Positions 1-64,000 of a stretch of DNA of 64,000 bases are shown piece by piece. The notes under the pieces were generated by a model that was not told where the DNA came from, made no database searches, and saw only the letters and a program-made list of their open reading frames with translations. The stretch comes from a virus: positions 64,001-128,000 of IMG/VR virus record IMGVR_UViG_3300035137_000026. One strand, given 5' to 3'. A program made the translations under genes and the position numbers. Each line of letters starts with the position of its first letter. The stretch's first letter is position 1.

Positions 1-2
1 AA

Positions 3-1892
3 TTTGTCCGAGGCCCTCGGGGCACCACCTTCACCCAACCAGCTACCAAGCCACATCCTTTGAAACGAGCAAAAGGCTGGTGGAAGAAGCTCGGTACACG
101 AAAGAAACTCCTCTTTGGTGGCGCTGGTATTGTAGCAGCTACCCTGGCCTTTGGTGGCAAGGAAAACCATAATACTATTGAAGGGTTGCATCCATTCTCT
201 GATGGTATGGGTACTGAGATGCTCCGTGAAATCTCTGACTTCGGTTCTGGCTTTGTTGGTCTTCGTGGAATGCTGATAGGTGAGATTACTGCCATAATGA
301 GGGCAGGCCAGGAACAGATGTACAAGGAGGGTTTTGGAGCCTATCAGCTATATGAATGGGAGAGAACTAGAGGTGCTAGAGAGACTTTAAGCCGCTTTAC
401 CGAGCACAAGGAGAATCAGCTGAAGTTTCCTGCTATGGGTGATAGAACTAGCTTTGCTGCTCATATGAGAGGCGAAATTACTGAGTTTAAAGAAGACTTT
501 GCTTCTAGATGGGATCCTCTTAGAAAGCTGGCTACTAAGCTTTATGGCAAGACAAGCAATGATGCTCTTGAGACGTTAACAACTAGACCTGAGTTTAGGA
601 CTGCTGTAAGCACAGCTCTAAAGGGAGAAGGCAAGTTACTTGGGAGAGGTCAGATGGGTGAGGCTCGAGCTTATGTAGGAGAAATGGTTCTCGAAGGGCA
701 AAAACATAAGTTTGAGTTTGTGGCCAAGCGTACTTTGCAGCAAGGAGCCAGAACTGCTTCGGCTATCGAAAGAGAATCTGACCTTCTAGGTAAGTATGCT
801 GTGGCTGAGGCTCAAGCCATGAGAAAGCTTGGTGCTGAGCGGACACCATCTCTCTATGGTACAGGATTGTCTTTCTGTGTAGATAGAAACACACTTATCA
901 TGGAGAAGTTCCAGCTGACTAAGCCTCTAATAGAGACAAAGAAGATAAAACTACCGAGTGGTCTGGAAGTTACCAAGGATGTTGCAGAGAATCCACTATC
1001 AGCTGATGAGCTAGTAGACTTAAAGTCTTTCATGAAGTCAGCACACAAAAAGGGTATTACGCATACCGATATGCATGCTGACAACGTAGTTCGTGTTATC
1101 AATCCAGAAACAGGTAAAGCTGAAGTTGCTGTGCTTGACTGGGGTATGGCCAACAGGTTTGAAGCCGTTGGCGGAATTGGTGGCACGCAGGCTCATGTTA
1201 TGGAAACTGGCGCTGCGGCAGTACTCGAATCACTAGTATCCAGGAAACTTGGTCGACAGGTCGGAGCAACTGAGTTTTCACAAGTAGCTGATATGCTTAG
1301 GGTTGAGGCTCATGCTGTTGGCACTAAGGCTAGCAGATCTTCTCGTCAAGCAGTTAATGCTGTTTATCAGTTTGCTAACAAGCAAACCGAACTGAAAAAT
1401 GCTATTGACGAGTTGAACCACCTGAAACACTTGGCAGATGATACGTCTCCAGCATTCATCGACGCAGCTGAAAAAGCAGTAGTACAGAAGCAGGCTGCCA
1501 TGGATGAAGCCAGTAATCTTCTTCACGAGGTAGCTGATACTGTCTCTGGCTATATCCTCAAGGGCGAACGTGCACCATCTGTTGTCAGGAAAACAGTGGC
1601 AGATATCTTGCCTGATAATACTACTGGCTTGAAAAAAACTTTTGACAGGGTTGTTAAGCGAGAGGAGACTGCATATGCTCGGACTGAGCTGATGACAGCC
1701 ATGAGAGATACAGAAGTGGCTCCTGGTACTACAGCTTCGACAATGGCACTTAGAGCAAAGAAAGCTGCTGTTGAAAGAAACCGGAGATTTGAGGAACTTA
1801 CACGTAGAACTGTCGGTGCTGGGCTTAGAAAATCAGCTACTGCTACCAAGGGACACACTGACTTCGGATCAACTCGCTCGACAGTGGTTTAA
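3..1892 (+). CDS. Atypical Ser/Thr protein kinase-like protein (5'-truncated; possible virion cargo)
   Basis: The frame is open from nt 3 (FVRGPRGTTFTQPATKPHP-LKRAK...), so the TTG at 60 is not a proven start. Kinase motifs occur in order: Gly loop LLGRGQMGEA, VAK (K223 of the track ORF), alphaC Glu (AEAQAM), catalytic loop HTDMHADN, and DWG. Confidence 0.8.
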   Translation, partial: FVRGPRGTTFTQPATKPHPLKRAKGWWKKLGTRKKLLFGGAGIVAATLAFGGKENHNTIEGLHPFSDGMGTEMLREISDFGSGFVGLRGMLIGEITAIMRAGQEQMYKEGFGAYQLYEWERTRGARETLSRFTEHKENQLKFPAMGDRTSFAAHMRGEITEFKEDFASRWDPLRKLATKLYGKTSNDALETLTTRPEFRTAVSTALKGEGKLLGRGQMGEARAYVGEMVLEGQKHKFEFVAKRTLQQGARTASAIERESDLLGKYAVAEAQAMRKLGAERTPSLYGTGLSFCVDRNTLIMEKFQLTKPLIETKKIKLPSGLEVTKDVAENPLSADELVDLKSFMKSAHKKGITHTDMHADNVVRVINPETGKAEVAVLDWGMANRFEAVGGIGGTQAHVMETGAAAVLESLVSRKLGRQVGATEFSQVADMLRVEAHAVGTKASRSSRQAVNAVYQFANKQTELKNAIDELNHLKHLADDTSPAFIDAAEKAVVQKQAAMDEASNLLHEVADTVSGYILKGERAPSVVRKTVADILPDNTTGLKKTFDRVVKREETAYARTELMTAMRDTEVAPGTTASTMALRAKKAAVERNRRFEELTRRTVGAGLRKSATATKGHTDFGSTRSTVV

Positions 1893-1906
1893 TAACATAT
1901 TATAAT
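1878..1906 (+). promoter_or_regulatory. sigma70/sigmaA-like promoter TCGACA-N17-TATAAT
   Basis: -35 TCGACA at 1878-1883 (5/6 match), 17-nt spacer, -10 TATAAT at 1901-1906 (6/6), in an AT-rich intergenic stretch. An AGGAG SD follows before the ATG at 1943. Confidence 0.65.
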
Positions 1907-1942
1907 AAATACGTATAACTCTATCTAGGAGAGTGATCAAAT

Positions 1943-2407
1943 ATGGGATTTTTCGGAATGAGTATGCTGGGTAGAGCTGGCATTGGTGCTGTTGGTGGCG
2001 GTGTTCTAGGAGGTATGACCGAGGGCGGAAGTGTTCTTGGTGGTGCACTCGGCGGAGCTGCTGCTGGAGCAGCTATGACACCCGGTAATATCGGCCGGCT
2101 AAGAGGTCGTTTGGGTTCTGTTGCTGGCGCACTACGAGGCGGCTTAGGTCGAGCCGGTACTTTGTCTACCAGAATGGCTAATCGAGGTTTCGGCATGCTA
2201 GATGGTGGACCAATTGCTTCTAATCTAGGAGCGGGCATGGCCTTTGTGGGTCAGCGTGGTGCCGGCCTGGCAGGAAGAGCAGCTAGTTTTATCGGTCAGA
2301 ACTCGGTAGCCATCAACAAATATGGCCCAGCCGCCCTAGCTGGTTTGGGCATGGGCTCGATAGCTATGATTGGCTCTAGTGTCCTTGGTTCAAATAGGGG
2401 GTACTAA
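1943..2407 (+). CDS. Gly/Ala-rich small protein, paralog A (glycine-zipper-like)
   Basis: 154 aa with SD AGGAG. Repeated GxxxG segments. The C-terminus INKYGPAALAGLG...IGSSVLGSNRGY is shared with the next gene. Confidence 0.8.
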   Translation: MGFFGMSMLGRAGIGAVGGGVLGGMTEGGSVLGGALGGAAAGAAMTPGNIGRLRGRLGSVAGALRGGLGRAGTLSTRMANRGFGMLDGGPIASNLGAGMAFVGQRGAGLAGRAASFIGQNSVAINKYGPAALAGLGMGSIAMIGSSVLGSNRGY

Positions 2408-2824
2408 ATGGGCTTCTTTGGTAGGACATTAGCAGGAGCTGCTGGTGGTGCTATCATTGGTGGCACAACTACACAAAGTTGGGGTGGCGCTGGATATGGT
2501 GCTGCTTTTGGAGCTGGCACTGCAGGCATGGGTCCTATGGTTGGTCGTCGTATAATGGCTGGGCGCACAGGACCTGTGGGCATAGCAGCAAGCGGACTCG
2601 GTATGCTAGGCGATGCTGCTTTGCGTGGCACCTCTAGACTAGGTAACCGAACGCTGTTCAATGCTGCCAGAGGAATGGACAGAGGACTTACCCAGGCGGC
2701 TGCCTTCCTAGGGAAGAACCAAGTCTTCATCAATAAATATGGAGGTGCAGCTCTTCTTGGCCTGGGCACCGCAGCCAGCGCACACATTGGCTCGTCGGTA
2801 CTCGCATCTAATAGAGGCTACTAA
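2408..2824 (+). CDS. Gly/Ala-rich small protein, paralog B
   Basis: 138 aa; ATG immediately follows the previous TAA. Same MGFFG start and FINKYGGAALLGLG...IGSSVLASNRGY end as paralog A. Confidence 0.8.
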   Translation: MGFFGRTLAGAAGGAIIGGTTTQSWGGAGYGAAFGAGTAGMGPMVGRRIMAGRTGPVGIAASGLGMLGDAALRGTSRLGNRTLFNAARGMDRGLTQAAAFLGKNQVFINKYGGAALLGLGTAASAHIGSSVLASNRGY

Positions 2825-3591
2825 TGGCATATAACAACTGGTTCAATCAGAACCCGACACCTAATGCGGGTTATTTACAGCGAAGTATGTGGAATGCTCA
2901 TGTCTTCGGCAGACAGCAGTTTGCTAAGAGTTTTGCCAGAGGCGGTATTGCCGCTACTATGTTTGCCCCAACCAGGAAGGAAATGCTACTAAGTCCTTGG
3001 CGTCTGAAGCATGCTGAAGGGAGTTCGCAATATATTAACAATCTTAGGAAGTTACAGAAACTGCACCCCAATAATCCAGGAATCAATAAGGCTTTAGGGG
3101 CAGCTGAGAAGGGTGCAACTAGGGGGATAGGTCGTGGTTTAGCTGGTGGTGCTCTTGGAGCAGCCATGGTTGCAATGCCAGCATTTATGGAAGAAGGGCC
3201 TGCTCACGAGAAAGCTCGAGCTGTTACTAAGGGAATTGGTGGATTAGCTGGTTTTGCAGCTGGAGCCAAGGTTGGAGCTGGTGTGGGTGCTGTTGTTGGT
3301 AGTTATGTGCCAGTAATTGGTACTGCTATCGGTGCAGCTGTTGGCGCAATTGTTGGTGGTATTGGGGGATCAATGACTGGAGAGAGTGTAACTGATTTTC
3401 TAACTAGAATCCCAGACAGAATGGTCGATAGAGAGAGGGCTCGGCGTGGATTTAATTGGGGGCAGCACAAGGCTGCTTTCCAGACTCAGCGAGCGTATAC
3501 AATGAGACAGCAGTCTCTTGCTTTAATGAACAGAGGCGCTATGTCCTCTAGATCTCTCCTAGGCCAGGAGGCTATGTTTGTGCATAGATAG
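2824..3591 (+). CDS. Glycine-zipper-containing protein of unknown function
   Basis: 255 aa with TAATG overlap. Long GAxVGAxVG zipper (GAKVGAGVGAVVG...GTAIGAAVGAIVGGIGG) and C-terminal TQRAYTMRQQSL...SRSLLGQEA. Confidence 0.75.
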   Translation: MAYNNWFNQNPTPNAGYLQRSMWNAHVFGRQQFAKSFARGGIAATMFAPTRKEMLLSPWRLKHAEGSSQYINNLRKLQKLHPNNPGINKALGAAEKGATRGIGRGLAGGALGAAMVAMPAFMEEGPAHEKARAVTKGIGGLAGFAAGAKVGAGVGAVVGSYVPVIGTAIGAAVGAIVGGIGGSMTGESVTDFLTRIPDRMVDRERARRGFNWGQHKAAFQTQRAYTMRQQSLALMNRGAMSSRSLLGQEAMFVHR

Positions 3592-3594
3592 AAT

Positions 3595-5532
3595 ATGGTA
3601 GATACTCACGCAGAAGATGCTTATGCAGATTTAAAAGATGTCCACCTTCCGTTCGACTTAGATGAAGTTAACGAGGACTGTGTGGAGTGTGTCCGCAAGC
3701 AGCTTGATAAATACAAAAAGCATATGGATGAGAACAGTAGAAAGACCGAAGGTCGATTTGTTGTTCCATGCCGTGGCATTCCAAAAGACTACATCGATCC
3801 TATTCTGAAGGAGACTGTCAGCGAAGAAGTCTGGGAGGAAATGGAATCTGTAGTTGATATTGTTAAGTGGGCAGCTAAGTACTTGAAGCTTCCAACCGGC
3901 AACCCATGGATTGCTAGGTGGTATCAGGAGAAGGTTCTTAGATGCAGTTCTAGACGAAAGATGCTCCGTATTGCTCGACGAACTGGCAAGACTGATTTGG
4001 TTTGTGTAGAGATTTGCTACTACATGTTCACCGAGCCGAATATCAAGATTGTTGTAGCTGGGCCTCAGAAGTCACATACAGAAGAGATTATCACTAGAGT
4101 AAGAGGATTTATTCAGAGCAATCCTGCTCTCTCGAGTATGGTTACTCGTGACGTGTCTGCACCATGGTACGAAATTAAGCTTACCAATGGTGCTAGACTC
4201 AGAGGTTTTGCGGCTGGTACCAAGGGTAAAGGAGAGGGTGTAGGTATCCGTGGCCAGGATGCTGACAGACTTTATCTCGAGGAAATGGACTATGTTGACG
4301 AGAAGGCTATTACGGGTGCTGTAATTCCCATCCTACAGACAACACCTGATACAGCTCTAGTGGGTTTTTCCACGCCCTCAGGGTTCCAGACTCCGTACTT
4401 CAAGTTCTGTACGGACAATCCTCACTATATAGAATTCCACTACAACTACAAAGTCCTTCCGCACTGGAAGAATGTAGAGATGGAGAGGTCTTCATTTACG
4501 GAAGAGGACTGGACTCATGAGTACCTTGCAGAGTGGGGCTCTTCTGAGGAAGGCGTATACAAACCGGCTTATGTTGATGAGGCTCTGCAGACTTATGTAT
4601 ATGGTGATCATGTAAGAAGTCCATCATGGAGATATTGTATTGGTACCGACTGGAATGAGAAACATGGTACGGAAATTGTAGTTGTTGGCTACAATACGCT
4701 GAACGGACTTTATAAGGTCGTAGAATCTGTTCTGGTTCCTAAATCTGAATTCACACAACTGTCTGGTGTTCAGAAGCTAATTGAGATGAACAAGAAGTGG
4801 AGACCGTCCTTTATCTATATTGATGCTGGCAATGGGAGTACTAACTATGAGTTGCTACGTAAAACAGCCTATGAGCAGAGAACAAAGGATGGAGACAGAG
4901 ACACAGCTAGATTGTTAGACATCCTCAAGAAGTATGATGCTGGTTCCTCGCTGAAGATCAAGGATCCTATCACAGGGCAGGAAGTACGCTCACCAGCTAA
5001 ACCATTTATGGTGAATGCCTCTGTTAGAATGTTCGAGCAGAAACGAATCACTATCTCTGCCAACGATCAGGTTCTAGAAAAACAGCTGCGCAACTACATT
5101 ATCGATCGGATGACGCCCACCAAGGTGCCTGTATATGGTCTTGCTAACCCTACTGTTGGTGATCACCGTCTAGATGCACTCAATCTTGCACTGGTAGCGT
5201 TTCAGTTAGAATTTAATGACTTGCATACTGTGAATGTTCTTACTACTGTTGCCGCCGTTCCAGATCCAAGAACCAAGACCACGCACATGAGAGAAGATAC
5301 TAAGCTCTACAATAAAGAGCACCAGCCTTCTGATAGGCGTCTTGAAGAGGTTAATAGAAACTCGGTATTTGGTATAATGCCTGCAAGGCTAGATACTGTT
5401 CGAAGTACAGTCAAAACTAACCGTCCAGGTTGGGAGACAGACCAAGAGCCAGAGCGTTGGCAGCAATATTTGCAAAGAAAACGTAATAGGGGTACTGTAT
5501 CTAGAGGCCGACCCAGCCGCAGCAATTTCTAG
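3595..5532 (+). CDS. terL: Terminase large subunit
   Basis: Walker A IARRTGKT, Walker B-like ADRLYLEE, coupling motif GFSTP, nuclease-domain acidic motifs IGTDW, YIDAG and DHRLDAL. Lies upstream of the portal. Confidence 0.93.
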   Translation: MVDTHAEDAYADLKDVHLPFDLDEVNEDCVECVRKQLDKYKKHMDENSRKTEGRFVVPCRGIPKDYIDPILKETVSEEVWEEMESVVDIVKWAAKYLKLPTGNPWIARWYQEKVLRCSSRRKMLRIARRTGKTDLVCVEICYYMFTEPNIKIVVAGPQKSHTEEIITRVRGFIQSNPALSSMVTRDVSAPWYEIKLTNGARLRGFAAGTKGKGEGVGIRGQDADRLYLEEMDYVDEKAITGAVIPILQTTPDTALVGFSTPSGFQTPYFKFCTDNPHYIEFHYNYKVLPHWKNVEMERSSFTEEDWTHEYLAEWGSSEEGVYKPAYVDEALQTYVYGDHVRSPSWRYCIGTDWNEKHGTEIVVVGYNTLNGLYKVVESVLVPKSEFTQLSGVQKLIEMNKKWRPSFIYIDAGNGSTNYELLRKTAYEQRTKDGDRDTARLLDILKKYDAGSSLKIKDPITGQEVRSPAKPFMVNASVRMFEQKRITISANDQVLEKQLRNYIIDRMTPTKVPVYGLANPTVGDHRLDALNLALVAFQLEFNDLHTVNVLTTVAAVPDPRTKTTHMREDTKLYNKEHQPSDRRLEEVNRNSVFGIMPARLDTVRSTVKTNRPGWETDQEPERWQQYLQRKRNRGTVSRGRPSRSNF

Positions 5533-5540
5533 GAGGACTT

Positions 5541-6002
5541 ATGGGGCTTCACTTGTATTATAAAGAAGATGATGGCTTTGTTGAGATCACCGATACTGGA
5601 GATCTTACACAGCCACTAACAACAGTGCATGACGGGAAGACAGGGGACATCCAAACAGTTCAGGTCTATCTACGGAATGATGATAGCTCTAAGTGGTTTT
5701 CAAATGTTGTTATCAAGCCTGTAGACTTAGTAGATGCAAACCCATATGGAGATATTATCTATACAGAGACTGGCTGGGGTGTAAAACTTAGTAAAGGTTC
5801 AGAAGAGCCTACAAAGGGAGAATGGGAAGATATTGACTGGGGCGACTCGATCAACATGGACGATATTGGTGCTGATATTGGTGCTGATATAGCTACCTAT
5901 TATCCTTTCTGGTTTTTAATCACCTGTCCTCCGAACACGGATGCAAAAATCAAAACCGATATAGTGCTCAACGTAGCCTATACAGAGAATTCGGTAATAT
6001 AA
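5541..6002 (+). CDS. Hypothetical protein (acidic, beta-rich; probably structural)
   Basis: 153 aa; SD AGGAGG overlaps the previous stop; co-oriented in the head cluster. Confidence 0.75.
   Translation: MGLHLYYKEDDGFVEITDTGDLTQPLTTVHDGKTGDIQTVQVYLRNDDSSKWFSNVVIKPVDLVDANPYGDIIYTETGWGVKLSKGSEEPTKGEWEDIDWGDSINMDDIGADIGADIATYYPFWFLITCPPNTDAKIKTDIVLNVAYTENSVI
5862..5890 (+). repeat. 12-bp tandem repeat (GATATTGGTGCT x2 + GATAT) encoding DIGA-DIGA-DI
   Basis: Read directly: gatattggtgct gatattggtgct gatat. Confidence 0.8.
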
Positions 6003-6004
6003 CT

Positions 6005-6430
6005 ATGACGCAGCCAACAGTATCCAAACTAAGAGACTTGCTGAAGCCTCGAGATAGGCAGATTATTGATGCCACAGCTGGGACTAATTGGATACCCAAG
6101 AATCCTCGAGAGCTTATTTTGCCTTATACAGAGGAAGACGAGGAAGTAGATCGTACTTCTGTCGAATTCCGTCGCAAGAAGGCTAAGGAAGTCTACGACG
6201 GCTATGGTGTTCTTATCGAAGAGTGTCAACAGCTCGAAGAGGAGATCATTGAACAAAGTAAGGACGTCGAGGTTACTCTTAATCCCGCTACACATCTTCG
6301 GGTGATAGAGGCAGTACAGAGAGTATTTCCAGGATCTGATGGCAAGACGATTACCTTTGAGATGTATCAGAAATGCATCCAGGCGCTGGCAAAGGTAAGT
6401 AACGAAAACATCCCGAAGCCGTATAGGTGA
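6005..6430 (+). CDS. Hypothetical protein
   Basis: 141 aa, abuts both neighbours, coding-like composition. Confidence 0.7.
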   Translation: MTQPTVSKLRDLLKPRDRQIIDATAGTNWIPKNPRELILPYTEEDEEVDRTSVEFRRKKAKEVYDGYGVLIEECQQLEEEIIEQSKDVEVTLNPATHLRVIEAVQRVFPGSDGKTITFEMYQKCIQALAKVSNENIPKPYR

Positions 6431-6451
6431 GAACAATGGCAGGTGACAGTT

Positions 6452-6811
6452 ATGATGGTATTTAGTCCTATTAATGATCAGGCATATGATGAGGCAGCAA
6501 TACAGATAACATACTGTAAGTTGTTTCCCTTACTAACAGAGGATTTTCTTACACGACTAGATTCCAAAGAGATGATGTTGGCTTCTAACCTGATTGTGCA
6601 AACAGATGCTGGTCAGGCAGTTTCTACAACTGGTAGTCCAGTAGCACAATCTGGCTCAACTACTTCGCCTGGACAAGGTCGTGTTAATGCTACTTATCTG
6701 GGCGATTACAAGAAGCCTGGCACCTTGGGGCTTGAGCAAGAGAAGAAAGCTATTAAGGAGGCCGGAGGGCAGGTAACTGGTTCTGTCCTTGAGGCTGGAC
6801 TGGGTGAATAG
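6452..6811 (+). CDS. Hypothetical protein
   Basis: Track ORF is 6443-6811. The start is placed at ATG 6452 because AGGTGA (6441-6446) lies 5 nt upstream. Confidence 0.65.
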   Translation: MMVFSPINDQAYDEAAIQITYCKLFPLLTEDFLTRLDSKEMMLASNLIVQTDAGQAVSTTGSPVAQSGSTTSPGQGRVNATYLGDYKKPGTLGLEQEKKAIKEAGGQVTGSVLEAGLGE

Positions 6812-8812
6812 ATGTCGTTTACACAAGATACACATACGCAAGTGGATACTAGCCCTAAAGAGCTGTATCGTGCTGGTCCAGTAAAAGTGGATGTAAATCC
6901 GGCGAATCCATTTAGTCAAGTAGATTATGGCGTGATCATTAAGGCTTTTGAGTTTGAGGCTTCTAATATCGAGACAGAAGAAGCTGCTAAGGCCCATCAC
7001 TATAGAGATGTCTATTCTACAAAGAACTTTTCCTATCGTGTTCGTGAACAGATGAATTATTATCCTGGCATGCATCAGACTACTGGTGGTGTGCCTGGTG
7101 AAGATCCATTCTATACAAATGCCAAGAAGATAGCCGACGACAGGCTCAACTTCTGGGACAATGCAATGGATAATCCAGAGTCTTTTATGGACGGTCTACG
7201 AGATAGACAAGCGGACTTTGATTACACCAAAATCTTTGGATCAGATCTATCAGCTAAGAAAAGAGCTGAAGAGATTGGTAAGATGCTTACCGAGTGTGTT
7301 CCTTGCTTTGATAGGTTGCTGGATGGTATGCAGCTATTGCCTGATGGAGATCTTCTCGAGATACACGCTCTTAATATCAAAATCCGTACAGACTTACTTG
7401 ATAAGATTCGTGAGCTGTTTAAAGACCCAGGAGCATTTATTGATATCTGTGAACTACTCAAGATGCTGTCTCACTTGTGTCCACAAGATCTCCTGGCAAT
7501 CCTAGCTCTCTTAACACAGTACCTAGCTAAACTGAACCTGGATTTCCGATTCAACTTGGATTTCATTATTCAGCTGGTTGGGCCGATCCTCAGCCCATTC
7601 CTAGATGCTCTGTCTGCATGGTTAGACAAGTGGATACAGCTTATTCTGACTCCCATCATCTGTGTGGTAGACCACATCAATGAGACTATTCTTTTGGCTC
7701 AAAGCATGAAGATTCCATTTTCTGATGTGAGTGCCAATGTAGGTATGGATTTAGGTGTCGCAGCACCAGCACACGAGAATGCTGCTGGTAGTTTCGGTTT
7801 TGGTGGAAATACTGGTGTCGGAGATGCCTCTGGAACGAATATGGATCCACATGCTTCAGCGTGGACGGGTTGGCAGTGGGAAGAATTTAATACTCCCGAT
7901 GAGGAAAAATACAACCCCGTAGTTCCGACTCCTCCAGCAGAAGAGACCCAGATGGCGAAAGAGGAGATAGTAGAAGCCTGGAGTCCATCATTCTCAGAAG
8001 CTGAAAGAGAAGAGCGGAATGCGAGATGGAGAGAGTTGCAAGCTCGAGAAAGAGCAAAGAGAGATAGAGTACCTCCGCCTGAACAATACCGAAATACCGA
8101 TGGTACTCGTTGGAGTAAGGATGATATTCCCAATTCTGAGAAATATCAGACTGGTGGTGGCTGGGAAGGTGGCTATAATCCACCCGAAGACCAAACTGCC
8201 CCCAGTGAAGGTACGGCTTATCTAGACGCTTCTCCTCTGGTGAACTCTATCGTTCAAATGCGCAATATTCTCCAGGGTGGCATTCAGTATATCAAGGACT
8301 GGTTTACCTATATCACCCAAATGATTTATGATTTGTTGGGTACAGATTTTGGCTGGATGAGTACAAAGGCTGATAACACAATGTTGAGGTCTAGAATCAT
8401 TCAGCTTATTCTAATGGTTAAGTCCATAATCGAAGCCATCGCTAAGAATGGTTTAGAATGTGGCACGCATAGTAACTTTAATCCAGCTCAGCTGAAATAT
8501 ATTCTTGAGGATGAGCTGAATGGTAGAACAAATACAGACTTTGAGGTTAGACCAGATGGAACGATTGTTGTTCGCCCTCCCACAACTACGTGGCCCAGCG
8601 ACCAGACTGAGGAAGATTTACCTAAAGAACCTGGTCAGATTCCTGGACCGCTGCCTGGCGTTGTTATCGAAGAGCCAATACCTAGTGGAGACAAGCAAAA
8701 TTACGTAGAATCGGGTATTATTATCAAAGACTGTTTCAAGAGCATATCCGCTACAGAGCTTGAACAGGCCAGAGCATGGATTGCTGATTTTGAGAAGAAG
8801 GGTGCTGTTTAA
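6812..8812 (+). CDS. Hypothetical protein (666 aa) preceding the portal
   Basis: Long ORF with TAATG coupling to the portal gene. Helical Cys-containing domain interrupted by a Pro/Glu/Arg-rich insertion. Confidence 0.8.
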   Translation: MSFTQDTHTQVDTSPKELYRAGPVKVDVNPANPFSQVDYGVIIKAFEFEASNIETEEAAKAHHYRDVYSTKNFSYRVREQMNYYPGMHQTTGGVPGEDPFYTNAKKIADDRLNFWDNAMDNPESFMDGLRDRQADFDYTKIFGSDLSAKKRAEEIGKMLTECVPCFDRLLDGMQLLPDGDLLEIHALNIKIRTDLLDKIRELFKDPGAFIDICELLKMLSHLCPQDLLAILALLTQYLAKLNLDFRFNLDFIIQLVGPILSPFLDALSAWLDKWIQLILTPIICVVDHINETILLAQSMKIPFSDVSANVGMDLGVAAPAHENAAGSFGFGGNTGVGDASGTNMDPHASAWTGWQWEEFNTPDEEKYNPVVPTPPAEETQMAKEEIVEAWSPSFSEAEREERNARWRELQARERAKRDRVPPPEQYRNTDGTRWSKDDIPNSEKYQTGGGWEGGYNPPEDQTAPSEGTAYLDASPLVNSIVQMRNILQGGIQYIKDWFTYITQMIYDLLGTDFGWMSTKADNTMLRSRIIQLILMVKSIIEAIAKNGLECGTHSNFNPAQLKYILEDELNGRTNTDFEVRPDGTIVVRPPTTTWPSDQTEEDLPKEPGQIPGPLPGVVIEEPIPSGDKQNYVESGIIIKDCFKSISATELEQARAWIADFEKKGAV

Positions 8813-11037
8813 TGGGAGTCAAAACTGAACAACTAGAATTCTTCGATCAGCAGGCACCGAATAACGGTTTCGGCAATACTAAAACTGGTCAGGCCAAGAG
8901 AGTGACTATTCCACGGATCATTCCGTCATCTGTCAAGGCCTTTACGGCTAATCTTGGCCGAGGCCGAGTGAATTCTATCCGTTGGGAGTTGCCCGAGTGG
9001 GATCTAGCTGAGTGCGGCCGAATCCTAGATACAGAAGCTTATGTTCGTAGAGCCTTTCGCAATAAGAAAAACCTCTTCATGAAAGAAGGCTGTCAGTTCG
9101 TAGGTGCTAAGCCTGAACGAGTAAGTTACATCAAACGTCGCTTCCAGCAAATAGAAGAAGCCACTCAAATTCCATTCAAGATTTGGCTGGGTCAGATCGT
9201 TTGGTCTTTGGTTCGGACAAATAATGCATTCTTAGCGAAGGTTCGAAATGAGAAGTCTTCTGGTGGCAGAATCCGGACTAGCGCTAATGGCAAACAACTT
9301 AAGCCGGTAGCAGGCTATTTCCCTATCTCTCCAGAGACACTTCGTTTCAAACGAGATGAATACGGTAAAATACTTAAGTATTCTCAAGAGGTTTATGGTA
9401 AGACGGCGGTAGAATTCCGCCCAGAGGACATTATCCACTTCTACTTTGATAAGCGTGAGGGCTTTGCTGTTGGTACTCCAGACCTGGTGCCTGTGAAAGA
9501 TGATATTCGTGCTCTCAGACGGATTGAAGAGAACGTGGAACTACTTGTATATCAACACCTTTTCCCACTATTCCACTACACAGTGGGTACACAGAATGAG
9601 CCAGCCAAGGTATATGCTGATGGCCGGGATGAGGTTCAGGAAGTACAGTTAAAGGTAGCTCAGATGCCGTCTGATGGTTGCTGGGTAACACCTGAACGGC
9701 ACAAGATTGAGGCAATCAGTGCTTCGAGTTCTCCTGTGGCAGTTGAAAAAGTAATTGCACATTTCAAGCAGCGTATCTATACGGGTTTGGGAGTAAGCTC
9801 TGTAGATATGGGTGAAGGCGATACGGCTAACAAGTCTACAGCTCAAACTATGTCTCGGAACCTTATTGATGATACGAAGGCCAACCAGAAAGAATTTGCA
9901 GCTCAGTTTGAAGCATTCATAATCAGAGAGCTACTCCTCGAGAGTACATTCTCTGACGCTACTTTGCTGGATGAAGAGAACGAAGTCTACCTCCAATTTA
10001 ATGAGATCGACTTTGAATCTCGTCAGGCGAAAGAGAACCATCTGGTTGATATCTTTCTTAAAAACGCCATCACACATGACGAATTACGTACTGGAATGGG
10101 CAAAGAGCCGTTCCAGGGTGAAGGTTGGCCAACATCTAGAAACAAGTCTGTTATATTCACTAAGGGCGACGGTGATTGGGCTAGAACCAATTATGGCCTA
10201 ATTGAACGTGACAAGATGCTCATTACAGCTGTAGACGAACCTCAGTCCGAGCAGGCTAAAGCAGAATCTAAATCTCGAACCACAGCCAACACGGCTAAGA
10301 CATTATCTTCTAGTGGCGGGAACTCAGTCTCCAATAAGAATACACCTAGCAACCAGCACGGAACACGCAGTACTACTAAGGTAAACAAAGACAACTTTGG
10401 TGTCCACAATACTATTCCTTCTCTAAGTGTGATATATATGCAGGGCGCTCCTCTACAGAATATGTATGATACGCTGTCTGATGACTTGGGTCGACATATT
10501 CGCACTCGAGGAGTGGTGATGTCTGAGCTAAGAGTACTAATTGACTCAGCTTTTGGACATGCTAAGGAAAGATTGATATCCTTATGTCAACGAGCTTATA
10601 GGCTAGGCCTGCAGGATGCTGGGGCTGAAGTTTGGGAAGTCCGTTCTGATGTGGCAGATAATAAGATCAATGACCATATTTCAAGATATGTGGACAAGTT
10701 AAGGAAAGATGTAGTGTCACAGCTAAATCGCCACACCCTCAAATCTAGGGATATTACTGATGCCAATGCCGTGTTTGTTAGTCTAATCATGGATTCTCTT
10801 AGACACAGAGCAACTATGATTGATAATAGTGAAGTTATGCGGGCATATAACTACGGCAAGGTTAGCGGGTTCCGGATTAGAGGCTTTGAGCGGATCGCCA
10901 GCCGTAGACATAATGCTCGAGATTGTGATATCTGTGACAGGCATATTTTGAAATACGAAAACAGTGATGTTATAATTTTTGAAGACTTACCCCCTCTGCA
11001 TCCAAATTGCACATGCACAATGGAGCGAGAGGCTTAA
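8812..11037 (+). CDS. Portal protein fused to a C-terminal Mu-gpF/SPP1-gp7-like domain
   Basis: Lies between terL and the protease. Portal-like segments YFPISPETLRFKRDEYG, EDIIHFY, GTPDLVPVKDDIRALRRIEEN and IT.DELR..MG. The C-terminus CDIC...PPLHPNCTC is the gpF/gp7 signature. Confidence 0.85.
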   Translation: MGVKTEQLEFFDQQAPNNGFGNTKTGQAKRVTIPRIIPSSVKAFTANLGRGRVNSIRWELPEWDLAECGRILDTEAYVRRAFRNKKNLFMKEGCQFVGAKPERVSYIKRRFQQIEEATQIPFKIWLGQIVWSLVRTNNAFLAKVRNEKSSGGRIRTSANGKQLKPVAGYFPISPETLRFKRDEYGKILKYSQEVYGKTAVEFRPEDIIHFYFDKREGFAVGTPDLVPVKDDIRALRRIEENVELLVYQHLFPLFHYTVGTQNEPAKVYADGRDEVQEVQLKVAQMPSDGCWVTPERHKIEAISASSSPVAVEKVIAHFKQRIYTGLGVSSVDMGEGDTANKSTAQTMSRNLIDDTKANQKEFAAQFEAFIIRELLLESTFSDATLLDEENEVYLQFNEIDFESRQAKENHLVDIFLKNAITHDELRTGMGKEPFQGEGWPTSRNKSVIFTKGDGDWARTNYGLIERDKMLITAVDEPQSEQAKAESKSRTTANTAKTLSSSGGNSVSNKNTPSNQHGTRSTTKVNKDNFGVHNTIPSLSVIYMQGAPLQNMYDTLSDDLGRHIRTRGVVMSELRVLIDSAFGHAKERLISLCQRAYRLGLQDAGAEVWEVRSDVADNKINDHISRYVDKLRKDVVSQLNRHTLKSRDITDANAVFVSLIMDSLRHRATMIDNSEVMRAYNYGKVSGFRIRGFERIASRRHNARDCDICDRHILKYENSDVIIFEDLPPLHPNCTCTMEREA

Positions 11038-11051
11038 GGAGTGTTAGCAAT

Positions 11052-13151
11052 ATGACGCTAAATTTCAACTTTACAGATTACTTTAGGCTTACACAGCCTA
11101 GTGATCAGCAGGTAGAAGAGTGGAAGGATTATCTGGGTGGCATGACTGCTAGTCAGGGTCTTCGTATTATCATGGAGGCTACCCACGCTGCATATCTGAA
11201 TCGTAATGACAGAGTGTATATCCCATCTCGCATGGCTGAGGGTGTTTCTACTTTCAGAACTGGCGAGAAACCAACCAAGCTTCTCAAGCATCACCGCCCA
11301 GACGAAGATCCTGTTGGTGTTATTCGTGGGGCTAGATTTGTACCTACCGTACCCGATGAACTTGCATACAACCCTGATGTTATCAACTTGATGAGCAGCA
11401 GTGCTCCCATTAAGGATCAGCTAAAGTCTATGAGAAATCTATGGCGTTCTGGAGTCTTTCATCAGGAAGGCTGGAGAGGCCTAGGTTACATCGAACTTAT
11501 CGGTGACGTGTATGACAAGACAACGATTGAGCAGATTCAGGATGGACGTTTTGACGCTGTGTCTACTAGCTTCCGTTCCCCTGGACATGTATACTGCTTT
11601 ATCTGTGGACAGAACTGGGCCAAAGATGGCTACTGTGATCACGATCATAGCGAACTCTATACAGAAGATGGAGCAGAAGAAGATGATATGAAGTTTCCAG
11701 CAATGGCAATTGCAGGGCTTCATGACTATATAGAAACCAGCTTTATTACATTTGAAGGCGATGCATTAGCAACGGTTAAAGTAATGGATGAAGCTAATGC
11801 TGATAACAATATTACGTTCTTCTTGCCAGATACTTGGAAGGAAGAGCCAACCACTTGTGAACCCACTTTTGAGTTTAAGGACTTCAAGGAGGACGATATG
11901 GCAAAGCCAGCAACGAAAGATGAAATTACTCTTTCCGACGCCGAGCAGAAAGTTCTCGATATCATTAAGAAACTTCGTGCGGATGCTAAGGATGAAGACC
12001 TTATTCCGTTGGCCCAGAAGATTGTGGTCCTTCGGGATGAGGAAGGATTCCTTCCATTCCAGCAGGAAGCGGAGATTGATGAAGAGACGGCTATCCAGTA
12101 CGCTCTTGAAGACTTAGAGACATCCGATCAGGAAGTGGACGCAGATGCAGTGTATATGGAGATGGAGAAAGAATTAGACGAACTAGATCTTGCAGATGCT
12201 AAGCTTAGTACTAAGACTCGTAAGGGCCTACCTAGCTCAGCATTCTGTGGTCCAGATCGTTCTTTCCCAGTACCGGACTGTGCACATGTTACTGCTGCCC
12301 GCCGCCTAATTGGTCGTTACAAAGGTCCAGGCAACAAATCTTCGATTCTTGCTTGTGTATCTCGTAAGGCCAAGTCTCTAGGTTGCAACAGCAGCGATAG
12401 CGGTGAGGAACAGGGTACCAACAACGACTCTACCAACACGAACCTACTCCCATGTGAGGAAAACAGCCTAAAGAATATGGAAGACAACGATCTCCGTAAT
12501 GTTTATATGGCTGCTGAGCTAGAGCTTGTATCTCGAGGCCAGAAGATGGCATTTGAGTGCAAGGAGTGCGCTCTTCACGAGGAGAAGGTCAAGAAGGCCG
12601 AGAAATCAGTCGCAAAGGCTGAAGCTAAGGTCGAAAAACTCAATGATACTCTAGGTATTCTACGTGAGGAACTTCAGCGTGCATATGCAGATTATGCTGC
12701 TCAGGTTGACATCACAGTAGAAGCTAAGGCATCATTACACGCAGAACAGGTTGAAAATCTTGCGCTAATTGGAGTTTTGAATAAGAAGTATGATACTCTT
12801 GATGCAGCAAAAGTTGAAATCAAGGATAAAGACCTTGGTAAACTAGGAGAGGCCATCAAAGATGGCTTTGACCTTGAAAGCGTGACAGCGAAACTTAATG
12901 ACGGTATGGCTAGAGAGCCAGAGGGTATAGTGAAGGATCCCACGGTAAATCCGGATGGAGATAATCCACGGCTTCCAGAGGAACTTACAGGCCCAGCTCT
13001 GATGGCTATTGACAACATTAAAGAATTAGTCTCGGATGGCAAGATTTCTGATGCGAAGCACATTTATGCTACAATGAAGAAGTTGAAGTTGTTCCATGAT
13101 GAATTAACATTTGAAAGCCTTTCAGTGGAAGACGAAAACACCACTGAGTAG
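11052..13151 (+). CDS. Prohead protease/scaffold polyprotein
   Basis: Track ORF is 11007; the start is placed at ATG 11052 after AAGGAG. N-terminal protease-like region (EATHA, LLKHH, FDAVSTS), CxxC...CxH, then an acidic coiled-coil C-terminus. Sits between portal and capsid genes. Confidence 0.8.
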   Translation: MTLNFNFTDYFRLTQPSDQQVEEWKDYLGGMTASQGLRIIMEATHAAYLNRNDRVYIPSRMAEGVSTFRTGEKPTKLLKHHRPDEDPVGVIRGARFVPTVPDELAYNPDVINLMSSSAPIKDQLKSMRNLWRSGVFHQEGWRGLGYIELIGDVYDKTTIEQIQDGRFDAVSTSFRSPGHVYCFICGQNWAKDGYCDHDHSELYTEDGAEEDDMKFPAMAIAGLHDYIETSFITFEGDALATVKVMDEANADNNITFFLPDTWKEEPTTCEPTFEFKDFKEDDMAKPATKDEITLSDAEQKVLDIIKKLRADAKDEDLIPLAQKIVVLRDEEGFLPFQQEAEIDEETAIQYALEDLETSDQEVDADAVYMEMEKELDELDLADAKLSTKTRKGLPSSAFCGPDRSFPVPDCAHVTAARRLIGRYKGPGNKSSILACVSRKAKSLGCNSSDSGEEQGTNNDSTNTNLLPCEENSLKNMEDNDLRNVYMAAELELVSRGQKMAFECKECALHEEKVKKAEKSVAKAEAKVEKLNDTLGILREELQRAYADYAAQVDITVEAKASLHAEQVENLALIGVLNKKYDTLDAAKVEIKDKDLGKLGEAIKDGFDLESVTAKLNDGMAREPEGIVKDPTVNPDGDNPRLPEELTGPALMAIDNIKELVSDGKISDAKHIYATMKKLKLFHDELTFESLSVEDENTTE

Positions 13152-13177
13152 AATTTGATACTAGGAGGTAACCAACT

Positions 13178-14572
13178 ATGGCTATTGATAGAGGATATGT
13201 TCCGAATCACAAAGTGTGGGACAGAATGGGTCGAGTTACTCCCAATGTGGAGCACTCCCACTCCGAGCGTCCTAGCTTTGAAAGTTTTGCTGCGCCATGG
13301 CTGCCAACTCAGCGGTATGATATGGAATATGAATATTACATCACAGTCTCCGCTGGTAAGGTAGTGGCTGAGGATCGCAATGGACACATCGTTCCAGCCG
13401 GTCTCCGCAAAGCCTGGAATAAGGCAGGCGGCACGACTGTTCTTAGCTACACGGCCACAGATGCTGCAGAAAACGTAATTGACCTCACAACCGGTGTGGT
13501 CGTAGCAGGTGTAGTTTCTTACAACCAGACTCAGCTTACCGAGGCTCTTAGAACTCGTGGTCTGATTAAAGAAACAGAATATGCTATGGACTTCATTTCG
13601 AAGCCTATCGGCGTAGCATCTTACAACTACTGGAAAGCCGCAGGCGAAGATCATTACGATCCAGCTAAGCTTTATCAGCACAACTTCCGTCCACAGGCTC
13701 TCGTAGCTGTTACTTGTGACTACTGCATCACGGTGCCAGTAGTTCCAAACGTTGCTACTACAGAGGCTATGGCCAACGACAATACGGCTGGTGCAGCCAA
13801 TCTATTGTCCGACCAGCTCGACGGTACGACACCTCGTGCCAAAGGTTGGTTCAGCTCAGCACAGATTAATGCTGTAACCAAGTATGCTAGCCAGGTTGCT
13901 TCAGGTGACGACCTTGTTTGTTATCTGTTTGATGCTTATCCACTAGCACACGTTACGGACGACACTCCAATGACAGCTTCTGTAGCTGGTCTTGTAGCAA
14001 AGAAAACATCTCTCAGTGCTGTAAGTGCTGCAGGCGATTACTACATTGACCACGATCTTGGTTTGCTGTTTGTGTATGAATCTGGCGGAAACGCAATCCC
14101 GTCTCCATGGACTACAAGTTCCACAATCACATATTACAACTACGAGTCTGTCGTAAGCGGTGCTGGTAATAGTTATATGTGTGCAACGGGCGACCTGAAT
14201 TTCGGCGACTTCCTCACATATGATGAGGATAGTAACCTAATCAAGGCTAATCTAGATATTGGTACTGCAGAAGGCTACAATGCCTCCGGTACAATTTATA
14301 CTGGTGATCCTGCTTATGATTCAGGTAGCAACGATGTTATTTCGCTTCAGCTTGAGCAGGCTATTAGCAACCACTGCGCTGGTATTGTTGGCCAGATCAT
14401 TGGTGAAACAAATTACCCACGTGATTATCTTGACAGAGTAAAGACAGCCTACCATGGCTATTCCGCTGCCAACATGAGAACTCCTGGTTCTGCTACCGGC
14501 GGACGTAGTGATCAGTTGACATACACTGGCGCTGCTGAGAAGATGATCATCGTTAACCTTATCATGCGATAA
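13178..14572 (+). CDS. Capsid-associated (decoration/cement-like) structural protein
   Basis: 464 aa with SD AGGAGG, immediately upstream of the major capsid gene; Ala/Thr/Ser-rich. The call rests mainly on synteny. Confidence 0.6.
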   Translation: MAIDRGYVPNHKVWDRMGRVTPNVEHSHSERPSFESFAAPWLPTQRYDMEYEYYITVSAGKVVAEDRNGHIVPAGLRKAWNKAGGTTVLSYTATDAAENVIDLTTGVVVAGVVSYNQTQLTEALRTRGLIKETEYAMDFISKPIGVASYNYWKAAGEDHYDPAKLYQHNFRPQALVAVTCDYCITVPVVPNVATTEAMANDNTAGAANLLSDQLDGTTPRAKGWFSSAQINAVTKYASQVASGDDLVCYLFDAYPLAHVTDDTPMTASVAGLVAKKTSLSAVSAAGDYYIDHDLGLLFVYESGGNAIPSPWTTSSTITYYNYESVVSGAGNSYMCATGDLNFGDFLTYDEDSNLIKANLDIGTAEGYNASGTIYTGDPAYDSGSNDVISLQLEQAISNHCAGIVGQIIGETNYPRDYLDRVKTAYHGYSAANMRTPGSATGGRSDQLTYTGAAEKMIIVNLIMR

Positions 14573-14598
14573 TCATTAGTCGAGGAGGAATTACTAAA

Positions 14599-15867
14599 AT
14601 GACTAATCAGTTTGATCCAGCAAAAGTCTTCGGCGATAGTTACGAGCTGTACCGGGACACGTGGCACAACAATGGATTTAATGTTCCTGCGCAGACGCAG
14701 GTTACATTCTCCGACTTGATGGCCACTCCCCAGGCAGCAATCTGGATGCCGAAGATAATCGAAGAGATCGTGCGTGAGCCGGTTGAACCGATGCTCATCA
14801 TCCCATCTCTACTCGATAGAATCGCCTATACACCAGCTGCTCGCATTACGTTCCCAGCAATGGGTGCTATGATAGCGTTCGACCTTGCAGAAGGCCAGAC
14901 CTACAGAGAGCAGAGCCTGAACGTCGCTCCAGGTAGCATCACGATCAACGTTGGTAAAACAGGTATCATGTTCAAGATTACTGAAGAGATGCAGAAGTAC
15001 TCTCAGTATGACATCATGAATATGCATATCCGTGCTGGCCGACGTGGTCTTGACCGCCACAAAGAGAAGAAGGGTATGGACTTTGTCTCTGGTATGGGTG
15101 TCACGCTTTTTGATAATATTGACCCAACAAGTTCTGTATATGGTACGTGCACAGGTCGTAATATCACAGGTGCTGCAAACGGCTCCTGTCGTATGGAAGA
15201 CTTACTACGTGCATATAGCCATATCATGATGCAGGGTTACACACCTGACACAATTCTCCTTCACCCACTGGCATGGTCCATGTGGATGATTGATCCGTTC
15301 CTACAGACAATTGCCAAGAATACTGGCAACGGTCAGTGGTTCCAGCGTGTAAACATGCCTAAGCAGGGTCTCCCATGGAGTTCTGCTAACCAGAGCGGTA
15401 TGGGTATGCAGGGCGGAAGCGGACAGTACACACCTCCAGGTAATGCTGCTAGTGAGACTCCGACTGACCCAACTAACGCAGGAGAATTTGATCAGAACCT
15501 TAATACTCCGGCTGTAGTTCCAAGCTACTTCCCATATCCACTACGTGTAATCGTGTCCCCGTTCGTACCATTCGACGAGGATAACGAGACATGCGACATT
15601 ATGATCTTTGATTCTGCTAACCTTGGTGCGATGGTTGTGGATGAAGATGTCATTACGGATCAGATGGAAGACTGGAACGCAGACATTATTAAAGTGAAGC
15701 TGAGAGAACGCTATGGCTTCGCAGTTTATGAAGATGGCCTTGCTGTAGGTGTTATGCGTAACATCCCAATTAAGGCCAACGAGATTGCGCTCCCAGTTCA
15801 TCCGACAATCTCTGCTGCTGGTTCTCTAGATGAGATTGATGTAACGACTGCAATCGCTGGTCTATAA
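14599..15867 (+). CDS. Major capsid protein (HK97-fold)
   Basis: 422 aa with strong SD GAGGAGG. MCP-like segments MPKIIEEIVREPVEP, KTGIMFKITEEM, PDTILLHPLAW and KVKLRERYG. Followed by a terminator. Confidence 0.88.
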   Translation: MTNQFDPAKVFGDSYELYRDTWHNNGFNVPAQTQVTFSDLMATPQAAIWMPKIIEEIVREPVEPMLIIPSLLDRIAYTPAARITFPAMGAMIAFDLAEGQTYREQSLNVAPGSITINVGKTGIMFKITEEMQKYSQYDIMNMHIRAGRRGLDRHKEKKGMDFVSGMGVTLFDNIDPTSSVYGTCTGRNITGAANGSCRMEDLLRAYSHIMMQGYTPDTILLHPLAWSMWMIDPFLQTIAKNTGNGQWFQRVNMPKQGLPWSSANQSGMGMQGGSGQYTPPGNAASETPTDPTNAGEFDQNLNTPAVVPSYFPYPLRVIVSPFVPFDEDNETCDIMIFDSANLGAMVVDEDVITDQMEDWNADIIKVKLRERYGFAVYEDGLAVGVMRNIPIKANEIALPVHPTISAAGSLDEIDVTTAIAGL

Positions 15868-15895
15868 GCATCGCTCGTCGTGATGTAGCTTTCAG

Positions 15896-15936
15896 AAGGG
15901 GAGGAGGAGTGCAGATTCCTCTTCCCCTTTTGTTTT
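15896..15936 (+). terminator. Rho-independent terminator after the major capsid gene
   Basis: Stem AAGGGGAGGAGGA (15896-15908), 8-nt loop, TCCTCTTCCCCTT (15917-15929): 13 bp with one G-U pair, followed by TTGTTTT. Confidence 0.85.
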
Positions 15937-15962
15937 ATAAACACCGAACCAAGGAGTTCTAA

Positions 15963-16490
15963 ATGAGACTCGTAAGATTGAAGCTAAGGGGATCTTGTCC
16001 GTTTTGGATGATGCCTCCTATTCGGCTTCACAGCAAGGAAACAACCAGTCCACTAATTGATGTTGATAAGCTAAATCATGCTCAGAAGGATATCATCAAT
16101 AAGTCTGTAAGATCACAGGAAATTATGCTAGTAGACCCTGATGGCATCAAGGTACTAGGTAGCCTAAATGATGTTGGCGTTTGTCCAGAGCCGCAGGTAA
16201 GCATCGAAGATATTGATATCGACCAAGATGTGATACCAGAGATGGTGTCTGTAACAGTAGATGATCTGCCGGAAGACAAGGACAACGAGTGGATTATGGA
16301 TCCCAAGTACTTTGATGATGCTAAACTTTTCTTGGATAAGCATTTCAGTACTGTGAAGAAAGATCTAAAAGCTCTTGAATTGACGGATGAAAACCTTATG
16401 CTGCTGCATGCATGCTTGCATGAAGAAGTAGAAGGCAAGAAGCGAAATAGTGTAATCAGTGCTATTCATACTCAGCTCGAGAGGTACTAA
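15963..16490 (+). CDS. Hypothetical protein
   Basis: 175 aa with SD AAGGAG; acidic middle region. Confidence 0.75.
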   Translation: MRLVRLKLRGSCPFWMMPPIRLHSKETTSPLIDVDKLNHAQKDIINKSVRSQEIMLVDPDGIKVLGSLNDVGVCPEPQVSIEDIDIDQDVIPEMVSVTVDDLPEDKDNEWIMDPKYFDDAKLFLDKHFSTVKKDLKALELTDENLMLLHACLHEEVEGKKRNSVISAIHTQLERY

Positions 16491-16491
16491 G

Positions 16492-16791
16492 ATGGGAAAT
16501 ACGAAGCTCGAACAAGTCAAAGAGAAGGCTAAGGAAGAAATAGAGCTGATTCCTGATAAGAGGACCAAGAAGAATCTTACTGTATTTGAGAAGATTTCTA
16601 GGAACATTTATATTAAGAATGGCTTCAGGTTTATTCGAAATCTTCGCAAGGAGGCCGCTAGACAAAAAGCCATGAAAGTAGCCAAAGACTTTGAAAAACA
16701 GACCCGACAAATTGAGTACGTACCAGATGTTCCATCCCATGCATACGAACGTGAGTTAGCTGATAGCTTTGAGATCTATGAGGAAGACTAA
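16492..16791 (+). CDS. Hypothetical protein (basic, helical)
   Basis: Track ORF is 16459; the likely start is ATG 16492, one nt after the previous stop. Confidence 0.65.
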   Translation: MGNTKLEQVKEKAKEEIELIPDKRTKKNLTVFEKISRNIYIKNGFRFIRNLRKEAARQKAMKVAKDFEKQTRQIEYVPDVPSHAYERELADSFEIYEED

Positions 16792-16793
16792 CT

Positions 16794-18596
16794 ATGGCAA
16801 CAACTCCAAATATTGTTGATGTTTATCCGGCTAACGGAGCCAAGGGAATTCCTATTGGAGACCAGGTTACGGTGACATTTGATCAGGAGATGGATGAAGA
16901 TACCATCAATACTGGCACATTTGTTCTAACTGGCCCAGATGAGGCACCGGTATTTGGACCTGTAGATGTTACCCCATTCGATGTACCAGGATTTGAGGAC
17001 GAAGATATTCTATCATCTCCTTATTTTGCTGGTTATGTCAAAGGAACTATTAGCTTTTCTTGGGTGGATGCCTCAGGAGGTGTCGTAGATGACGACCTTG
17101 AGGATACCACGGGTGCGGGTGACCTTTGGCAGACAGTGGCTATATTTACACCAGACAAACCTCTTAAACCAAATGTAGAATACAAGGTCATACTATTGGG
17201 TGATGAAGCTCCTGCGGATGATTTTGATACTGGAATCAAGACAAGAACAGTCTTTGATACAGAATTCACAGGCTCCGGTACTGGTCGGCTTACGTTCCAT
17301 GGTGGTTACACAGGCGATGAAGACCGGACTTATGTGGTAGAAATTACTTCTGGTGGCTCTACTGGAGATGCAGAATATATTTGGTGGAAGACTAGTGATC
17401 CTCTTACAACTTATGCAGGCATCACATCTACTGGCGCTAGAGAGCTAGAAGATGGTGTCTATATCCTCTGCGATGCAGATGGCACCTTTACAACGGGAGA
17501 TCAATTTCAAGCTGTTGTGGTGCCTGCGCTTACTCTAGAAAACAACTACAACTGGTCATTCTTTACTGGCAGTGGTTCTATCCTGACACCGCCTTCTACA
17601 AGTCCTACAAGTGGCATTGAGAGCGTTGCAGGTAACATCGTTGGTTCTGGTACTTATTCATCTTTCTCTGTCACTGAGATTAGTCCAGAGGATGGAGAAT
17701 ATGGTATACCAATTAGCGAAGACCCTTATGCCGGAGAAACCATCACAGTTACATTCTCTGACGATCCTAATCCAGCCACTCTTGCAGGCGATGCTATTAG
17801 CGTTAAGAGTATACCAGCCAATGGTGATTGGGATACATTTGATGCGACTGGAGACTTAGAGTTTGTGGCAAGTCTTGTTGATAATGTTCTCACAATTGAT
17901 CTTGATCCTGGCCAACTACTTGAAAATAATATAGTTATCTTGGAGCTAGATAAATCAATTGCTGATGCAGATGGTGTCACCTTAGGCACAGATTTGGAAT
18001 TCTACTTTGGAACGACATATACACCTCTATATTCGAGCGAGAGACGTATTCGTTTGGATATTGGGCCACTTATTACTGATGTGCCTGAAGAGACAATAAT
18101 GCTAGCCATTCTCGAGGCTAGTCTCCAGGCAGAGGCCAATACCCTCAGCACAGTAATTCATAATTACACTTATTTTAAACAGGCTAGGTGGCAGTATACT
18201 ACTTGCCTGGCAGAAATGACCCTCGTGAAAGCACTTCTGGGCGATACTAGTCTCAGCGATGGCATGTCCAAGAGGCTCGGAGAGCTGAGTGTTACACGTA
18301 CAGGTGGAACCGATTATTTACTTAATCTGCTGGCTAAATTAGAAGACTGTGCTTTCGGGTGGGAAACGTCTATACAGACAGGTGGAGATGTTACTCGAGG
18401 TACTAGCTTAAGGCCTCGGGTTAGCGTGAAGGGTGCTTTAGCAGAGGATGCTATTGTTGTACATCGTCAGTGGGAGCCGACATCATCTCTCGGTCCTACA
18501 GACCGTATGGCGGCAGCCAATGCGAATGTCTATTCCTCTGGGCGAAGAGACCTAAAGACCTTCAGACGTAGGAATGGCAATACAAATGGCTGGTAA
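16794..18596 (+). CDS. Ig-like (Big_5/SbsA-type) domain structural protein, possibly with a C-terminal head-tail adaptor domain
   Basis: Two Big_5-like starts: VDVYPANGAKGIPIGDQVTVTFDQEMDEDTI and VTEISPEDGEYGIP...ITVTFSDDPNPATL. Helical C-terminal domain; neck-region position. Confidence 0.7.
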   Translation: MATTPNIVDVYPANGAKGIPIGDQVTVTFDQEMDEDTINTGTFVLTGPDEAPVFGPVDVTPFDVPGFEDEDILSSPYFAGYVKGTISFSWVDASGGVVDDDLEDTTGAGDLWQTVAIFTPDKPLKPNVEYKVILLGDEAPADDFDTGIKTRTVFDTEFTGSGTGRLTFHGGYTGDEDRTYVVEITSGGSTGDAEYIWWKTSDPLTTYAGITSTGARELEDGVYILCDADGTFTTGDQFQAVVVPALTLENNYNWSFFTGSGSILTPPSTSPTSGIESVAGNIVGSGTYSSFSVTEISPEDGEYGIPISEDPYAGETITVTFSDDPNPATLAGDAISVKSIPANGDWDTFDATGDLEFVASLVDNVLTIDLDPGQLLENNIVILELDKSIADADGVTLGTDLEFYFGTTYTPLYSSERRIRLDIGPLITDVPEETIMLAILEASLQAEANTLSTVIHNYTYFKQARWQYTTCLAEMTLVKALLGDTSLSDGMSKRLGELSVTRTGGTDYLLNLLAKLEDCAFGWETSIQTGGDVTRGTSLRPRVSVKGALAEDAIVVHRQWEPTSSLGPTDRMAAANANVYSSGRRDLKTFRRRNGNTNGW

Positions 18597-19149
18597 TATC
18601 AGAAATCCCTATCGTAGCGGTGGTAGCAGTATAGAGATCGATCTTCGTGAGGAGATGGAACAGTTACTTTACGGCTCTGCTGGCGAGATAGCCAAAGGCA
18701 AGAAGGGATTGCTAAGGAAGATGCGTCGGGACTCCGAGGGCGAGCTAATTAGGTGTCCTTGCAGGAATAAAGTGACCGACGAACCTGACCGTGACTCCTT
18801 TTGCAGATACTGTCATGGTCATGGATATTTTTGGGATGAGTACGAAATAGTGTATTATAAGAATGATGACTCGTTTCGAACGATCGAGGGAAAAGTTCAA
18901 GAATATAAAGGCGATATGTTCTTCTTTCAGTACTTTGAAGATCTATCACCGTCTGACTTTATTATTGAACTAGCGCTTGACAATGATGGAGCGCCCGAGC
19001 AGCCAGTACAGAGATTGAAAGTATATGATATTATAAGTGCTGACCAGTTTAGGGCCGATTACGGCCGGGTGGAATTTTGGCAGGTTAGAGCTAAATTCCA
19101 GCGTAAATGGAGCGTGTGGTATGGTGTCAAAAATAGACAATATAACTAA
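18574..19149 (+). CDS. Putative neck/head-closure protein with Cys cluster
   Basis: RCPC...CRYCHGHGY motif; lies between the head genes and the sheath. The start may be 18586. Confidence 0.55.
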   Translation: MAIQMAGNIRNPYRSGGSSIEIDLREEMEQLLYGSAGEIAKGKKGLLRKMRRDSEGELIRCPCRNKVTDEPDRDSFCRYCHGHGYFWDEYEIVYYKNDDSFRTIEGKVQEYKGDMFFFQYFEDLSPSDFIIELALDNDGAPEQPVQRLKVYDIISADQFRADYGRVEFWQVRAKFQRKWSVWYGVKNRQYN

Positions 19150-19828
19150 GCTACCTGAACTAGGTAGCAATAGTCGTTTGTCTGAGGCTGAAGTTACTCA
19201 GCAGATTGACAAGTATTTTCGAGATATTAGTGCAGTCAAACATCAGCAGCCAGCGCTCAATACTATTGTCGAATTTTTCGGCTTGGTACAGAAGGCTATT
19301 CGTTCTAGGGAAGTCTCAGAGAAGGTTCCCGAGGACAAGAGGCTTCTAGTTTTGGCAAATGACCCGCCAGAAGAGATTGATAGTGAGGCTATCACATTCT
19401 ATCTTCAGAGCAGAACGCCAGGACAGTTTAATAGGGGTTCACAAGGTAACATGAGAGTAAAAGAGGTTGTGCCCCACGTTAGAAGTATACAACAGCATCC
19501 AGAACATCTAGGTGAAAAGCTAGTGACTATGGGGCGGTTTTTCGATAACTATGTGGCATTCAATGTGTATGCCCGTGATGATTATGCAGCACTTAATAGA
19601 GTGTTGTGGCTTGAAAATGTAATGGACAGTTTCCGCTGGTACTTTGGCGTGCATGGAATAAGAAGAGTAATTGAAGAGGGTGTGGGAGACAAGGAGCGAC
19701 TCAAGATCGGCGAACTTACGTTAACTAAATATCCAATGTCCTACTTTGTTAGGACTGAAGATACATATCAGTTTGGCTCTCAGGAACTCAAGAATGTTGA
19801 GCTTAACACCTATGTATCGAGTAACTAG
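19121..19828 (+). CDS. Putative tail completion/terminator protein
   Basis: Track ORF is 19037; the likely start is ATG 19121 with GGAG upstream. Immediately precedes the sheath. The call rests on synteny. Confidence 0.5.
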   Translation: MVSKIDNITKLPELGSNSRLSEAEVTQQIDKYFRDISAVKHQQPALNTIVEFFGLVQKAIRSREVSEKVPEDKRLLVLANDPPEEIDSEAITFYLQSRTPGQFNRGSQGNMRVKEVVPHVRSIQQHPEHLGEKLVTMGRFFDNYVAFNVYARDDYAALNRVLWLENVMDSFRWYFGVHGIRRVIEEGVGDKERLKIGELTLTKYPMSYFVRTEDTYQFGSQELKNVELNTYVSSN

Positions 19829-19840
19829 AGGAGGGTAATC

Positions 19841-21751
19841 ATGCCTGACACAAATGTTCAGTATGAGAATCTTGCTGGAGTCATTGTTTGGAAACAGGAC
19901 GGTAACCTAGTAGCCGAAGCACCGACGAGAGGCCCTGTGACACTTATTGTGGGTACGGCAGGCCGAGGTGTTGGAAGCACAGCTTACACCGTAGCCGATA
20001 CAGCAATAGCTAAGAATGAGTTTGGAACCGAAGGTACTCTGCTTCGTGGAATGTGGGAAGCTCGTAAGATGGGTGCCGACGATATGATGCTATATCGTAT
20101 TGGGGCAACCTCTGCTTCTGTCACAGGAATCGGTGACTCTTCTGGTAGTGGCGGTTATACGGTTGCTACAGTAGAGCAAGATGCAGATGCAGGTGGAAAC
20201 TATGCTCTGTATTACGACGACTCAGAAGATCGCCTTGTTGTTAAGCGGAATTCTGATGACCTGGTTGTTTATGACAATGATGAGACAACTCCAATCGATC
20301 TGTTTGAAGTTGTTGTAAGCGGATATCGAGCAAGTGTTGGTGGACCCGATATCGGTTCGCCCAGTGCTTATGTAAATCTAGAAGATATTGATTCAAGTTC
20401 ATATGCCGGCACTAGCTTTACTGCTGGTGACGATGGCCTTGGTCTTTCTCGTATGGAAATGTATGAGAAGCTCTATGTTGCATATGAAGACTTGAAACTA
20501 TCTAACTTTGACGTGATCGTTCCTATGGACGTGTATCTTGATGACTATAATGTTGTTAATCAGGGTCATTACTTGGGATCAGTTACTCCCGAGACTCTAA
20601 CTCTAAACACCTATCCGACACAGGGTCGTTTCCGCCCGGGCCAGGATGTAGACTCTCTCGGTAAAATATATGTAGAGGAGTATGAGGGGAACTATTACTT
20701 CTGGTGGTGGTTCAACGATGGTTCTGGCGTGTTTACAGCTGCGGACATTTATCCAGTAGATGCTCCAGGGTCTGGTTCTTCCACGACTAAGATCGACGGT
20801 ACTGCTCTCACGAAAGATGACTTCCACGAGGTAAACTTTGCTTACCAACTTGGTCGTTTTCTCTATGAGTACAGCACTAATATCGTAGATGCAACGGGTG
20901 TTATTGGTGTCCTACCACCAGTGTCTAATAGCCTTACAGATAAGGCTCGCTGGGTCGGTACATCTCCAACACTTACATTGGATACAACAAGTGGCCTTTA
21001 TTACATTGCAGCTGCAAGCGATAATGGTACGGGTCTTCTTGGTAACAAGTTCATGGGTGGTCGTTACGATCACAGATCTGGTATTGCCGGCGGTGGATTC
21101 ATTGCTACGGATACCAAGTTCATGGATGGTACGGAGATCGAAGATGACAACGAGATCGCAGTAGACCTGGGGAAATACATCAACATTACCCCAGACTATC
21201 CGCTGCTACGTAATAACTACAGCGCAACTACATATCCAGCCGCATTTGCAGCTTCATATGGTGGCTTCTACATTAACCGTGAGCCAAATAGCGCTCCAAC
21301 GAATAAGACAGTCAATAGCGCTGCTATCCTGTTCAAGTTTGGCCTCCAGACGCTAGATGATCTAGCTGGTGCTGGTTATACAGTGCTACGCCAGAAGACT
21401 ACAGGTCTGGTAATTGCCGATGCTCCAACAGCTGCTCTGGCAACTAGTGACTGGACACGCCTGTCGACGGTTCGTATCGTGAAGGCAATTATCGATGGAT
21501 GCCGTGATGCTGTAGATCGATTCCTCGGTGAAGGAATGTCCGATGCCACAAGAGCTAATATGAAGCAGTCCATTGAGAACGTTCTCATGGCAGCTAAGAA
21601 AGCTCACTACCTACAGGACTACAAGCCGTTTGAGATCATTCAGACGCCCGACATGGAGGTAGCCGGCCAGGCAACAGTCAATCTAACACTGATCCCAGCA
21701 TTCGAGCTGAGACAGGTAACATTCTCGATTTCGCTTTCGAAATCGGCGTAA
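19841..21751 (+). CDS. Contractile tail sheath protein
   Basis: 636 aa with SD GAGGAGG. N-terminal LIVGTAGRG; C-terminal WTRLSTVRIVKAI..., VNLTLIPAFELRQVTFSISL, typical of sheath proteins. Confidence 0.9.
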   Translation: MPDTNVQYENLAGVIVWKQDGNLVAEAPTRGPVTLIVGTAGRGVGSTAYTVADTAIAKNEFGTEGTLLRGMWEARKMGADDMMLYRIGATSASVTGIGDSSGSGGYTVATVEQDADAGGNYALYYDDSEDRLVVKRNSDDLVVYDNDETTPIDLFEVVVSGYRASVGGPDIGSPSAYVNLEDIDSSSYAGTSFTAGDDGLGLSRMEMYEKLYVAYEDLKLSNFDVIVPMDVYLDDYNVVNQGHYLGSVTPETLTLNTYPTQGRFRPGQDVDSLGKIYVEEYEGNYYFWWWFNDGSGVFTAADIYPVDAPGSGSSTTKIDGTALTKDDFHEVNFAYQLGRFLYEYSTNIVDATGVIGVLPPVSNSLTDKARWVGTSPTLTLDTTSGLYYIAAASDNGTGLLGNKFMGGRYDHRSGIAGGGFIATDTKFMDGTEIEDDNEIAVDLGKYINITPDYPLLRNNYSATTYPAAFAASYGGFYINREPNSAPTNKTVNSAAILFKFGLQTLDDLAGAGYTVLRQKTTGLVIADAPTAALATSDWTRLSTVRIVKAIIDGCRDAVDRFLGEGMSDATRANMKQSIENVLMAAKKAHYLQDYKPFEIIQTPDMEVAGQATVNLTLIPAFELRQVTFSISLSKSA

Positions 21752-21772
21752 TTAAGGAGGTCGGAAAAGACT

Positions 21773-22450
21773 ATGGCACAGCAGTCTGAATTCACCAAAG
21801 GATATAATAGTTTTTCTGGTATAGACATCAAGGCGACCTTCGGCACAAAGGTCATTGGTAGTCTACAGGGAATCTCTTATTCTATCTCCAGAGAGAAAGC
21901 ACCTATCTACACGATGGGTAGCGCAGATCCACGATCCTTTGCTCGAGGTAAACGTGGTATCGCTGGATCGCTTGTATTCGTCCAGTTTGACGCTGATCCG
22001 CTTATGTGGGAGCTGGCAAACCCAGACGACGAGACAAGACGTCTATACTTCTTGTCTGATATCGATGATCTCAGACCGGAGTACAGCAGCGAAGGCGTTA
22101 TTGACGTCGCAACCACAGGAGTATCTGCAGCACCAGGTTCTTCCAACGCACCAGGCGTGAATATTACAGGGCAGGAAAGTAAGATTACGACAGCAGGTGG
22201 CGACCAGGCCAAAGCCATTCCATGGTATGCGGATCAGATTCCACCATTCGATATCGTTCTCGCAGCTGCAAACGAATATGGCGCACTTGCCATCATGAAG
22301 GTTCTTGGCGTTGAGCTAATGAACTCGGGTTATGGTGTATCCGTGGATGACATTGTTTCAGAGCACAGTTTTACGTATATCGCCCACGGTATGCTTCCTT
22401 GGACAAGCCAGGGTATGCATACTGATATGGAAGGCGTAAACCCACGCTAA
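21773..22450 (+). CDS. Tail tube protein
   Basis: Follows the sheath with SD AAGGAGG. Motifs FSGIDIKA, LQGISYSISREKAPIYTMGS, RGKRGIAGSLVF and DQIPPFDI...NEYG. Confidence 0.85.
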   Translation: MAQQSEFTKGYNSFSGIDIKATFGTKVIGSLQGISYSISREKAPIYTMGSADPRSFARGKRGIAGSLVFVQFDADPLMWELANPDDETRRLYFLSDIDDLRPEYSSEGVIDVATTGVSAAPGSSNAPGVNITGQESKITTAGGDQAKAIPWYADQIPPFDIVLAAANEYGALAIMKVLGVELMNSGYGVSVDDIVSEHSFTYIAHGMLPWTSQGMHTDMEGVNPR

Positions 22451-22468
22451 ACTGTAGTTTCTGAACCC

Positions 22469-22484
22469 GCTAGCACTCGCTAGC
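22469..22484. other. Small hairpin/tandem palindrome GCTAGC-ACTC-GCTAGC in the tube/tube-paralog intergenic region
   Basis: Read directly; 6-bp stem, 4-nt loop, no U-tract. Confidence 0.4.
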
Positions 22485-22506
22485 ATCTCTCCCACGAGGT
22501 CATAAC

Positions 22507-23406
22507 ATGACTCAAAATCTTGGTACCAAAGCAGGCCCTCTGATTCCTTCCGGCGGACTTATTGCCGGTGATGTTCCACAATATGCACAGGTCTCAGAGT
22601 ATGCCAAATGGTACGGCACCTATAGTGGTGCTGATATTAAGGTAGTAGTGCACTACCCATATGACCCCTCTCTCGAGAAGGCGCTCAATGTTGTTAAGGC
22701 TGAATCCGAGGCAGAATTAGCGACTGAGGAAGCTTACTTTTGGGCCAATAGAGGCTCTATGAATACTAAAACTTTTGCTGACCAGATAGCCAAACTCCAG
22801 GCTTTGCGTGCCGATATTGATAGCCTGGATCAGGAGATAGCAAACGCCAGACTGTTACCGACTTCCAAAACTCTTGGTGAAATTCAGACAATTTCTATAG
22901 GTTCTTATCGAGACAAAGCACCGGTCAGGCCCCTGGGATCAGTGTATCCTAGGGGCTATGTCCGAGGTCCTAGATCAATCTCTGGCACCATGATTTTCAC
23001 GATCTTCCACGAGCATGTATTCTCGGATTTACTTAGACTCACTAATATGAGATATTATAGTACAGGGACTAGTGATTATGACAAATACCAGTACACGACA
23101 ATGCTATCAGACCAACTACCTCCTCTAGATATTAGTCTTGTTTTTGCCAATGAATATGGAGCAATATCTCATATGGGATTGTTTGGTGTTGAGTTCTTCC
23201 AGGAAGGCATGACTTTCTCCATCGAAGACATCTACTCTGAGAACATACTACAATATGTAGCCAGGGACTTTGATCCACTCCGCATTGTTGACCAGCGAGA
23301 AGTAGACACCCAGGGTGTTACAAAGACCTGGGCAAGCACAGCATCGGATATGCTTAGAGAGAAACAAATAGTTGCTTACAGAACACGAAGGAATCCCTTT
23401 ATCTAA
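22507..23406 (+). CDS. Tube-fold paralog (tube initiator/baseplate-tube junction-like) with coiled-coil insertion
   Basis: YSGADIKV, IQTISIGSYRDKAPVRPLGS, RGPRSISGTMIF and DQLPPLDI...NEYG all parallel the tube gene. Confidence 0.75.
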   Translation: MTQNLGTKAGPLIPSGGLIAGDVPQYAQVSEYAKWYGTYSGADIKVVVHYPYDPSLEKALNVVKAESEAELATEEAYFWANRGSMNTKTFADQIAKLQALRADIDSLDQEIANARLLPTSKTLGEIQTISIGSYRDKAPVRPLGSVYPRGYVRGPRSISGTMIFTIFHEHVFSDLLRLTNMRYYSTGTSDYDKYQYTTMLSDQLPPLDISLVFANEYGAISHMGLFGVEFFQEGMTFSIEDIYSENILQYVARDFDPLRIVDQREVDTQGVTKTWASTASDMLREKQIVAYRTRRNPFI

Positions 23407-24260
23407 TGACACTACGAGATCACAGAGGGAACATTATTACTCCTCCTCTTGCTGGAGCGACACGGTACGAGTATGACTGGTTTACTGGTTCGCAGATTGG
23501 CATCATGTTTGGTGATGTCTTAGTGGATAATATAGTGGCCATTGACTTTATAGTTAACCAGAACAAGACACCTGTTTACGGATACGCAAATCAGTACTAT
23601 ACTTTTGCTGCAGATGGTAAAGTATTAGTACAAGGGCGGCTAACCGTGGCATTTAAAGAAGCAGGATATCTACTGTGGCCTATTAAACGATTTGTAAACC
23701 AGAAGGCTGCTAGTGAATGGACTACTCCACGTTATGGCAGAGATAGCGACGGTAACCTAATCAAGGGTTACGACTACAATAATAGCAATGGTACGTTTAC
23801 TACTGCAGCCAAGAGAGCTAAGGATCAACGTGTCATGCGTGGTAATATAGAGCAGGTTCTAGAATACAGTGCTAGCGGACTCGAAAATAGAGCTAGTGGT
23901 TTCTGGAAGGAACTTGCTGCCCTTCCTGATGACAGGTTTGAGGAATGGGCTGAAGTATTTGAAGATGTTATCTGGTATGGTAGCGACCCAGAGAATGCCA
24001 TGATGAGAGATCGGCTATTCTCCGGAAACCTCCCAGAGAGGTTTGAACTAAATGATGAGGAAATCCTTTCCCATCGTAGAGCGGATCAATATCCCAACCT
24101 AGATATTTGGATTGTTTACGGGGATATGAATAGACCTGCCGCAAATCACACCGTTAAGAAACTCCTTGATGTTTCATTCACCGGCCAATCCCAGGTCATT
24201 GAAGTATCAGGAGAGCCCATATATGAGCAATATAGTTTTATAGCGAGAAATCTCGTATAA
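23406..24260 (+). CDS. Divergent tube-fold paralog
   Basis: FTGSQIGI, NKTPVYGY, GKVLVQGRLTVAF and DQYPNLDIWIVYG echo the tube motifs; TAATG overlap. Confidence 0.65.
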   Translation: MTLRDHRGNIITPPLAGATRYEYDWFTGSQIGIMFGDVLVDNIVAIDFIVNQNKTPVYGYANQYYTFAADGKVLVQGRLTVAFKEAGYLLWPIKRFVNQKAASEWTTPRYGRDSDGNLIKGYDYNNSNGTFTTAAKRAKDQRVMRGNIEQVLEYSASGLENRASGFWKELAALPDDRFEEWAEVFEDVIWYGSDPENAMMRDRLFSGNLPERFELNDEEILSHRRADQYPNLDIWIVYGDMNRPAANHTVKKLLDVSFTGQSQVIEVSGEPIYEQYSFIARNLV

Positions 24261-24276
24261 CCCCAAGGAGAAAATA

Positions 24277-25023
24277 ATGGGTAAGAAACGTCCGGTAGTC
24301 CAGAGTACTGAGGAAGCACAGCGTGCTGGTGTCGCTGAACAGCTCCTTAGTGCTGGCAAGAAAAACTTTGAAAGCGTGTATGGTCCTAAAGTTGGAGGTT
24401 CATTTGACCTCGGAGACGATATGAGAGCCATGCAAGGAGTGAAAATGATGACCGAAGAACAGGTACAACAGAACCTAGGTGCTGGTGCAGAAGCTGAGAT
24501 GTCTGAGGTACCAGATGGAGTAGACTTTACTCCTGAGTCCACTGTTCCACCTGAGCTAATACAGCCAGAGCTAACAAAGGATATGCTACCACCTGATCCT
24601 TCTCCACAGGAAGAACAGCAGGAAGAAGAAGGTCTGTCAGAGGATCCAGACAAGAGAGCACAGCAAGTTGCTGAGTTTTTGGCTTCTAAGTATCCAGGCG
24701 CACCAAATACCGATACCCTCAAAGAGTGGCGTCGCATTCACGGTGGTGCCTTTATGTTGCAGATTGCAGATAGAATCTTCATCTATCGCTACCTGAAGCG
24801 ACAGGAATGGATTCAGCTCAATGCTAATCCTAAAGCAGCAGAACTGTCTGAGGATGACGTAGAGAATGAAATCTTCAATCGATGTGTGCTGTGGCCAAAA
24901 TACAACCAGATCCAGAAGGCTGGTATGCCAGCTGGTGGTATCAGTATGGTCGTGCAGCAGATTCGCTTGCAGAGCTTGTTCCTTGATCCAGCTTATGTAG
25001 CAACACTAACAGTCAAGATCTAG
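24277..25023 (+). CDS. Putative tail assembly chaperone
   Basis: SD AAGGAG; acidic Pro-rich N-terminal half; C-terminal domain IFIYRYLKRQEW...RCVLWP; position after the tube genes. Confidence 0.55.
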   Translation: MGKKRPVVQSTEEAQRAGVAEQLLSAGKKNFESVYGPKVGGSFDLGDDMRAMQGVKMMTEEQVQQNLGAGAEAEMSEVPDGVDFTPESTVPPELIQPELTKDMLPPDPSPQEEQQEEEGLSEDPDKRAQQVAEFLASKYPGAPNTDTLKEWRRIHGGAFMLQIADRIFIYRYLKRQEWIQLNANPKAAELSEDDVENEIFNRCVLWPKYNQIQKAGMPAGGISMVVQQIRLQSLFLDPAYVATLTVKI

Positions 25024-25030
25024 GCTTGTT

Positions 25031-25747
25031 ATGAGCGGACTCTATCGTGCCCTCGAGGCAATACAACGAAAGTCGGATGACGTTTTCGCCGTCGAGATAG
25101 AAGGCATTGAAGTCGTGTTTCGCCTTCCTCCTGTACAGGCTGCACAACAATATTCATTACTCTTGAATATGGCCCAAACAGAGTCCGAGAGATTGATTAT
25201 TTACGAAACGATATTCCGTGATGTGGTCGAGGATGATCTGCTGGCTTCTGAAGATGGCGACATTATGGCTGGTGTGCCGGAGACAATCTCCAAACTAGTG
25301 CTCATGATGTCTGGGCTAGATAATTCTGCCAAGGAATATACTGCACAGCTATTTGGTTTGTACCGACAACAGTCAAGCTCGGTACTCATGTGTATGAAGA
25401 GGGCTATTTGTACTGCTTTTCCCGGATATACATTTGAGTCGCTTGGCCAGCTGAATTACCAGAATTTGGTTAATGTATTCATACAAGCAGAGAAGATACT
25501 CCTCGAACGGGGTATAATAGAAAGTGAATATGACTTTATGTCGTCAGAAGAGACTAAAGAAGCACCATTTGCTGTGGAGGATCTAATCAAGCAGGATAGA
25601 GATGCATATCATGATTATGAGTTTGTCGATCAGGAAGATCCACGCAAACTAGCTAGAATGAACAAGCTACGTGAGGCTGCTAGACGGCGTGCTGAAGAAG
25701 AAGAGAGAGTATTTAAGGAAAGATATCGACGGCGACAGCAAGGCTAG
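25031..25747 (+). CDS. Putative second tail assembly chaperone
   Basis: 238 aa, lies between the chaperone-like gene and the large proteins; charged C-terminus. The call rests on synteny only. Confidence 0.45.
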   Translation: MSGLYRALEAIQRKSDDVFAVEIEGIEVVFRLPPVQAAQQYSLLLNMAQTESERLIIYETIFRDVVEDDLLASEDGDIMAGVPETISKLVLMMSGLDNSAKEYTAQLFGLYRQQSSSVLMCMKRAICTAFPGYTFESLGQLNYQNLVNVFIQAEKILLERGIIESEYDFMSSEETKEAPFAVEDLIKQDRDAYHDYEFVDQEDPRKLARMNKLREAARRRAEEEERVFKERYRRRQQG

Positions 25748-28700
25748 GTGGTGTCTTTGGCAGGGCCTTACATTACAGCTACCGGACCTCAACCAGAACA
25801 GCCTGGAGAATCCGTATCAGGACTAGCGAAGCTTGGTTTTGCTAGTGCCGCTATTGCTGCCAGTGGCTTTATTTCTACTGGTCAGGGCGGACGTCTGTGG
25901 GATCATTACCTTAGAGGTATCCGCACAGCTGAGACTGCTTTCCCTGCCGCCATTCTGAGAACATTCAGAATCTCAGAGTCTCTATCTCCACTCGAGAGCT
26001 TTAAGCAAGTTGCAGTGCCAGCAGAACAGATGGCTGCTGGTGGTAAGTATGCAGAATTCTTGCGCTCTACCTTTGGTTCGAGTATTGACGAGATCAGTTT
26101 GCTGTCTAAAGGAGCTGTCTTCGGTGAAGTTCGAGCTGGCGGCAAAGCTGTAGGTATTGGTGTCCAGATGAAGGCCGGCACTCAGAAGGGTGCTGCTATT
26201 GCTGACTATTATGCCAGAATTACAGGTACACCACTATCTGCCAGACAGTCTCTCAATGAAGCTTTGCTGAAAGCTGAGTATTTTGCCACATCTCCTGGTG
26301 TCCCATACGGTCAGTGGATCGAGGCTATGGACCCCAGCCAACGAACAAGAAGACTCATCTTGGGGGCTAAGTATAGAGAAAAGCTAAGAATACTTGGCAA
26401 AGACTTTGCTCTTAGCAAGAGTATACAGCAGAAGGTAGCCAAGTTAGAGACTCTGGGTCAGCTAATGAGAGCCAAGGCTGCGTCTACAGTCGGCCGTCTA
26501 AATACCCTACTCTCTAAGCCATTTGAGTTTCTGCCAGAGCGTGTGCAGCAGTGGCCAATCATCAAGACCATGGCTGTTAAGCCTGGGTCAGCTACTCAGA
26601 TGTTTGGTCGCTTCATTAAGAAGGCTGTAATCGCTGGAGCTGCCTATAAGGGCCTAGAGTACTATGACTACCTAAGACATCAAGGAAGCCCTTGGGCGAC
26701 CGCTCTAGGGGTCTCTGGTGGAACTCTGGCCGGTGGTGCGTTGTTTAAGGGCGTAGGACGCCGTTTCTCGCCTCTTGGAATGGCTGTGGGTGCTGGTATA
26801 GGCCTCTATACCTCAATAGCTCCTAGATTCGACGAGGGGCTCTTCTATGGCGTTGCATCTATCTTTACAGATGCAAGCCTGGCTCGAGCTAGAATCTCTA
26901 GGTCAGTAGGCCTCACAGAGTCTCTACAGCGACAGGAAGCTATTACTCCTGGCTTAGTATCCGTCAAGACAGCCTTAGGCTTCACAGGCGTAGGTGCTAT
27001 GGCTGCGGGTCTTTATGGCTATGGTGGATTGATTGGCGCATCTATACGAGAGAAGTTTGGTAAGGGTGGACTAACAGCCGACATTATCGAGAATATGCGA
27101 GAGACTCGAGCCGGCAAGATGGGGAAGAGGCTTTGGGGAACTAAATTTGGTCAGAGAGTGGCTAAGACTCCAATCCTTAAGCATCTAACCAAGATTAAGA
27201 GCCCGATGGCTCTAGGAGCCCTGGGTGGTCTGGCTGCTTACGGAGTCCTGTCTACGGGCCTAAGCTTGCTGTCTGGTAACTTCGGCGCAGCCATGCCATT
27301 TGCTAGCCTTCTTGGCACCACAGAAACACCAGAAGAACTAGAGGCTCTCTACTCAGGTGAACAAGAGGTAGCTATTCGAAAGGGTAGATGGTGGGAGTTT
27401 GGTCGCAGTACGCCTTATGAAGGCGGGCGAATTGAATACTATCGCTCACACATGATACATCGTCTCAGAACCAGAGCCTACCAGAAGGGTATCTATGGCT
27501 CTGAGGAAGAGCGTTGGGAATACGATCCGCTAATGAATCCTCTCAAGGCTCTCTTTGGTTCTGACGAGTGGAAGTACCACTATGAGATGAAGTATCAGTA
27601 TGAGAGACCTGCTCCGTTGACCGGTACTTATTTCGAAGACGTGCCATTCGTAGGGCCTGCGCTAGCAGCTACAGCCGGTAAACTACTTAAGCCTCGCAAG
27701 CTGGTACGTCCAGACGAATGGAAGTATGGGGCGGGAGAATACAGGCATCTTCCAGATGTGCGTGGAGAGACAGAGCCAGCCTATGAACTAGGAGGACTAG
27801 GCCCAGGCAAGCCAGTTGAGCCCGATGAGGGCACACAGCTATTCAATGAGCTGATGTACCGTAGGCGTGAAGCTGTTGGTCTTGTAGGTTTTGCTGAGGG
27901 TGCTATCGAGAAAGCCCTGACTGGCAGAGAAGAAGTCTTCCAGAACCTGCAGATGCTCGGTGTTATGGGTAGAGAGACCGGCTCTGAGTATTGGCTATGG
28001 AGTCACCTGAATGTTGGTGGTGCTCTAGGTACATCTGAGCCTATCAGACGTTTCATCCCACGTACTAGAAGTTACCTTGAGGAATATAACCCTCTTGACA
28101 ATACAATGCCTTCTTGGATACCACAGGACTACTTCCTAGACCTGACACATGGAAATCCATTCAAGAAGATTAAGGAGGCTGAGATTAGACTCCCAGGTCC
28201 AGGATATGCTGCTCGATACCCTGAGGTCGTAGGATTGCAACCAGAAGAGTATCCATTAGTCCACAGACTCAAGATTCTTGGTGATGTGGCTATGTGGAGT
28301 GATGAATACAAGCAGGCTCTGTCTAGGGCTAAAAGAAATATGAACAGACTATCCGACCAGGAGAAACAGATGGTTCGGACAATAGAGGCACAGGTCAAGA
28401 GTAAGAAGACACGTAGAGAAATCACTCCGTATCGTTTCAGACCTGAACTACTTGCAGAAGAAGAAGTTACAGTTACAGACGTACTAGATCCTCGCAGAAT
28501 TAAGACAGTAGAATATGGAGATGCTGTTATTGAGTTACAAGGTGTTGGCGCTGTGACTAATATGGCTGGTGCGTTAGAGTTTGCTCGAGAGAAACTTGTT
28601 GGTAATAAGGTTACCATCAGAACGCCTATTCTAGAATCTAGAAAGTATGATGTTACCAAGCGTGGTAGCAGAGTTAAGGCTGTAGCAATGCTTGGAGATA

Positions 28701-29920
28701 CTGACTACGGTCAGGTATTGGTCGAGAATGAGCTAACAGCATACAAGGATCTGAGAGATGAGTTTGAACAGTTGAGATTCACACAAAGAGAGCAGCTTGC
28801 TGGTAGATTGGGCGAGGCTGCACTACACGGCATTGAAACTCCTCTGGAGATGCTAACACCTATGTCGCCAGCATCTAAACTAATCAGACAACGTTCTCCT
28901 CTTGAGGAGTACATGGCTACAGAGGCTATCGGTACTAGTAACGCTTTCTGGGATAGACCGGTAGAGAACTTCTTGAAGCCGGCAGCTAATATGGCTCTTG
29001 CTGAGATTGGCTTTGATGATATTCCAGAAGATATTCGCCAGCGAAGAGACATCAACGAATACTTTGACATGCTAGCCTGGACTAAGTCTCGCCAAGCTGA
29101 GATGGCAGCTAGACAAATAGATGACTGGAAGGCTGTTAAAGAAGCTCAGGCAGCACAGCACGAGACTCTATTTGGACTGGATGTATTTGGCTCTCCTGTA
29201 GCGGCCATGAAAGCCCTACCACGTAGAGAACGTGATTTTTTTAATGCCTTTGTGAACGCTCATTCTGCAAATGAGAGACAGAGAATCTTAGAACTTATTC
29301 CTGAGAATGAGCAGAGAATCTATATGGCTCAGTGGCTAAGACAGGAAGAAGCTGCTGCTCGAGCTAAGAAGGAAGCAGGGTTGTCCACAAAGTACGATGA
29401 GAATACTTTAGCAGCAGCTATGATGATGAGACGTTCTGAAGGCTTTGGTATTACACCAGAACTGGAAGAACTATGGATGGCTGAGACTGATGGCAAGATT
29501 CCGTTTGATGAGTGGGTTAGAGAGAAGAAGGCTGAAGAGTATTTTGCTACACACTCATTGCCAGGAGCTGACTGGTTGGGCTGGCACCCGTCTGTAGATC
29601 TGGATGATGTCAAACTAAAATACGTTGAGATGGCCGGGCTAGACCATCATGACTTTGATCTTTGGGGCGCACGCCGTAGGTCATTAGCTAGGAAGCCATA
29701 CATTGCCGATGAGCTTATTGCCGATATGTCTGCACAGACAGACTTAGAAAATCTGGCTATCTCAAGAGCAAATGCTAAGGCGATTGCTAAGATGCACGAG
29801 GAGTCAAATGTCTCTTTCTCTAATATTGGAGCAAACTTGCCTCCACGCTATGATATTGAGATAGTAGATAAGAGAGATGGATTAGTACAAGAAGCACATA
29901 AGCGTTTAGGAGCTAGATAA
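25748..29920 (+). CDS. Large virion/ejected protein (tape-measure position) with Gly-rich hydrophobic segments and a degenerate SNase-like domain
   Basis: 1390 aa with several GxxxG hydrophobic stretches. The segment at about 28456-28745 aligns by eye with the thermonuclease OB-fold. Confidence 0.7.
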   Translation: MVSLAGPYITATGPQPEQPGESVSGLAKLGFASAAIAASGFISTGQGGRLWDHYLRGIRTAETAFPAAILRTFRISESLSPLESFKQVAVPAEQMAAGGKYAEFLRSTFGSSIDEISLLSKGAVFGEVRAGGKAVGIGVQMKAGTQKGAAIADYYARITGTPLSARQSLNEALLKAEYFATSPGVPYGQWIEAMDPSQRTRRLILGAKYREKLRILGKDFALSKSIQQKVAKLETLGQLMRAKAASTVGRLNTLLSKPFEFLPERVQQWPIIKTMAVKPGSATQMFGRFIKKAVIAGAAYKGLEYYDYLRHQGSPWATALGVSGGTLAGGALFKGVGRRFSPLGMAVGAGIGLYTSIAPRFDEGLFYGVASIFTDASLARARISRSVGLTESLQRQEAITPGLVSVKTALGFTGVGAMAAGLYGYGGLIGASIREKFGKGGLTADIIENMRETRAGKMGKRLWGTKFGQRVAKTPILKHLTKIKSPMALGALGGLAAYGVLSTGLSLLSGNFGAAMPFASLLGTTETPEELEALYSGEQEVAIRKGRWWEFGRSTPYEGGRIEYYRSHMIHRLRTRAYQKGIYGSEEERWEYDPLMNPLKALFGSDEWKYHYEMKYQYERPAPLTGTYFEDVPFVGPALAATAGKLLKPRKLVRPDEWKYGAGEYRHLPDVRGETEPAYELGGLGPGKPVEPDEGTQLFNELMYRRREAVGLVGFAEGAIEKALTGREEVFQNLQMLGVMGRETGSEYWLWSHLNVGGALGTSEPIRRFIPRTRSYLEEYNPLDNTMPSWIPQDYFLDLTHGNPFKKIKEAEIRLPGPGYAARYPEVVGLQPEEYPLVHRLKILGDVAMWSDEYKQALSRAKRNMNRLSDQEKQMVRTIEAQVKSKKTRREITPYRFRPELLAEEEVTVTDVLDPRRIKTVEYGDAVIELQGVGAVTNMAGALEFAREKLVGNKVTIRTPILESRKYDVTKRGSRVKAVAMLGDTDYGQVLVENELTAYKDLRDEFEQLRFTQREQLAGRLGEAALHGIETPLEMLTPMSPASKLIRQRSPLEEYMATEAIGTSNAFWDRPVENFLKPAANMALAEIGFDDIPEDIRQRRDINEYFDMLAWTKSRQAEMAARQIDDWKAVKEAQAAQHETLFGLDVFGSPVAAMKALPRRERDFFNAFVNAHSANERQRILELIPENEQRIYMAQWLRQEEAAARAKKEAGLSTKYDENTLAAAMMMRRSEGFGITPELEELWMAETDGKIPFDEWVREKKAEEYFATHSLPGADWLGWHPSVDLDDVKLKYVEMAGLDHHDFDLWGARRRSLARKPYIADELIADMSAQTDLENLAISRANAKAIAKMHEESNVSFSNIGANLPPRYDIEIVDKRDGLVQEAHKRLGAR

Positions 29921-32900
29921 TGGCTAAAAACTTTCCATGGAACGTAGAGGAGCGTTCAGACTTTTGGGGATATGGTGCCACAGCAGCTGTTGCTGGTGGC
30001 GTTGGCTATGGTCTGTATCGTGCTAATCCTGCAGTTAGAGCAGCAATGTCAGTAGGCACCAGAGATGTAGCTCATGATGTGGCTGCTGAGCTTAGAACTA
30101 TGGGTAGATTTAATGTCGCTCGAAGAGGCGCTAGATCTGCTATTGACGATATTGGAGAGAATATCCTAACTAACCTTGCTGCATCCAGTAGCCCAGGCAC
30201 AGTTAAAGCAGACATTGCCCAGGCCACATATGAAGCAGCTCTCAGAGGCGGAAGAAGCACACATACAGAAGCTTATAGTGTCTATCAGAAAATCATGCAC
30301 CAAACTACTGTGAGGAATGCCTATGAGCAGGCTAAGGCTGCTATCGGTGAGCTTCAGGGTGATGTGAGCTTGTTGACCAGCCGTATAAGCGATCTGGGAG
30401 AAGGTGGTTTTTATGGTCGATTCATGGGGCAAGAGGGTGGCCGTCTTACCGAGATAGCTAAGGCTGCTACTGCCACAGGAGAATTTGTTGGTAGCAGGGT
30501 AGCTCGTGAAGAGGCTGCATGGATGTCTGGTGCTGTTGCTGATAGAGCAAAGGCAATTCAGGCACGCTTAGACGCTGCTGCTTCTCAAGCCGGCGGTAAA
30601 ATTCAATGGACCGGCATCCAAGACGTTGAAGATATTCTTGAAGGACAGAGAGTTACTACTCCTATGCTGCGTGGTCGTGTCGGTGGTGAGGCTATTAATA
30701 TTCCTCTCAAGGCTACTGGCATGACATATGGTGGCGACCAGCTAACCGCAAGGTATGTTACACGTGGAGCTTTCGGCACAACAGGCGATATTAGAGATTA
30801 CACTACTGAGTACGTTAGTAGATTAGAAGAGATGATGGGTGCTCAGAAGACTAAGACTAGTCTGAAGAATGCTGTTATTGATGCCAACCACGAGATTGTT
30901 AATGCTATGAGGAATAGAGATGCTGCTCATAGATCAATGGCTATCTGGAAAATGCCTGAAGCTATGCTACCTGCGGGTGGTAGAGTAAAGTCTAGAATGA
31001 ATCAGATGGAAGCCGTGTTTGTAGGTCAGATGACAGAAGGCTATCGCAGCAAGGTGATTGCAGAATCTCTGGCTGGCGGGCGTCAACTCTATCCAATCGG
31101 TAGCCCAGAGACGGTAGCTAAAGGAACATTCGTTCGAGGTGACATAGCAGAGCAGCTGTTTGGTCCTATGGGCAGGCTAATGGGTGTGGAGCAGAGACCT
31201 ACTCAGTTCATTCGTGAGAAGTTTGGCGTTACCGCAGAAGCCAAGGCTGCTGCTAGAGGATTCCGTGGTGAGTTTGGTAGACACTTTAGTAGGCTGGAGC
31301 GGAAGATTCAAGGTACTGAATACCAGGGTCTTCTCTATGGCGGCTATGCACCAACCGCAGCACAAGCATATACTGCACCACAGCTAACCGCATTCTATGC
31401 TAAACCTTCTCGTCTAGAAACTGGGCCACTAGCACAACAGATGTTCGCAGAAGAAGCTATCATTTCACGTAGGGTAGCTCCTATGATGGAGTATGAGCGT
31501 ACAGTACAGAAGAAGATTGCTCTTAATGAAGGCTTTAGAGTCAACAAGCAGGTGCTAGATGCTCTAAAGGCTAGAAAGGTTGGAGAGCTTGCAGAGCTTG
31601 GCGAAGTTGGCAGAGGAGGTTTCTTGGGTGTCGAGTTTGGTACGGGTAAAGAACTATGGGTAGAAGGCGCTGGTGGTGCTCGAGCAGATATTATTGGAGC
31701 ACAGCTTACAGGAGAGAACCAAGCTACCGTATTCCTTAAAGAGAGACATCGTTTGTCAGATGAGAAGTGGTGGAAGTTCTTCAGTGAGGATGTAAAGTTC
31801 CTAGGCAAGCAGGCTGATGATGTCCGCATGAGACGTCTAGCTGAGGCTGCTGGTATTGGTACTCAGGTTGCCGGTCAAGACCTTGAGGCTATTGTTAGTG
31901 GTAAGCTTGTTGGCCGTAATCGCATGGCTCTCATGACGCAGCAGATCGAAGCTTTGTCAATGATTACCGCTGGTAAGATGGAAGATAGAGCACTATCGCT
32001 TCGTAGACAGGTGCTGGCCAAAGAGTTCATGACAGACCCAGCTCACTATCTGAAGATTGATAGACTGATGGGCGATCATATGGCAGATGCAGAATACCGA
32101 ATTCAGAAGAACATGGTAGCCTTGGCTAAGAAGTTCAAGTTCTCACCAGAAGAGATGGGACTTACCTTTGGCCTTATGGATGCTAAGAGAGCTGCTGAGC
32201 TGGGTATTGCTGCAGAAGTAGAAGCAGCACCTGGTGTCGTCGGTCTATTCAAGGGACGTCTGGGAGATCTGGCATTTGAAGGCGGAGCTGGCGGACTGGG
32301 TAAGTTTGAGCAGACAGGCTTCCGTCTCTTGGCTATGAAGGGTGAGGAGGGACAGAGGTTCGCTGCTGAGCTGGCTACTAGAATCCGTGGCAAAGATGAA
32401 TTGATTCCTGCTAATCGGATGATGGCTAGTGTGCTCAATGAGATGGAGCTTACAGAACGACTATCTAAGATAGCAGGCAAGGCTCCTATTGACGAGCGTA
32501 CTCTAGCTCAGATGACAGCTGGCGACTTACTCAGAGAAGAGGGTCGGTATGTCACTATCGGTCGGAAGATTCAAGCTTTCGGCGGGGCCAAACAAATCTA
32601 TATTCCTGGCATTAAGGAAGCTCAGGGAATGATGCTCCCTACTATTACAGACAAGGGACAGAGAATCCCATCTGATATTAGTAGAGGACTAGAGGATTTA
32701 CGTGGCTTGGTAGCCAAGGGCGCAGCCCAAGAAGAGATTGAAGATGTAGCTGCTAGACTCAGAACATCTATCGTCCAGCAAACAGAACTACAAGCCTCGG
32801 CTACAGGGAAAATCCTTGGAACTCGGTATCTTACAGGTATTCGACAAACTGCTGCTCAGACAGCACAATCTAATGCTGCATTCAGAATCTCTCCTCGCAC

Positions 32901-34389
32901 AGCCAACAGAATGTTTGAGGACTTGATTGACCGTGCACAAGGCACAGAGCAGAAAGCCTTCCTCAATATGCAGAAACGTAAGCTTCTGGATGAGGGAGAG
33001 CAACTTATAGGTGGTGTGTGGCGTCATCCAACCACAGGACCAGAAAGCTTCCAGTTTGTTCGCTATCAGGTAGACAGAAATCTAGCCGATGAGCTTATTG
33101 CCGCTCCCTACCAAATGGGAGAGATTGTTCTGGGTGGCAAGCGTCATAAGGTAGATGTTTCGGCAATGGTTGGTATGAAGGGCGACTTTGACAAAGATAT
33201 GTTCAATATCGCTGCTATTTCCGACAGAGATACGGTTAAGCGTCTAACAGCCAAGATGAAGAATGAGGTCGCTGAAGGTTATACAGGCTACTTGTTTAAC
33301 CATTACGCTATGAAGGATCTGATTGATCAACGTAAGGGACCGATCAGTGATCTTGTTAACCTAACTAGACAGGAAGCTCTTGAGCAGGGTGCACGCAATC
33401 TGACGACAGCCAAAGTTGCTACTCCACAAGTTAACCTAGCTCTGCAGAAACTCAAGCTTGGCCTGCAATATGCAGCTCCGAAAGAGTATCGTCCTATGGC
33501 TGAGCTGTTCTGGCATCTTGAGGAGGTTGCTATTGGTGGTAAACACGGTGCTCAACAGAGTAGAATGTATCAGGATATTGCTCATGCCGTAAGACAGAGA
33601 GATGCTTCAACCCTCGAAAGTGTTATCAAGACATTAATGGGCGAGAAAGACAAAGTCATCTCGGGTCAGATAACAGGTCCTACAGGAGACCTTGTGCCTC
33701 AGACCATGAAGTATAGCCCAAAGCGGTGGGCTGATCAGGCTATGCAGGCGGCAGTATCTGCTAGTGAGGATGTAGAGATTGCATACAAGTCTGCTCGGGC
33801 AGCTAAGGGTATAGTGCCACAGGATATGTCCACATTGGTTGAGATGTATTATAAGCGTAGAACAGGCTCGTTAGATGTGGCTCAATCTGTAATGCATTCC
33901 AAGTCTTATGGTATGCCAGGATTTACAGAGAGAGCTAATAGAGTATTGCGTCAGGCCGGCACAAAGACTCGAGCTATTCTTGGTGCTCTAAGTAAAGCTA
34001 AGGCTCCAGCTCTTGTTGGAGCAGCAATTGGAGCCGGCATGATGCTGTCTGCTCCTTCTGTGTCGGGCGCACTACAAGCACCCAGAGAAGGCCCTGCTGG
34101 TGGAAGAAATATAAATAACATAGATCTAGGTCCTCCGGCTGGTGTTGGAGTCAATCCTCCACCTCCAAGGATTATGGTATCGCCCAAGGCTTATGATATG
34201 GGTGGAATTAAGATGTCATCTCGTGCTAATATTAGAATGTCTATGCCGGATGCACAGCAGTCTGGTGGAGACTTCATGCGAAACGCTAGAACTTTAGCTA
34301 GTGGCGGAAATGTCAGAGTCCGGACAACAGATGATCGAGAGGCTCTTAGTCCCCACCGATTGGCGAATAAGATACATGAGAGACTGTAA
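29920..34389 (+). CDS. Candidate single-chain two-barrel (beta+beta'-like) RNA polymerase, probably virion-packaged
   Basis: 1489 aa. beta-like motifs EEAIIS (511-516), ATVFLKERHRL..K619FFSEDVK626 and NR668M are followed by beta'-like motifs GKILGTR, FRISPRTANRMF, WR1035HPTT and GD1089FD1091KD1093. Confidence 0.72.
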   Translation: MAKNFPWNVEERSDFWGYGATAAVAGGVGYGLYRANPAVRAAMSVGTRDVAHDVAAELRTMGRFNVARRGARSAIDDIGENILTNLAASSSPGTVKADIAQATYEAALRGGRSTHTEAYSVYQKIMHQTTVRNAYEQAKAAIGELQGDVSLLTSRISDLGEGGFYGRFMGQEGGRLTEIAKAATATGEFVGSRVAREEAAWMSGAVADRAKAIQARLDAAASQAGGKIQWTGIQDVEDILEGQRVTTPMLRGRVGGEAINIPLKATGMTYGGDQLTARYVTRGAFGTTGDIRDYTTEYVSRLEEMMGAQKTKTSLKNAVIDANHEIVNAMRNRDAAHRSMAIWKMPEAMLPAGGRVKSRMNQMEAVFVGQMTEGYRSKVIAESLAGGRQLYPIGSPETVAKGTFVRGDIAEQLFGPMGRLMGVEQRPTQFIREKFGVTAEAKAAARGFRGEFGRHFSRLERKIQGTEYQGLLYGGYAPTAAQAYTAPQLTAFYAKPSRLETGPLAQQMFAEEAIISRRVAPMMEYERTVQKKIALNEGFRVNKQVLDALKARKVGELAELGEVGRGGFLGVEFGTGKELWVEGAGGARADIIGAQLTGENQATVFLKERHRLSDEKWWKFFSEDVKFLGKQADDVRMRRLAEAAGIGTQVAGQDLEAIVSGKLVGRNRMALMTQQIEALSMITAGKMEDRALSLRRQVLAKEFMTDPAHYLKIDRLMGDHMADAEYRIQKNMVALAKKFKFSPEEMGLTFGLMDAKRAAELGIAAEVEAAPGVVGLFKGRLGDLAFEGGAGGLGKFEQTGFRLLAMKGEEGQRFAAELATRIRGKDELIPANRMMASVLNEMELTERLSKIAGKAPIDERTLAQMTAGDLLREEGRYVTIGRKIQAFGGAKQIYIPGIKEAQGMMLPTITDKGQRIPSDISRGLEDLRGLVAKGAAQEEIEDVAARLRTSIVQQTELQASATGKILGTRYLTGIRQTAAQTAQSNAAFRISPRTANRMFEDLIDRAQGTEQKAFLNMQKRKLLDEGEQLIGGVWRHPTTGPESFQFVRYQVDRNLADELIAAPYQMGEIVLGGKRHKVDVSAMVGMKGDFDKDMFNIAAISDRDTVKRLTAKMKNEVAEGYTGYLFNHYAMKDLIDQRKGPISDLVNLTRQEALEQGARNLTTAKVATPQVNLALQKLKLGLQYAAPKEYRPMAELFWHLEEVAIGGKHGAQQSRMYQDIAHAVRQRDASTLESVIKTLMGEKDKVISGQITGPTGDLVPQTMKYSPKRWADQAMQAAVSASEDVEIAYKSARAAKGIVPQDMSTLVEMYYKRRTGSLDVAQSVMHSKSYGMPGFTERANRVLRQAGTKTRAILGALSKAKAPALVGAAIGAGMMLSAPSVSGALQAPREGPAGGRNINNIDLGPPAGVGVNPPPPRIMVSPKAYDMGGIKMSSRANIRMSMPDAQQSGGDFMRNARTLASGGNVRVRTTDDREALSPHRLANKIHERL

Positions 34390-34394
34390 AAACT

Positions 34395-37300
34395 ATGCCT
34401 AAAACTATATACGATCAGCTCCCCGAGTACCAAGATCAGACAACAGAGGCTACTCTCCCAGGAGAGAATGGTCAGGATGTGCCCGCAGGTTCAATCTATG
34501 ACCAGCTACCCAATGGTTTTGGAGAGGGGCCTATTCCTGATGAATGGGTTCCAGGAGCAAAACAAGATCGCCAGAAAGCAGCGGATTTCTTCCGTCAGGA
34601 AGTAGATTTCCGTGGCTTTCCAGATGACTTCTTGATCATCAACGATGTTGTTATCTCTGGAATTCCCACCACAGCTGTATCGATTGAATCTAGTAATGAT
34701 GTTGTTGTAGCAGAGACTCTTAGATCTCGCTCGCCAGTGGTGTCTACTAAGGGTACTCAGAGTATCATGGTAAACATCTCTTTGGTGTTTCCTCCAGGAC
34801 AAGAGCAGTCATATAAACTTCGCCGGTTGATTTCAGAGCTACAGCATCATCCGTTACTTTATGTATACAATGGTAAGATTCGCAAGTCCTTAAATATAGT
34901 CGACCCATCTGAGAATACAATCTTTGTTCTCGAGACGGCTACAATGCGTAGTGACTCCGAGCATACTGGTTCAATTATACTAGATATGACTCTACACTAT
35001 TTCAACTATAAGCCATTCTCACACCACTTCTGGTACAACACAGAATTGCCGTGGACTAAGCCAACGAAAGAACAGGCTGGTGATGATACAGAGCCTAATG
35101 AGCTATATCTAGGTGATCTCATAGGATATGAGGCATCATCTCATTCTATGGATAGAGAGTCTGAGAAGATGGCACGTGATTTGTACAATGGCACAATTGC
35201 TTTGTTTGGCGAAAAGCCAAATGCACCAGTCAATATGCCAATGGCTTCTAAGTCCTGGATGTACTATGCCTCGCATATGTATATGAAAACATGGGCTGTC
35301 AAGGAGACTACCAGTGACTACGTAGGTATCCATCTAAGACAGTATGAGTATAGAACACCAGATAGTGATGAGGCTCGGGCGGGTCGTGGTGCTATTAAGG
35401 ATATATTTAGAGAAGTGACCGAGGATGATCTGCCAAAATTCAACTACCATTATAAATCTCAAGTAGATATACCAAAGGAACAGTATGCAGACCTGACTGC
35501 CACTGAGCGACAGGCACATCATGCGATTGACAAAGAACATGCTCCGCCACCCAAACCAACTGGAATAGATTGGCTAGATACCCGCAATGAACTTGTTTCT
35601 ACATATGGTATTTCAGTATTCGCCGTAAAGAATGGTTTAACACCTGGTGTCTTGAGTCCAGTATTAGCTAATGCTGATGGGTCATATCGAAGCTTCCAGA
35701 ATGCCAGCAAGTGTAACATTCACTTTTTTGAAGTTCTGTATCGCAGCGGTTACGAAGTCTCAGTGGTGAAGACTAAATATGGAAAAGGCTATCCACAGAT
35801 TGGTGGTATGCTTCGTCAGATCCGGAGTCCTAGACTTAAGTGGGGTATTCGTATTTCTACTAAGACAAAGTCTCAGATTAATAAGATCATCCAGACTGGT
35901 GTGCCATGTGGTTTGTTAAACAACTTTCACGTTGTTATTCTGACCAAGGTACACGAGGTAGAGCATGCATCAGATGGAAGAATTACTCGTATCAGATTTG
36001 CTGGCTATGATCAAAAGAAGCTTGGCGAATATAAATCTTGGACATGGACAGACAAAAAGACTCCTGGGGGCCTAGAGATTGTACAAGCTATTCCATCTGG
36101 TACGAGACCGCCATATCGTAATCCTCTTGGCCCGATCAAGAAGAAAGATGCGGTTGTTGAATTTGTTAACAAGGTTAATAAGGCCGAGACCAAACAGACT
36201 GGCGGTAAGCAGGACGGCAAGATACTTAAGGACAATAGAAGCGCAACCAAGCGAATGAACTGGATCAAGAAGATATACTTCAACGAAGGCCTTGAATATT
36301 ATACTGATGATCAGAAAGTACGAAACGTATTCTTTAGAGATATTAGCTGTCATGTTTCTAGCGATCCGATTAATGTTGAACTGATTAACAGACAGAATAT
36401 TGTGATTGCAGAAGACATGGTAACATCTGCTGTGTCGGTAACATTCGGCAATCGCCTTGCTAAGCAAAAATTGCTAAGTCAGGATACTCATACATGGCAG
36501 TTCTTGGGTGCCGGCAATAAAACTGGCACCCTAGTCTTCACATTTGCTGGCGATACAGGCCGTAGGTCAGCTGATAATATCAAGAAGATAATCTATGAGT
36601 CTCGTCGCAATGCTAGGAAGTTTGGTTCTGTTATTCCTGATGCTGGCACAATCAAACTATCATGGGAGGCTCCAGATGGTCGGCAATCTCCAAATACAAT
36701 TTTAGCTTTGTTTGCTGGCAGAACAGGTGAGCATCCACAGAAGGATATGAGTGTAATCGTCACTGATTTCTCAGAGCAGAGCGATCCAAATAACTCAGAC
36801 CTGCACCAGCTAGTAGTCAACTTTATTGTTCAGGACTTTGCAGAAGAGAAGCTAGACAGAAATGTCTTTACTTCTCTGGATCAGAAGAAGCGTGTTCTTA
36901 GTGTTATCATGGATAAGTTTGTCTCTTCTGGTTGGGTTACACCCCAAGAAGATTATGAAGATAAAGACAAGCTTGAGGAAGATGGTAGACTTTGGTTTGT
37001 TGCTGCCAATCCAGAATATATTCTTTATCGAGATACCAAGACAGTTCGTGAGGAGTATCTTATACAGAAACACGTAGAGGGTACAGGTGTTGTCGGTGGT
37101 GGTGCTCGCCCATTTAAGATTGTTGGTAATAAAATCCCAGCATGGCTTGCACCTATTATCATTGAAGCTGTGGCTTATACAGTTAGAGCAAACGATAAGC
37201 TTCCGAGATGGGATACTACTATTTTTGATACTTTTGCCGCTGAACGTCACATGAAAGGTTATAGAGACAATAACGAAACCAAGCGATTGCCAGGCCGTTC

Positions 37301-40300
37301 TTCTTCTGGGCCTGCTGGTAATGTGACACATCCTGGTGAAGAGGTTAATGATCGTGAAGCAAACAACAGGCTGGTGGATCAGATCTTTAATGAGTGGAGT
37401 ACTAATATGGATATTGTATTCCAGAAGATCATGCAACATGCTACTGCTTCTGACTTCAAAAATCACTTTGGTGAGATCGGAGACGAACTTGTAGATGCAT
37501 TAGTGTCTCAGATGGGCGAATGCTACGATGATTTGATGCTACCGCCTACACCTGAGTATAACGTACCTCTACCACCAGACTTCTATGTGTATGATGACTC
37601 GCATGAAGATCCGGCGCTATCCACACTGACAGATGATGGCAATATCGAATTGCTTCTGCGACAGCATTTGCGTAACGAGCGCAAGTCTGTAGCTCGCTAT
37701 CTAGAGGACTATACACTCGGTGGCTCTTATATGTCTAGAAACGTAGAGTTCATCAAGTCTACTCGAGATCATTATGTTTCTCAGATGGACAACGAGATAA
37801 AGTTCATTAACTTTAGTCAAATGTTGGCTGAGGGTTGCTCTACTTGGGAGCCAGTATTTTATAGAAATACAGACCCTGTCTACAATGAAGCTACGGTGAA
37901 GAAGTGGACAGATCACGTTCTTAGTAAGGGTGGCGGCTCAGAAGATGAGAGCCGTCAGACCTTTATGGAGAATCTTGTCAAGCTCAGTCCTTATCTAGGT
38001 GGAGAAGCACGACATTGGATGGCAGACAAGGATCAGCCATATAGTGAAGTTGTAAATCAGATCTATGAAGAGAACTGGAAGCGTCTTGCCTTTGGTCCTA
38101 ATCCTGACTATCAGGCTGCTGATACTGTCATGAATGGTAATCCAATTGATCCTCAAGCTGAGGCTTCACGTCAGGCTATTAAGAAGACAGAATCGGAAGA
38201 GCAGGCCGAAGCGCAACAGAATGCTGAGACATATGGGCCGCATCAAACTAAGATGGAAGATGGTTCCATTACATTCGGCCAGAGCCAGAATGAACGAGAC
38301 GCAGCAGGTTCTGGTATCGGCGGAGCCATTATGGAAGCCTTAGGCACGGTTGGATCATTCTTCTTGGCCACAGCAGAGGCCACAAACCCTGTGATTAGTT
38401 TAGCTAGCAAGGGTATCTCGGCTCTCGTGCAGACAATGAATCACGAAGATGTCAAGAATGTATTCAAGGAAGAGAATGAAGACAACGTCCGTTCTAAGAC
38501 TGCAGCATCTACAGCACTTGGTACAAAGTGGAAAGATCTAAGTATTAGACGTGTGTTCCCTACATTTAAGATATACTTCATTGAAGACGACGAATCAGGA
38601 ACAGAGATCTTACAAGGGCGTACAATCAGAGCATTCGATGACTTTTATTCCTACTCGGCTGTACAAGAGATTAGGGTAATTCGCTCTCGCAAGGTAGCTG
38701 CAGACTTGGCTATTATTCGAATTACCAATGTCGGTGGCAAGTTGCTGCGTAGGCGCTTTGGTGAAGAATCGCAGTATGAGAAAGACCAGAAAGCAAAGTT
38801 TGGTATTGAAGCTGAATATGAAACAGGTATTTTTGCTGATACCGAGAAGGAGAACCCATTTGAGAGAATGGTTCTTCAAGATGGTGTGAAAGTTCAGATT
38901 CGTTTGGGATATGCTAGCAATCCGGACCATTTGGAAACCGTATTCCTAGGTAGCATTGTGGAAATGTCACCTCGGGAAGATGGAAAGATCATAGAGCTGG
39001 TGTGTCAAGGATTCGGAGCTGAGCTAGAAGGTGTAGAGTTGGGGCCTCTGGAGGATGGCCCAATCTTCTATTCCTCACAGCAGGTTCTGTCTGGAGCTAT
39101 TATCCAAGATAGTATTGTTAACTTTGGTCGCCGCTCTAGATGGAATAGAACTCCATCGGCTGAGCAGAGACATCAGTTCACCGGTGGTGAAGGAACTGGC
39201 ACTCTTGGGCAGGTAGGGCCAAGTTCAGTACTAAGAGCTTGGGCTGAAGCACGACAAGGTCGCATGAGCTTCAAGTACCCCTTTAGGAACTACCCACAGG
39301 ACGACAACATTTTTGCGCCTCCTCCAGCTCAGTATGCTACTAAGTGGATGAGGTTCTGGAATAATGCTTGTACCTACCGGCCGCTCAAACAGACACCGTG
39401 GCAGGTATTCAAAGAGCACGAGCTTAGACATCCAGGATATATCTCTCTAGCGGTACCATATGGTCACTCGCCTCGTATGACTATGTTCTTCGGAGCTAAG
39501 GGTCAGCACTATTGGAAGGAACCACCTACAGGACTAGAAATGTTCTTAGCTGAGAGTGCAGAGGAAGAGATCATCAGACTGCGTGGACTGAACAAGGCTC
39601 AGCGTAACCAGGCTCAGTTTAGACAGAACCTGGAGAAGATCGCTAAAGAGAATACGGCTTTGGCAAATGCTATTCTGAAGGGTGTCTCTTCATTCTCTCA
39701 TCCACTTGATGTAGGCACGAAGCTTGGTGAGATTTTTGGTCGCTACAGACCATTCAGAAACTATCATTACTTCGATTCTTCGCACCATATCCTTAAGAAC
39801 TCCATCAGCACAAACCGTGATGGTACATTCAATGAGGTTGAAGTTCTATACTTCTCAGATGAGAATGACATTGAAGAAGACGATATTGATGAACTCGTCA
39901 CCAACCTTGAGCAGCTATCTCGAGGCGAAGCTGGCCTGATGGCTTGTCAGCTGGACGAGAATATGCCTGAAGAGTATATCCGCTCTTACAGAGAAGAGTT
40001 CCCCTCTTGTGTGACGGATGACATGGCTAGACGATACGTCCAGGGTCTGTTTGCACGGCTGCTTAGAGACAGCTACAAGGGTGAGCTTATTGTTCTAGGT
40101 GAGCCGACACTCAAGCCATACGATGTATGCTATCTCAATGACTCGAGTATCAACATGACTGGGCCTATTGAAGTAGAGCAGGTAGAACAGATTTTCAATA
40201 GAGATTTCGGGTACATATCAATCATTACACCTGACATGTGTCTTGATATCAATGACTACTACAGCGCAACGACATTTGACCTAACAGCTGCTAGTATGGC

Positions 40301-40673
40301 TTATACATTTGGTCTGGACAACCCCGACACAGCATTATCTTTGGGTATGTTGGCTTCGCCTCTTGGAACCTTAGCTTGGGCTGGTGGCGTAAAGCTGATA
40401 AAACATACACAGGATGGTGTTCCTGTAATAGCTACGCCATTAGTGCTAAATGGCAAGCCTATGATGAGTGTAGCTATGGGACAGAAGAGGGGCTCACTAT
40501 TGCTTAAGTGGCATGGCCAATGGAAGCAGTATAGAGATGATCTGGCAACTGCTTGGAGTAAGTTTGATATTGCTGAGTCGATGTTCCAGGATGGTCTTGA
40601 TCGACAAGAAAGTCTATTTGGCTTCTTTGGAGCTGAGATAGGCGAATCTATACCAACCGCCGAACCTGACTAG
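34395..40673 (+). CDS. Baseplate hub (gp27/GpD-like) multidomain protein with a possible papain-like hydrolase domain
   Basis: 2092 aa. C-terminal hub-like motifs FPTFKIYFI, QEIRVIRSRKVAADLAIIRITN, VQIRLGY...TVFLG.I, QGFGAEL and YKGELIVLG. Internal KC440N...H512. Confidence 0.75.
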   Translation: MPKTIYDQLPEYQDQTTEATLPGENGQDVPAGSIYDQLPNGFGEGPIPDEWVPGAKQDRQKAADFFRQEVDFRGFPDDFLIINDVVISGIPTTAVSIESSNDVVVAETLRSRSPVVSTKGTQSIMVNISLVFPPGQEQSYKLRRLISELQHHPLLYVYNGKIRKSLNIVDPSENTIFVLETATMRSDSEHTGSIILDMTLHYFNYKPFSHHFWYNTELPWTKPTKEQAGDDTEPNELYLGDLIGYEASSHSMDRESEKMARDLYNGTIALFGEKPNAPVNMPMASKSWMYYASHMYMKTWAVKETTSDYVGIHLRQYEYRTPDSDEARAGRGAIKDIFREVTEDDLPKFNYHYKSQVDIPKEQYADLTATERQAHHAIDKEHAPPPKPTGIDWLDTRNELVSTYGISVFAVKNGLTPGVLSPVLANADGSYRSFQNASKCNIHFFEVLYRSGYEVSVVKTKYGKGYPQIGGMLRQIRSPRLKWGIRISTKTKSQINKIIQTGVPCGLLNNFHVVILTKVHEVEHASDGRITRIRFAGYDQKKLGEYKSWTWTDKKTPGGLEIVQAIPSGTRPPYRNPLGPIKKKDAVVEFVNKVNKAETKQTGGKQDGKILKDNRSATKRMNWIKKIYFNEGLEYYTDDQKVRNVFFRDISCHVSSDPINVELINRQNIVIAEDMVTSAVSVTFGNRLAKQKLLSQDTHTWQFLGAGNKTGTLVFTFAGDTGRRSADNIKKIIYESRRNARKFGSVIPDAGTIKLSWEAPDGRQSPNTILALFAGRTGEHPQKDMSVIVTDFSEQSDPNNSDLHQLVVNFIVQDFAEEKLDRNVFTSLDQKKRVLSVIMDKFVSSGWVTPQEDYEDKDKLEEDGRLWFVAANPEYILYRDTKTVREEYLIQKHVEGTGVVGGGARPFKIVGNKIPAWLAPIIIEAVAYTVRANDKLPRWDTTIFDTFAAERHMKGYRDNNETKRLPGRSSSGPAGNVTHPGEEVNDREANNRLVDQIFNEWSTNMDIVFQKIMQHATASDFKNHFGEIGDELVDALVSQMGECYDDLMLPPTPEYNVPLPPDFYVYDDSHEDPALSTLTDDGNIELLLRQHLRNERKSVARYLEDYTLGGSYMSRNVEFIKSTRDHYVSQMDNEIKFINFSQMLAEGCSTWEPVFYRNTDPVYNEATVKKWTDHVLSKGGGSEDESRQTFMENLVKLSPYLGGEARHWMADKDQPYSEVVNQIYEENWKRLAFGPNPDYQAADTVMNGNPIDPQAEASRQAIKKTESEEQAEAQQNAETYGPHQTKMEDGSITFGQSQNERDAAGSGIGGAIMEALGTVGSFFLATAEATNPVISLASKGISALVQTMNHEDVKNVFKEENEDNVRSKTAASTALGTKWKDLSIRRVFPTFKIYFIEDDESGTEILQGRTIRAFDDFYSYSAVQEIRVIRSRKVAADLAIIRITNVGGKLLRRRFGEESQYEKDQKAKFGIEAEYETGIFADTEKENPFERMVLQDGVKVQIRLGYASNPDHLETVFLGSIVEMSPREDGKIIELVCQGFGAELEGVELGPLEDGPIFYSSQQVLSGAIIQDSIVNFGRRSRWNRTPSAEQRHQFTGGEGTGTLGQVGPSSVLRAWAEARQGRMSFKYPFRNYPQDDNIFAPPPAQYATKWMRFWNNACTYRPLKQTPWQVFKEHELRHPGYISLAVPYGHSPRMTMFFGAKGQHYWKEPPTGLEMFLAESAEEEIIRLRGLNKAQRNQAQFRQNLEKIAKENTALANAILKGVSSFSHPLDVGTKLGEIFGRYRPFRNYHYFDSSHHILKNSISTNRDGTFNEVEVLYFSDENDIEEDDIDELVTNLEQLSRGEAGLMACQLDENMPEEYIRSYREEFPSCVTDDMARRYVQGLFARLLRDSYKGELIVLGEPTLKPYDVCYLNDSSINMTGPIEVEQVEQIFNRDFGYISIITPDMCLDINDYYSATTFDLTAASMAYTFGLDNPDTALSLGMLASPLGTLAWAGGVKLIKHTQDGVPVIATPLVLNGKPMMSVAMGQKRGSLLLKWHGQWKQYRDDLATAWSKFDIAESMFQDGLDRQESLFGFFGAEIGESIPTAEPD

Positions 40674-40682
40674 GAGGACTAG

Positions 40683-41114
40683 ATGCCACGTCGATTTGGA
40701 GGAAATACCCCACTGGGGAGCGAGCTTAACAGTATGGGCAGCCGCCAAGAAGGCCTTCGTGTGGCTCGTCGGCGAGTGAGATATGGTATTATCAAGGATG
40801 TAGTTGGCCGCAAAACACAACAGAGTGTATACGTGGTTATCCTCAACCTGCTGAATCCTGATGGCTCGCCAGCTGGAATCTCAGGTCCTATACCTCTACA
40901 AGAGCATCCTTCAATGATTGCGGCTAATTATGGATCTCCTGACGAGCTTGTTGGGCGCTATGTAGTGAAGGTAGAGTATATGGGTACCTCGGTTAATAGA
41001 GGCGTAGGCACAATCGTTAAGCCTATTACCGATGATAAAGAGATCACAGAACAGACAAATCAGGTCCAGATTACTGGTGCGGCATTCGCTCCACCAGGAA
41101 GCGGTCTGATATAA
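40683..41114 (+). CDS. Putative baseplate spike-associated protein (OB-fold-like)
   Basis: 143 aa with SD AGGAGG; lies between the hub and gp25-like genes; beta-strand pattern. The call rests on synteny. Confidence 0.4.
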   Translation: MPRRFGGNTPLGSELNSMGSRQEGLRVARRRVRYGIIKDVVGRKTQQSVYVVILNLLNPDGSPAGISGPIPLQEHPSMIAANYGSPDELVGRYVVKVEYMGTSVNRGVGTIVKPITDDKEITEQTNQVQITGAAFAPPGSGLI

Positions 41115-41133
41115 TACCGACAGGAGTTTTACA

Positions 41134-41472
41134 ATGCCAACAAAAACAATCAAATCAGAACCTGATGGCGAAGCTGGAATCGTTGCTGCTAAGAATGCCG
41201 TAAGGATCAATGGTAACAAAGACAACTATGTGTTGGCTGATGAGCGGGGGGTTACAGTCAATGGACCAGTCAGTTTTGTCAGCGGTTCCGGGCAAATACG
41301 CTTCGGTGGACTCTGGGTAATGCAGAACGAGATGATGCTGTCTCTTCCATCCACCATGGCCACACCAACTCCTGTAATGACCATTAATCCCCCGGTAGGA
41401 CAGCTTGCAGCCATTATGAAAGATGCTGCAGTAATGATGTCTCTGCTGGCTACATTTGCAGGTGGTTTCTAA
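41134..41472 (+). CDS. Hypothetical baseplate/spike-region protein
   Basis: 112 aa with SD CAGGAG; short beta-strand repeats; TAATG overlap with the next gene. Confidence 0.55.
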   Translation: MPTKTIKSEPDGEAGIVAAKNAVRINGNKDNYVLADERGVTVNGPVSFVSGSGQIRFGGLWVMQNEMMLSLPSTMATPTPVMTINPPVGQLAAIMKDAAVMMSLLATFAGGF

Positions 41473-41912
41473 TGGCTCAGATTTACGATAAGGTCGATTG
41501 CTTTTGGACCTCTCGAGGCGACATGATGATCGGTGGCAAGGGGGACATCCTCACCACAGAGTTTGATCCACTTCGTTCGCTTGTACAGGAAATTCAGACA
41601 CGCATTGAATCAGATCAGGGAGACTGGGTTGTCTTTCCAGCGACTGGCACCAATCTGCGAGACTATGTCGGAGAAGCAAATAACCCTTATGTAGCTGAAG
41701 CTATTAAGACTAGGATCCACGGAGCACTTACTAGAGACGGCTTCATTAACAACCGTGATATAAACATACAGTATATGCCTATTGATCGTGACAAGTTGCT
41801 TGTTCGGCTCACTATCACAGTGGCACCTACTGCCTTGAACAATAATTCTCAGACATTAACACTGAATTCGATATACAATTATTCAGATAACAATGTATAC
41901 TTTTTTGCATAG
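41472..41912 (+). CDS. gp25-like baseplate wedge/sheath initiator
   Basis: 146 aa. GDWVVFPATGTNLRDYVGE...IKTRI..AL resembles the gp25 W..YP..G..L...G pattern. Directly upstream of the J-like gene. Confidence 0.8.
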   Translation: MAQIYDKVDCFWTSRGDMMIGGKGDILTTEFDPLRSLVQEIQTRIESDQGDWVVFPATGTNLRDYVGEANNPYVAEAIKTRIHGALTRDGFINNRDINIQYMPIDRDKLLVRLTITVAPTALNNNSQTLTLNSIYNYSDNNVYFFA

Positions 41913-41923
41913 GAGTGTAGTCA

Positions 41924-43177
41924 ATGCCATTTTTTCCACGTGAAGAGAAAGACATAGTCTCTGAAGCATTACAGAGAATGAGTCGCTCTACTAATATCAC
42001 TCAGCTGGCTCCGGGTGGTAAGGCGAGATTCTTCCTTACAACCGTTGCTCGAGAGCAGGCCCGTCAGCAGGCTCTATTCGATGCCAATTTACTTCAACCA
42101 TACATCAAGTATTCTGAAGGTAAGTTCTTAGACTTCTTTGGTGACATGCTCAATCTTCCTCGGGTAGAGGCGACACACGCAGGAGCAGCCAACGAGAACT
42201 TTATGTTCTATGTACAGAGTGGTCGGTTTACTGATTTAAATTCAGGCTCACCATTTACTGTTCCTGTTGGTACGGTGGTCGGAACAGTTCCGTTTGACGG
42301 CACTACCGTTACTCCAGGTCTTGAAGTTCAGGATACTATTGAGTACAGAACTACAGAGTCTGTGGTGTGTGAACCGACAGCCTCTTATGTGTATGCTCCA
42401 GTTAGGGCCACAGTAGAAGGTGCTTATGCTTCTGTGCCTCGTAATGCGCTGACACAACACGGCTTTGATGGCTATGCACTGGCCGGCACCAACCTCCTGA
42501 AATGTACTAACAAATATGCAATTGATAATGGTGTAGATAGAGAGAGCAATGAGTCTTATCGCTATAGGTTGGCCAATATCTTTACGGCTCGGAGTCAAGC
42601 AATGTATGTCAGTATTCGTCTGGCAGCGTTGAGTATTGCAGGAGTAGCAGATGTTGTTATGGTGAATGCAGAACAGGGGCCTGGCACGTTTGCCTTATAT
42701 ATTCGCAGCATTACGCCATCTGTTAGTCCAGAGCTGGTGACTGCAGTATCTACGGCTGTGAATGAAGTGGTTGCTTATGGTATCCGTCCATTTATTTCGG
42801 CACCTAGAACTCTAGGTATGGAGATGGTTGCTGCGGTGAACTGGTCTCCTCGAGCAAGCAAAGAAGAGATTGCAATCGGTTATACAAATATGCGGAATAT
42901 AGTTGAAGAAACCATCAACGAACTAGATATTGGAGAGGCATTAAATTTGACGGACTTGATTGTCGCAATGCTAGACGTTGCTCCGAAGGCAAATAGGATT
43001 GGTCAGAATATGGTGAACACATTTGAAGAAGTATATGTACATCGATCTAATCCGACTGCTGAGAGCGTGACCACACGCAATCTTGTTTTCTCTGATTATA
43101 TTGAGCCGCTATACAATGAAAGAATTCTACTAGAAACATCTACCCGCTATCGTGGTATTCAGTTCATAACATTCTAA
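41924..43177 (+). CDS. Baseplate J-like (gp6) wedge protein
   Basis: SEGKFLDFFGDMLNLPR, GVDRESNESYRYRL, AALSIAGVADV and GPGTFALYI are characteristic of baseplate J proteins. Confidence 0.88.
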   Translation: MPFFPREEKDIVSEALQRMSRSTNITQLAPGGKARFFLTTVAREQARQQALFDANLLQPYIKYSEGKFLDFFGDMLNLPRVEATHAGAANENFMFYVQSGRFTDLNSGSPFTVPVGTVVGTVPFDGTTVTPGLEVQDTIEYRTTESVVCEPTASYVYAPVRATVEGAYASVPRNALTQHGFDGYALAGTNLLKCTNKYAIDNGVDRESNESYRYRLANIFTARSQAMYVSIRLAALSIAGVADVVMVNAEQGPGTFALYIRSITPSVSPELVTAVSTAVNEVVAYGIRPFISAPRTLGMEMVAAVNWSPRASKEEIAIGYTNMRNIVEETINELDIGEALNLTDLIVAMLDVAPKANRIGQNMVNTFEEVYVHRSNPTAESVTTRNLVFSDYIEPLYNERILLETSTRYRGIQFITF

Positions 43178-43187
43178 GGAGTCTGCT

Positions 43188-44837
43188 ATGGCAACATTAG
43201 GCACCTGGCCCCAGGATATATATTACCTGTCGTGGATGACACAGAGGCTAACCAACCGTGCGCCAGATTGGACTCATGCACGCAGATGGTCTTGGTCTGT
43301 ATTCCAGCAGATGTTGAATCCCACAGCTGCAGATCTAGAGCGTGTAAACAAGCAGTTGGTTGAAGAGCGAAATAATATTTATCTCAGTGCCACCAATATA
43401 AACCTGATTGACAGACTCTACTTTGTTGAGCTTGGTGTCGGCATGGAGTTTTCTTATTCAGATGGTGGAGATGGAATCATAGTCTTCGACACTCCTGCGG
43501 TATATGTTGACATAGAAGATACTGAGCATCAGATTACGATTGCCAAAGATAATGATATTGAATCTCTCTGTTACACAGCGGTACCATCTCGAATTGAAGA
43601 CGGAGAGATGGTTTGTTCGTATCTTGAGGTAATTCCACGGACAGAAGTTTCTGAGCTTGGTGACGTAGCCCCTAATTCTTTGCCAATTCCAGGCCATCTG
43701 TATGTCACGCTGCGCAACAATAATACTTGGCAGTATGAGGTTGTTAACAAATACTTCTATCCAAAGATCCACATCCGAGGGACTACTCGCAAGGGTGTAG
43801 AGATGGAAGAAGCTGTTCCTCTTAGATATAACGGTACTTTTAAGACGATTAATGAGTGGGATGAGGTAACCGAGGTTTTTGTTAGCTATCTTGACGCCGA
43901 AGCCGAGATCACAGTTGAGGTTCTTCCATTCGACCGGGATACACAACTGGACACACACAACCTTGTTGTGCCAGCTACCGGAATAGAATCCTGGCGATTT
44001 GTGCGCCTTGAAGAGAAGATATGGGGTAGTGCTTTAGTATCAGAAGGCTTCACGGTGAGCAGCTTTGATGTTATCCGTAAAGGCTTTGATACTCTCGACC
44101 ACGAGTGGGAGATGGAACTTCATAATACTAGCGGCACGCCTGTAGATCTGACAGCTATGGTTCTCAAGCCCAATACAGACTATATGCTAGCTATCGATGA
44201 TAACTATCTGTATGTCTACAACACAAAGCTTCCATACCCAGATCTGACAGTACTGGGTTCAGAGAGTGCAGATACCAAGATGGATCTGTGGTCTGACAGA
44301 TGGATTTATGCCAGAGGTGATTCTGTAAGAATCTTTACTGATATTCTAGATGTAAGTGTGGTGCCCTGGCGAGTCAGATGGAGTGTTGTTGACCCAGATG
44401 GTCAAGAATACTATTTACTAGCTAATGGCTCTAAGGTCTTAACTGACAGCGGTGTGGATGCTTGGATTGGCAATACTCGCTGGGAGTACGGAACTTGGAA
44501 AGAGATATATATGGATTTTCTAGTTGAGCAAACTGGAGTTCATGTAGTCACCCTCGAGACACTCTATGCTGACGCCGATAAACAAGGAAACAATGTTACT
44601 TTGACTACGAAGTTTCTTTACTATGTTCCATCAGCCACTCCAGAGAATGTTATTGAGCTTCCTAATGCATTAAAGAATGCGACAGATATAGGCTTTGATT
44701 CTGATGGCAAACTCTGGTTCTCAACTGGCGATGATATTCTGCTGGCCGATCTATACTACGACTACTTTATGGTGGACTATGAGCTGAATAGAGTTTGGTT
44801 GCGGGAGAATTACTCTTCTGTTAGGGTGGTACTATGA
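43188..44837 (+). CDS. Baseplate/tail structural protein (unknown)
   Basis: 549 aa with SD AAGGAG; follows baseplate J; ATGA overlap with the next gene. Confidence 0.65.
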   Translation: MATLGTWPQDIYYLSWMTQRLTNRAPDWTHARRWSWSVFQQMLNPTAADLERVNKQLVEERNNIYLSATNINLIDRLYFVELGVGMEFSYSDGGDGIIVFDTPAVYVDIEDTEHQITIAKDNDIESLCYTAVPSRIEDGEMVCSYLEVIPRTEVSELGDVAPNSLPIPGHLYVTLRNNNTWQYEVVNKYFYPKIHIRGTTRKGVEMEEAVPLRYNGTFKTINEWDEVTEVFVSYLDAEAEITVEVLPFDRDTQLDTHNLVVPATGIESWRFVRLEEKIWGSALVSEGFTVSSFDVIRKGFDTLDHEWEMELHNTSGTPVDLTAMVLKPNTDYMLAIDDNYLYVYNTKLPYPDLTVLGSESADTKMDLWSDRWIYARGDSVRIFTDILDVSVVPWRVRWSVVDPDGQEYYLLANGSKVLTDSGVDAWIGNTRWEYGTWKEIYMDFLVEQTGVHVVTLETLYADADKQGNNVTLTTKFLYYVPSATPENVIELPNALKNATDIGFDSDGKLWFSTGDDILLADLYYDYFMVDYELNRVWLRENYSSVRVVL

Positions 44838-45781
44838 GCGGACGTAAACTACAAGGGTTTTCAATATATATCGAGCTTCCTACACAGGTAGAAGGCACTC
44901 CTGGAGTCCGCAATGTTGTCAATAATTTTGACTATCACGGTGACTTGGTGTCTCTCCGTAGGCTGCATGGTGAAAGTAATGCAAAGTACAAGCAGAGGCT
45001 TATGGATGTCTCGGTGCATCCAGGTGGACCACTATACGAGCAGGTAGTGAGCGGCCTAGCTAGAGATCTAGGATACCTCCGAAAGAATGCTCTTGAGATT
45101 AACATCAAGTATAATAGTGCAGGCGACCCAATAGCGCAGAATCCTCTAGTTGATGTTCTCGCCAATAGAGTTGTTCTCTATAGTGATTGGCGACCAGATG
45201 GCACAGAAGTCATTGACATGGAGATTCGAACCTATCAGTTGGGCGATCCTGGATATTATCTAGATGACCTGGTGGTAGAGATCAATAAGTCGGAGTACTT
45301 TTCGGCTTCGCTAGTGGACGACATCAGACCAAATACTATTACTTCTACTTTGGTTCGAACTAACTCAAGACACATTGTTCCCGAGGCATATATCCGCTCA
45401 GATCAGCTGCAAGTGCTTGATAATCAAAACATTATCGATGGTACTCTGGTCTTCTTTGAGAAGATAATCTTTGAGACAGAAGTAACCGGAACTCCTTCCG
45501 CTGACGGTGAATATGCGGTAAATTACGTATCTGGAGAGATTCAGTCATATCTCCAGCCATCCGGTCAGAGCTATTGCTCATATCAGTATAATGAGTTCCC
45601 ACTGATAGTTGATGCTGTACCAATTCAGGTGTTTGCATTCCAAGATGACGACTTTCAGTATGAGCTGTTCCAGCATGAAACTCTAGATTCCGGTGAGGTT
45701 GTAAATAGCCTGCCCAACGGAGAGGGCTCAGAAATCTATCATCAGCTGTTCACGCAGACTGAAGTATTCTGGGGCGAGTAA
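44834..45781 (+). CDS. Baseplate wedge-associated protein
   Basis: FDYHGDLVSLRRLHGESNAKYKQRL resembles the LD..G....L.R..GE....YR.R motif of wedge proteins. Confidence 0.6.
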   Translation: MSGRKLQGFSIYIELPTQVEGTPGVRNVVNNFDYHGDLVSLRRLHGESNAKYKQRLMDVSVHPGGPLYEQVVSGLARDLGYLRKNALEINIKYNSAGDPIAQNPLVDVLANRVVLYSDWRPDGTEVIDMEIRTYQLGDPGYYLDDLVVEINKSEYFSASLVDDIRPNTITSTLVRTNSRHIVPEAYIRSDQLQVLDNQNIIDGTLVFFEKIIFETEVTGTPSADGEYAVNYVSGEIQSYLQPSGQSYCSYQYNEFPLIVDAVPIQVFAFQDDDFQYELFQHETLDSGEVVNSLPNGEGSEIYHQLFTQTEVFWGE

Positions 45782-45783
45782 TT

Positions 45784-48063
45784 ATGGCAGTAACCAGACC
45801 AAGTATAAATTTTAGTACTAAGCAGACGGTGTATCATCGTGAGAGCATGAAGCCTTATGTTGGCTTCGAGAACATAGATGATATGCCTGATGGATGGCGT
45901 TTTGACATCAAACGCTGGTGTAGTCCTTTCGACCTAAGACTGCCAAAAATGCCTCGTCTATCTGATACCTCTACTCAAGGTGTATCTGAGTCGATATACT
46001 TCAAATCTGGTGTTGGATCTGTAGATGCTGGTGATGTCTACATGAAGAGTATAGACGAGTTGTTCCGTGACCACGAGAGACACTGGATTCCTATTCTCCG
46101 TACAGGCCAGTATTTTCGCTACAAGACGCCATGGTATCTATATGGCGACAACAGTAGAGTACAGTATATTAGCTCAAGTGAGAATCGTGATGGACGCAAT
46201 TATCTAAAATTAGATGAAGAACCTGACATGTCTTCACCTATCTTGGCTTCTTCTTTCCGACGAGTCACTGCGACAAGAACTCCTATGCATGACACTGTCG
46301 TACAGCAGATGTATGAGTTTTCGGGTGTCTATGTAGATGAAGAAGAGCAATCAACTGTTACAGTGATGGGCAATATCAACTGGAATAATGTTGACTATAA
46401 CAAGCGTGAATTCATTGTTGACACCAGTATCGAAGGCACAACCAGACTATTCTTCAATAAAGACTACACTGAGACTGTAGGTGTAGTTCCAACATACTAT
46501 CAGGATTTAGCAGCCTGTGAGGTCCTTGGCTTATCTAATGGTTCTAACTACCAGGTCTATTATCTCAAACGATTCCCAGTGCTTGCAGACAATTCCTTCC
46601 ATTTGTATGTAGCGGACGTCTCTACTTGGGAAGAGTGGACTCGAGTTGATACATGGTTCGAACTGATTAATTCCACAGCTCAGAAGCAATATTTCGTCGA
46701 CAAGGACTTGGGGATTATTTATCTTGGCTCGTCTGTTAATGGCGGATGCCCACCGTTGGGTCGCTATATTGTTTGTAGCTACGATGTAACTCTAAGAGTA
46801 GAGTATGAAGAGTCAGAACGGAAGATGGAAGTTAAGGCCTGGGAGGCAGACACTAGCCCGGTGACACAATATATCAACCAGGGCTTTGTGTGTATTACGC
46901 ATGACCAGCTCGAGGCCGCTATTCTCAAACTTGAGATTGACAAGGCTATGATTCCATTTACTCATGCCCCTCGAGAGTACGGGCCTATCTACGTTGGCTC
47001 TGACTATGGAATCCTTAAGGCTACTGTGACCACAATTGGCGGAACAGTTGTGCCTGGTATTGAGGTTGGCTTCGAGATGACACCATCAACCATCGGATAC
47101 CTGGCCGGGTCAGCAACTTCCACATCTGTGACTAACGGTAGAGGAGAAGCATACACCTCTTACCAGCCACCAGTATCTGCTGATACGCTAGGTTTCTATA
47201 CTGTCACAGTAAGAGCATCTACTAATCCGTACTACCCAAATCACAAAGAACTGATTATCAAAGAGACTGAGACTGGACTAGAAGGCCGAGAAGAAGAAGT
47301 CTATACATTCCAGGTACTTAAGGATGACATTCTGCTGGGATATGCTACTGTTGACGATTGGATTTACTACAATCTGGATGCTCCGTCTTGGGTAGTAGAT
47401 GCGACTACATATGCACAGTGGAAGTCTGAGATAATCATCGACTACGAGTTGGAAGATTGGGCTGGCGTACAGGCAGATGGTACAATTGTAGGAAGAAAGG
47501 TTGTTATCTACAAGCTTGATCCTAGTACTGAAAACTATGATTCTTCGGCTGTACATCCAGCCATAGGCGATATGGGGGCTGTTGTTCCTCTCCGGCCTGA
47601 GCTAGTAGAGAAAATCACGGATAGTGGTGATGATTATTATGGTTATTGGCGAGTTATCTATCCAGAAGATGCTATCGCTGATTGTGATCCCGATGACAAC
47701 AATAACAACATTGGTGGTTACTGGCTGTGCTCAAGCAGAGTAATAACTTTCAAGGCACATTGCTGGAGCCCCTACTATAATCGTATAATATATAGCAATG
47801 ATCTTGTGGTGAGGATTTCACTGCCAGACTACTTGCTTGGCGAATACACAAATGATTATCTGCAGAAAGTCCCATTTGGCTGGAAGCTACCAACGGATAC
47901 AGACAATGTGGCTGCAGGGCTCAATGGAGCCACCTTTATAACTGTGAATCCTCACTCTGGACCATATAAGATTGTAGATCTCGTGAACGAGACCACAAGC
48001 GATGACTGGGCATCGGCTCCATTTAAGAGTATCGGATTCCAGATGTACATCGAAGAATCTTAA
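45784..48063 (+). CDS. Tail/baseplate structural protein with a Big_1-like Ig domain
   Basis: 759 aa. ILKATVTTIGGTVVPGIEVGFE...TSVTNGRGEAYTSY matches the invasin/intimin Big_1 pattern. Confidence 0.6.
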   Translation: MAVTRPSINFSTKQTVYHRESMKPYVGFENIDDMPDGWRFDIKRWCSPFDLRLPKMPRLSDTSTQGVSESIYFKSGVGSVDAGDVYMKSIDELFRDHERHWIPILRTGQYFRYKTPWYLYGDNSRVQYISSSENRDGRNYLKLDEEPDMSSPILASSFRRVTATRTPMHDTVVQQMYEFSGVYVDEEEQSTVTVMGNINWNNVDYNKREFIVDTSIEGTTRLFFNKDYTETVGVVPTYYQDLAACEVLGLSNGSNYQVYYLKRFPVLADNSFHLYVADVSTWEEWTRVDTWFELINSTAQKQYFVDKDLGIIYLGSSVNGGCPPLGRYIVCSYDVTLRVEYEESERKMEVKAWEADTSPVTQYINQGFVCITHDQLEAAILKLEIDKAMIPFTHAPREYGPIYVGSDYGILKATVTTIGGTVVPGIEVGFEMTPSTIGYLAGSATSTSVTNGRGEAYTSYQPPVSADTLGFYTVTVRASTNPYYPNHKELIIKETETGLEGREEEVYTFQVLKDDILLGYATVDDWIYYNLDAPSWVVDATTYAQWKSEIIIDYELEDWAGVQADGTIVGRKVVIYKLDPSTENYDSSAVHPAIGDMGAVVPLRPELVEKITDSGDDYYGYWRVIYPEDAIADCDPDDNNNNIGGYWLCSSRVITFKAHCWSPYYNRIIYSNDLVVRISLPDYLLGEYTNDYLQKVPFGWKLPTDTDNVAAGLNGATFITVNPHSGPYKIVDLVNETTSDDWASAPFKSIGFQMYIEES

Positions 48064-48072
48064 GGAGGCACT

Positions 48073-51000
48073 ATGGCCAACACAATTGATCAGATGCAGG
48101 ACGTCTTTCCTGTTTCCTTTGAGTTTGTAAAGGGTGAGCAGCCTTCGGCTACTAAGCTAACTGGCTGGGTCAAGCAAACCAATACTGCTTTTGCTAGAAT
48201 GACCAAGGCTGTCGGTGACCCTTGGGAATATACGGCACACAGCGGAACAAGCGGAATTTACTTTCTGAGTCCTGACAGACTAGCACAGGCTAGTCTTGCT
48301 CGATTCATGGGTCCGTCAGACTATACTTCTCCTCGAGGCGCATCATTCCAGGAGCCTATCAGTACAGCCTTAGAAGTAAGGTTGCCATCCTATCGGAATA
48401 CGTGGAATCTAGGCTACCCACTTGTCAAACTTACCAGTGATCATCTACCTAGTGATGCTGGTATGGATAAAGTAGAGAAGCTGAACTGGAGTTCTGACGT
48501 TACATATATTAGCGGACCAGTGTCGTATTTTGATACCGAGGTGGCGTCTGCTGACCTTGTAACAGAATATGGTGAGTTCTATGTTGACTACTACACAGGA
48601 ACTATTACAGCCTACACCACAGCAACATCTGAAATAATACTGCAGATTGATAACCTTCATATGTTTGGTCCTGGCCCGGCGTGGGGCACATCCAACATAA
48701 TTCCCCACTGGAATGATGACGCAACTCTCTGTTGGGTAACAATCAATAGTACATCTGGCGGCACTACGCTCTATGATGTGGCCCTGCCACAAGTACAGAG
48801 TACATCTCGGGATACAGATCCAGATGCAGCTCTGCTTGGAGCAGTGTACCATCCAGATATAGCTATTGCTTCTGTCGTACAGTGGAATGCTACGGTATCA
48901 GGAGCTACGGCATATTATAGACTGCCAGTATCACTGACCAACAACTTGACTGCTGGCGACCAAATTCCAGATGGCTTTATGTATGTCTGGGACGAGTCTA
49001 CTGGGCGCATTGTTCCACAGACAGAATTCTTCTATGTAGACGAGCATAATGTTCAGGTACAAACGCCAGAAGGTTGGCTAACCGAGGGTGGCTCGATTAG
49101 ACTTATTGTTACAGGCACAAGTCTGGCAGAAGCGGTTCACCACCTGATGATGGTACAGCGTGAAGGTCGCCATGCGGGCCTCTCAACTGGCCAGCACCAG
49201 GACACTCTGCACTATATGGTTCCTATCTCCCATGATGAGATCGTAGACTCCTTCAGCGGCCCGATTGGTAGTACAATAACAGAGCCCACGAAGTTCTATT
49301 TCCGTGAGTCAACTGCTCCTGTTAATCCACATCCACAGTATATCCATAGAGCTGGATATCTTGATGATGATGAAGAGGGTAACTCTGCTAATGCTATGAG
49401 AGGGTGGCTTGCTTTTGCGGGCCGCTATGACATTGACAGCGCCTATACGATTGGTGCAGGTACTGCTAGTGGCACTATGGGTGCTACCTATGGTCTTATC
49501 TTTGGCGGTGGAACCATAACCACATCTTCCCAGAATGCTCGACTCGCCTGGGAGGGTGGAGAGAATGTGGACACATGGAGTGGTTCTGGAGACACAGCAA
49601 AGAAACTAGGTTTCGGCATAGACGAGCTTGGTGCTCAACGTGTGGGCAGCGAGCGATTCGGCGCTCTTACTTATACCCCATGGTATGGAATGCCTCTGTA
49701 TCTTAGAGGTCAGGTAGATACAGTATTGGTAGAAGCAGTGGGTGCAGTACTAGGCTTTGACTTCGGCGACTGGGGTGAGATGAACTACATCAAACTCACC
49801 AAAGCATTCCGAAGTGGGAGCTGGGACATGCCCAACCAGGCATGCTGGATTGAACAAGCCACAACATCAGCATTGTCGATTACACCAGGTCTTATCGGTG
49901 GAACAACAAGCAACCGTCTGGCAGCTGAACAAATTCGTGAGTTCAGATTCCGAGCCGGTTCATACAATCCAGACACCAGAAATGCAAATGATGGTCTTGG
50001 AAACACAACACAGCCACTGACATTTGATTCGAGTCTCTCTCATGACGCTATTGAAGCAAATGGTGCTAGTAAGTATTTCGTTGTAGATGGAGAATGCGCC
50101 TCAGATTTCCGTGTTGGCGATACAATTACGTGTGCTGGATTTAGCAATAGCGGCAACAATGATGACTTCACAATTACGGCAGTTTCTCAGATCGGCGGGA
50201 ATACACATGTTAGCGTATCAGAGTCTGTAGTTACAGAGCCTTCTCCAACCAGTGCAACGGTGACGTCATCTACAAACGAATTCAATCCCTATTTCACATC
50301 ACCCGGCATGGTTGGAGCTGACTTCTTTAATGTTTATAGCAATGCTATCTTCTTCTCTGATACTGGCGATGGCAAGACCACGTCGTTTACCGACCGTGGT
50401 AACCTTTGGATGAATACTGGAAGTTCTGATAGTATGCCGTCTGGTATCTACTACGTCCCACAAGCCACTCAGGGTCCAGCCATGGCTCTGTCGCTGTATG
50501 ACTCATCCCTAAGTGCCAGCAGCCAGCCATTGTATGTTGGTGACAGATATGGTTTCTGGTATATTTCCGAGGAAGATGGTCCAGTAGGGCTCATAACTAC
50601 AGATTCAGTGTTGATTTCATCTGGACATGATACTGGAAACCTAGCAACCATAGTGAGTAATATCAGAACCTATGGTGATTCTGGACAATTAGGAATCGCT
50701 GCTGGTGACTATGCAGCAGTTCAGGCATCTTACGGATTGGCTGGCTCGTCTATGGGGCTACAGCTCTATGCAAGCGATGACTATCCAGACATTAGAATAA
50801 CTTCATGGCATGGCGATATAGCCATTAGGACATATACATCAGGCTATATTGCTATCGATTCAACCGAATATCTCACAATAGATGCCAATGACGACATAAA
50901 CATCAATGCAGATAATATCTATCTGGATGCAAAAAGCTACATCTTCCTGGATGCTCCAGGCATCAATGTAACCTCAGAGGACTACAGCGTAACTATTAAC

Positions 51001-51663
51001 ACAAATCTAGATTTCATTGTGAACTGTGGAGACGAGATTGAAATGGAAGCCGATGGCACAGGCGACAATTGGCTCGAGGCAACCAACGGCAATCTCTACC
51101 TCCGATCTGGAACAAGTTTTAATTCAAATGCTGTATTGGGACTGCAAGCAACCGGTCGAGCCTATATCTTGGCAGATGAAATTGAGCTATTAACGAATAC
51201 TACCGGTAGTGGGGATATTGCGATTAAGAATCGGCATGGTGGGAATATCGAATTGTATTGCTCTGGTTCAGGCGAGGTACAGTCAGCTACTATCTATGGT
51301 GAAGTGGCCGCATCTCCAAGGCGAGCAGTATATGTTAGCGATAGCTCAAGTAACTATACTGTAGCCACAACATCGTCCAGCAAGAAATACAAGACTGATA
51401 TCTCTAGCCTAGAAGAGCCACCTACTTGGTTATATGATTTGAATCCAGTAAGCTTCCGGTTCAAGAAGAATAAGAAGTACCTCGAGTGGGGCTTGATTGC
51501 AGAAGAAGTACATGAGGTATTGAAAGCTGCTGAGGTTTCAGATAACGCTATGGTGTTGTATGAAGATGGAAAACCAGATGGTATTCTGTATGATCAGCTA
51601 ATTCCACTTCTTCTAAGTGCAGTGAAAGATCTCAAAACTCGCCTGGATAAACTAGAGGGATAA
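48073..51663 (+). CDS. Tail fibre/spike protein with C-terminal peptidase S74 intramolecular chaperone
   Basis: 1196 aa with SD AAGGAGG. N-terminal FVKGEQPSATKL, internal PHPQY, beta-helix-like repeats, and C-terminal SSKKYKTDI..LYDLNPVSF..WGLIAEEV..LYDQLIPLLLSAVKDL. Confidence 0.85.
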   Translation: MANTIDQMQDVFPVSFEFVKGEQPSATKLTGWVKQTNTAFARMTKAVGDPWEYTAHSGTSGIYFLSPDRLAQASLARFMGPSDYTSPRGASFQEPISTALEVRLPSYRNTWNLGYPLVKLTSDHLPSDAGMDKVEKLNWSSDVTYISGPVSYFDTEVASADLVTEYGEFYVDYYTGTITAYTTATSEIILQIDNLHMFGPGPAWGTSNIIPHWNDDATLCWVTINSTSGGTTLYDVALPQVQSTSRDTDPDAALLGAVYHPDIAIASVVQWNATVSGATAYYRLPVSLTNNLTAGDQIPDGFMYVWDESTGRIVPQTEFFYVDEHNVQVQTPEGWLTEGGSIRLIVTGTSLAEAVHHLMMVQREGRHAGLSTGQHQDTLHYMVPISHDEIVDSFSGPIGSTITEPTKFYFRESTAPVNPHPQYIHRAGYLDDDEEGNSANAMRGWLAFAGRYDIDSAYTIGAGTASGTMGATYGLIFGGGTITTSSQNARLAWEGGENVDTWSGSGDTAKKLGFGIDELGAQRVGSERFGALTYTPWYGMPLYLRGQVDTVLVEAVGAVLGFDFGDWGEMNYIKLTKAFRSGSWDMPNQACWIEQATTSALSITPGLIGGTTSNRLAAEQIREFRFRAGSYNPDTRNANDGLGNTTQPLTFDSSLSHDAIEANGASKYFVVDGECASDFRVGDTITCAGFSNSGNNDDFTITAVSQIGGNTHVSVSESVVTEPSPTSATVTSSTNEFNPYFTSPGMVGADFFNVYSNAIFFSDTGDGKTTSFTDRGNLWMNTGSSDSMPSGIYYVPQATQGPAMALSLYDSSLSASSQPLYVGDRYGFWYISEEDGPVGLITTDSVLISSGHDTGNLATIVSNIRTYGDSGQLGIAAGDYAAVQASYGLAGSSMGLQLYASDDYPDIRITSWHGDIAIRTYTSGYIAIDSTEYLTIDANDDININADNIYLDAKSYIFLDAPGINVTSEDYSVTINTNLDFIVNCGDEIEMEADGTGDNWLEATNGNLYLRSGTSFNSNAVLGLQATGRAYILADEIELLTNTTGSGDIAIKNRHGGNIELYCSGSGEVQSATIYGEVAASPRRAVYVSDSSSNYTVATTSSSKKYKTDISSLEEPPTWLYDLNPVSFRFKKNKKYLEWGLIAEEVHEVLKAAEVSDNAMVLYEDGKPDGILYDQLIPLLLSAVKDLKTRLDKLEG

Positions 51664-51664
51664 T

Positions 51665-53908
51665 ATGACAGCTTTTAGTGGACAGCAACATTTCCAGGTT
51701 CGCATCACCAGTGTGGGTGGCAACGATTTCGATGCTAGCACCAAGCAGAATGTGAAGAAGCGTGTGGAGAAGATTCTCTACTTAGAAAATCCTCCGGATG
51801 ACGCAGTCCGTCTGACCTATGTCGGATCTAAGGAGCTATCGCCTGCAAACAATCTGTTCATTGGTGACCGTAGCGATAGCCTTTATGCCAACTCCCGTAC
51901 TGGCCGTATTCAAGAATTTGTTGGTGATGTTTCGCCTATTACTGTGAAGAACACAAACTTTATTGTCACTCAGATGTTCAATGAGGCTGACTCTGGTTCT
52001 ATCCCATTGTACTTCAAGCATATATTGCCGTTAGCCATAGTGGCTGAGTCGGTGCGCATCTACGACCAGGATTTTAATGAAGTCAGCACTGACAAACACA
52101 AGCTTCAACTTCAGGCTGTATATGATGAGGACACCGGCTATCCGACAGATGAATATACAGAGTATCATCTATACAATAACCTTAAAAGTTCCTATAATGA
52201 AAGCACAGGTGAATACGTAGTCTATTTTGTCCAGTATACAGATACCTCCGGTACCACCGACGTTACTGTTACGGAGCTGTTAAGCAATGAGCTGGCATAT
52301 ACAGAAGCAACATTTGAAGACATTTGGTATGCGACCCTCGAGTTAAAGCCTTGGGTTAAGGCATACCAGTGGGATCCAATTACTTTGTCAATTAAGATGC
52401 CGGCTTCTGGCGAGTATGCAGTTCAATATCAGGAGAGTAAAAGGATCAGTGTTAAAGATCCTGTGGCTCTAGATGACATTCATCCGTGGTTCCCTCGAGT
52501 TGTGAATGGGCAACTGGTTACAGGATACGATGGTTTGGCACTCAACTATTCAATTCCTGAGTTTGAGAATCAGGCATTCAATCCTCTTGAGCCATACAAG
52601 GTTGCAGTCCGAGTTGGTTGTGTGAAGATAGATGACCATCTTGTAAAGCTCCCACATGAAGACCTACAGAGTGGCTCGCTATTCTCGTACTTCTACTTAC
52701 TATTTGAGAGTGAAGAGGGTGTCATAGTCTATGCTGTGACTAATGATCCATATATGGCTGGTACAGAATACCGAGACTTTGACAATAATACAGTGCTCGA
52801 TGATAACGGTGATGAAATCCTGTGGGCATCTGATACACTATTAGGACTAGATAGCATGAGCGGAATTGCTCATGTTAGCTTTGAGATCAGTGACTCGTAT
52901 GATGTCTGGGCCACATATTCATACAAGGAATACCAGTATGAGGTGACAAGTCTCAACATGAATCCTGTCTTTGATGGAGACGCCGCCAAGGAACTAAGAT
53001 CCGTATACTTGGTTCCGGAGTCTTTGGCTAACTCAAACCTAGGCTTACAAACACAGGGTATCCACTGGATAAAGACTAGCCCCTCTGGTCTTATTACAGG
53101 TATCAGTCAGAACGGAGATGGAGGCAACGAGAATATTGCTTTTGATGCTGAGCTTAAGACCGCAGCTGGCTATGGATTAAATGGCGTATTAGACATGCAT
53201 TATAGCTGGCGGGCAACAACCATGACAGCTTCCTCACAGGAAGTCATTGATGGCCAGCATATAAACGTTTCATCTACTAACAGCTTTCCATACAAGGGCT
53301 GGATCCGCTTCTTGGACGGAAGCGGATATTATAGATATGCACGGTTTGTAGAAAAAACAGATACTTCTCTAATACTGTCCTCAGATGAGAACCAGGTGGC
53401 CTACGAGTCCAGCGGGCTTGTCATAGCAGGGAATACCACAATAGAACTAGTCAATTTCTTGGATGAGCGCACAACGCTAAGCACTCGCACTACAGATGAG
53501 ACAAATCATATCCCTAGTGGATATCCACCATCGTACTCGAAATACTTTATGCTTGCAGAGCTATCCATTAATCCACCACACAGCCAAAAGGATGCTGTTG
53601 TGATTGATGTCAGAGAGAATGGCGGTGGCGTAGATAAAGGCAAATATGAGGATGCTAAAGGCCTAAACCCACAGGTTCAGTGGCTCTCAGACTTTGGAGA
53701 CTATGATGGCCAGGTCTATCCTGGCAATTCAGTGCTAGTTATTAAGCTGCCGATTAAACTGTTGGACACCTATACAGAGAATCAGCTATATGATATTGTT
53801 TTGCAGAACATTCCATTTGGTGTAAAGCCACTTATCAGATATTACGGCTATAAGCCAAACATCTTGTACGTAGGCCCAGAAGAATCAGAAGGAGCCGTAA
53901 TGGGTTAG
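51665..53908 (+). CDS. Tail/baseplate structural protein (unknown)
   Basis: 747 aa, Tyr/Asp-rich, within the fibre cluster. Confidence 0.65.
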   Translation: MTAFSGQQHFQVRITSVGGNDFDASTKQNVKKRVEKILYLENPPDDAVRLTYVGSKELSPANNLFIGDRSDSLYANSRTGRIQEFVGDVSPITVKNTNFIVTQMFNEADSGSIPLYFKHILPLAIVAESVRIYDQDFNEVSTDKHKLQLQAVYDEDTGYPTDEYTEYHLYNNLKSSYNESTGEYVVYFVQYTDTSGTTDVTVTELLSNELAYTEATFEDIWYATLELKPWVKAYQWDPITLSIKMPASGEYAVQYQESKRISVKDPVALDDIHPWFPRVVNGQLVTGYDGLALNYSIPEFENQAFNPLEPYKVAVRVGCVKIDDHLVKLPHEDLQSGSLFSYFYLLFESEEGVIVYAVTNDPYMAGTEYRDFDNNTVLDDNGDEILWASDTLLGLDSMSGIAHVSFEISDSYDVWATYSYKEYQYEVTSLNMNPVFDGDAAKELRSVYLVPESLANSNLGLQTQGIHWIKTSPSGLITGISQNGDGGNENIAFDAELKTAAGYGLNGVLDMHYSWRATTMTASSQEVIDGQHINVSSTNSFPYKGWIRFLDGSGYYRYARFVEKTDTSLILSSDENQVAYESSGLVIAGNTTIELVNFLDERTTLSTRTTDETNHIPSGYPPSYSKYFMLAELSINPPHSQKDAVVIDVRENGGGVDKGKYEDAKGLNPQVQWLSDFGDYDGQVYPGNSVLVIKLPIKLLDTYTENQLYDIVLQNIPFGVKPLIRYYGYKPNILYVGPEESEGAVMG

Positions 53909-53946
53909 CGTTTGGATTGACTGTGTTCTTACTTAAGGAGTAGACC

Positions 53947-54453
53947 GTGGCCAGAATGATAGTAAGATGGGACAAGATGGGTCCTGAATTTACGTACATG
54001 GTATGGTATGCCAAGCAACCAAAGGGTCCGTGGATTCGTCACAACGAGATTCGTTTAACAGACGAGATTGTGGATTATCTGCGTGGTTTTGATATTGATA
54101 CCGGCGAGTATTACGAAACCTTTAGCTATAATGAGTACTACATCGATGGCCTAGATGAACAGACTAACTATTCTGTGAAGGTGACCTGCCACGATAGGTA
54201 CGATGCTTGGTGGTACAGTCAGACAGATTACGATAGCGTTGGTGGTGGCATGAGAAGTGCTTATTCTATGCCTAGCCCAGATGGTGGTAATAGACTTGGT
54301 TTTCAGTTTTATGTTGACCTGCCAGTCCTTGGAGCTTTCTTTGTCTTAGTCGGATCAAATGCTCCTTCTGTCGGTCCAACATCGTGGCGATATGACGCCG
54401 ATACCGACATGTGGATTCAAACAGCAATACCACAGATAGACATTCCTAAATAA
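53947..54453 (+). CDS. Fibronectin type III-like domain protein
   Basis: GTG start with SD AAGGAG. FN3 signatures W...Y.VWY and YYIDGLDEQTNYSVKV. Confidence 0.6.
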   Translation: MARMIVRWDKMGPEFTYMVWYAKQPKGPWIRHNEIRLTDEIVDYLRGFDIDTGEYYETFSYNEYYIDGLDEQTNYSVKVTCHDRYDAWWYSQTDYDSVGGGMRSAYSMPSPDGGNRLGFQFYVDLPVLGAFFVLVGSNAPSVGPTSWRYDADTDMWIQTAIPQIDIPK

Positions 54454-54464
54454 AGGGGTTCATA

Positions 54465-55523
54465 ATGGGCAGCACTCTTGATAACGTAGTCCGGGCGACA
54501 ATAAAGACTCATGACGATATTATACTAGCGGGTCATGGCAGGGTAACACCTACTAGGATTGCATATATTGCTCGGTCAAATGATTTCGGACAAACCTGGA
54601 CCACACCGTGGTATGAAAGCATCGCTAACGCTGAGTGGCCGTTAGGTTTTGGTATTAGCACAGACGACGAACATCTATATTACTTTGGCCGCATGAGCGA
54701 CATGTTGTATAGCTGGTATAAGACTAGTGACGATTCATCCGGGAATGTTGTGGCGCACTCTTATCCTGCATGGAGATATGATACCTATCTAGAAGGCGTC
54801 ACAAAGATTGGCGGATATTACTATGCTGGGATGACACCCGACGTGAATGGTTCGATTTCAGGCTTAGACATCGGTTGCTCAAGTGATGGCATCAATTGGT
54901 CTACTGCCATGGAATGGCACAACGACCGTGTTTACAGAGAATACTGGTGGCCATGGACTCAGTTCAAATATCATTCAGGAACTGACACACTGTGGGCTTA
55001 TAACTGGCAGTACAATGTAGACCATACAACCAAATCAGCTATTGTATACAATCCAACGCCTAGAACCAATCCAACCAATTGGATTGATTGGACGTTTGAT
55101 ACAGAGTACTTTAGTGGTTTGCGACCGTATCAAGTTTTTAGTTTAATGCTGAATGAGAATACAGGCCAGCCCCAGTCGTTTTGTGCCAGAGCAGATGTTG
55201 CAGGAGAAGGGGTTCCTCAGCGTCAATGTGTCTTTGGACTGCTGGACAATGGAACATATGATGTTTGGCACCAGAGTACGCAATACACCATTGTCGCAGA
55301 ATGGGATCATCGCAACAACACAATACTTAGGCCAGAGGTTCGCAAAATGTATTGCTTGGCCTGGCATAGCGGAGGCAAGTACATGGCTCAAGAAAGTGAA
55401 GCCACGCAAAATTTCAATGGATATGATATAAAAATGTTAGAACTGCTTACTACACCAGTTCCGACGACAGATGTGTATCCCGTACCATTGTGGGGATACT
55501 ACACTCCAGAAGAAGGACGATAG
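54465..55523 (+). CDS. Asp-box (BNR) beta-propeller-like protein, possible receptor-binding
   Basis: Asp-box motifs RSNDFGQTW and CSSDGINW; Trp/Tyr-rich. Confidence 0.6.
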   Translation: MGSTLDNVVRATIKTHDDIILAGHGRVTPTRIAYIARSNDFGQTWTTPWYESIANAEWPLGFGISTDDEHLYYFGRMSDMLYSWYKTSDDSSGNVVAHSYPAWRYDTYLEGVTKIGGYYYAGMTPDVNGSISGLDIGCSSDGINWSTAMEWHNDRVYREYWWPWTQFKYHSGTDTLWAYNWQYNVDHTTKSAIVYNPTPRTNPTNWIDWTFDTEYFSGLRPYQVFSLMLNENTGQPQSFCARADVAGEGVPQRQCVFGLLDNGTYDVWHQSTQYTIVAEWDHRNNTILRPEVRKMYCLAWHSGGKYMAQESEATQNFNGYDIKMLELLTTPVPTTDVYPVPLWGYYTPEEGR

Positions 55524-55532
55524 GAGAGACAA

Positions 55533-56060
55533 ATGACTGTAAATATTACATTTTCCAACGTGTCTGGTGGAGACTCCCTGTCCGACACAGTGGACCTGGG
55601 TTCTGTAGAGCCTGGAAACGAGTCTTCCTGGCAAGACATCTTCATTCGCCATGATGCTGTGGTTAATGAGATTACAGATTGTGCCTGGTATCTCCAGCGA
55701 TATGTAGGCTCTAGCTATCTTGGCGAGAATGAAGATGATGACTTAACAGAGCTGATGTCATGGGGAGACGCTGCTACTGGTGGATTCATTATCAATCAGG
55801 TAATCCCACCTAGCTGGACATACGGCGAACAGTTTAACACTGGCGATGATCAGCTGATCAAGAATGGATATGGTGATATCAACAACCAGTTGATTCTAGA
55901 TGAGGACGCAATAAACATCGGTACGCCAGCTGGAGATGGAGTAATTCCTGTGGCCGGCGAGGCACATATCCAGGCCCGCTTCAAAGTTCCTAGCTCGGTA
56001 CCTAATGGTGCTGGTTATAGAGCCGCCACACTAGTCTTCTCGTACTCAGCTACATCCTAG
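55533..56060 (+). CDS. Hypothetical structural protein
   Basis: 175 aa; SD AGGAG overlaps the previous stop; acidic and beta-rich. Confidence 0.7.
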   Translation: MTVNITFSNVSGGDSLSDTVDLGSVEPGNESSWQDIFIRHDAVVNEITDCAWYLQRYVGSSYLGENEDDDLTELMSWGDAATGGFIINQVIPPSWTYGEQFNTGDDQLIKNGYGDINNQLILDEDAINIGTPAGDGVIPVAGEAHIQARFKVPSSVPNGAGYRAATLVFSYSATS

Positions 56061-56066
56061 GAGGCA

Positions 56067-56165
56067 ATGATGAGTGATACAAATTCTCCAGGAACCGTAG
56101 ACTCTGAAGTTTGGACAGCCAACACGGATCGTGAATACTCTACCCCAATAGAGGAAGAAGAGTAG
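56067..56165 (+). CDS. 32-aa acidic microprotein (below the ORF-track cutoff)
   Basis: AGGAGG SD at 56059-56064, ATG at 56067 or 56070. Translation MMSDTNSPGTVDSEVWTANTDREYSTPIEEEE*. Confidence 0.5.
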   Translation: MMSDTNSPGTVDSEVWTANTDREYSTPIEEEE

Positions 56166-56194
56166 TTGTCGCCTGCTGGTATATACAGTATAAT
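56166..56194 (+). promoter_or_regulatory. sigma70-like promoter TTGTCG-N17-TATAAT
   Basis: -35 at 56166-56171 (4/6), 17-nt spacer, perfect -10 at 56189-56194; upstream of the 56244 ORF. Confidence 0.6.
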
Positions 56195-56243
56195 GTACAA
56201 GTCGATAGTGAATGTCACTTGTATCATATTGAGGAACTAAGAT

Positions 56244-56585
56244 ATGGAAATTACAAGACTTTATAACAATTCGGACAGCGAGTTGCTGAGGATTGACACA
56301 ATCACGGTCGACGTCCAGCCACCGACCTATAAAGACTTACGGATCGGTAATGATCCTAGCCTTCAGATGAAGGTTGGGCCACAAAGGATAAAGACACGGA
56401 TCATGACAGGGGGAAATACGATAACCAACCGCACGGTTGCCACCATCGAGATCACTGGAGATTTTGACAGTTACGACACTTCTGGACCAAATTATGACTT
56501 CACCTGGGCCATTAAAGATCTGGGTAATGGTCAGAAGGTTCGCTTCGATATGTCCAATCTCCCTATTGTCGGAAGCAGTGTGTAA
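56244..56585 (+). CDS. Hypothetical protein
   Basis: 113 aa with SD GAGGA and its own promoter; no recognisable motif. Confidence 0.6.
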   Translation: MEITRLYNNSDSELLRIDTITVDVQPPTYKDLRIGNDPSLQMKVGPQRIKTRIMTGGNTITNRTVATIEITGDFDSYDTSGPNYDFTWAIKDLGNGQKVRFDMSNLPIVGSSV

Positions 56586-56592
56586 ACAGTCC

Positions 56593-56635
56593 TTGACATC
56601 AAATATCACCTGTAGCATATTAAGGTTTGTGCTAC
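56593..56635 (+). promoter_or_regulatory. sigma70-like promoter TTGACA-N17-CATATT overlapped by an inverted repeat
   Basis: Perfect -35 at 56593-56598; -10 CATATT at 56616-56621 (4/6). Inverted repeat GTAGCATA...TGTGCTAC at 56612-56635. Confidence 0.45.
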
Positions 56636-56673
56636 GAGGAGAGTACGTAACGTTAACCTTATAGGAGTAACCA

Positions 56674-57162
56674 ATGAAAGTTAAGAGAGAAAAACTTGTT
56701 GCCATGTGGGGCCTGATCAATCGCCTTCAGGGACAGAAGACTGCGGTCAAATTCCACTATCTCCTGCTCAAGAATCGAAAGCTTCTCGAGCCTGAGATTA
56801 CTGCCTTGCAGGAAGCACAGACTGCAGATCCACCCGAAGGACACGAGGAGTTCAACAAGAAACGCCTTGCCGTGTGCAACGAATTTGCCGAGAAGGATGA
56901 TAACGGTGAAGTTAAAATTGTGAATAACAATTTTGTCATCCCGCCAGATCAAAAGGAAAAGTTCGAGGCAAAGTTAGATAAGGTGAAGGAAGAGTACAAG
57001 GAAGTCCTGGAGATCATGGATAAGCGCCAGGAAGACTTCATCAGCCTGCTTCAGGAAGAAGTAGAGGTTGATTTGGCTACCATTCCCCTGTCCATTATGC
57101 CCGACAATCTTGTTGGCAATGAAGTTGAGACCCTCTTTGAGATCATCGATGGTGACAAGTAA
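56674..57162 (+). CDS. Hypothetical helical/coiled-coil protein
   Basis: 162 aa with SD AGGAG; charged helical sequence; TAATG overlap with the next gene. Confidence 0.75.
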   Translation: MKVKREKLVAMWGLINRLQGQKTAVKFHYLLLKNRKLLEPEITALQEAQTADPPEGHEEFNKKRLAVCNEFAEKDDNGEVKIVNNNFVIPPDQKEKFEAKLDKVKEEYKEVLEIMDKRQEDFISLLQEEVEVDLATIPLSIMPDNLVGNEVETLFEIIDGDK

Positions 57163-57644
57163 TGGGAGCATGGCTGAAGCTATTCACTGATGGTACGCTG
57201 GAACATGGTAGTGATGAGCTGATTGCCAAGAGAGAAGCTTCGTGGACTCGTGGCCGGCTAGATGGAATAGAGAAAGTCCGACTATTCAATAGACGGCGAA
57301 CCTGTTCTTTGATTGTTCCCAACACCAACTGGCATCAGTTTGATAGATTTTCAGTTATAGTCTCAGAGGGCACACAGCAGCCCACAATTACTCATCGTGT
57401 GGTACAGGCCGAGATTCAGTCTCATCACGTAGGTCTCTACCTAGTATGCTCAGACTCTGGAGCAAATTATGCTTGGACAGTCGTTCGAGAATTAAGGGAT
57501 GCTGATAGGAATCGTTTTCACAAGAAGCTTACAGATAAACATGTAAGCCAGTGGCTCACCGTTATCTTGCCCGACCGAGATTATCCAGGTATAACCTTCT
57601 CAACTAAGGGTAAGATGAATGACAACCAGCACATATCTAAATAG
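57162..57644 (+). CDS. Hypothetical protein
   Basis: 160 aa, coupled to the previous gene and overlapping the next. Confidence 0.7.
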   Translation: MGAWLKLFTDGTLEHGSDELIAKREASWTRGRLDGIEKVRLFNRRRTCSLIVPNTNWHQFDRFSVIVSEGTQQPTITHRVVQAEIQSHHVGLYLVCSDSGANYAWTVVRELRDADRNRFHKKLTDKHVSQWLTVILPDRDYPGITFSTKGKMNDNQHISK

Positions 57645-59604
57645 TGTATTAAAGATCCTTCCCGCCGTTCAGGCACGGAATATTACCGATCTTCTTAATG
57701 AGTTCCAAGCCGAGGGTGAGATTAAGGATGCTGACGAGTATAGAGCTAAGCTTCAAGAGCTAACTACTGCCGTCAACGATGCAAATCCTAAGCCTTCCTT
57801 CACGCAGATACGTTCTCTAATCTGGCACCTCACATCGTCTGATGCACACAACATCATGATGAGAGCTACACAGAAGGACCTATTTGCTATCTTCCAACAG
57901 GCTATTGAGCTGGGTGGCAAGGTGGACGACCATCACTTTCTTATTATGAAGAACTTAGCTGCTGATATGGAACGTGGTCTGGCTGACCAAGAAAATACTA
58001 TTCGTAGGCTTGAGTGGCTGGCCAATACATCTAATGAGTTTACGATGGCTATCGTGAATGCCTTTGTGTCGGCCTCGTTGTACAAAGTACCACGCAGCCA
58101 GACAGGTGCAGAGAATCTCTACTTCGACAACCGTACATATCAGAGTCGGACAGAAGCAGAACTTCCTAGTGCTGTTGTCTCAGAGCATGGCCAACGGCTG
58201 ATTTTGGATTCAACTAATGAACCCCAGCTGCTGCCTATCTCGGTTACAATGCACACAGACGAAAGCTCCTATGGTACACAGATTCAGACAGCAGTTAATA
58301 ACAATATTCTGAATCTAGTGGATGGCACCAGAGGAACCTTTTGGACACGCCATGTCTACTTGTCAGAAACAGTTCCCAAGGTAACAACTGTCCTTGAGTT
58401 CAATCTTGGTATGGCCCGTGACATCAATTACATGATCCTCGAGGGTGCAGCTGATACTGTGTTCAATGTCGAAAGTATTTATGGGATTGCGCCTGATGGC
58501 CATAAGATGGCTTTGCTTACAGATGTCACAGAAATTAATGGCAAAGAGCGTGTTGATTTTGACAGGACTCTGGTCCGTGGCGTCTACATTACATTCTCTA
58601 CTAACTCCTACGTGAAAGCAGATTATGTGACCGACCCCAAGTCTGCTATCTTTGATTACTTCGAAGAAGATATGATGTTTGATGAGGTAGACCTTATGGA
58701 GGCATTTGGACCACTAGCAGCCGAGGTCCTGTCGTCTAAGACTCTGGGCGATATACTTAATGTGCCTAGTGGCGACTCTGGCATGGTAGACGCCTATGTG
58801 TATCCGTTTGCACTGGACAATGTGTGGTTTGGGAATAGCCTTTATGAGGATAGTGGTATCTTTGTGTCGAAGCCTCTCAAGGGAGACAATCTTGGTGTGT
58901 GCGCCGTTCAGACAATAGAAACGACAGAGACAGATGAGGATGTGAGTAACTCTATTGAGTTTGAGATCATTAAACAGGATCTTATCCCAAAATTCGGCGA
59001 GACTAAATTTCCTATCCCTAAGCTCGGCCAGACAACAGTAGAATCCGAGCGGCTTATCCTCACAAAGAGAGAGTTGGATAGCACAATGGCTGATTCCGGT
59101 CACCTTAGGTTCTGCCCCTATGTAGATCCAGCATGGACATTTGGAGATGATCAGCCAGTTAAAGTTTATAAGAATGGAGAGCAGCTAACACTCGGAACGG
59201 ACTTCCAGATCGCTATCAAGCTGAATAGTGCTGGAGATGCTCTGTTATGGGTAGGCTCGTGGACAGCCTCGCTGTCTGATTCTACAGTCTTTGCCAACTA
59301 CACTCTAAGTCCAGCCAAAATGTGGGTCAGGATACTTGCACCAGATTCTACGGCAGTCTATACGGTGGATTACACAATCCGAACGAGTGACACGTATATC
59401 GACGATAACACAATGTGGCTTGATACAAACAAGCAAATCTTCCTGTCTGACGAGGGCAAGGTATATTTTAAAAGAGATAATCCAGATGTTACAATAAAAT
59501 CTGAGTTGTACCTGCAGATAACCCTGCGAAGAAATACGGCTTCTCAGTCTACAACTCCAAAGCTTCATGAATATGCATTGCTCGGTGCTTCATATTACAG
59601 CTAG
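57619..59604 (+). CDS. Large structural protein, paralog family member 1
   Basis: 661 aa; helical N-terminus then beta-sandwich-like region (NLVDGTRGTFW..., EFNLGMARDINYMIL). Confidence 0.7.
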   Translation: MTTSTYLNSVLKILPAVQARNITDLLNEFQAEGEIKDADEYRAKLQELTTAVNDANPKPSFTQIRSLIWHLTSSDAHNIMMRATQKDLFAIFQQAIELGGKVDDHHFLIMKNLAADMERGLADQENTIRRLEWLANTSNEFTMAIVNAFVSASLYKVPRSQTGAENLYFDNRTYQSRTEAELPSAVVSEHGQRLILDSTNEPQLLPISVTMHTDESSYGTQIQTAVNNNILNLVDGTRGTFWTRHVYLSETVPKVTTVLEFNLGMARDINYMILEGAADTVFNVESIYGIAPDGHKMALLTDVTEINGKERVDFDRTLVRGVYITFSTNSYVKADYVTDPKSAIFDYFEEDMMFDEVDLMEAFGPLAAEVLSSKTLGDILNVPSGDSGMVDAYVYPFALDNVWFGNSLYEDSGIFVSKPLKGDNLGVCAVQTIETTETDEDVSNSIEFEIIKQDLIPKFGETKFPIPKLGQTTVESERLILTKRELDSTMADSGHLRFCPYVDPAWTFGDDQPVKVYKNGEQLTLGTDFQIAIKLNSAGDALLWVGSWTASLSDSTVFANYTLSPAKMWVRILAPDSTAVYTVDYTIRTSDTYIDDNTMWLDTNKQIFLSDEGKVYFKRDNPDVTIKSELYLQITLRRNTASQSTTPKLHEYALLGASYYS

Positions 59605-59612
59605 GTGGTAAC

Positions 59613-62600
59613 ATGCCAAACAAACACTTATCTAGGCCGCCAACAGAAGTCATGAGAGCCAGACTGAAGGTTCTCTTAGAGAATGTTAACTATCTGTATA
59701 CAGCCAAAGAGACGGTTCTCGAGGAAGACCTGGTAAATGCTTACCACACAGCCATGAAGTTGTTCCTAACGTCATTAGACGGTTCTATCTGTGGCGCAGT
59801 GGCCAAGATTCTCAAAGGTTCTCCGGCCGATCCTTTCCACTACAATGTATTTACTAGTTCCATCAACAAGGACCTTGAGGCTCTCTACTCAGAAGCGGGC
59901 GCTCTTGATAAGCTGATTGTCTCAAACTTCAACTCTGTTATTGCCGAAAGGGAACAGGTACTCCAAGTATCCAGACGAGTAAGTGATAAGCTGGGAACCT
60001 ATTTGCTATATGCTGATCCTACTCTGGGTGGCGGGTACTTCTTTGGAGACTCCTTCAATAGTGCCGAGAAAATTGAGGTGGGTTCTGATCTACTAGACAC
60101 AGACGAGTGCTTTATCGGACAGAATGAGGGAGTTATTCTTCTTCCACTAGATGGAGATCCGGACGCACCGAGAATCAAATCCTATACAATAAACAAGCCT
60201 AGCAATGGAAGTGCTGGAAATAATTACGAAACTGATGTTTTGGGCAAAGATGAGATTGAGGCTATCGGAGATAGTGAGCCCAATACTTGGTATGAGTATG
60301 AGCGGGTGACAGCCTACGAGTCCGATACACCGCTTGTCTTTGACCTAACCATTACCCTCGACAAGATCTCAGTTATTAATCATATACATATTAACCCTAT
60401 TAACTTCGGAACGCCATCGCCGGTGTCCATCGTGACGCTCGAGACCTCTAAAGATGGCCTTGAGTATGTGTCGGTTAAGGACGAGGTGCCAATCAAAGAC
60501 TTCGTTTCAGAAGAGGAAGACAATGTATTTGATCTGTCGCCAGCTACCGCAAAGTATGCTGGTCAAGGGTTCTACTCCTTCCTGCCTCGGAAGGCTCAGT
60601 TTGTGCATGTCGTTCTGGAACAATACACACCTTATGCTATTAATACGATAGACGGTTCGCTTCTCCGCTATGCTATTGGCATCAGAGATATCAATATTCT
60701 GGGTCGCAGGTTCAAGACAGAAGGCTCTCTGATCTCTGTGCCAGTGAATATTGGCGAGGAAGCTCGTAAGATCGCCCTGTGGGCCTCTGAGAACCCCGTA
60801 GAGGTTAGCATGCTGTCTGATATCACTCATGCTATTTCAGAGAATGACGGAGCTACCTGGAGGCCCATACAGCCCCAGAGACGCTCTGGGTTCGATGTAC
60901 CTGAGGTGATTGACTATAACACCATTGCAAAAGGTGCCATTGAGACAGATATTGCAGTTAAAACTCTTCGTCATAAAATAAGCATGACTAGAAACACCGA
61001 TGCGTTCTCGGGTAACGTGACTCTCAAAGAAGAGAAAGAAACCAACATTGATGTGCTGAACGTACCTACAGGCGGAGACTTCTCCTTCACAACTACTCAG
61101 CCTCCTATCAGGGAAACTGTTAGGGTGATACTCCCGTTCTACGGAAGCTTCTCCTGTCCCACTGCAGCATATGGTCCTTCCATAGTTGGCCAATCACAGC
61201 CAATGGATCTAGACTTCCTCGAGTTCAATGTGGATGTACCGGCTATCGGCACTCTAAGATATAAGCTACCGTTTAAGAACATTCCTAATCTGCCTGAGCA
61301 TATTCGGGTATTTGTGAATGGCGAACAAATAGAATACTGCTCTAAGAGCGATGAAGGTATCGGCAGCGTGTCTGGCACACAGTCTTTTACCAGCTATGAT
61401 GTGGTGGATGAGAATAGCAAAGTCTATTTCCTGAATAAGGGTGGTGCAGAAATACAATTTGGCTGGACAGATGCGGCTGGTATTCTTAGAGGGTTTCTTC
61501 CTCCTACAGGTGCCAAGATTGAGGTATGTCTGGATGGAGACAACCCTCGTCTCGAGCTAACAGATGCAGGCTATGTTCTATTGCTCGCTGGAAGTAGCGA
61601 TGGCTTTAAGGAGAACGTCAGCTTAATATCTATGAACAATCTGTCAGACGAAGAAGCAGTTGATGTGGCTATTGAGATTCCAGCTGGGCGGGACAAGGTG
61701 GAAATCTCTAGTTCACAGCCGGTAAACACGAGTGCTTTGTCGTCCAAGAAGAGGCTAAAGTTTCCTGCCAAGGCAGGCTATAAAACCATGTATGATTCCA
61801 CCCAGGTAACCAGAACACTATCTCCAATTAATATTCCACAATCCCGTCTACTGGTTGATAGTTCTTCTGATCCTGTAGAGGAAGAACTAGATCAGGGCAT
61901 GCAGACTATCGTTCTAGAAGCTGAAGATGGCATGCTGCCTCCAGTCTTCCTTGAGGATATGGACACATGGCAGATTGTAGAATACGATATTGATACTGGA
62001 GAGCCACTGATATCAGGCCTACAGTTCACAAACAAAGTAGAATATATTGATGGCCGACAAGAGCTGATGACGTGGAGTGGCACCGAGTGGGAGTCCGATC
62101 CATCAGCTTATAGCTTTGATGCTTACTCTGGCCGGGTCTATACCGGCAGTTTGCCGTACACAGATCGGAAGACAATGTTCCATTGTAAGGCTCTGTCGGT
62201 GACAGTAGTTCCACCAGACAAGTGGGAATACTACAAAACATCTGTTCACGGTCGCATGAATACACAGAAAATCGTGATCAATCCAGAGTATGTAGTAACA
62301 CACACAAGAATTATGGCTGTGGATGGTACCTCGACGCCAGTTCAGAGTGTAGAGTTAATTGGAGAGCAGGATAAGGGGCACGACTGGTTCAAGCAGAAGT
62401 TGGTTAAAGGTACCGTTGTCATGGACGATAGCTTGTTCCCAGAAAGCGTGAAGCGTAAGGAAGTCCCGTACATTGATGGGTATACAGAGTTACACGACAC
62501 TGTACAGATTGAAAATGAGGAAATTGTCTTTACGCCTATCGGCGGTAACCTTTACACATACACACTAGAGCTAATCAGCGATAGCCAGGCTATCGTTGGG

Positions 62601-63197
62601 CAGCCAGGCTTTGCTGCTGTGCGTTCAACGATCAATCCTGTTACTGAGGAAAGCCTATTTGTGGTCTATTCAGCCACAACACCTAGTGCTCCAGGCGAAT
62701 GGACCTTCGAGACTCAGGTAGATGGCTCCTGCTTGATAACCGTATACGTACATGCATCGGTCGACCCAACAGAGAGAGACCATACGGCCAGCTACAAATA
62801 TGCCGTGATTGATCCTGGCGTTGATATGGATGGTCTGTACTCTGTTGACTATGAGACTGGCACTATGCACTTTGCTACTGCTATTGAGCTATCTGGTAAT
62901 ATACAGTATGAAGTATCTGCTTATTCAGCCTTCTATAATATTGCTGAGATTGTGCCTGATGGCGACATCAAAGAGATTGATGAAGAAGGTATGAAGATTA
63001 CACTGAGTACTGCTTTGGGTATGAGATTCCTGAAGATGACTACAGCTATGAAGGCTCGGCCTGCCTATGCCAAAGTGGTCTATGACTACTACAAGAAGTC
63101 TACTGAGTCTCTAGCAGATTTAGAACCATACTTCTCACCAATCTGTAAAGACATCGCATTGAAGGCTGTAACGGTGAGCACGATAGAGGAGTTATAA
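59613..63197 (+). CDS. Large structural protein, paralog family member 2
   Basis: 1194 aa with the same architecture (helical N-terminus, GYFFGDSFN, AIGDSEPNTWYEYE, LDKISVINHIHINP). Confidence 0.7.
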   Translation: MPNKHLSRPPTEVMRARLKVLLENVNYLYTAKETVLEEDLVNAYHTAMKLFLTSLDGSICGAVAKILKGSPADPFHYNVFTSSINKDLEALYSEAGALDKLIVSNFNSVIAEREQVLQVSRRVSDKLGTYLLYADPTLGGGYFFGDSFNSAEKIEVGSDLLDTDECFIGQNEGVILLPLDGDPDAPRIKSYTINKPSNGSAGNNYETDVLGKDEIEAIGDSEPNTWYEYERVTAYESDTPLVFDLTITLDKISVINHIHINPINFGTPSPVSIVTLETSKDGLEYVSVKDEVPIKDFVSEEEDNVFDLSPATAKYAGQGFYSFLPRKAQFVHVVLEQYTPYAINTIDGSLLRYAIGIRDINILGRRFKTEGSLISVPVNIGEEARKIALWASENPVEVSMLSDITHAISENDGATWRPIQPQRRSGFDVPEVIDYNTIAKGAIETDIAVKTLRHKISMTRNTDAFSGNVTLKEEKETNIDVLNVPTGGDFSFTTTQPPIRETVRVILPFYGSFSCPTAAYGPSIVGQSQPMDLDFLEFNVDVPAIGTLRYKLPFKNIPNLPEHIRVFVNGEQIEYCSKSDEGIGSVSGTQSFTSYDVVDENSKVYFLNKGGAEIQFGWTDAAGILRGFLPPTGAKIEVCLDGDNPRLELTDAGYVLLLAGSSDGFKENVSLISMNNLSDEEAVDVAIEIPAGRDKVEISSSQPVNTSALSSKKRLKFPAKAGYKTMYDSTQVTRTLSPINIPQSRLLVDSSSDPVEEELDQGMQTIVLEAEDGMLPPVFLEDMDTWQIVEYDIDTGEPLISGLQFTNKVEYIDGRQELMTWSGTEWESDPSAYSFDAYSGRVYTGSLPYTDRKTMFHCKALSVTVVPPDKWEYYKTSVHGRMNTQKIVINPEYVVTHTRIMAVDGTSTPVQSVELIGEQDKGHDWFKQKLVKGTVVMDDSLFPESVKRKEVPYIDGYTELHDTVQIENEEIVFTPIGGNLYTYTLELISDSQAIVGQPGFAAVRSTINPVTEESLFVVYSATTPSAPGEWTFETQVDGSCLITVYVHASVDPTERDHTASYKYAVIDPGVDMDGLYSVDYETGTMHFATAIELSGNIQYEVSAYSAFYNIAEIVPDGDIKEIDEEGMKITLSTALGMRFLKMTTAMKARPAYAKVVYDYYKKSTESLADLEPYFSPICKDIALKAVTVSTIEEL

Positions 63198-64000
63198 TGG
63201 CATCGCTAGCTACAACATACAAAGAGTACATTCTAGAGCAGTTAATGCTTAAGTATCTATATGATGGTGAGATTCCCACATCAGACGACATCGAGGATGA
63301 TCTAGAAACCTATATGGAAGTTCATCCTGACATGGACGAACCAGCCTCAAAGAGATTTGACTGGTCCGTCAAGCCCGGAGAGAACTCAAGAGCTAGTAAG
63401 ATCCAAGATATCGCTCATTATGTATCCCAGGATGTAGGTGTTGTAACAAGAGAATTCTATCGGATTGCCGAGGTGTCAAGTCGGTTCTATGATCGCTGGT
63501 CTTCTGAGATGAAGCGTCTGAGTGGTTTTGCTCGTAAGCTCGAGCAGAGAGCTGACTCTCTATTGTTGCTGGCGGGTGATACTACAGGATTCTTTGCATA
63601 TGTTGGCGATGTGTTTGCTGACATGTCGAAGGTGGACACAGAGCTAACTGATGCTCGAGTAGACCTACATGAGACGGCGGTCACCATCAACCCATCACAC
63701 GACGAGCTTACAGGACAGGGAGCCCTACTAGACCTGGGGGACATGACAGAGAACGATGTGTCCTTTACGCCCTTGTCCCAGCATCCAGGCATTGCATACA
63801 TGACAACAGGCGACGGCAACATGCTGTCTAATATCTTTGAGACAAATAGCTCCACCTGGGTCGGCCGGGTGGTGTCTGACAGTGCTGGTGATATGGTATG
63901 CGAGCTAAAGGCAAGACTGTCTAATAATACAGATCTGGAGGTCTCTCGTATTGCAGTTGAATTTGTCGGCCCGTTGGGAACAACAAGCTCTACGGTAACA
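63197..64000 (+). CDS. Large structural protein, paralog family member 3 (3'-truncated; absent from the ORF track)
   Basis: ATG at 63197 overlaps the previous TAA. Manual translation MASLATTYKEYILEQLMLKYLYDGEIP...FFAYVGDVFADMSKVD...NIFETNSSTWVG... is open to the window end. Confidence 0.75.
   Translation, partial: MASLATTYKEYILEQLMLKYLYDGEIPTSDDIEDDLETYMEVHPDMDEPASKRFDWSVKPGENSRASKIQDIAHYVSQDVGVVTREFYRIAEVSSRFYDRWSSEMKRLSGFARKLEQRADSLLLLAGDTTGFFAYVGDVFADMSKVDTELTDARVDLHETAVTINPSHDELTGQGALLDLGDMTENDVSFTPLSQHPGIAYMTTGDGNMLSNIFETNSSTWVGRVVSDSAGDMVCELKARLSNNTDLEVSRIAVEFVGPLGTTSSTVT

What the first reader, a model, noticed from the sequence alone, without database searches (positions are those of the whole stretch)
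29920..34389. Candidate single-chain two-barrel RNA polymerase encoded at the tape-measure position of the tail module
Seen in sequence, in order within one 1489-aa protein: E511EAIISRR; then GARADIIG...ATVFLKERHRLSDEKWWK619FFSEDVK626; then EAIVS...NR668MALMTQQIE; then G963KILGTRYLTG...F988RISPRTANRMFEDLI; then QLIGGVWR1035HPTTGPESFQFV; then GMKGD1089FD1091KD1093MFNIAAI (nt 33184-33198). Established knowledge: these mirror E. coli RNAP beta motifs (EDSILVSE, E813/D814; VKVYLAVKRRIQPGDK1065MAGRHGNK1073; SR1106MNIGQILE) and beta' motifs (GKRVDYSGRSVI...CGLPKKMALELFKPFI; NR425APTLH; NAD460FD462GD464). Single-chain two-barrel phage RNAPs are known (crAss-like phi14:2 gp66, SPbeta YonO, and the tape-measure-fused virion RNAP gp96 of Thermus phage P23-45). 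Inference: this is a compact virion RNAP with an intact Asp triad but a G-to-K change in the motif, here in a contractile-tailed phage and with hydrophobic Gly-rich termini. It would be ejected to transcribe early genes. LEEVAIGGKH1209 may be a trigger-loop remnant (weak).
Basis: partly seen in the sequence, partly recalled or inferred. Interest (0 to 1): 0.93.

Follow-up and report, generated by a model that had tools for sequence, protein, structure and literature searches.

The report
RNA polymerase hidden among tail genes
An unannotated 1,489-residue gene among the tail genes of an uncultured 198-kb contractile-tailed phage encodes a one-chain, highly diverged version of the cell's RNA polymerase core. 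The phage probably carries it in the particle and injects it to start its own transcription.

Summary
ORF 29920-34389 (+) encodes 1,489 aa, and every quoted motif sits at the stated residue.

No Pfam, PHROG, PDB-sequence or INPHARED match exists. An AlphaFold2 model of aa 480-1320 (pLDDT 84, pTM 0.79) matches only RNA polymerases:
- aa 480-790 match beta-type subunits.
- aa 841-1319 match beta'-type subunits.
- The whole model matches the single-chain two-barrel enzymes RDR2 and QDE-1 (Z 10.9 and 9.9), P74-26 gp62 (Z 8.0) and P23-45 gp96 (Z about 6).

Across 35 homologs down to 15% identity, only 11 columns are invariant. They include K619, K626, R1035 and D1089/D1091/D1093.

The gene is translationally coupled inside a conserved tail block: sheath, tube, chaperone, 1,390-aa protein, this gene, baseplate hub. 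Its flanking genes are homologs of mass-spectrometry-verified virion proteins of Bacillus phage 0305phi8-36. The cultured Acinetobacter phage vB_AbaM_ME3 carries a distant ortholog, ME3_36, annotated as hypothetical.

It is not a tape-measure fusion, because nearly the whole chain is globular polymerase with short hydrophobic ends. Packaging and ejection are inferred, not shown.

This scan had already found the same family in several other genomes. The published literature I could search does not describe it.

The parts
29920..34389 (+). Gene for the 1,489-aa single-chain two-barrel RNA polymerase (P0001)
   Evidence: ORF and translation. About 70 cluster representatives in metagenomes, 15-81% identity, nearly all 1,430-1,725 aa.
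29908..29912 (+). AGGAG ribosome-binding site. The start codon overlaps the stop of the upstream gene (TAATG).
   Evidence: Read directly.
29959..30021 (+). N-terminal Gly/Ala-rich hydrophobic helix (aa 14-34)
   Evidence: Helix 14-34 in the N-terminal model. W16 and G27 are conserved. It falls below the hydrophobicity cut-off used.
30151..30459 (+). Helical bundle (aa 78-180), function unknown
   Evidence: AF2 model mdede6e9531e7. Only generic helical-bundle matches, Z<=6.6.
30529..31509 (+). Alpha/beta region (aa 204-530) resembling the N-terminal (lobe/protrusion) half of beta-type subunits. This is suggestive only.
   Evidence: VIA-align: 6rfl_B Z 5.9 (251 aligned), 8qma_A 5.5, 6j9e_C 5.1, 7s00_c 4.7. 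Foldseek's top hit is RNAP beta 6dcf_C, but at E 0.097.
31357..32289 (+). Beta-type catalytic half with the first double-psi barrel (aa 480-790)
   Evidence: Model residues 1-312 align to E. coli beta 785-1244 (8sy6_I, Z 9.2), vaccinia Rpo132, and AR9 and phiKZ non-virion RNAP beta-like chains.
31774..31797 (+). K619-x6-K626, the two basic residues of the beta-type barrel
   Evidence: Invariant in 35 homologs down to 15% identity. Also kept in ME3_36 as K632/K639.
32440..33876 (+). Beta'-type half (aa 841-1319)
   Evidence: Model residues 360-840 align to Rpb1, beta', Pol I/III/IV largest subunits, Z 8.8-9.8, 300-345 residues aligned.
32818..33222 (+). Beta'-type double-psi beta-barrel (aa 967-1101)
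   Evidence: Bare DPBB domains (7dww_A, 7dbo_B, 1cz5_A and others) align to model 488-622.
33022..33030 (+). R1035-H-P1037 ([RK]xP motif, equivalent of beta' NRAP)
   Evidence: R1035 is invariant and P1037 near-invariant. Fits the filter used in PMC10770324 Supplementary Data 4.
33184..33198 (+). D1089-F-D1091-K-D1093 metal-binding triad
   Evidence: The three Asp are invariant. They are present in every full-length family member, while the x positions vary.
33367..33474 (+). Long helix (aa 1150-1185), candidate bridge helix
   Evidence: Helix 671-706 of the model. T1168, N1172, Q1176 and K1179 are invariant among relatives of 36% identity or more, with a helical i/i+4 spacing. The assignment is inferred.
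33478..33594 (+). Helix-loop-helix (aa 1187-1225) with GGKHG at a low-confidence tip, candidate trigger loop
   Evidence: Helices 708-726 and 734-746 flank a loop with pLDDT<50. E1201 is invariant; I1205 and K1208 are near-invariant. The assignment is inferred.
34003..34074 (+). C-terminal hydrophobic Gly/Ala-rich helix (aa 1362-1385)
   Evidence: Kyte-Doolittle peak 1.48 at aa 1364-1382. Aligned to equivalent segments of ME3_36 and 0305phi8-36 gp146.
34216..34386 (+). Conserved C-terminal tail (aa 1433-1489, consensus ...IRM...DDRS.L.P..LANKIHERL)
   Evidence: Strongly conserved in the family. Shared with the C-terminus of the virion protein gp146 of phage 0305phi8-36.
25748..29920 (+). Upstream 1,390-aa partner gene (P0113) with about five hydrophobic Gly-rich segments in aa 24-522. 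Possible real tape measure or membrane-channel protein.
   Evidence: Homolog of 0305phi8-36 gp145 (virion protein by MS; E 7e-69) and ME3_35 (7e-59). Hydrophobic segments.
34395..40673 (+). Downstream 2,092-aa baseplate hub with a cell-wall-lytic domain (P0114)
   Evidence: phrog_20474 match at aa 1778-1952. Homolog of the ME3_37 baseplate hub (2e-27).
19841..25023 (+). Sheath, tube, two tube paralogs and a tail chaperone homolog that precede the giants
   Evidence: PHROG sheath hits. phmmer hits to 0305phi8-36 gp140-gp143 and ME3_30-33.

Best explanation
P0001 is a DNA-dependent RNA polymerase of the two-barrel (double-psi beta-barrel) superfamily built as a single chain.

Layout along the chain:
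- A beta-like half (about aa 205-790) supplies K619 and K626.
- A beta'-like half (about aa 841-1320) supplies R1035 and the Mg-binding D1089/D1091/D1093, followed by bridge-helix-like and trigger-loop-like elements.
- The core is framed by a short hydrophobic N-terminal helix, a C-terminal hydrophobic helix and a conserved C-terminal tail.

Proposed mechanism: the gene is made late, as part of the tail operon, together with the 1,390-aa protein P0113. The protein is built into the virion, most likely in or at the tail lumen/baseplate. It is expelled on sheath contraction and then transcribes the first phage genes without host RNA polymerase. Its hydrophobic ends may hold it at the membrane channel through which the DNA enters.

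Shown here: the fold, the order of the two halves, conservation of the catalytic residues, and the operon position. Inferred: enzymatic activity, template type, packaging, ejection and membrane anchoring.
For: Fold:
- The AF2 model of aa 480-1320 has pLDDT 84.3 and pTM 0.79.
- Foldseek found 88 PDB hits at E<=1e-3, and every listed row is an RNAP beta' or beta chain.
- Of 994 re-aligned chains, 988 have Z>=5 and 364 have Z>=8.
- In an independent all-against-48,161 search, the top hits span both barrels: RDR2 7w84_A (Z 10.9, 359 aligned), QDE-1 7y7p_A (Z 9.9, 373 aligned), P74-26 gp62 (Z 8.0), P23-45 gp96 (Z 6.1 and 5.6).

Catalytic residues:
- K619, K626, R1035, D1089, D1091 and D1093 are among only 11 invariant columns at 15-65% identity.
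- The Asp triad is present in all full-length members.

Virion role:
- The gene sits in a translationally coupled tail block.
- The block is conserved in contigs of the most distant homologs.
- Flanking genes are homologs of 0305phi8-36 gp140-143 and gp145. The C-terminal module matches gp146. All except gp143 (annotated only as a hypothetical tail chaperonin) are listed there as virion proteins by mass spectrometry.
- A polymerase expressed with late structural genes is useful mainly if it is carried into the next cell. This is established for N4, phiKZ-like, crAss-like and P23-45 virion RNAPs (PMC10770324, PMC7598289).
- No other RNAP candidate, T7-like RNAP or sigma-70 region 2 was found in the complete 197,730-bp genome.
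Against: - No direct evidence exists of activity, of presence in particles, or of ejection.
- Model coordinates could not be inspected, so convergence of the residues on one site is inferred only from whole-chain superposition on QDE-1 and RDR2.
- The active-site loop itself (aa 1089-1091) has pLDDT<50.
- An 840-1,100-residue globular enzyme does not obviously fit folded in a tail-tube lumen.
- No phage-specific promoter motif was found. A few sigma-70-like promoters exist, so host RNA polymerase is probably also used.
- The positional counterpart in 0305phi8-36 (gp146) has no DxDxD.
Confidence: 0.6

Rival explanations
1. It is an active two-barrel RNA polymerase that is not packaged. It works only inside the infected cell, for example for late genes, and its place in the tail operon is historical.
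For: It is the only RNAP candidate in the genome, so any phage-specific transcription would have to use it. Small non-virion single-chain RNAPs exist (YonO; P23-45 gp64 and P74-26 gp62, the latter hit at Z 8.0).
Against: The position between chaperone and hub is strictly conserved, with translational coupling, down to about 15% identity. The hydrophobic termini and the C-terminal module are shared with the virion protein gp146. An enzyme made only with late structural genes cannot start the programme.
Confidence: 0.15
2. It is packaged and catalytically active but has another job. It could be an RNA-dependent RNA polymerase or a primer-making enzyme, like its closest structural matches RDR2 and QDE-1.
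For: The best whole-chain structural matches are cellular RdRPs (Z 10.9 and 9.9). QDE-1 uses both DNA and RNA templates (PMC9508822).
Against: The characterised phage members of the RdRP-like branch are DNA-dependent transcriptases: crAss-like gp66, P23-45 gp96, and YonO (YonO from my own knowledge). The genome encodes DNA polymerase and primase/helicase-sized genes of its own.
Confidence: 0.1
3. It is a structural tail or ejection protein that keeps an RNA-polymerase-like fold but no longer polymerises (an inactive remnant).
For: The positional counterpart gp146 of 0305phi8-36 lacks DxDxD, so the slot can be filled by a protein without the triad.
Against: The residues that stay invariant across the family are precisely the catalytic ones. 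Almost everything else has changed.
Confidence: 0.05

Closest known systems
Thermus phage P23-45 gp96, the tape-measure-fused virion RNA polymerase (PDB 8H2M/8H2N; Chaban et al. 2024, PMC10770324)
   Same: Both are single-chain two-barrel RNAPs encoded at the tape-measure locus of a tailed phage. The structural match spans both barrels (Z 6.1 and 5.6). Both have the [RK]xP...DxDxD signature.
   Different: No sequence similarity was detectable. gp96 is the N-terminal part of a 5,002-aa tape measure of a non-contractile 800-nm tail. P0001 is a free-standing 1,489-aa gene in a contractile-tail module, with only about 200 N-terminal and 170 C-terminal residues outside the polymerase. No longer fused relatives were found.
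Eukaryotic RdRPs QDE-1 (7Y7P, 2J7N) and RDR2 (7W84)
   Same: These are the best whole-chain structural matches, with both barrels in one chain in the same order (Z 9.4-10.9, 359-409 residues aligned).
   Different: They are cellular RNA-silencing enzymes with about 10% identity, no virion context and no hydrophobic termini.
crAss-like phage phi14:2 gp66 virion RNAP and SPbeta YonO
   Same: Both are single-chain two-barrel phage RNAPs. gp66 is virion-packaged and carries DFDxD (bioRxiv 10.1101/2020.03.07.982082).
   Different: Neither was compared directly here, and neither appeared in the listed rows. gp66 belongs to short-tailed phages and is part of a much larger protein. YonO is a small non-virion prophage enzyme.
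Multisubunit virion RNAPs of phiKZ/AR9-type jumbo myoviruses
   Same: They are two-barrel enzymes carried by large contractile-tailed phages. Their beta-like chains match aa 480-790 (7s00_C Z 8.6, 7ogp_C Z 8.0).
   Different: They are split into four or five polypeptides and encoded outside the tail module. From my own knowledge, they are packaged in the head.
Acinetobacter phage vB_AbaM_ME3 ME3_36 (AND75197.1, 'hypothetical protein') and Bacillus phage 0305phi8-36 gp146 ('hypothetical tape measure protein')
   Same: They occupy the same slot in a gene-by-gene syntenic tail block.

ME3_36:
- It keeps G570, G576, K619, K626 and a GGDHDQD triad.
- Its BFVD model matches the P0001 core (A0A172Q021_2, E 2e-7).

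gp146:
- It shares the C-terminal module.
   Different: No pairwise sequence similarity was found. gp146 has no DxDxD. Iyer et al. [quoted passage not shown]

Membership tests
Two-barrel (double-psi beta-barrel) RNA polymerase superfamily | Two DPBB domains arranged as in beta/beta' around one cleft | tested here: met
   The AF2 model (pLDDT 84) matches beta-type chains with aa 480-790 and beta'-type chains with aa 841-1319. It matches single-chain two-barrel enzymes over the whole length.
Two-barrel (double-psi beta-barrel) RNA polymerase superfamily | DxDxD aspartate triad in the beta'-type barrel | tested here: met
   D1089, D1091 and D1093 are invariant in 35 homologs down to 15% identity and present in all full-length members. 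They lie inside the segment matched by bare DPBB domains.
Two-barrel (double-psi beta-barrel) RNA polymerase superfamily | Two conserved basic residues in the beta-type barrel | tested here: met
   K619 and K626 are invariant. They lie within the part aligned to E. coli beta 785-1244.
Two-barrel (double-psi beta-barrel) RNA polymerase superfamily | [RK]xP 20-100 residues before the triad (filter of PMC10770324 Supplementary Data 4) | tested here: met
   R1035-H-P1037 lies 51 residues before D1089. R1035 is invariant.
Two-barrel (double-psi beta-barrel) RNA polymerase superfamily | Catalytic residues of both barrels converge on one site; bridge helix and trigger loop present | tested here: inconclusive
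This is inferred from whole-chain superposition and from a long conserved helix followed by a helix-loop-helix at aa 1150-1225.
Two-barrel (double-psi beta-barrel) RNA polymerase superfamily | Template-dependent NTP polymerisation | not testable with these tools
   Needs a biochemical assay.
P23-45 gp96-type tape-measure-fused virion RNAP | Polymerase fused to a long tape-measure region | tested here: not met
   Both models are globular, and only about 370 residues lie outside the polymerase. No relatives of 2,607-5,000 aa were found, which is weak evidence.
P23-45 gp96-type tape-measure-fused virion RNAP | Detectable sequence homology to gp96 | tested here: not met
   phmmer and a family profile against all PDB chain sequences found no RNAP. 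The similarity is structural only, Z about 6.
Virion (ejected) RNA polymerases in general | Protein present in purified particles; early transcription independent of host RNAP | not testable with these tools
   Only indirect support: the operon position and homology of neighbouring genes and of the C-terminal module to MS-verified virion proteins of 0305phi8-36.
Tail tape measure proteins | Gene between tail chaperone(s) and baseplate hub | tested here: met
   The slot is shared with the upstream 1,390-aa gene.
Tail tape measure proteins | Extended, mostly helical chain suited to span the tube | tested here: not met
   Globular alpha/beta models with pTM 0.70-0.79 cover aa 1-1320.

The most novel reading that the evidence does not exclude
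A whole lineage of large contractile-tailed phages, including the cultured Acinetobacter phage vB_AbaM_ME3, stores a complete single-chain RNA polymerase in the tail rather than the head. After contraction the enzyme stays tethered by its hydrophobic ends to the membrane channel formed with the neighbouring 1,390-aa protein. There it transcribes, and thereby helps pull in, the entering genome.
Probability: 0.25. Interest if true: 0.9.

Novelty: new variant of a known kind. Interest (0 to 1): 0.75.

Why it matters
Single-chain two-barrel virion RNA polymerases are known from only a few phage lineages: crAss-like podoviruses and P23-45-like siphoviruses. This family adds one in large myoviruses. 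It is a free-standing gene in the tape-measure slot and is invisible to Pfam, PHROGs and sequence searches of the PDB.

It matters for three reasons:
- Phages that a published survey counted as having no RNA polymerase of their own (PMC7824862) may start infection independently of the host enzyme.
- It raises a concrete structural problem: how a polymerase of about 1,100 residues is stored and delivered through a contractile tail.
- It names a cultured, testable representative, ME3_36 of Acinetobacter phage vB_AbaM_ME3.

The very compact, diverged core is also useful for working out the minimal two-barrel polymerase.

Tried and rejected
- Library searches: Pfam, PHROGs, phmmer and a family profile against PDB sequences, and tblastn against 50,697 phage records, all returned nothing for P0001.
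- Second polymerase in the genome: no T7-like RNAP (PF00940; its controls also failed to ring, so this is weak), no sigma-70 region 2, and no other [RK]xP...DxDxD protein.
- Phage-specific promoter motif, by k-mer enrichment genome-wide and in 127 upstream regions: nothing convincing. Only a few sigma-70-like TTGACG-17-TACTATAAT sites turned up.
- Genome ends: only a 127-bp terminal overlap was found, so the end that enters first is unknown.
- Longer fused forms (2,607-5,000 aa): none found, which is weak evidence.
- ESM Atlas look-up of the upstream protein P0113: no usable hit.
- ME3_309 (798 aa), whose BFVD model resembles the core, was checked as a possible second RNAP. It has no DxDxD and no homolog in this genome.
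- Microcystis phage MaMV-DC: a structural hit in BFVD, but no sequence match with the family profile.
- crAss gp66 and YonO did not appear in the listed structural rows. That says nothing about relatedness.

Full report
**What is there**

The window is bases 64001-128000 of a complete 197,730-bp viral record. An AGGAG lies 7 nt upstream. The ATG overlaps the TAA of the preceding 1,390-aa gene, and the next gene starts 6 nt after the stop. So the gene is a translationally coupled member of a long plus-strand structural operon.

**Context**

PHROG and Pfam scans identify the following:
- terminase, portal and major capsid protein upstream;
- a tail sheath (19841-21751) and tube-like paralogs (21773-24260);
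- three giant genes of 1,390, 1,489 and 2,092 aa, the last with a lytic domain;
- baseplate wedge genes.

The block is syntenic, gene by gene, with Acinetobacter phage vB_AbaM_ME3 and Bacillus phage 0305phi8-36:
- the tube matches gp140 and ME3_30;
- the tube paralogs match gp141 and gp142;
- the chaperone matches gp143 and ME3_33;
- P0113 matches gp145 (7e-69) and ME3_35 (7e-59);
- the hub matches ME3_37 (2e-27).

Only the P0001 slot has no pairwise-detectable counterpart. It is filled by ME3_36 (1,603 aa, 'hypothetical') and gp146 (2,537 aa, 'hypothetical tape measure protein'). The 0305phi8-36 record lists gp140, gp141, gp142, gp145 and gp146 as virion proteins found by mass spectrometry; gp143 is annotated only as a hypothetical tail chaperonin.

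**The family**

P0001 has no Pfam, PHROG, PDB-sequence or INPHARED hit. Metagenome searches give 56 relatives at 36-81% identity. An exhaustive phmmer search gives 69 cluster representatives, nearly all 1,430-1,725 aa.

In an alignment of 35 members at 15-65% identity, just 11 columns are invariant: G570, G576, K619, K626, Q674, P896, R1035, D1089, D1091, D1093 and E1201. The three Asp occur in every full-length member, while the intervening residues vary (DFDKD, DFDRD, DTDGD, DLDAD and others). E511 is invariant only among closer relatives.

Contigs of the most distant members keep the same trio of giants. Their flanking genes are clear homologs of P0113 and P0114, sometimes interrupted by homing-endonuclease genes.

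**Fold**

An AlphaFold2 model of aa 480-1320, built with 52 sequences, has pLDDT 84.3 and pTM 0.79.
- Foldseek against the PDB gives 88 hits at E<=1e-3, and every listed row is an RNAP beta' or beta chain.
- On re-alignment, 988 of 994 chains score Z>=5.
- An independent alignment to 48,161 representative chains puts single-chain two-barrel enzymes on top, each spanning the whole model: RDR2 (Z 10.9), QDE-1 (Z 9.9), P74-26 gp62 (Z 8.0), P23-45 gp96 (Z 6.1 and 5.6).
- Beta-type subunits match aa 480-790, beta'-type subunits match aa 841-1319, and isolated DPBB domains match aa 967-1101, which contains the triad.

After the second barrel come a long conserved helix (aa 1150-1185) and a helix, low-confidence loop (GGKHG) and helix (aa 1187-1225). 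This is the expected layout of a bridge helix and trigger loop, but it is an inference.

A second model (aa 1-560, pLDDT 78.9) shows an N-terminal helix, a helical bundle and an alpha/beta region. The alpha/beta region (aa 204-530) weakly resembles the N-terminal halves of beta-type subunits (Z 4.7-5.9; Foldseek E 0.097). So almost the whole chain is polymerase. It is not tape-measure-like, and no longer fused relatives were found.

**Relatives in culture**

A family profile finds ME3_36 in the ME3 genome (E 1.7e-8 per genome) over the beta-type barrel, with G570, G576, K619 and K626 conserved. ME3_36 also carries SREPAQG...GGDHDQD at the corresponding place. Its BFVD model is among the best viral matches to the P0001 core (E 2e-7).

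gp146 of 0305phi8-36 shares only the C-terminal module, a hydrophobic helix plus a ...DDRS... tail, and has no DxDxD.

Iyer et al. [quoted passage not shown] The survey in PMC10770324 (Supplementary Data 4) lists neither ME3 nor 0305phi8-36. I found no paper describing this family.

**Mechanism**

P0001 is the only RNAP candidate in the genome. It is made with the late tail genes and is framed by Gly/Ala-rich hydrophobic helices. Its C-terminal module is shared with a verified virion protein.

The best reading is a virion-borne enzyme delivered with the DNA to transcribe early genes, as in N4, crAss-like, phiKZ-like and P23-45 phages (PMC10770324). Activity, packaging, location in the particle and promoters remain untested. 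No promoter motif emerged.

**Other notes from this scan**

After my own analysis I found that other windows and other genomes had yielded the same family, with similar follow-up verdicts. They agree with this report but are not independent evidence.

Noticed in passing
L018:28227-30623 (-), Acinetobacter phage vB_AbaM_ME3 ME3_309: The BFVD model of this 798-aa hypothetical protein (A0A172Q0S6) resembles the P0001 polymerase core (Foldseek E 5e-5). It has no DxDxD motif and no homolog in this genome. It could be a second, aberrant RNAP-like protein of ME3.
   Followed up: partly
BFVD hits A0A075BUT7_2 (Microcystis phage MaMV-DC), A0A7R7G2L5_2, A0A8S5SD80_1 ('minor tail protein', Siphoviridae sp.): Predicted structures of large unannotated proteins from other phages, including a cultured cyanophage, match the polymerase core at E 3e-6 to 5e-11. 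MaMV-DC shows no sequence match to the family profile. Similar hidden polymerases may be more widespread.
   Followed up: partly
window 25748-29920 (+), P0113: This 1,390-aa protein has about five Gly/Ala-rich hydrophobic segments in aa 24-522. It is a homolog of the virion protein gp145 of 0305phi8-36. It is always found next to the polymerase gene and is a candidate tape measure or membrane-channel partner.
   Followed up: partly
window 21773-24260 (+): Three consecutive tube-like paralogs (225, 299 and 284 aa) all hit phrog_9206, which is labelled 'major head protein'. They are homologs of the tail tube gp140 and its paralogs in 0305phi8-36. The PHROG label looks wrong.
   Followed up: partly
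L009:7984-8760 and L012:8152-9371: In two distant relatives, mobile-element genes (NUMOD3 homing endonuclease; T5orf172/MUG113) are inserted exactly between the upstream giant gene and the polymerase gene.
   Followed up: no
L016:8557-24816 (-), ME3_104: ME3 encodes a 5,419-aa hypothetical protein next to tail-fibre genes.
   Followed up: no
genome G000 outside the window (minus strand): Repeated tRNA T-arm words (GGATTCGAACC, GGATTTGAACC) indicate several phage tRNA genes. A few strong sigma-70-like promoters (TTGACG-17-TACTATAAT, e.g. near base 168852) point to some use of host RNA polymerase.
   Followed up: no
window 16794-18596 (+): A 600-aa protein with bacterial Ig-like Big_5 domains lies between the capsid and tail genes. 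It is probably a decoration or fibre protein.
   Followed up: no
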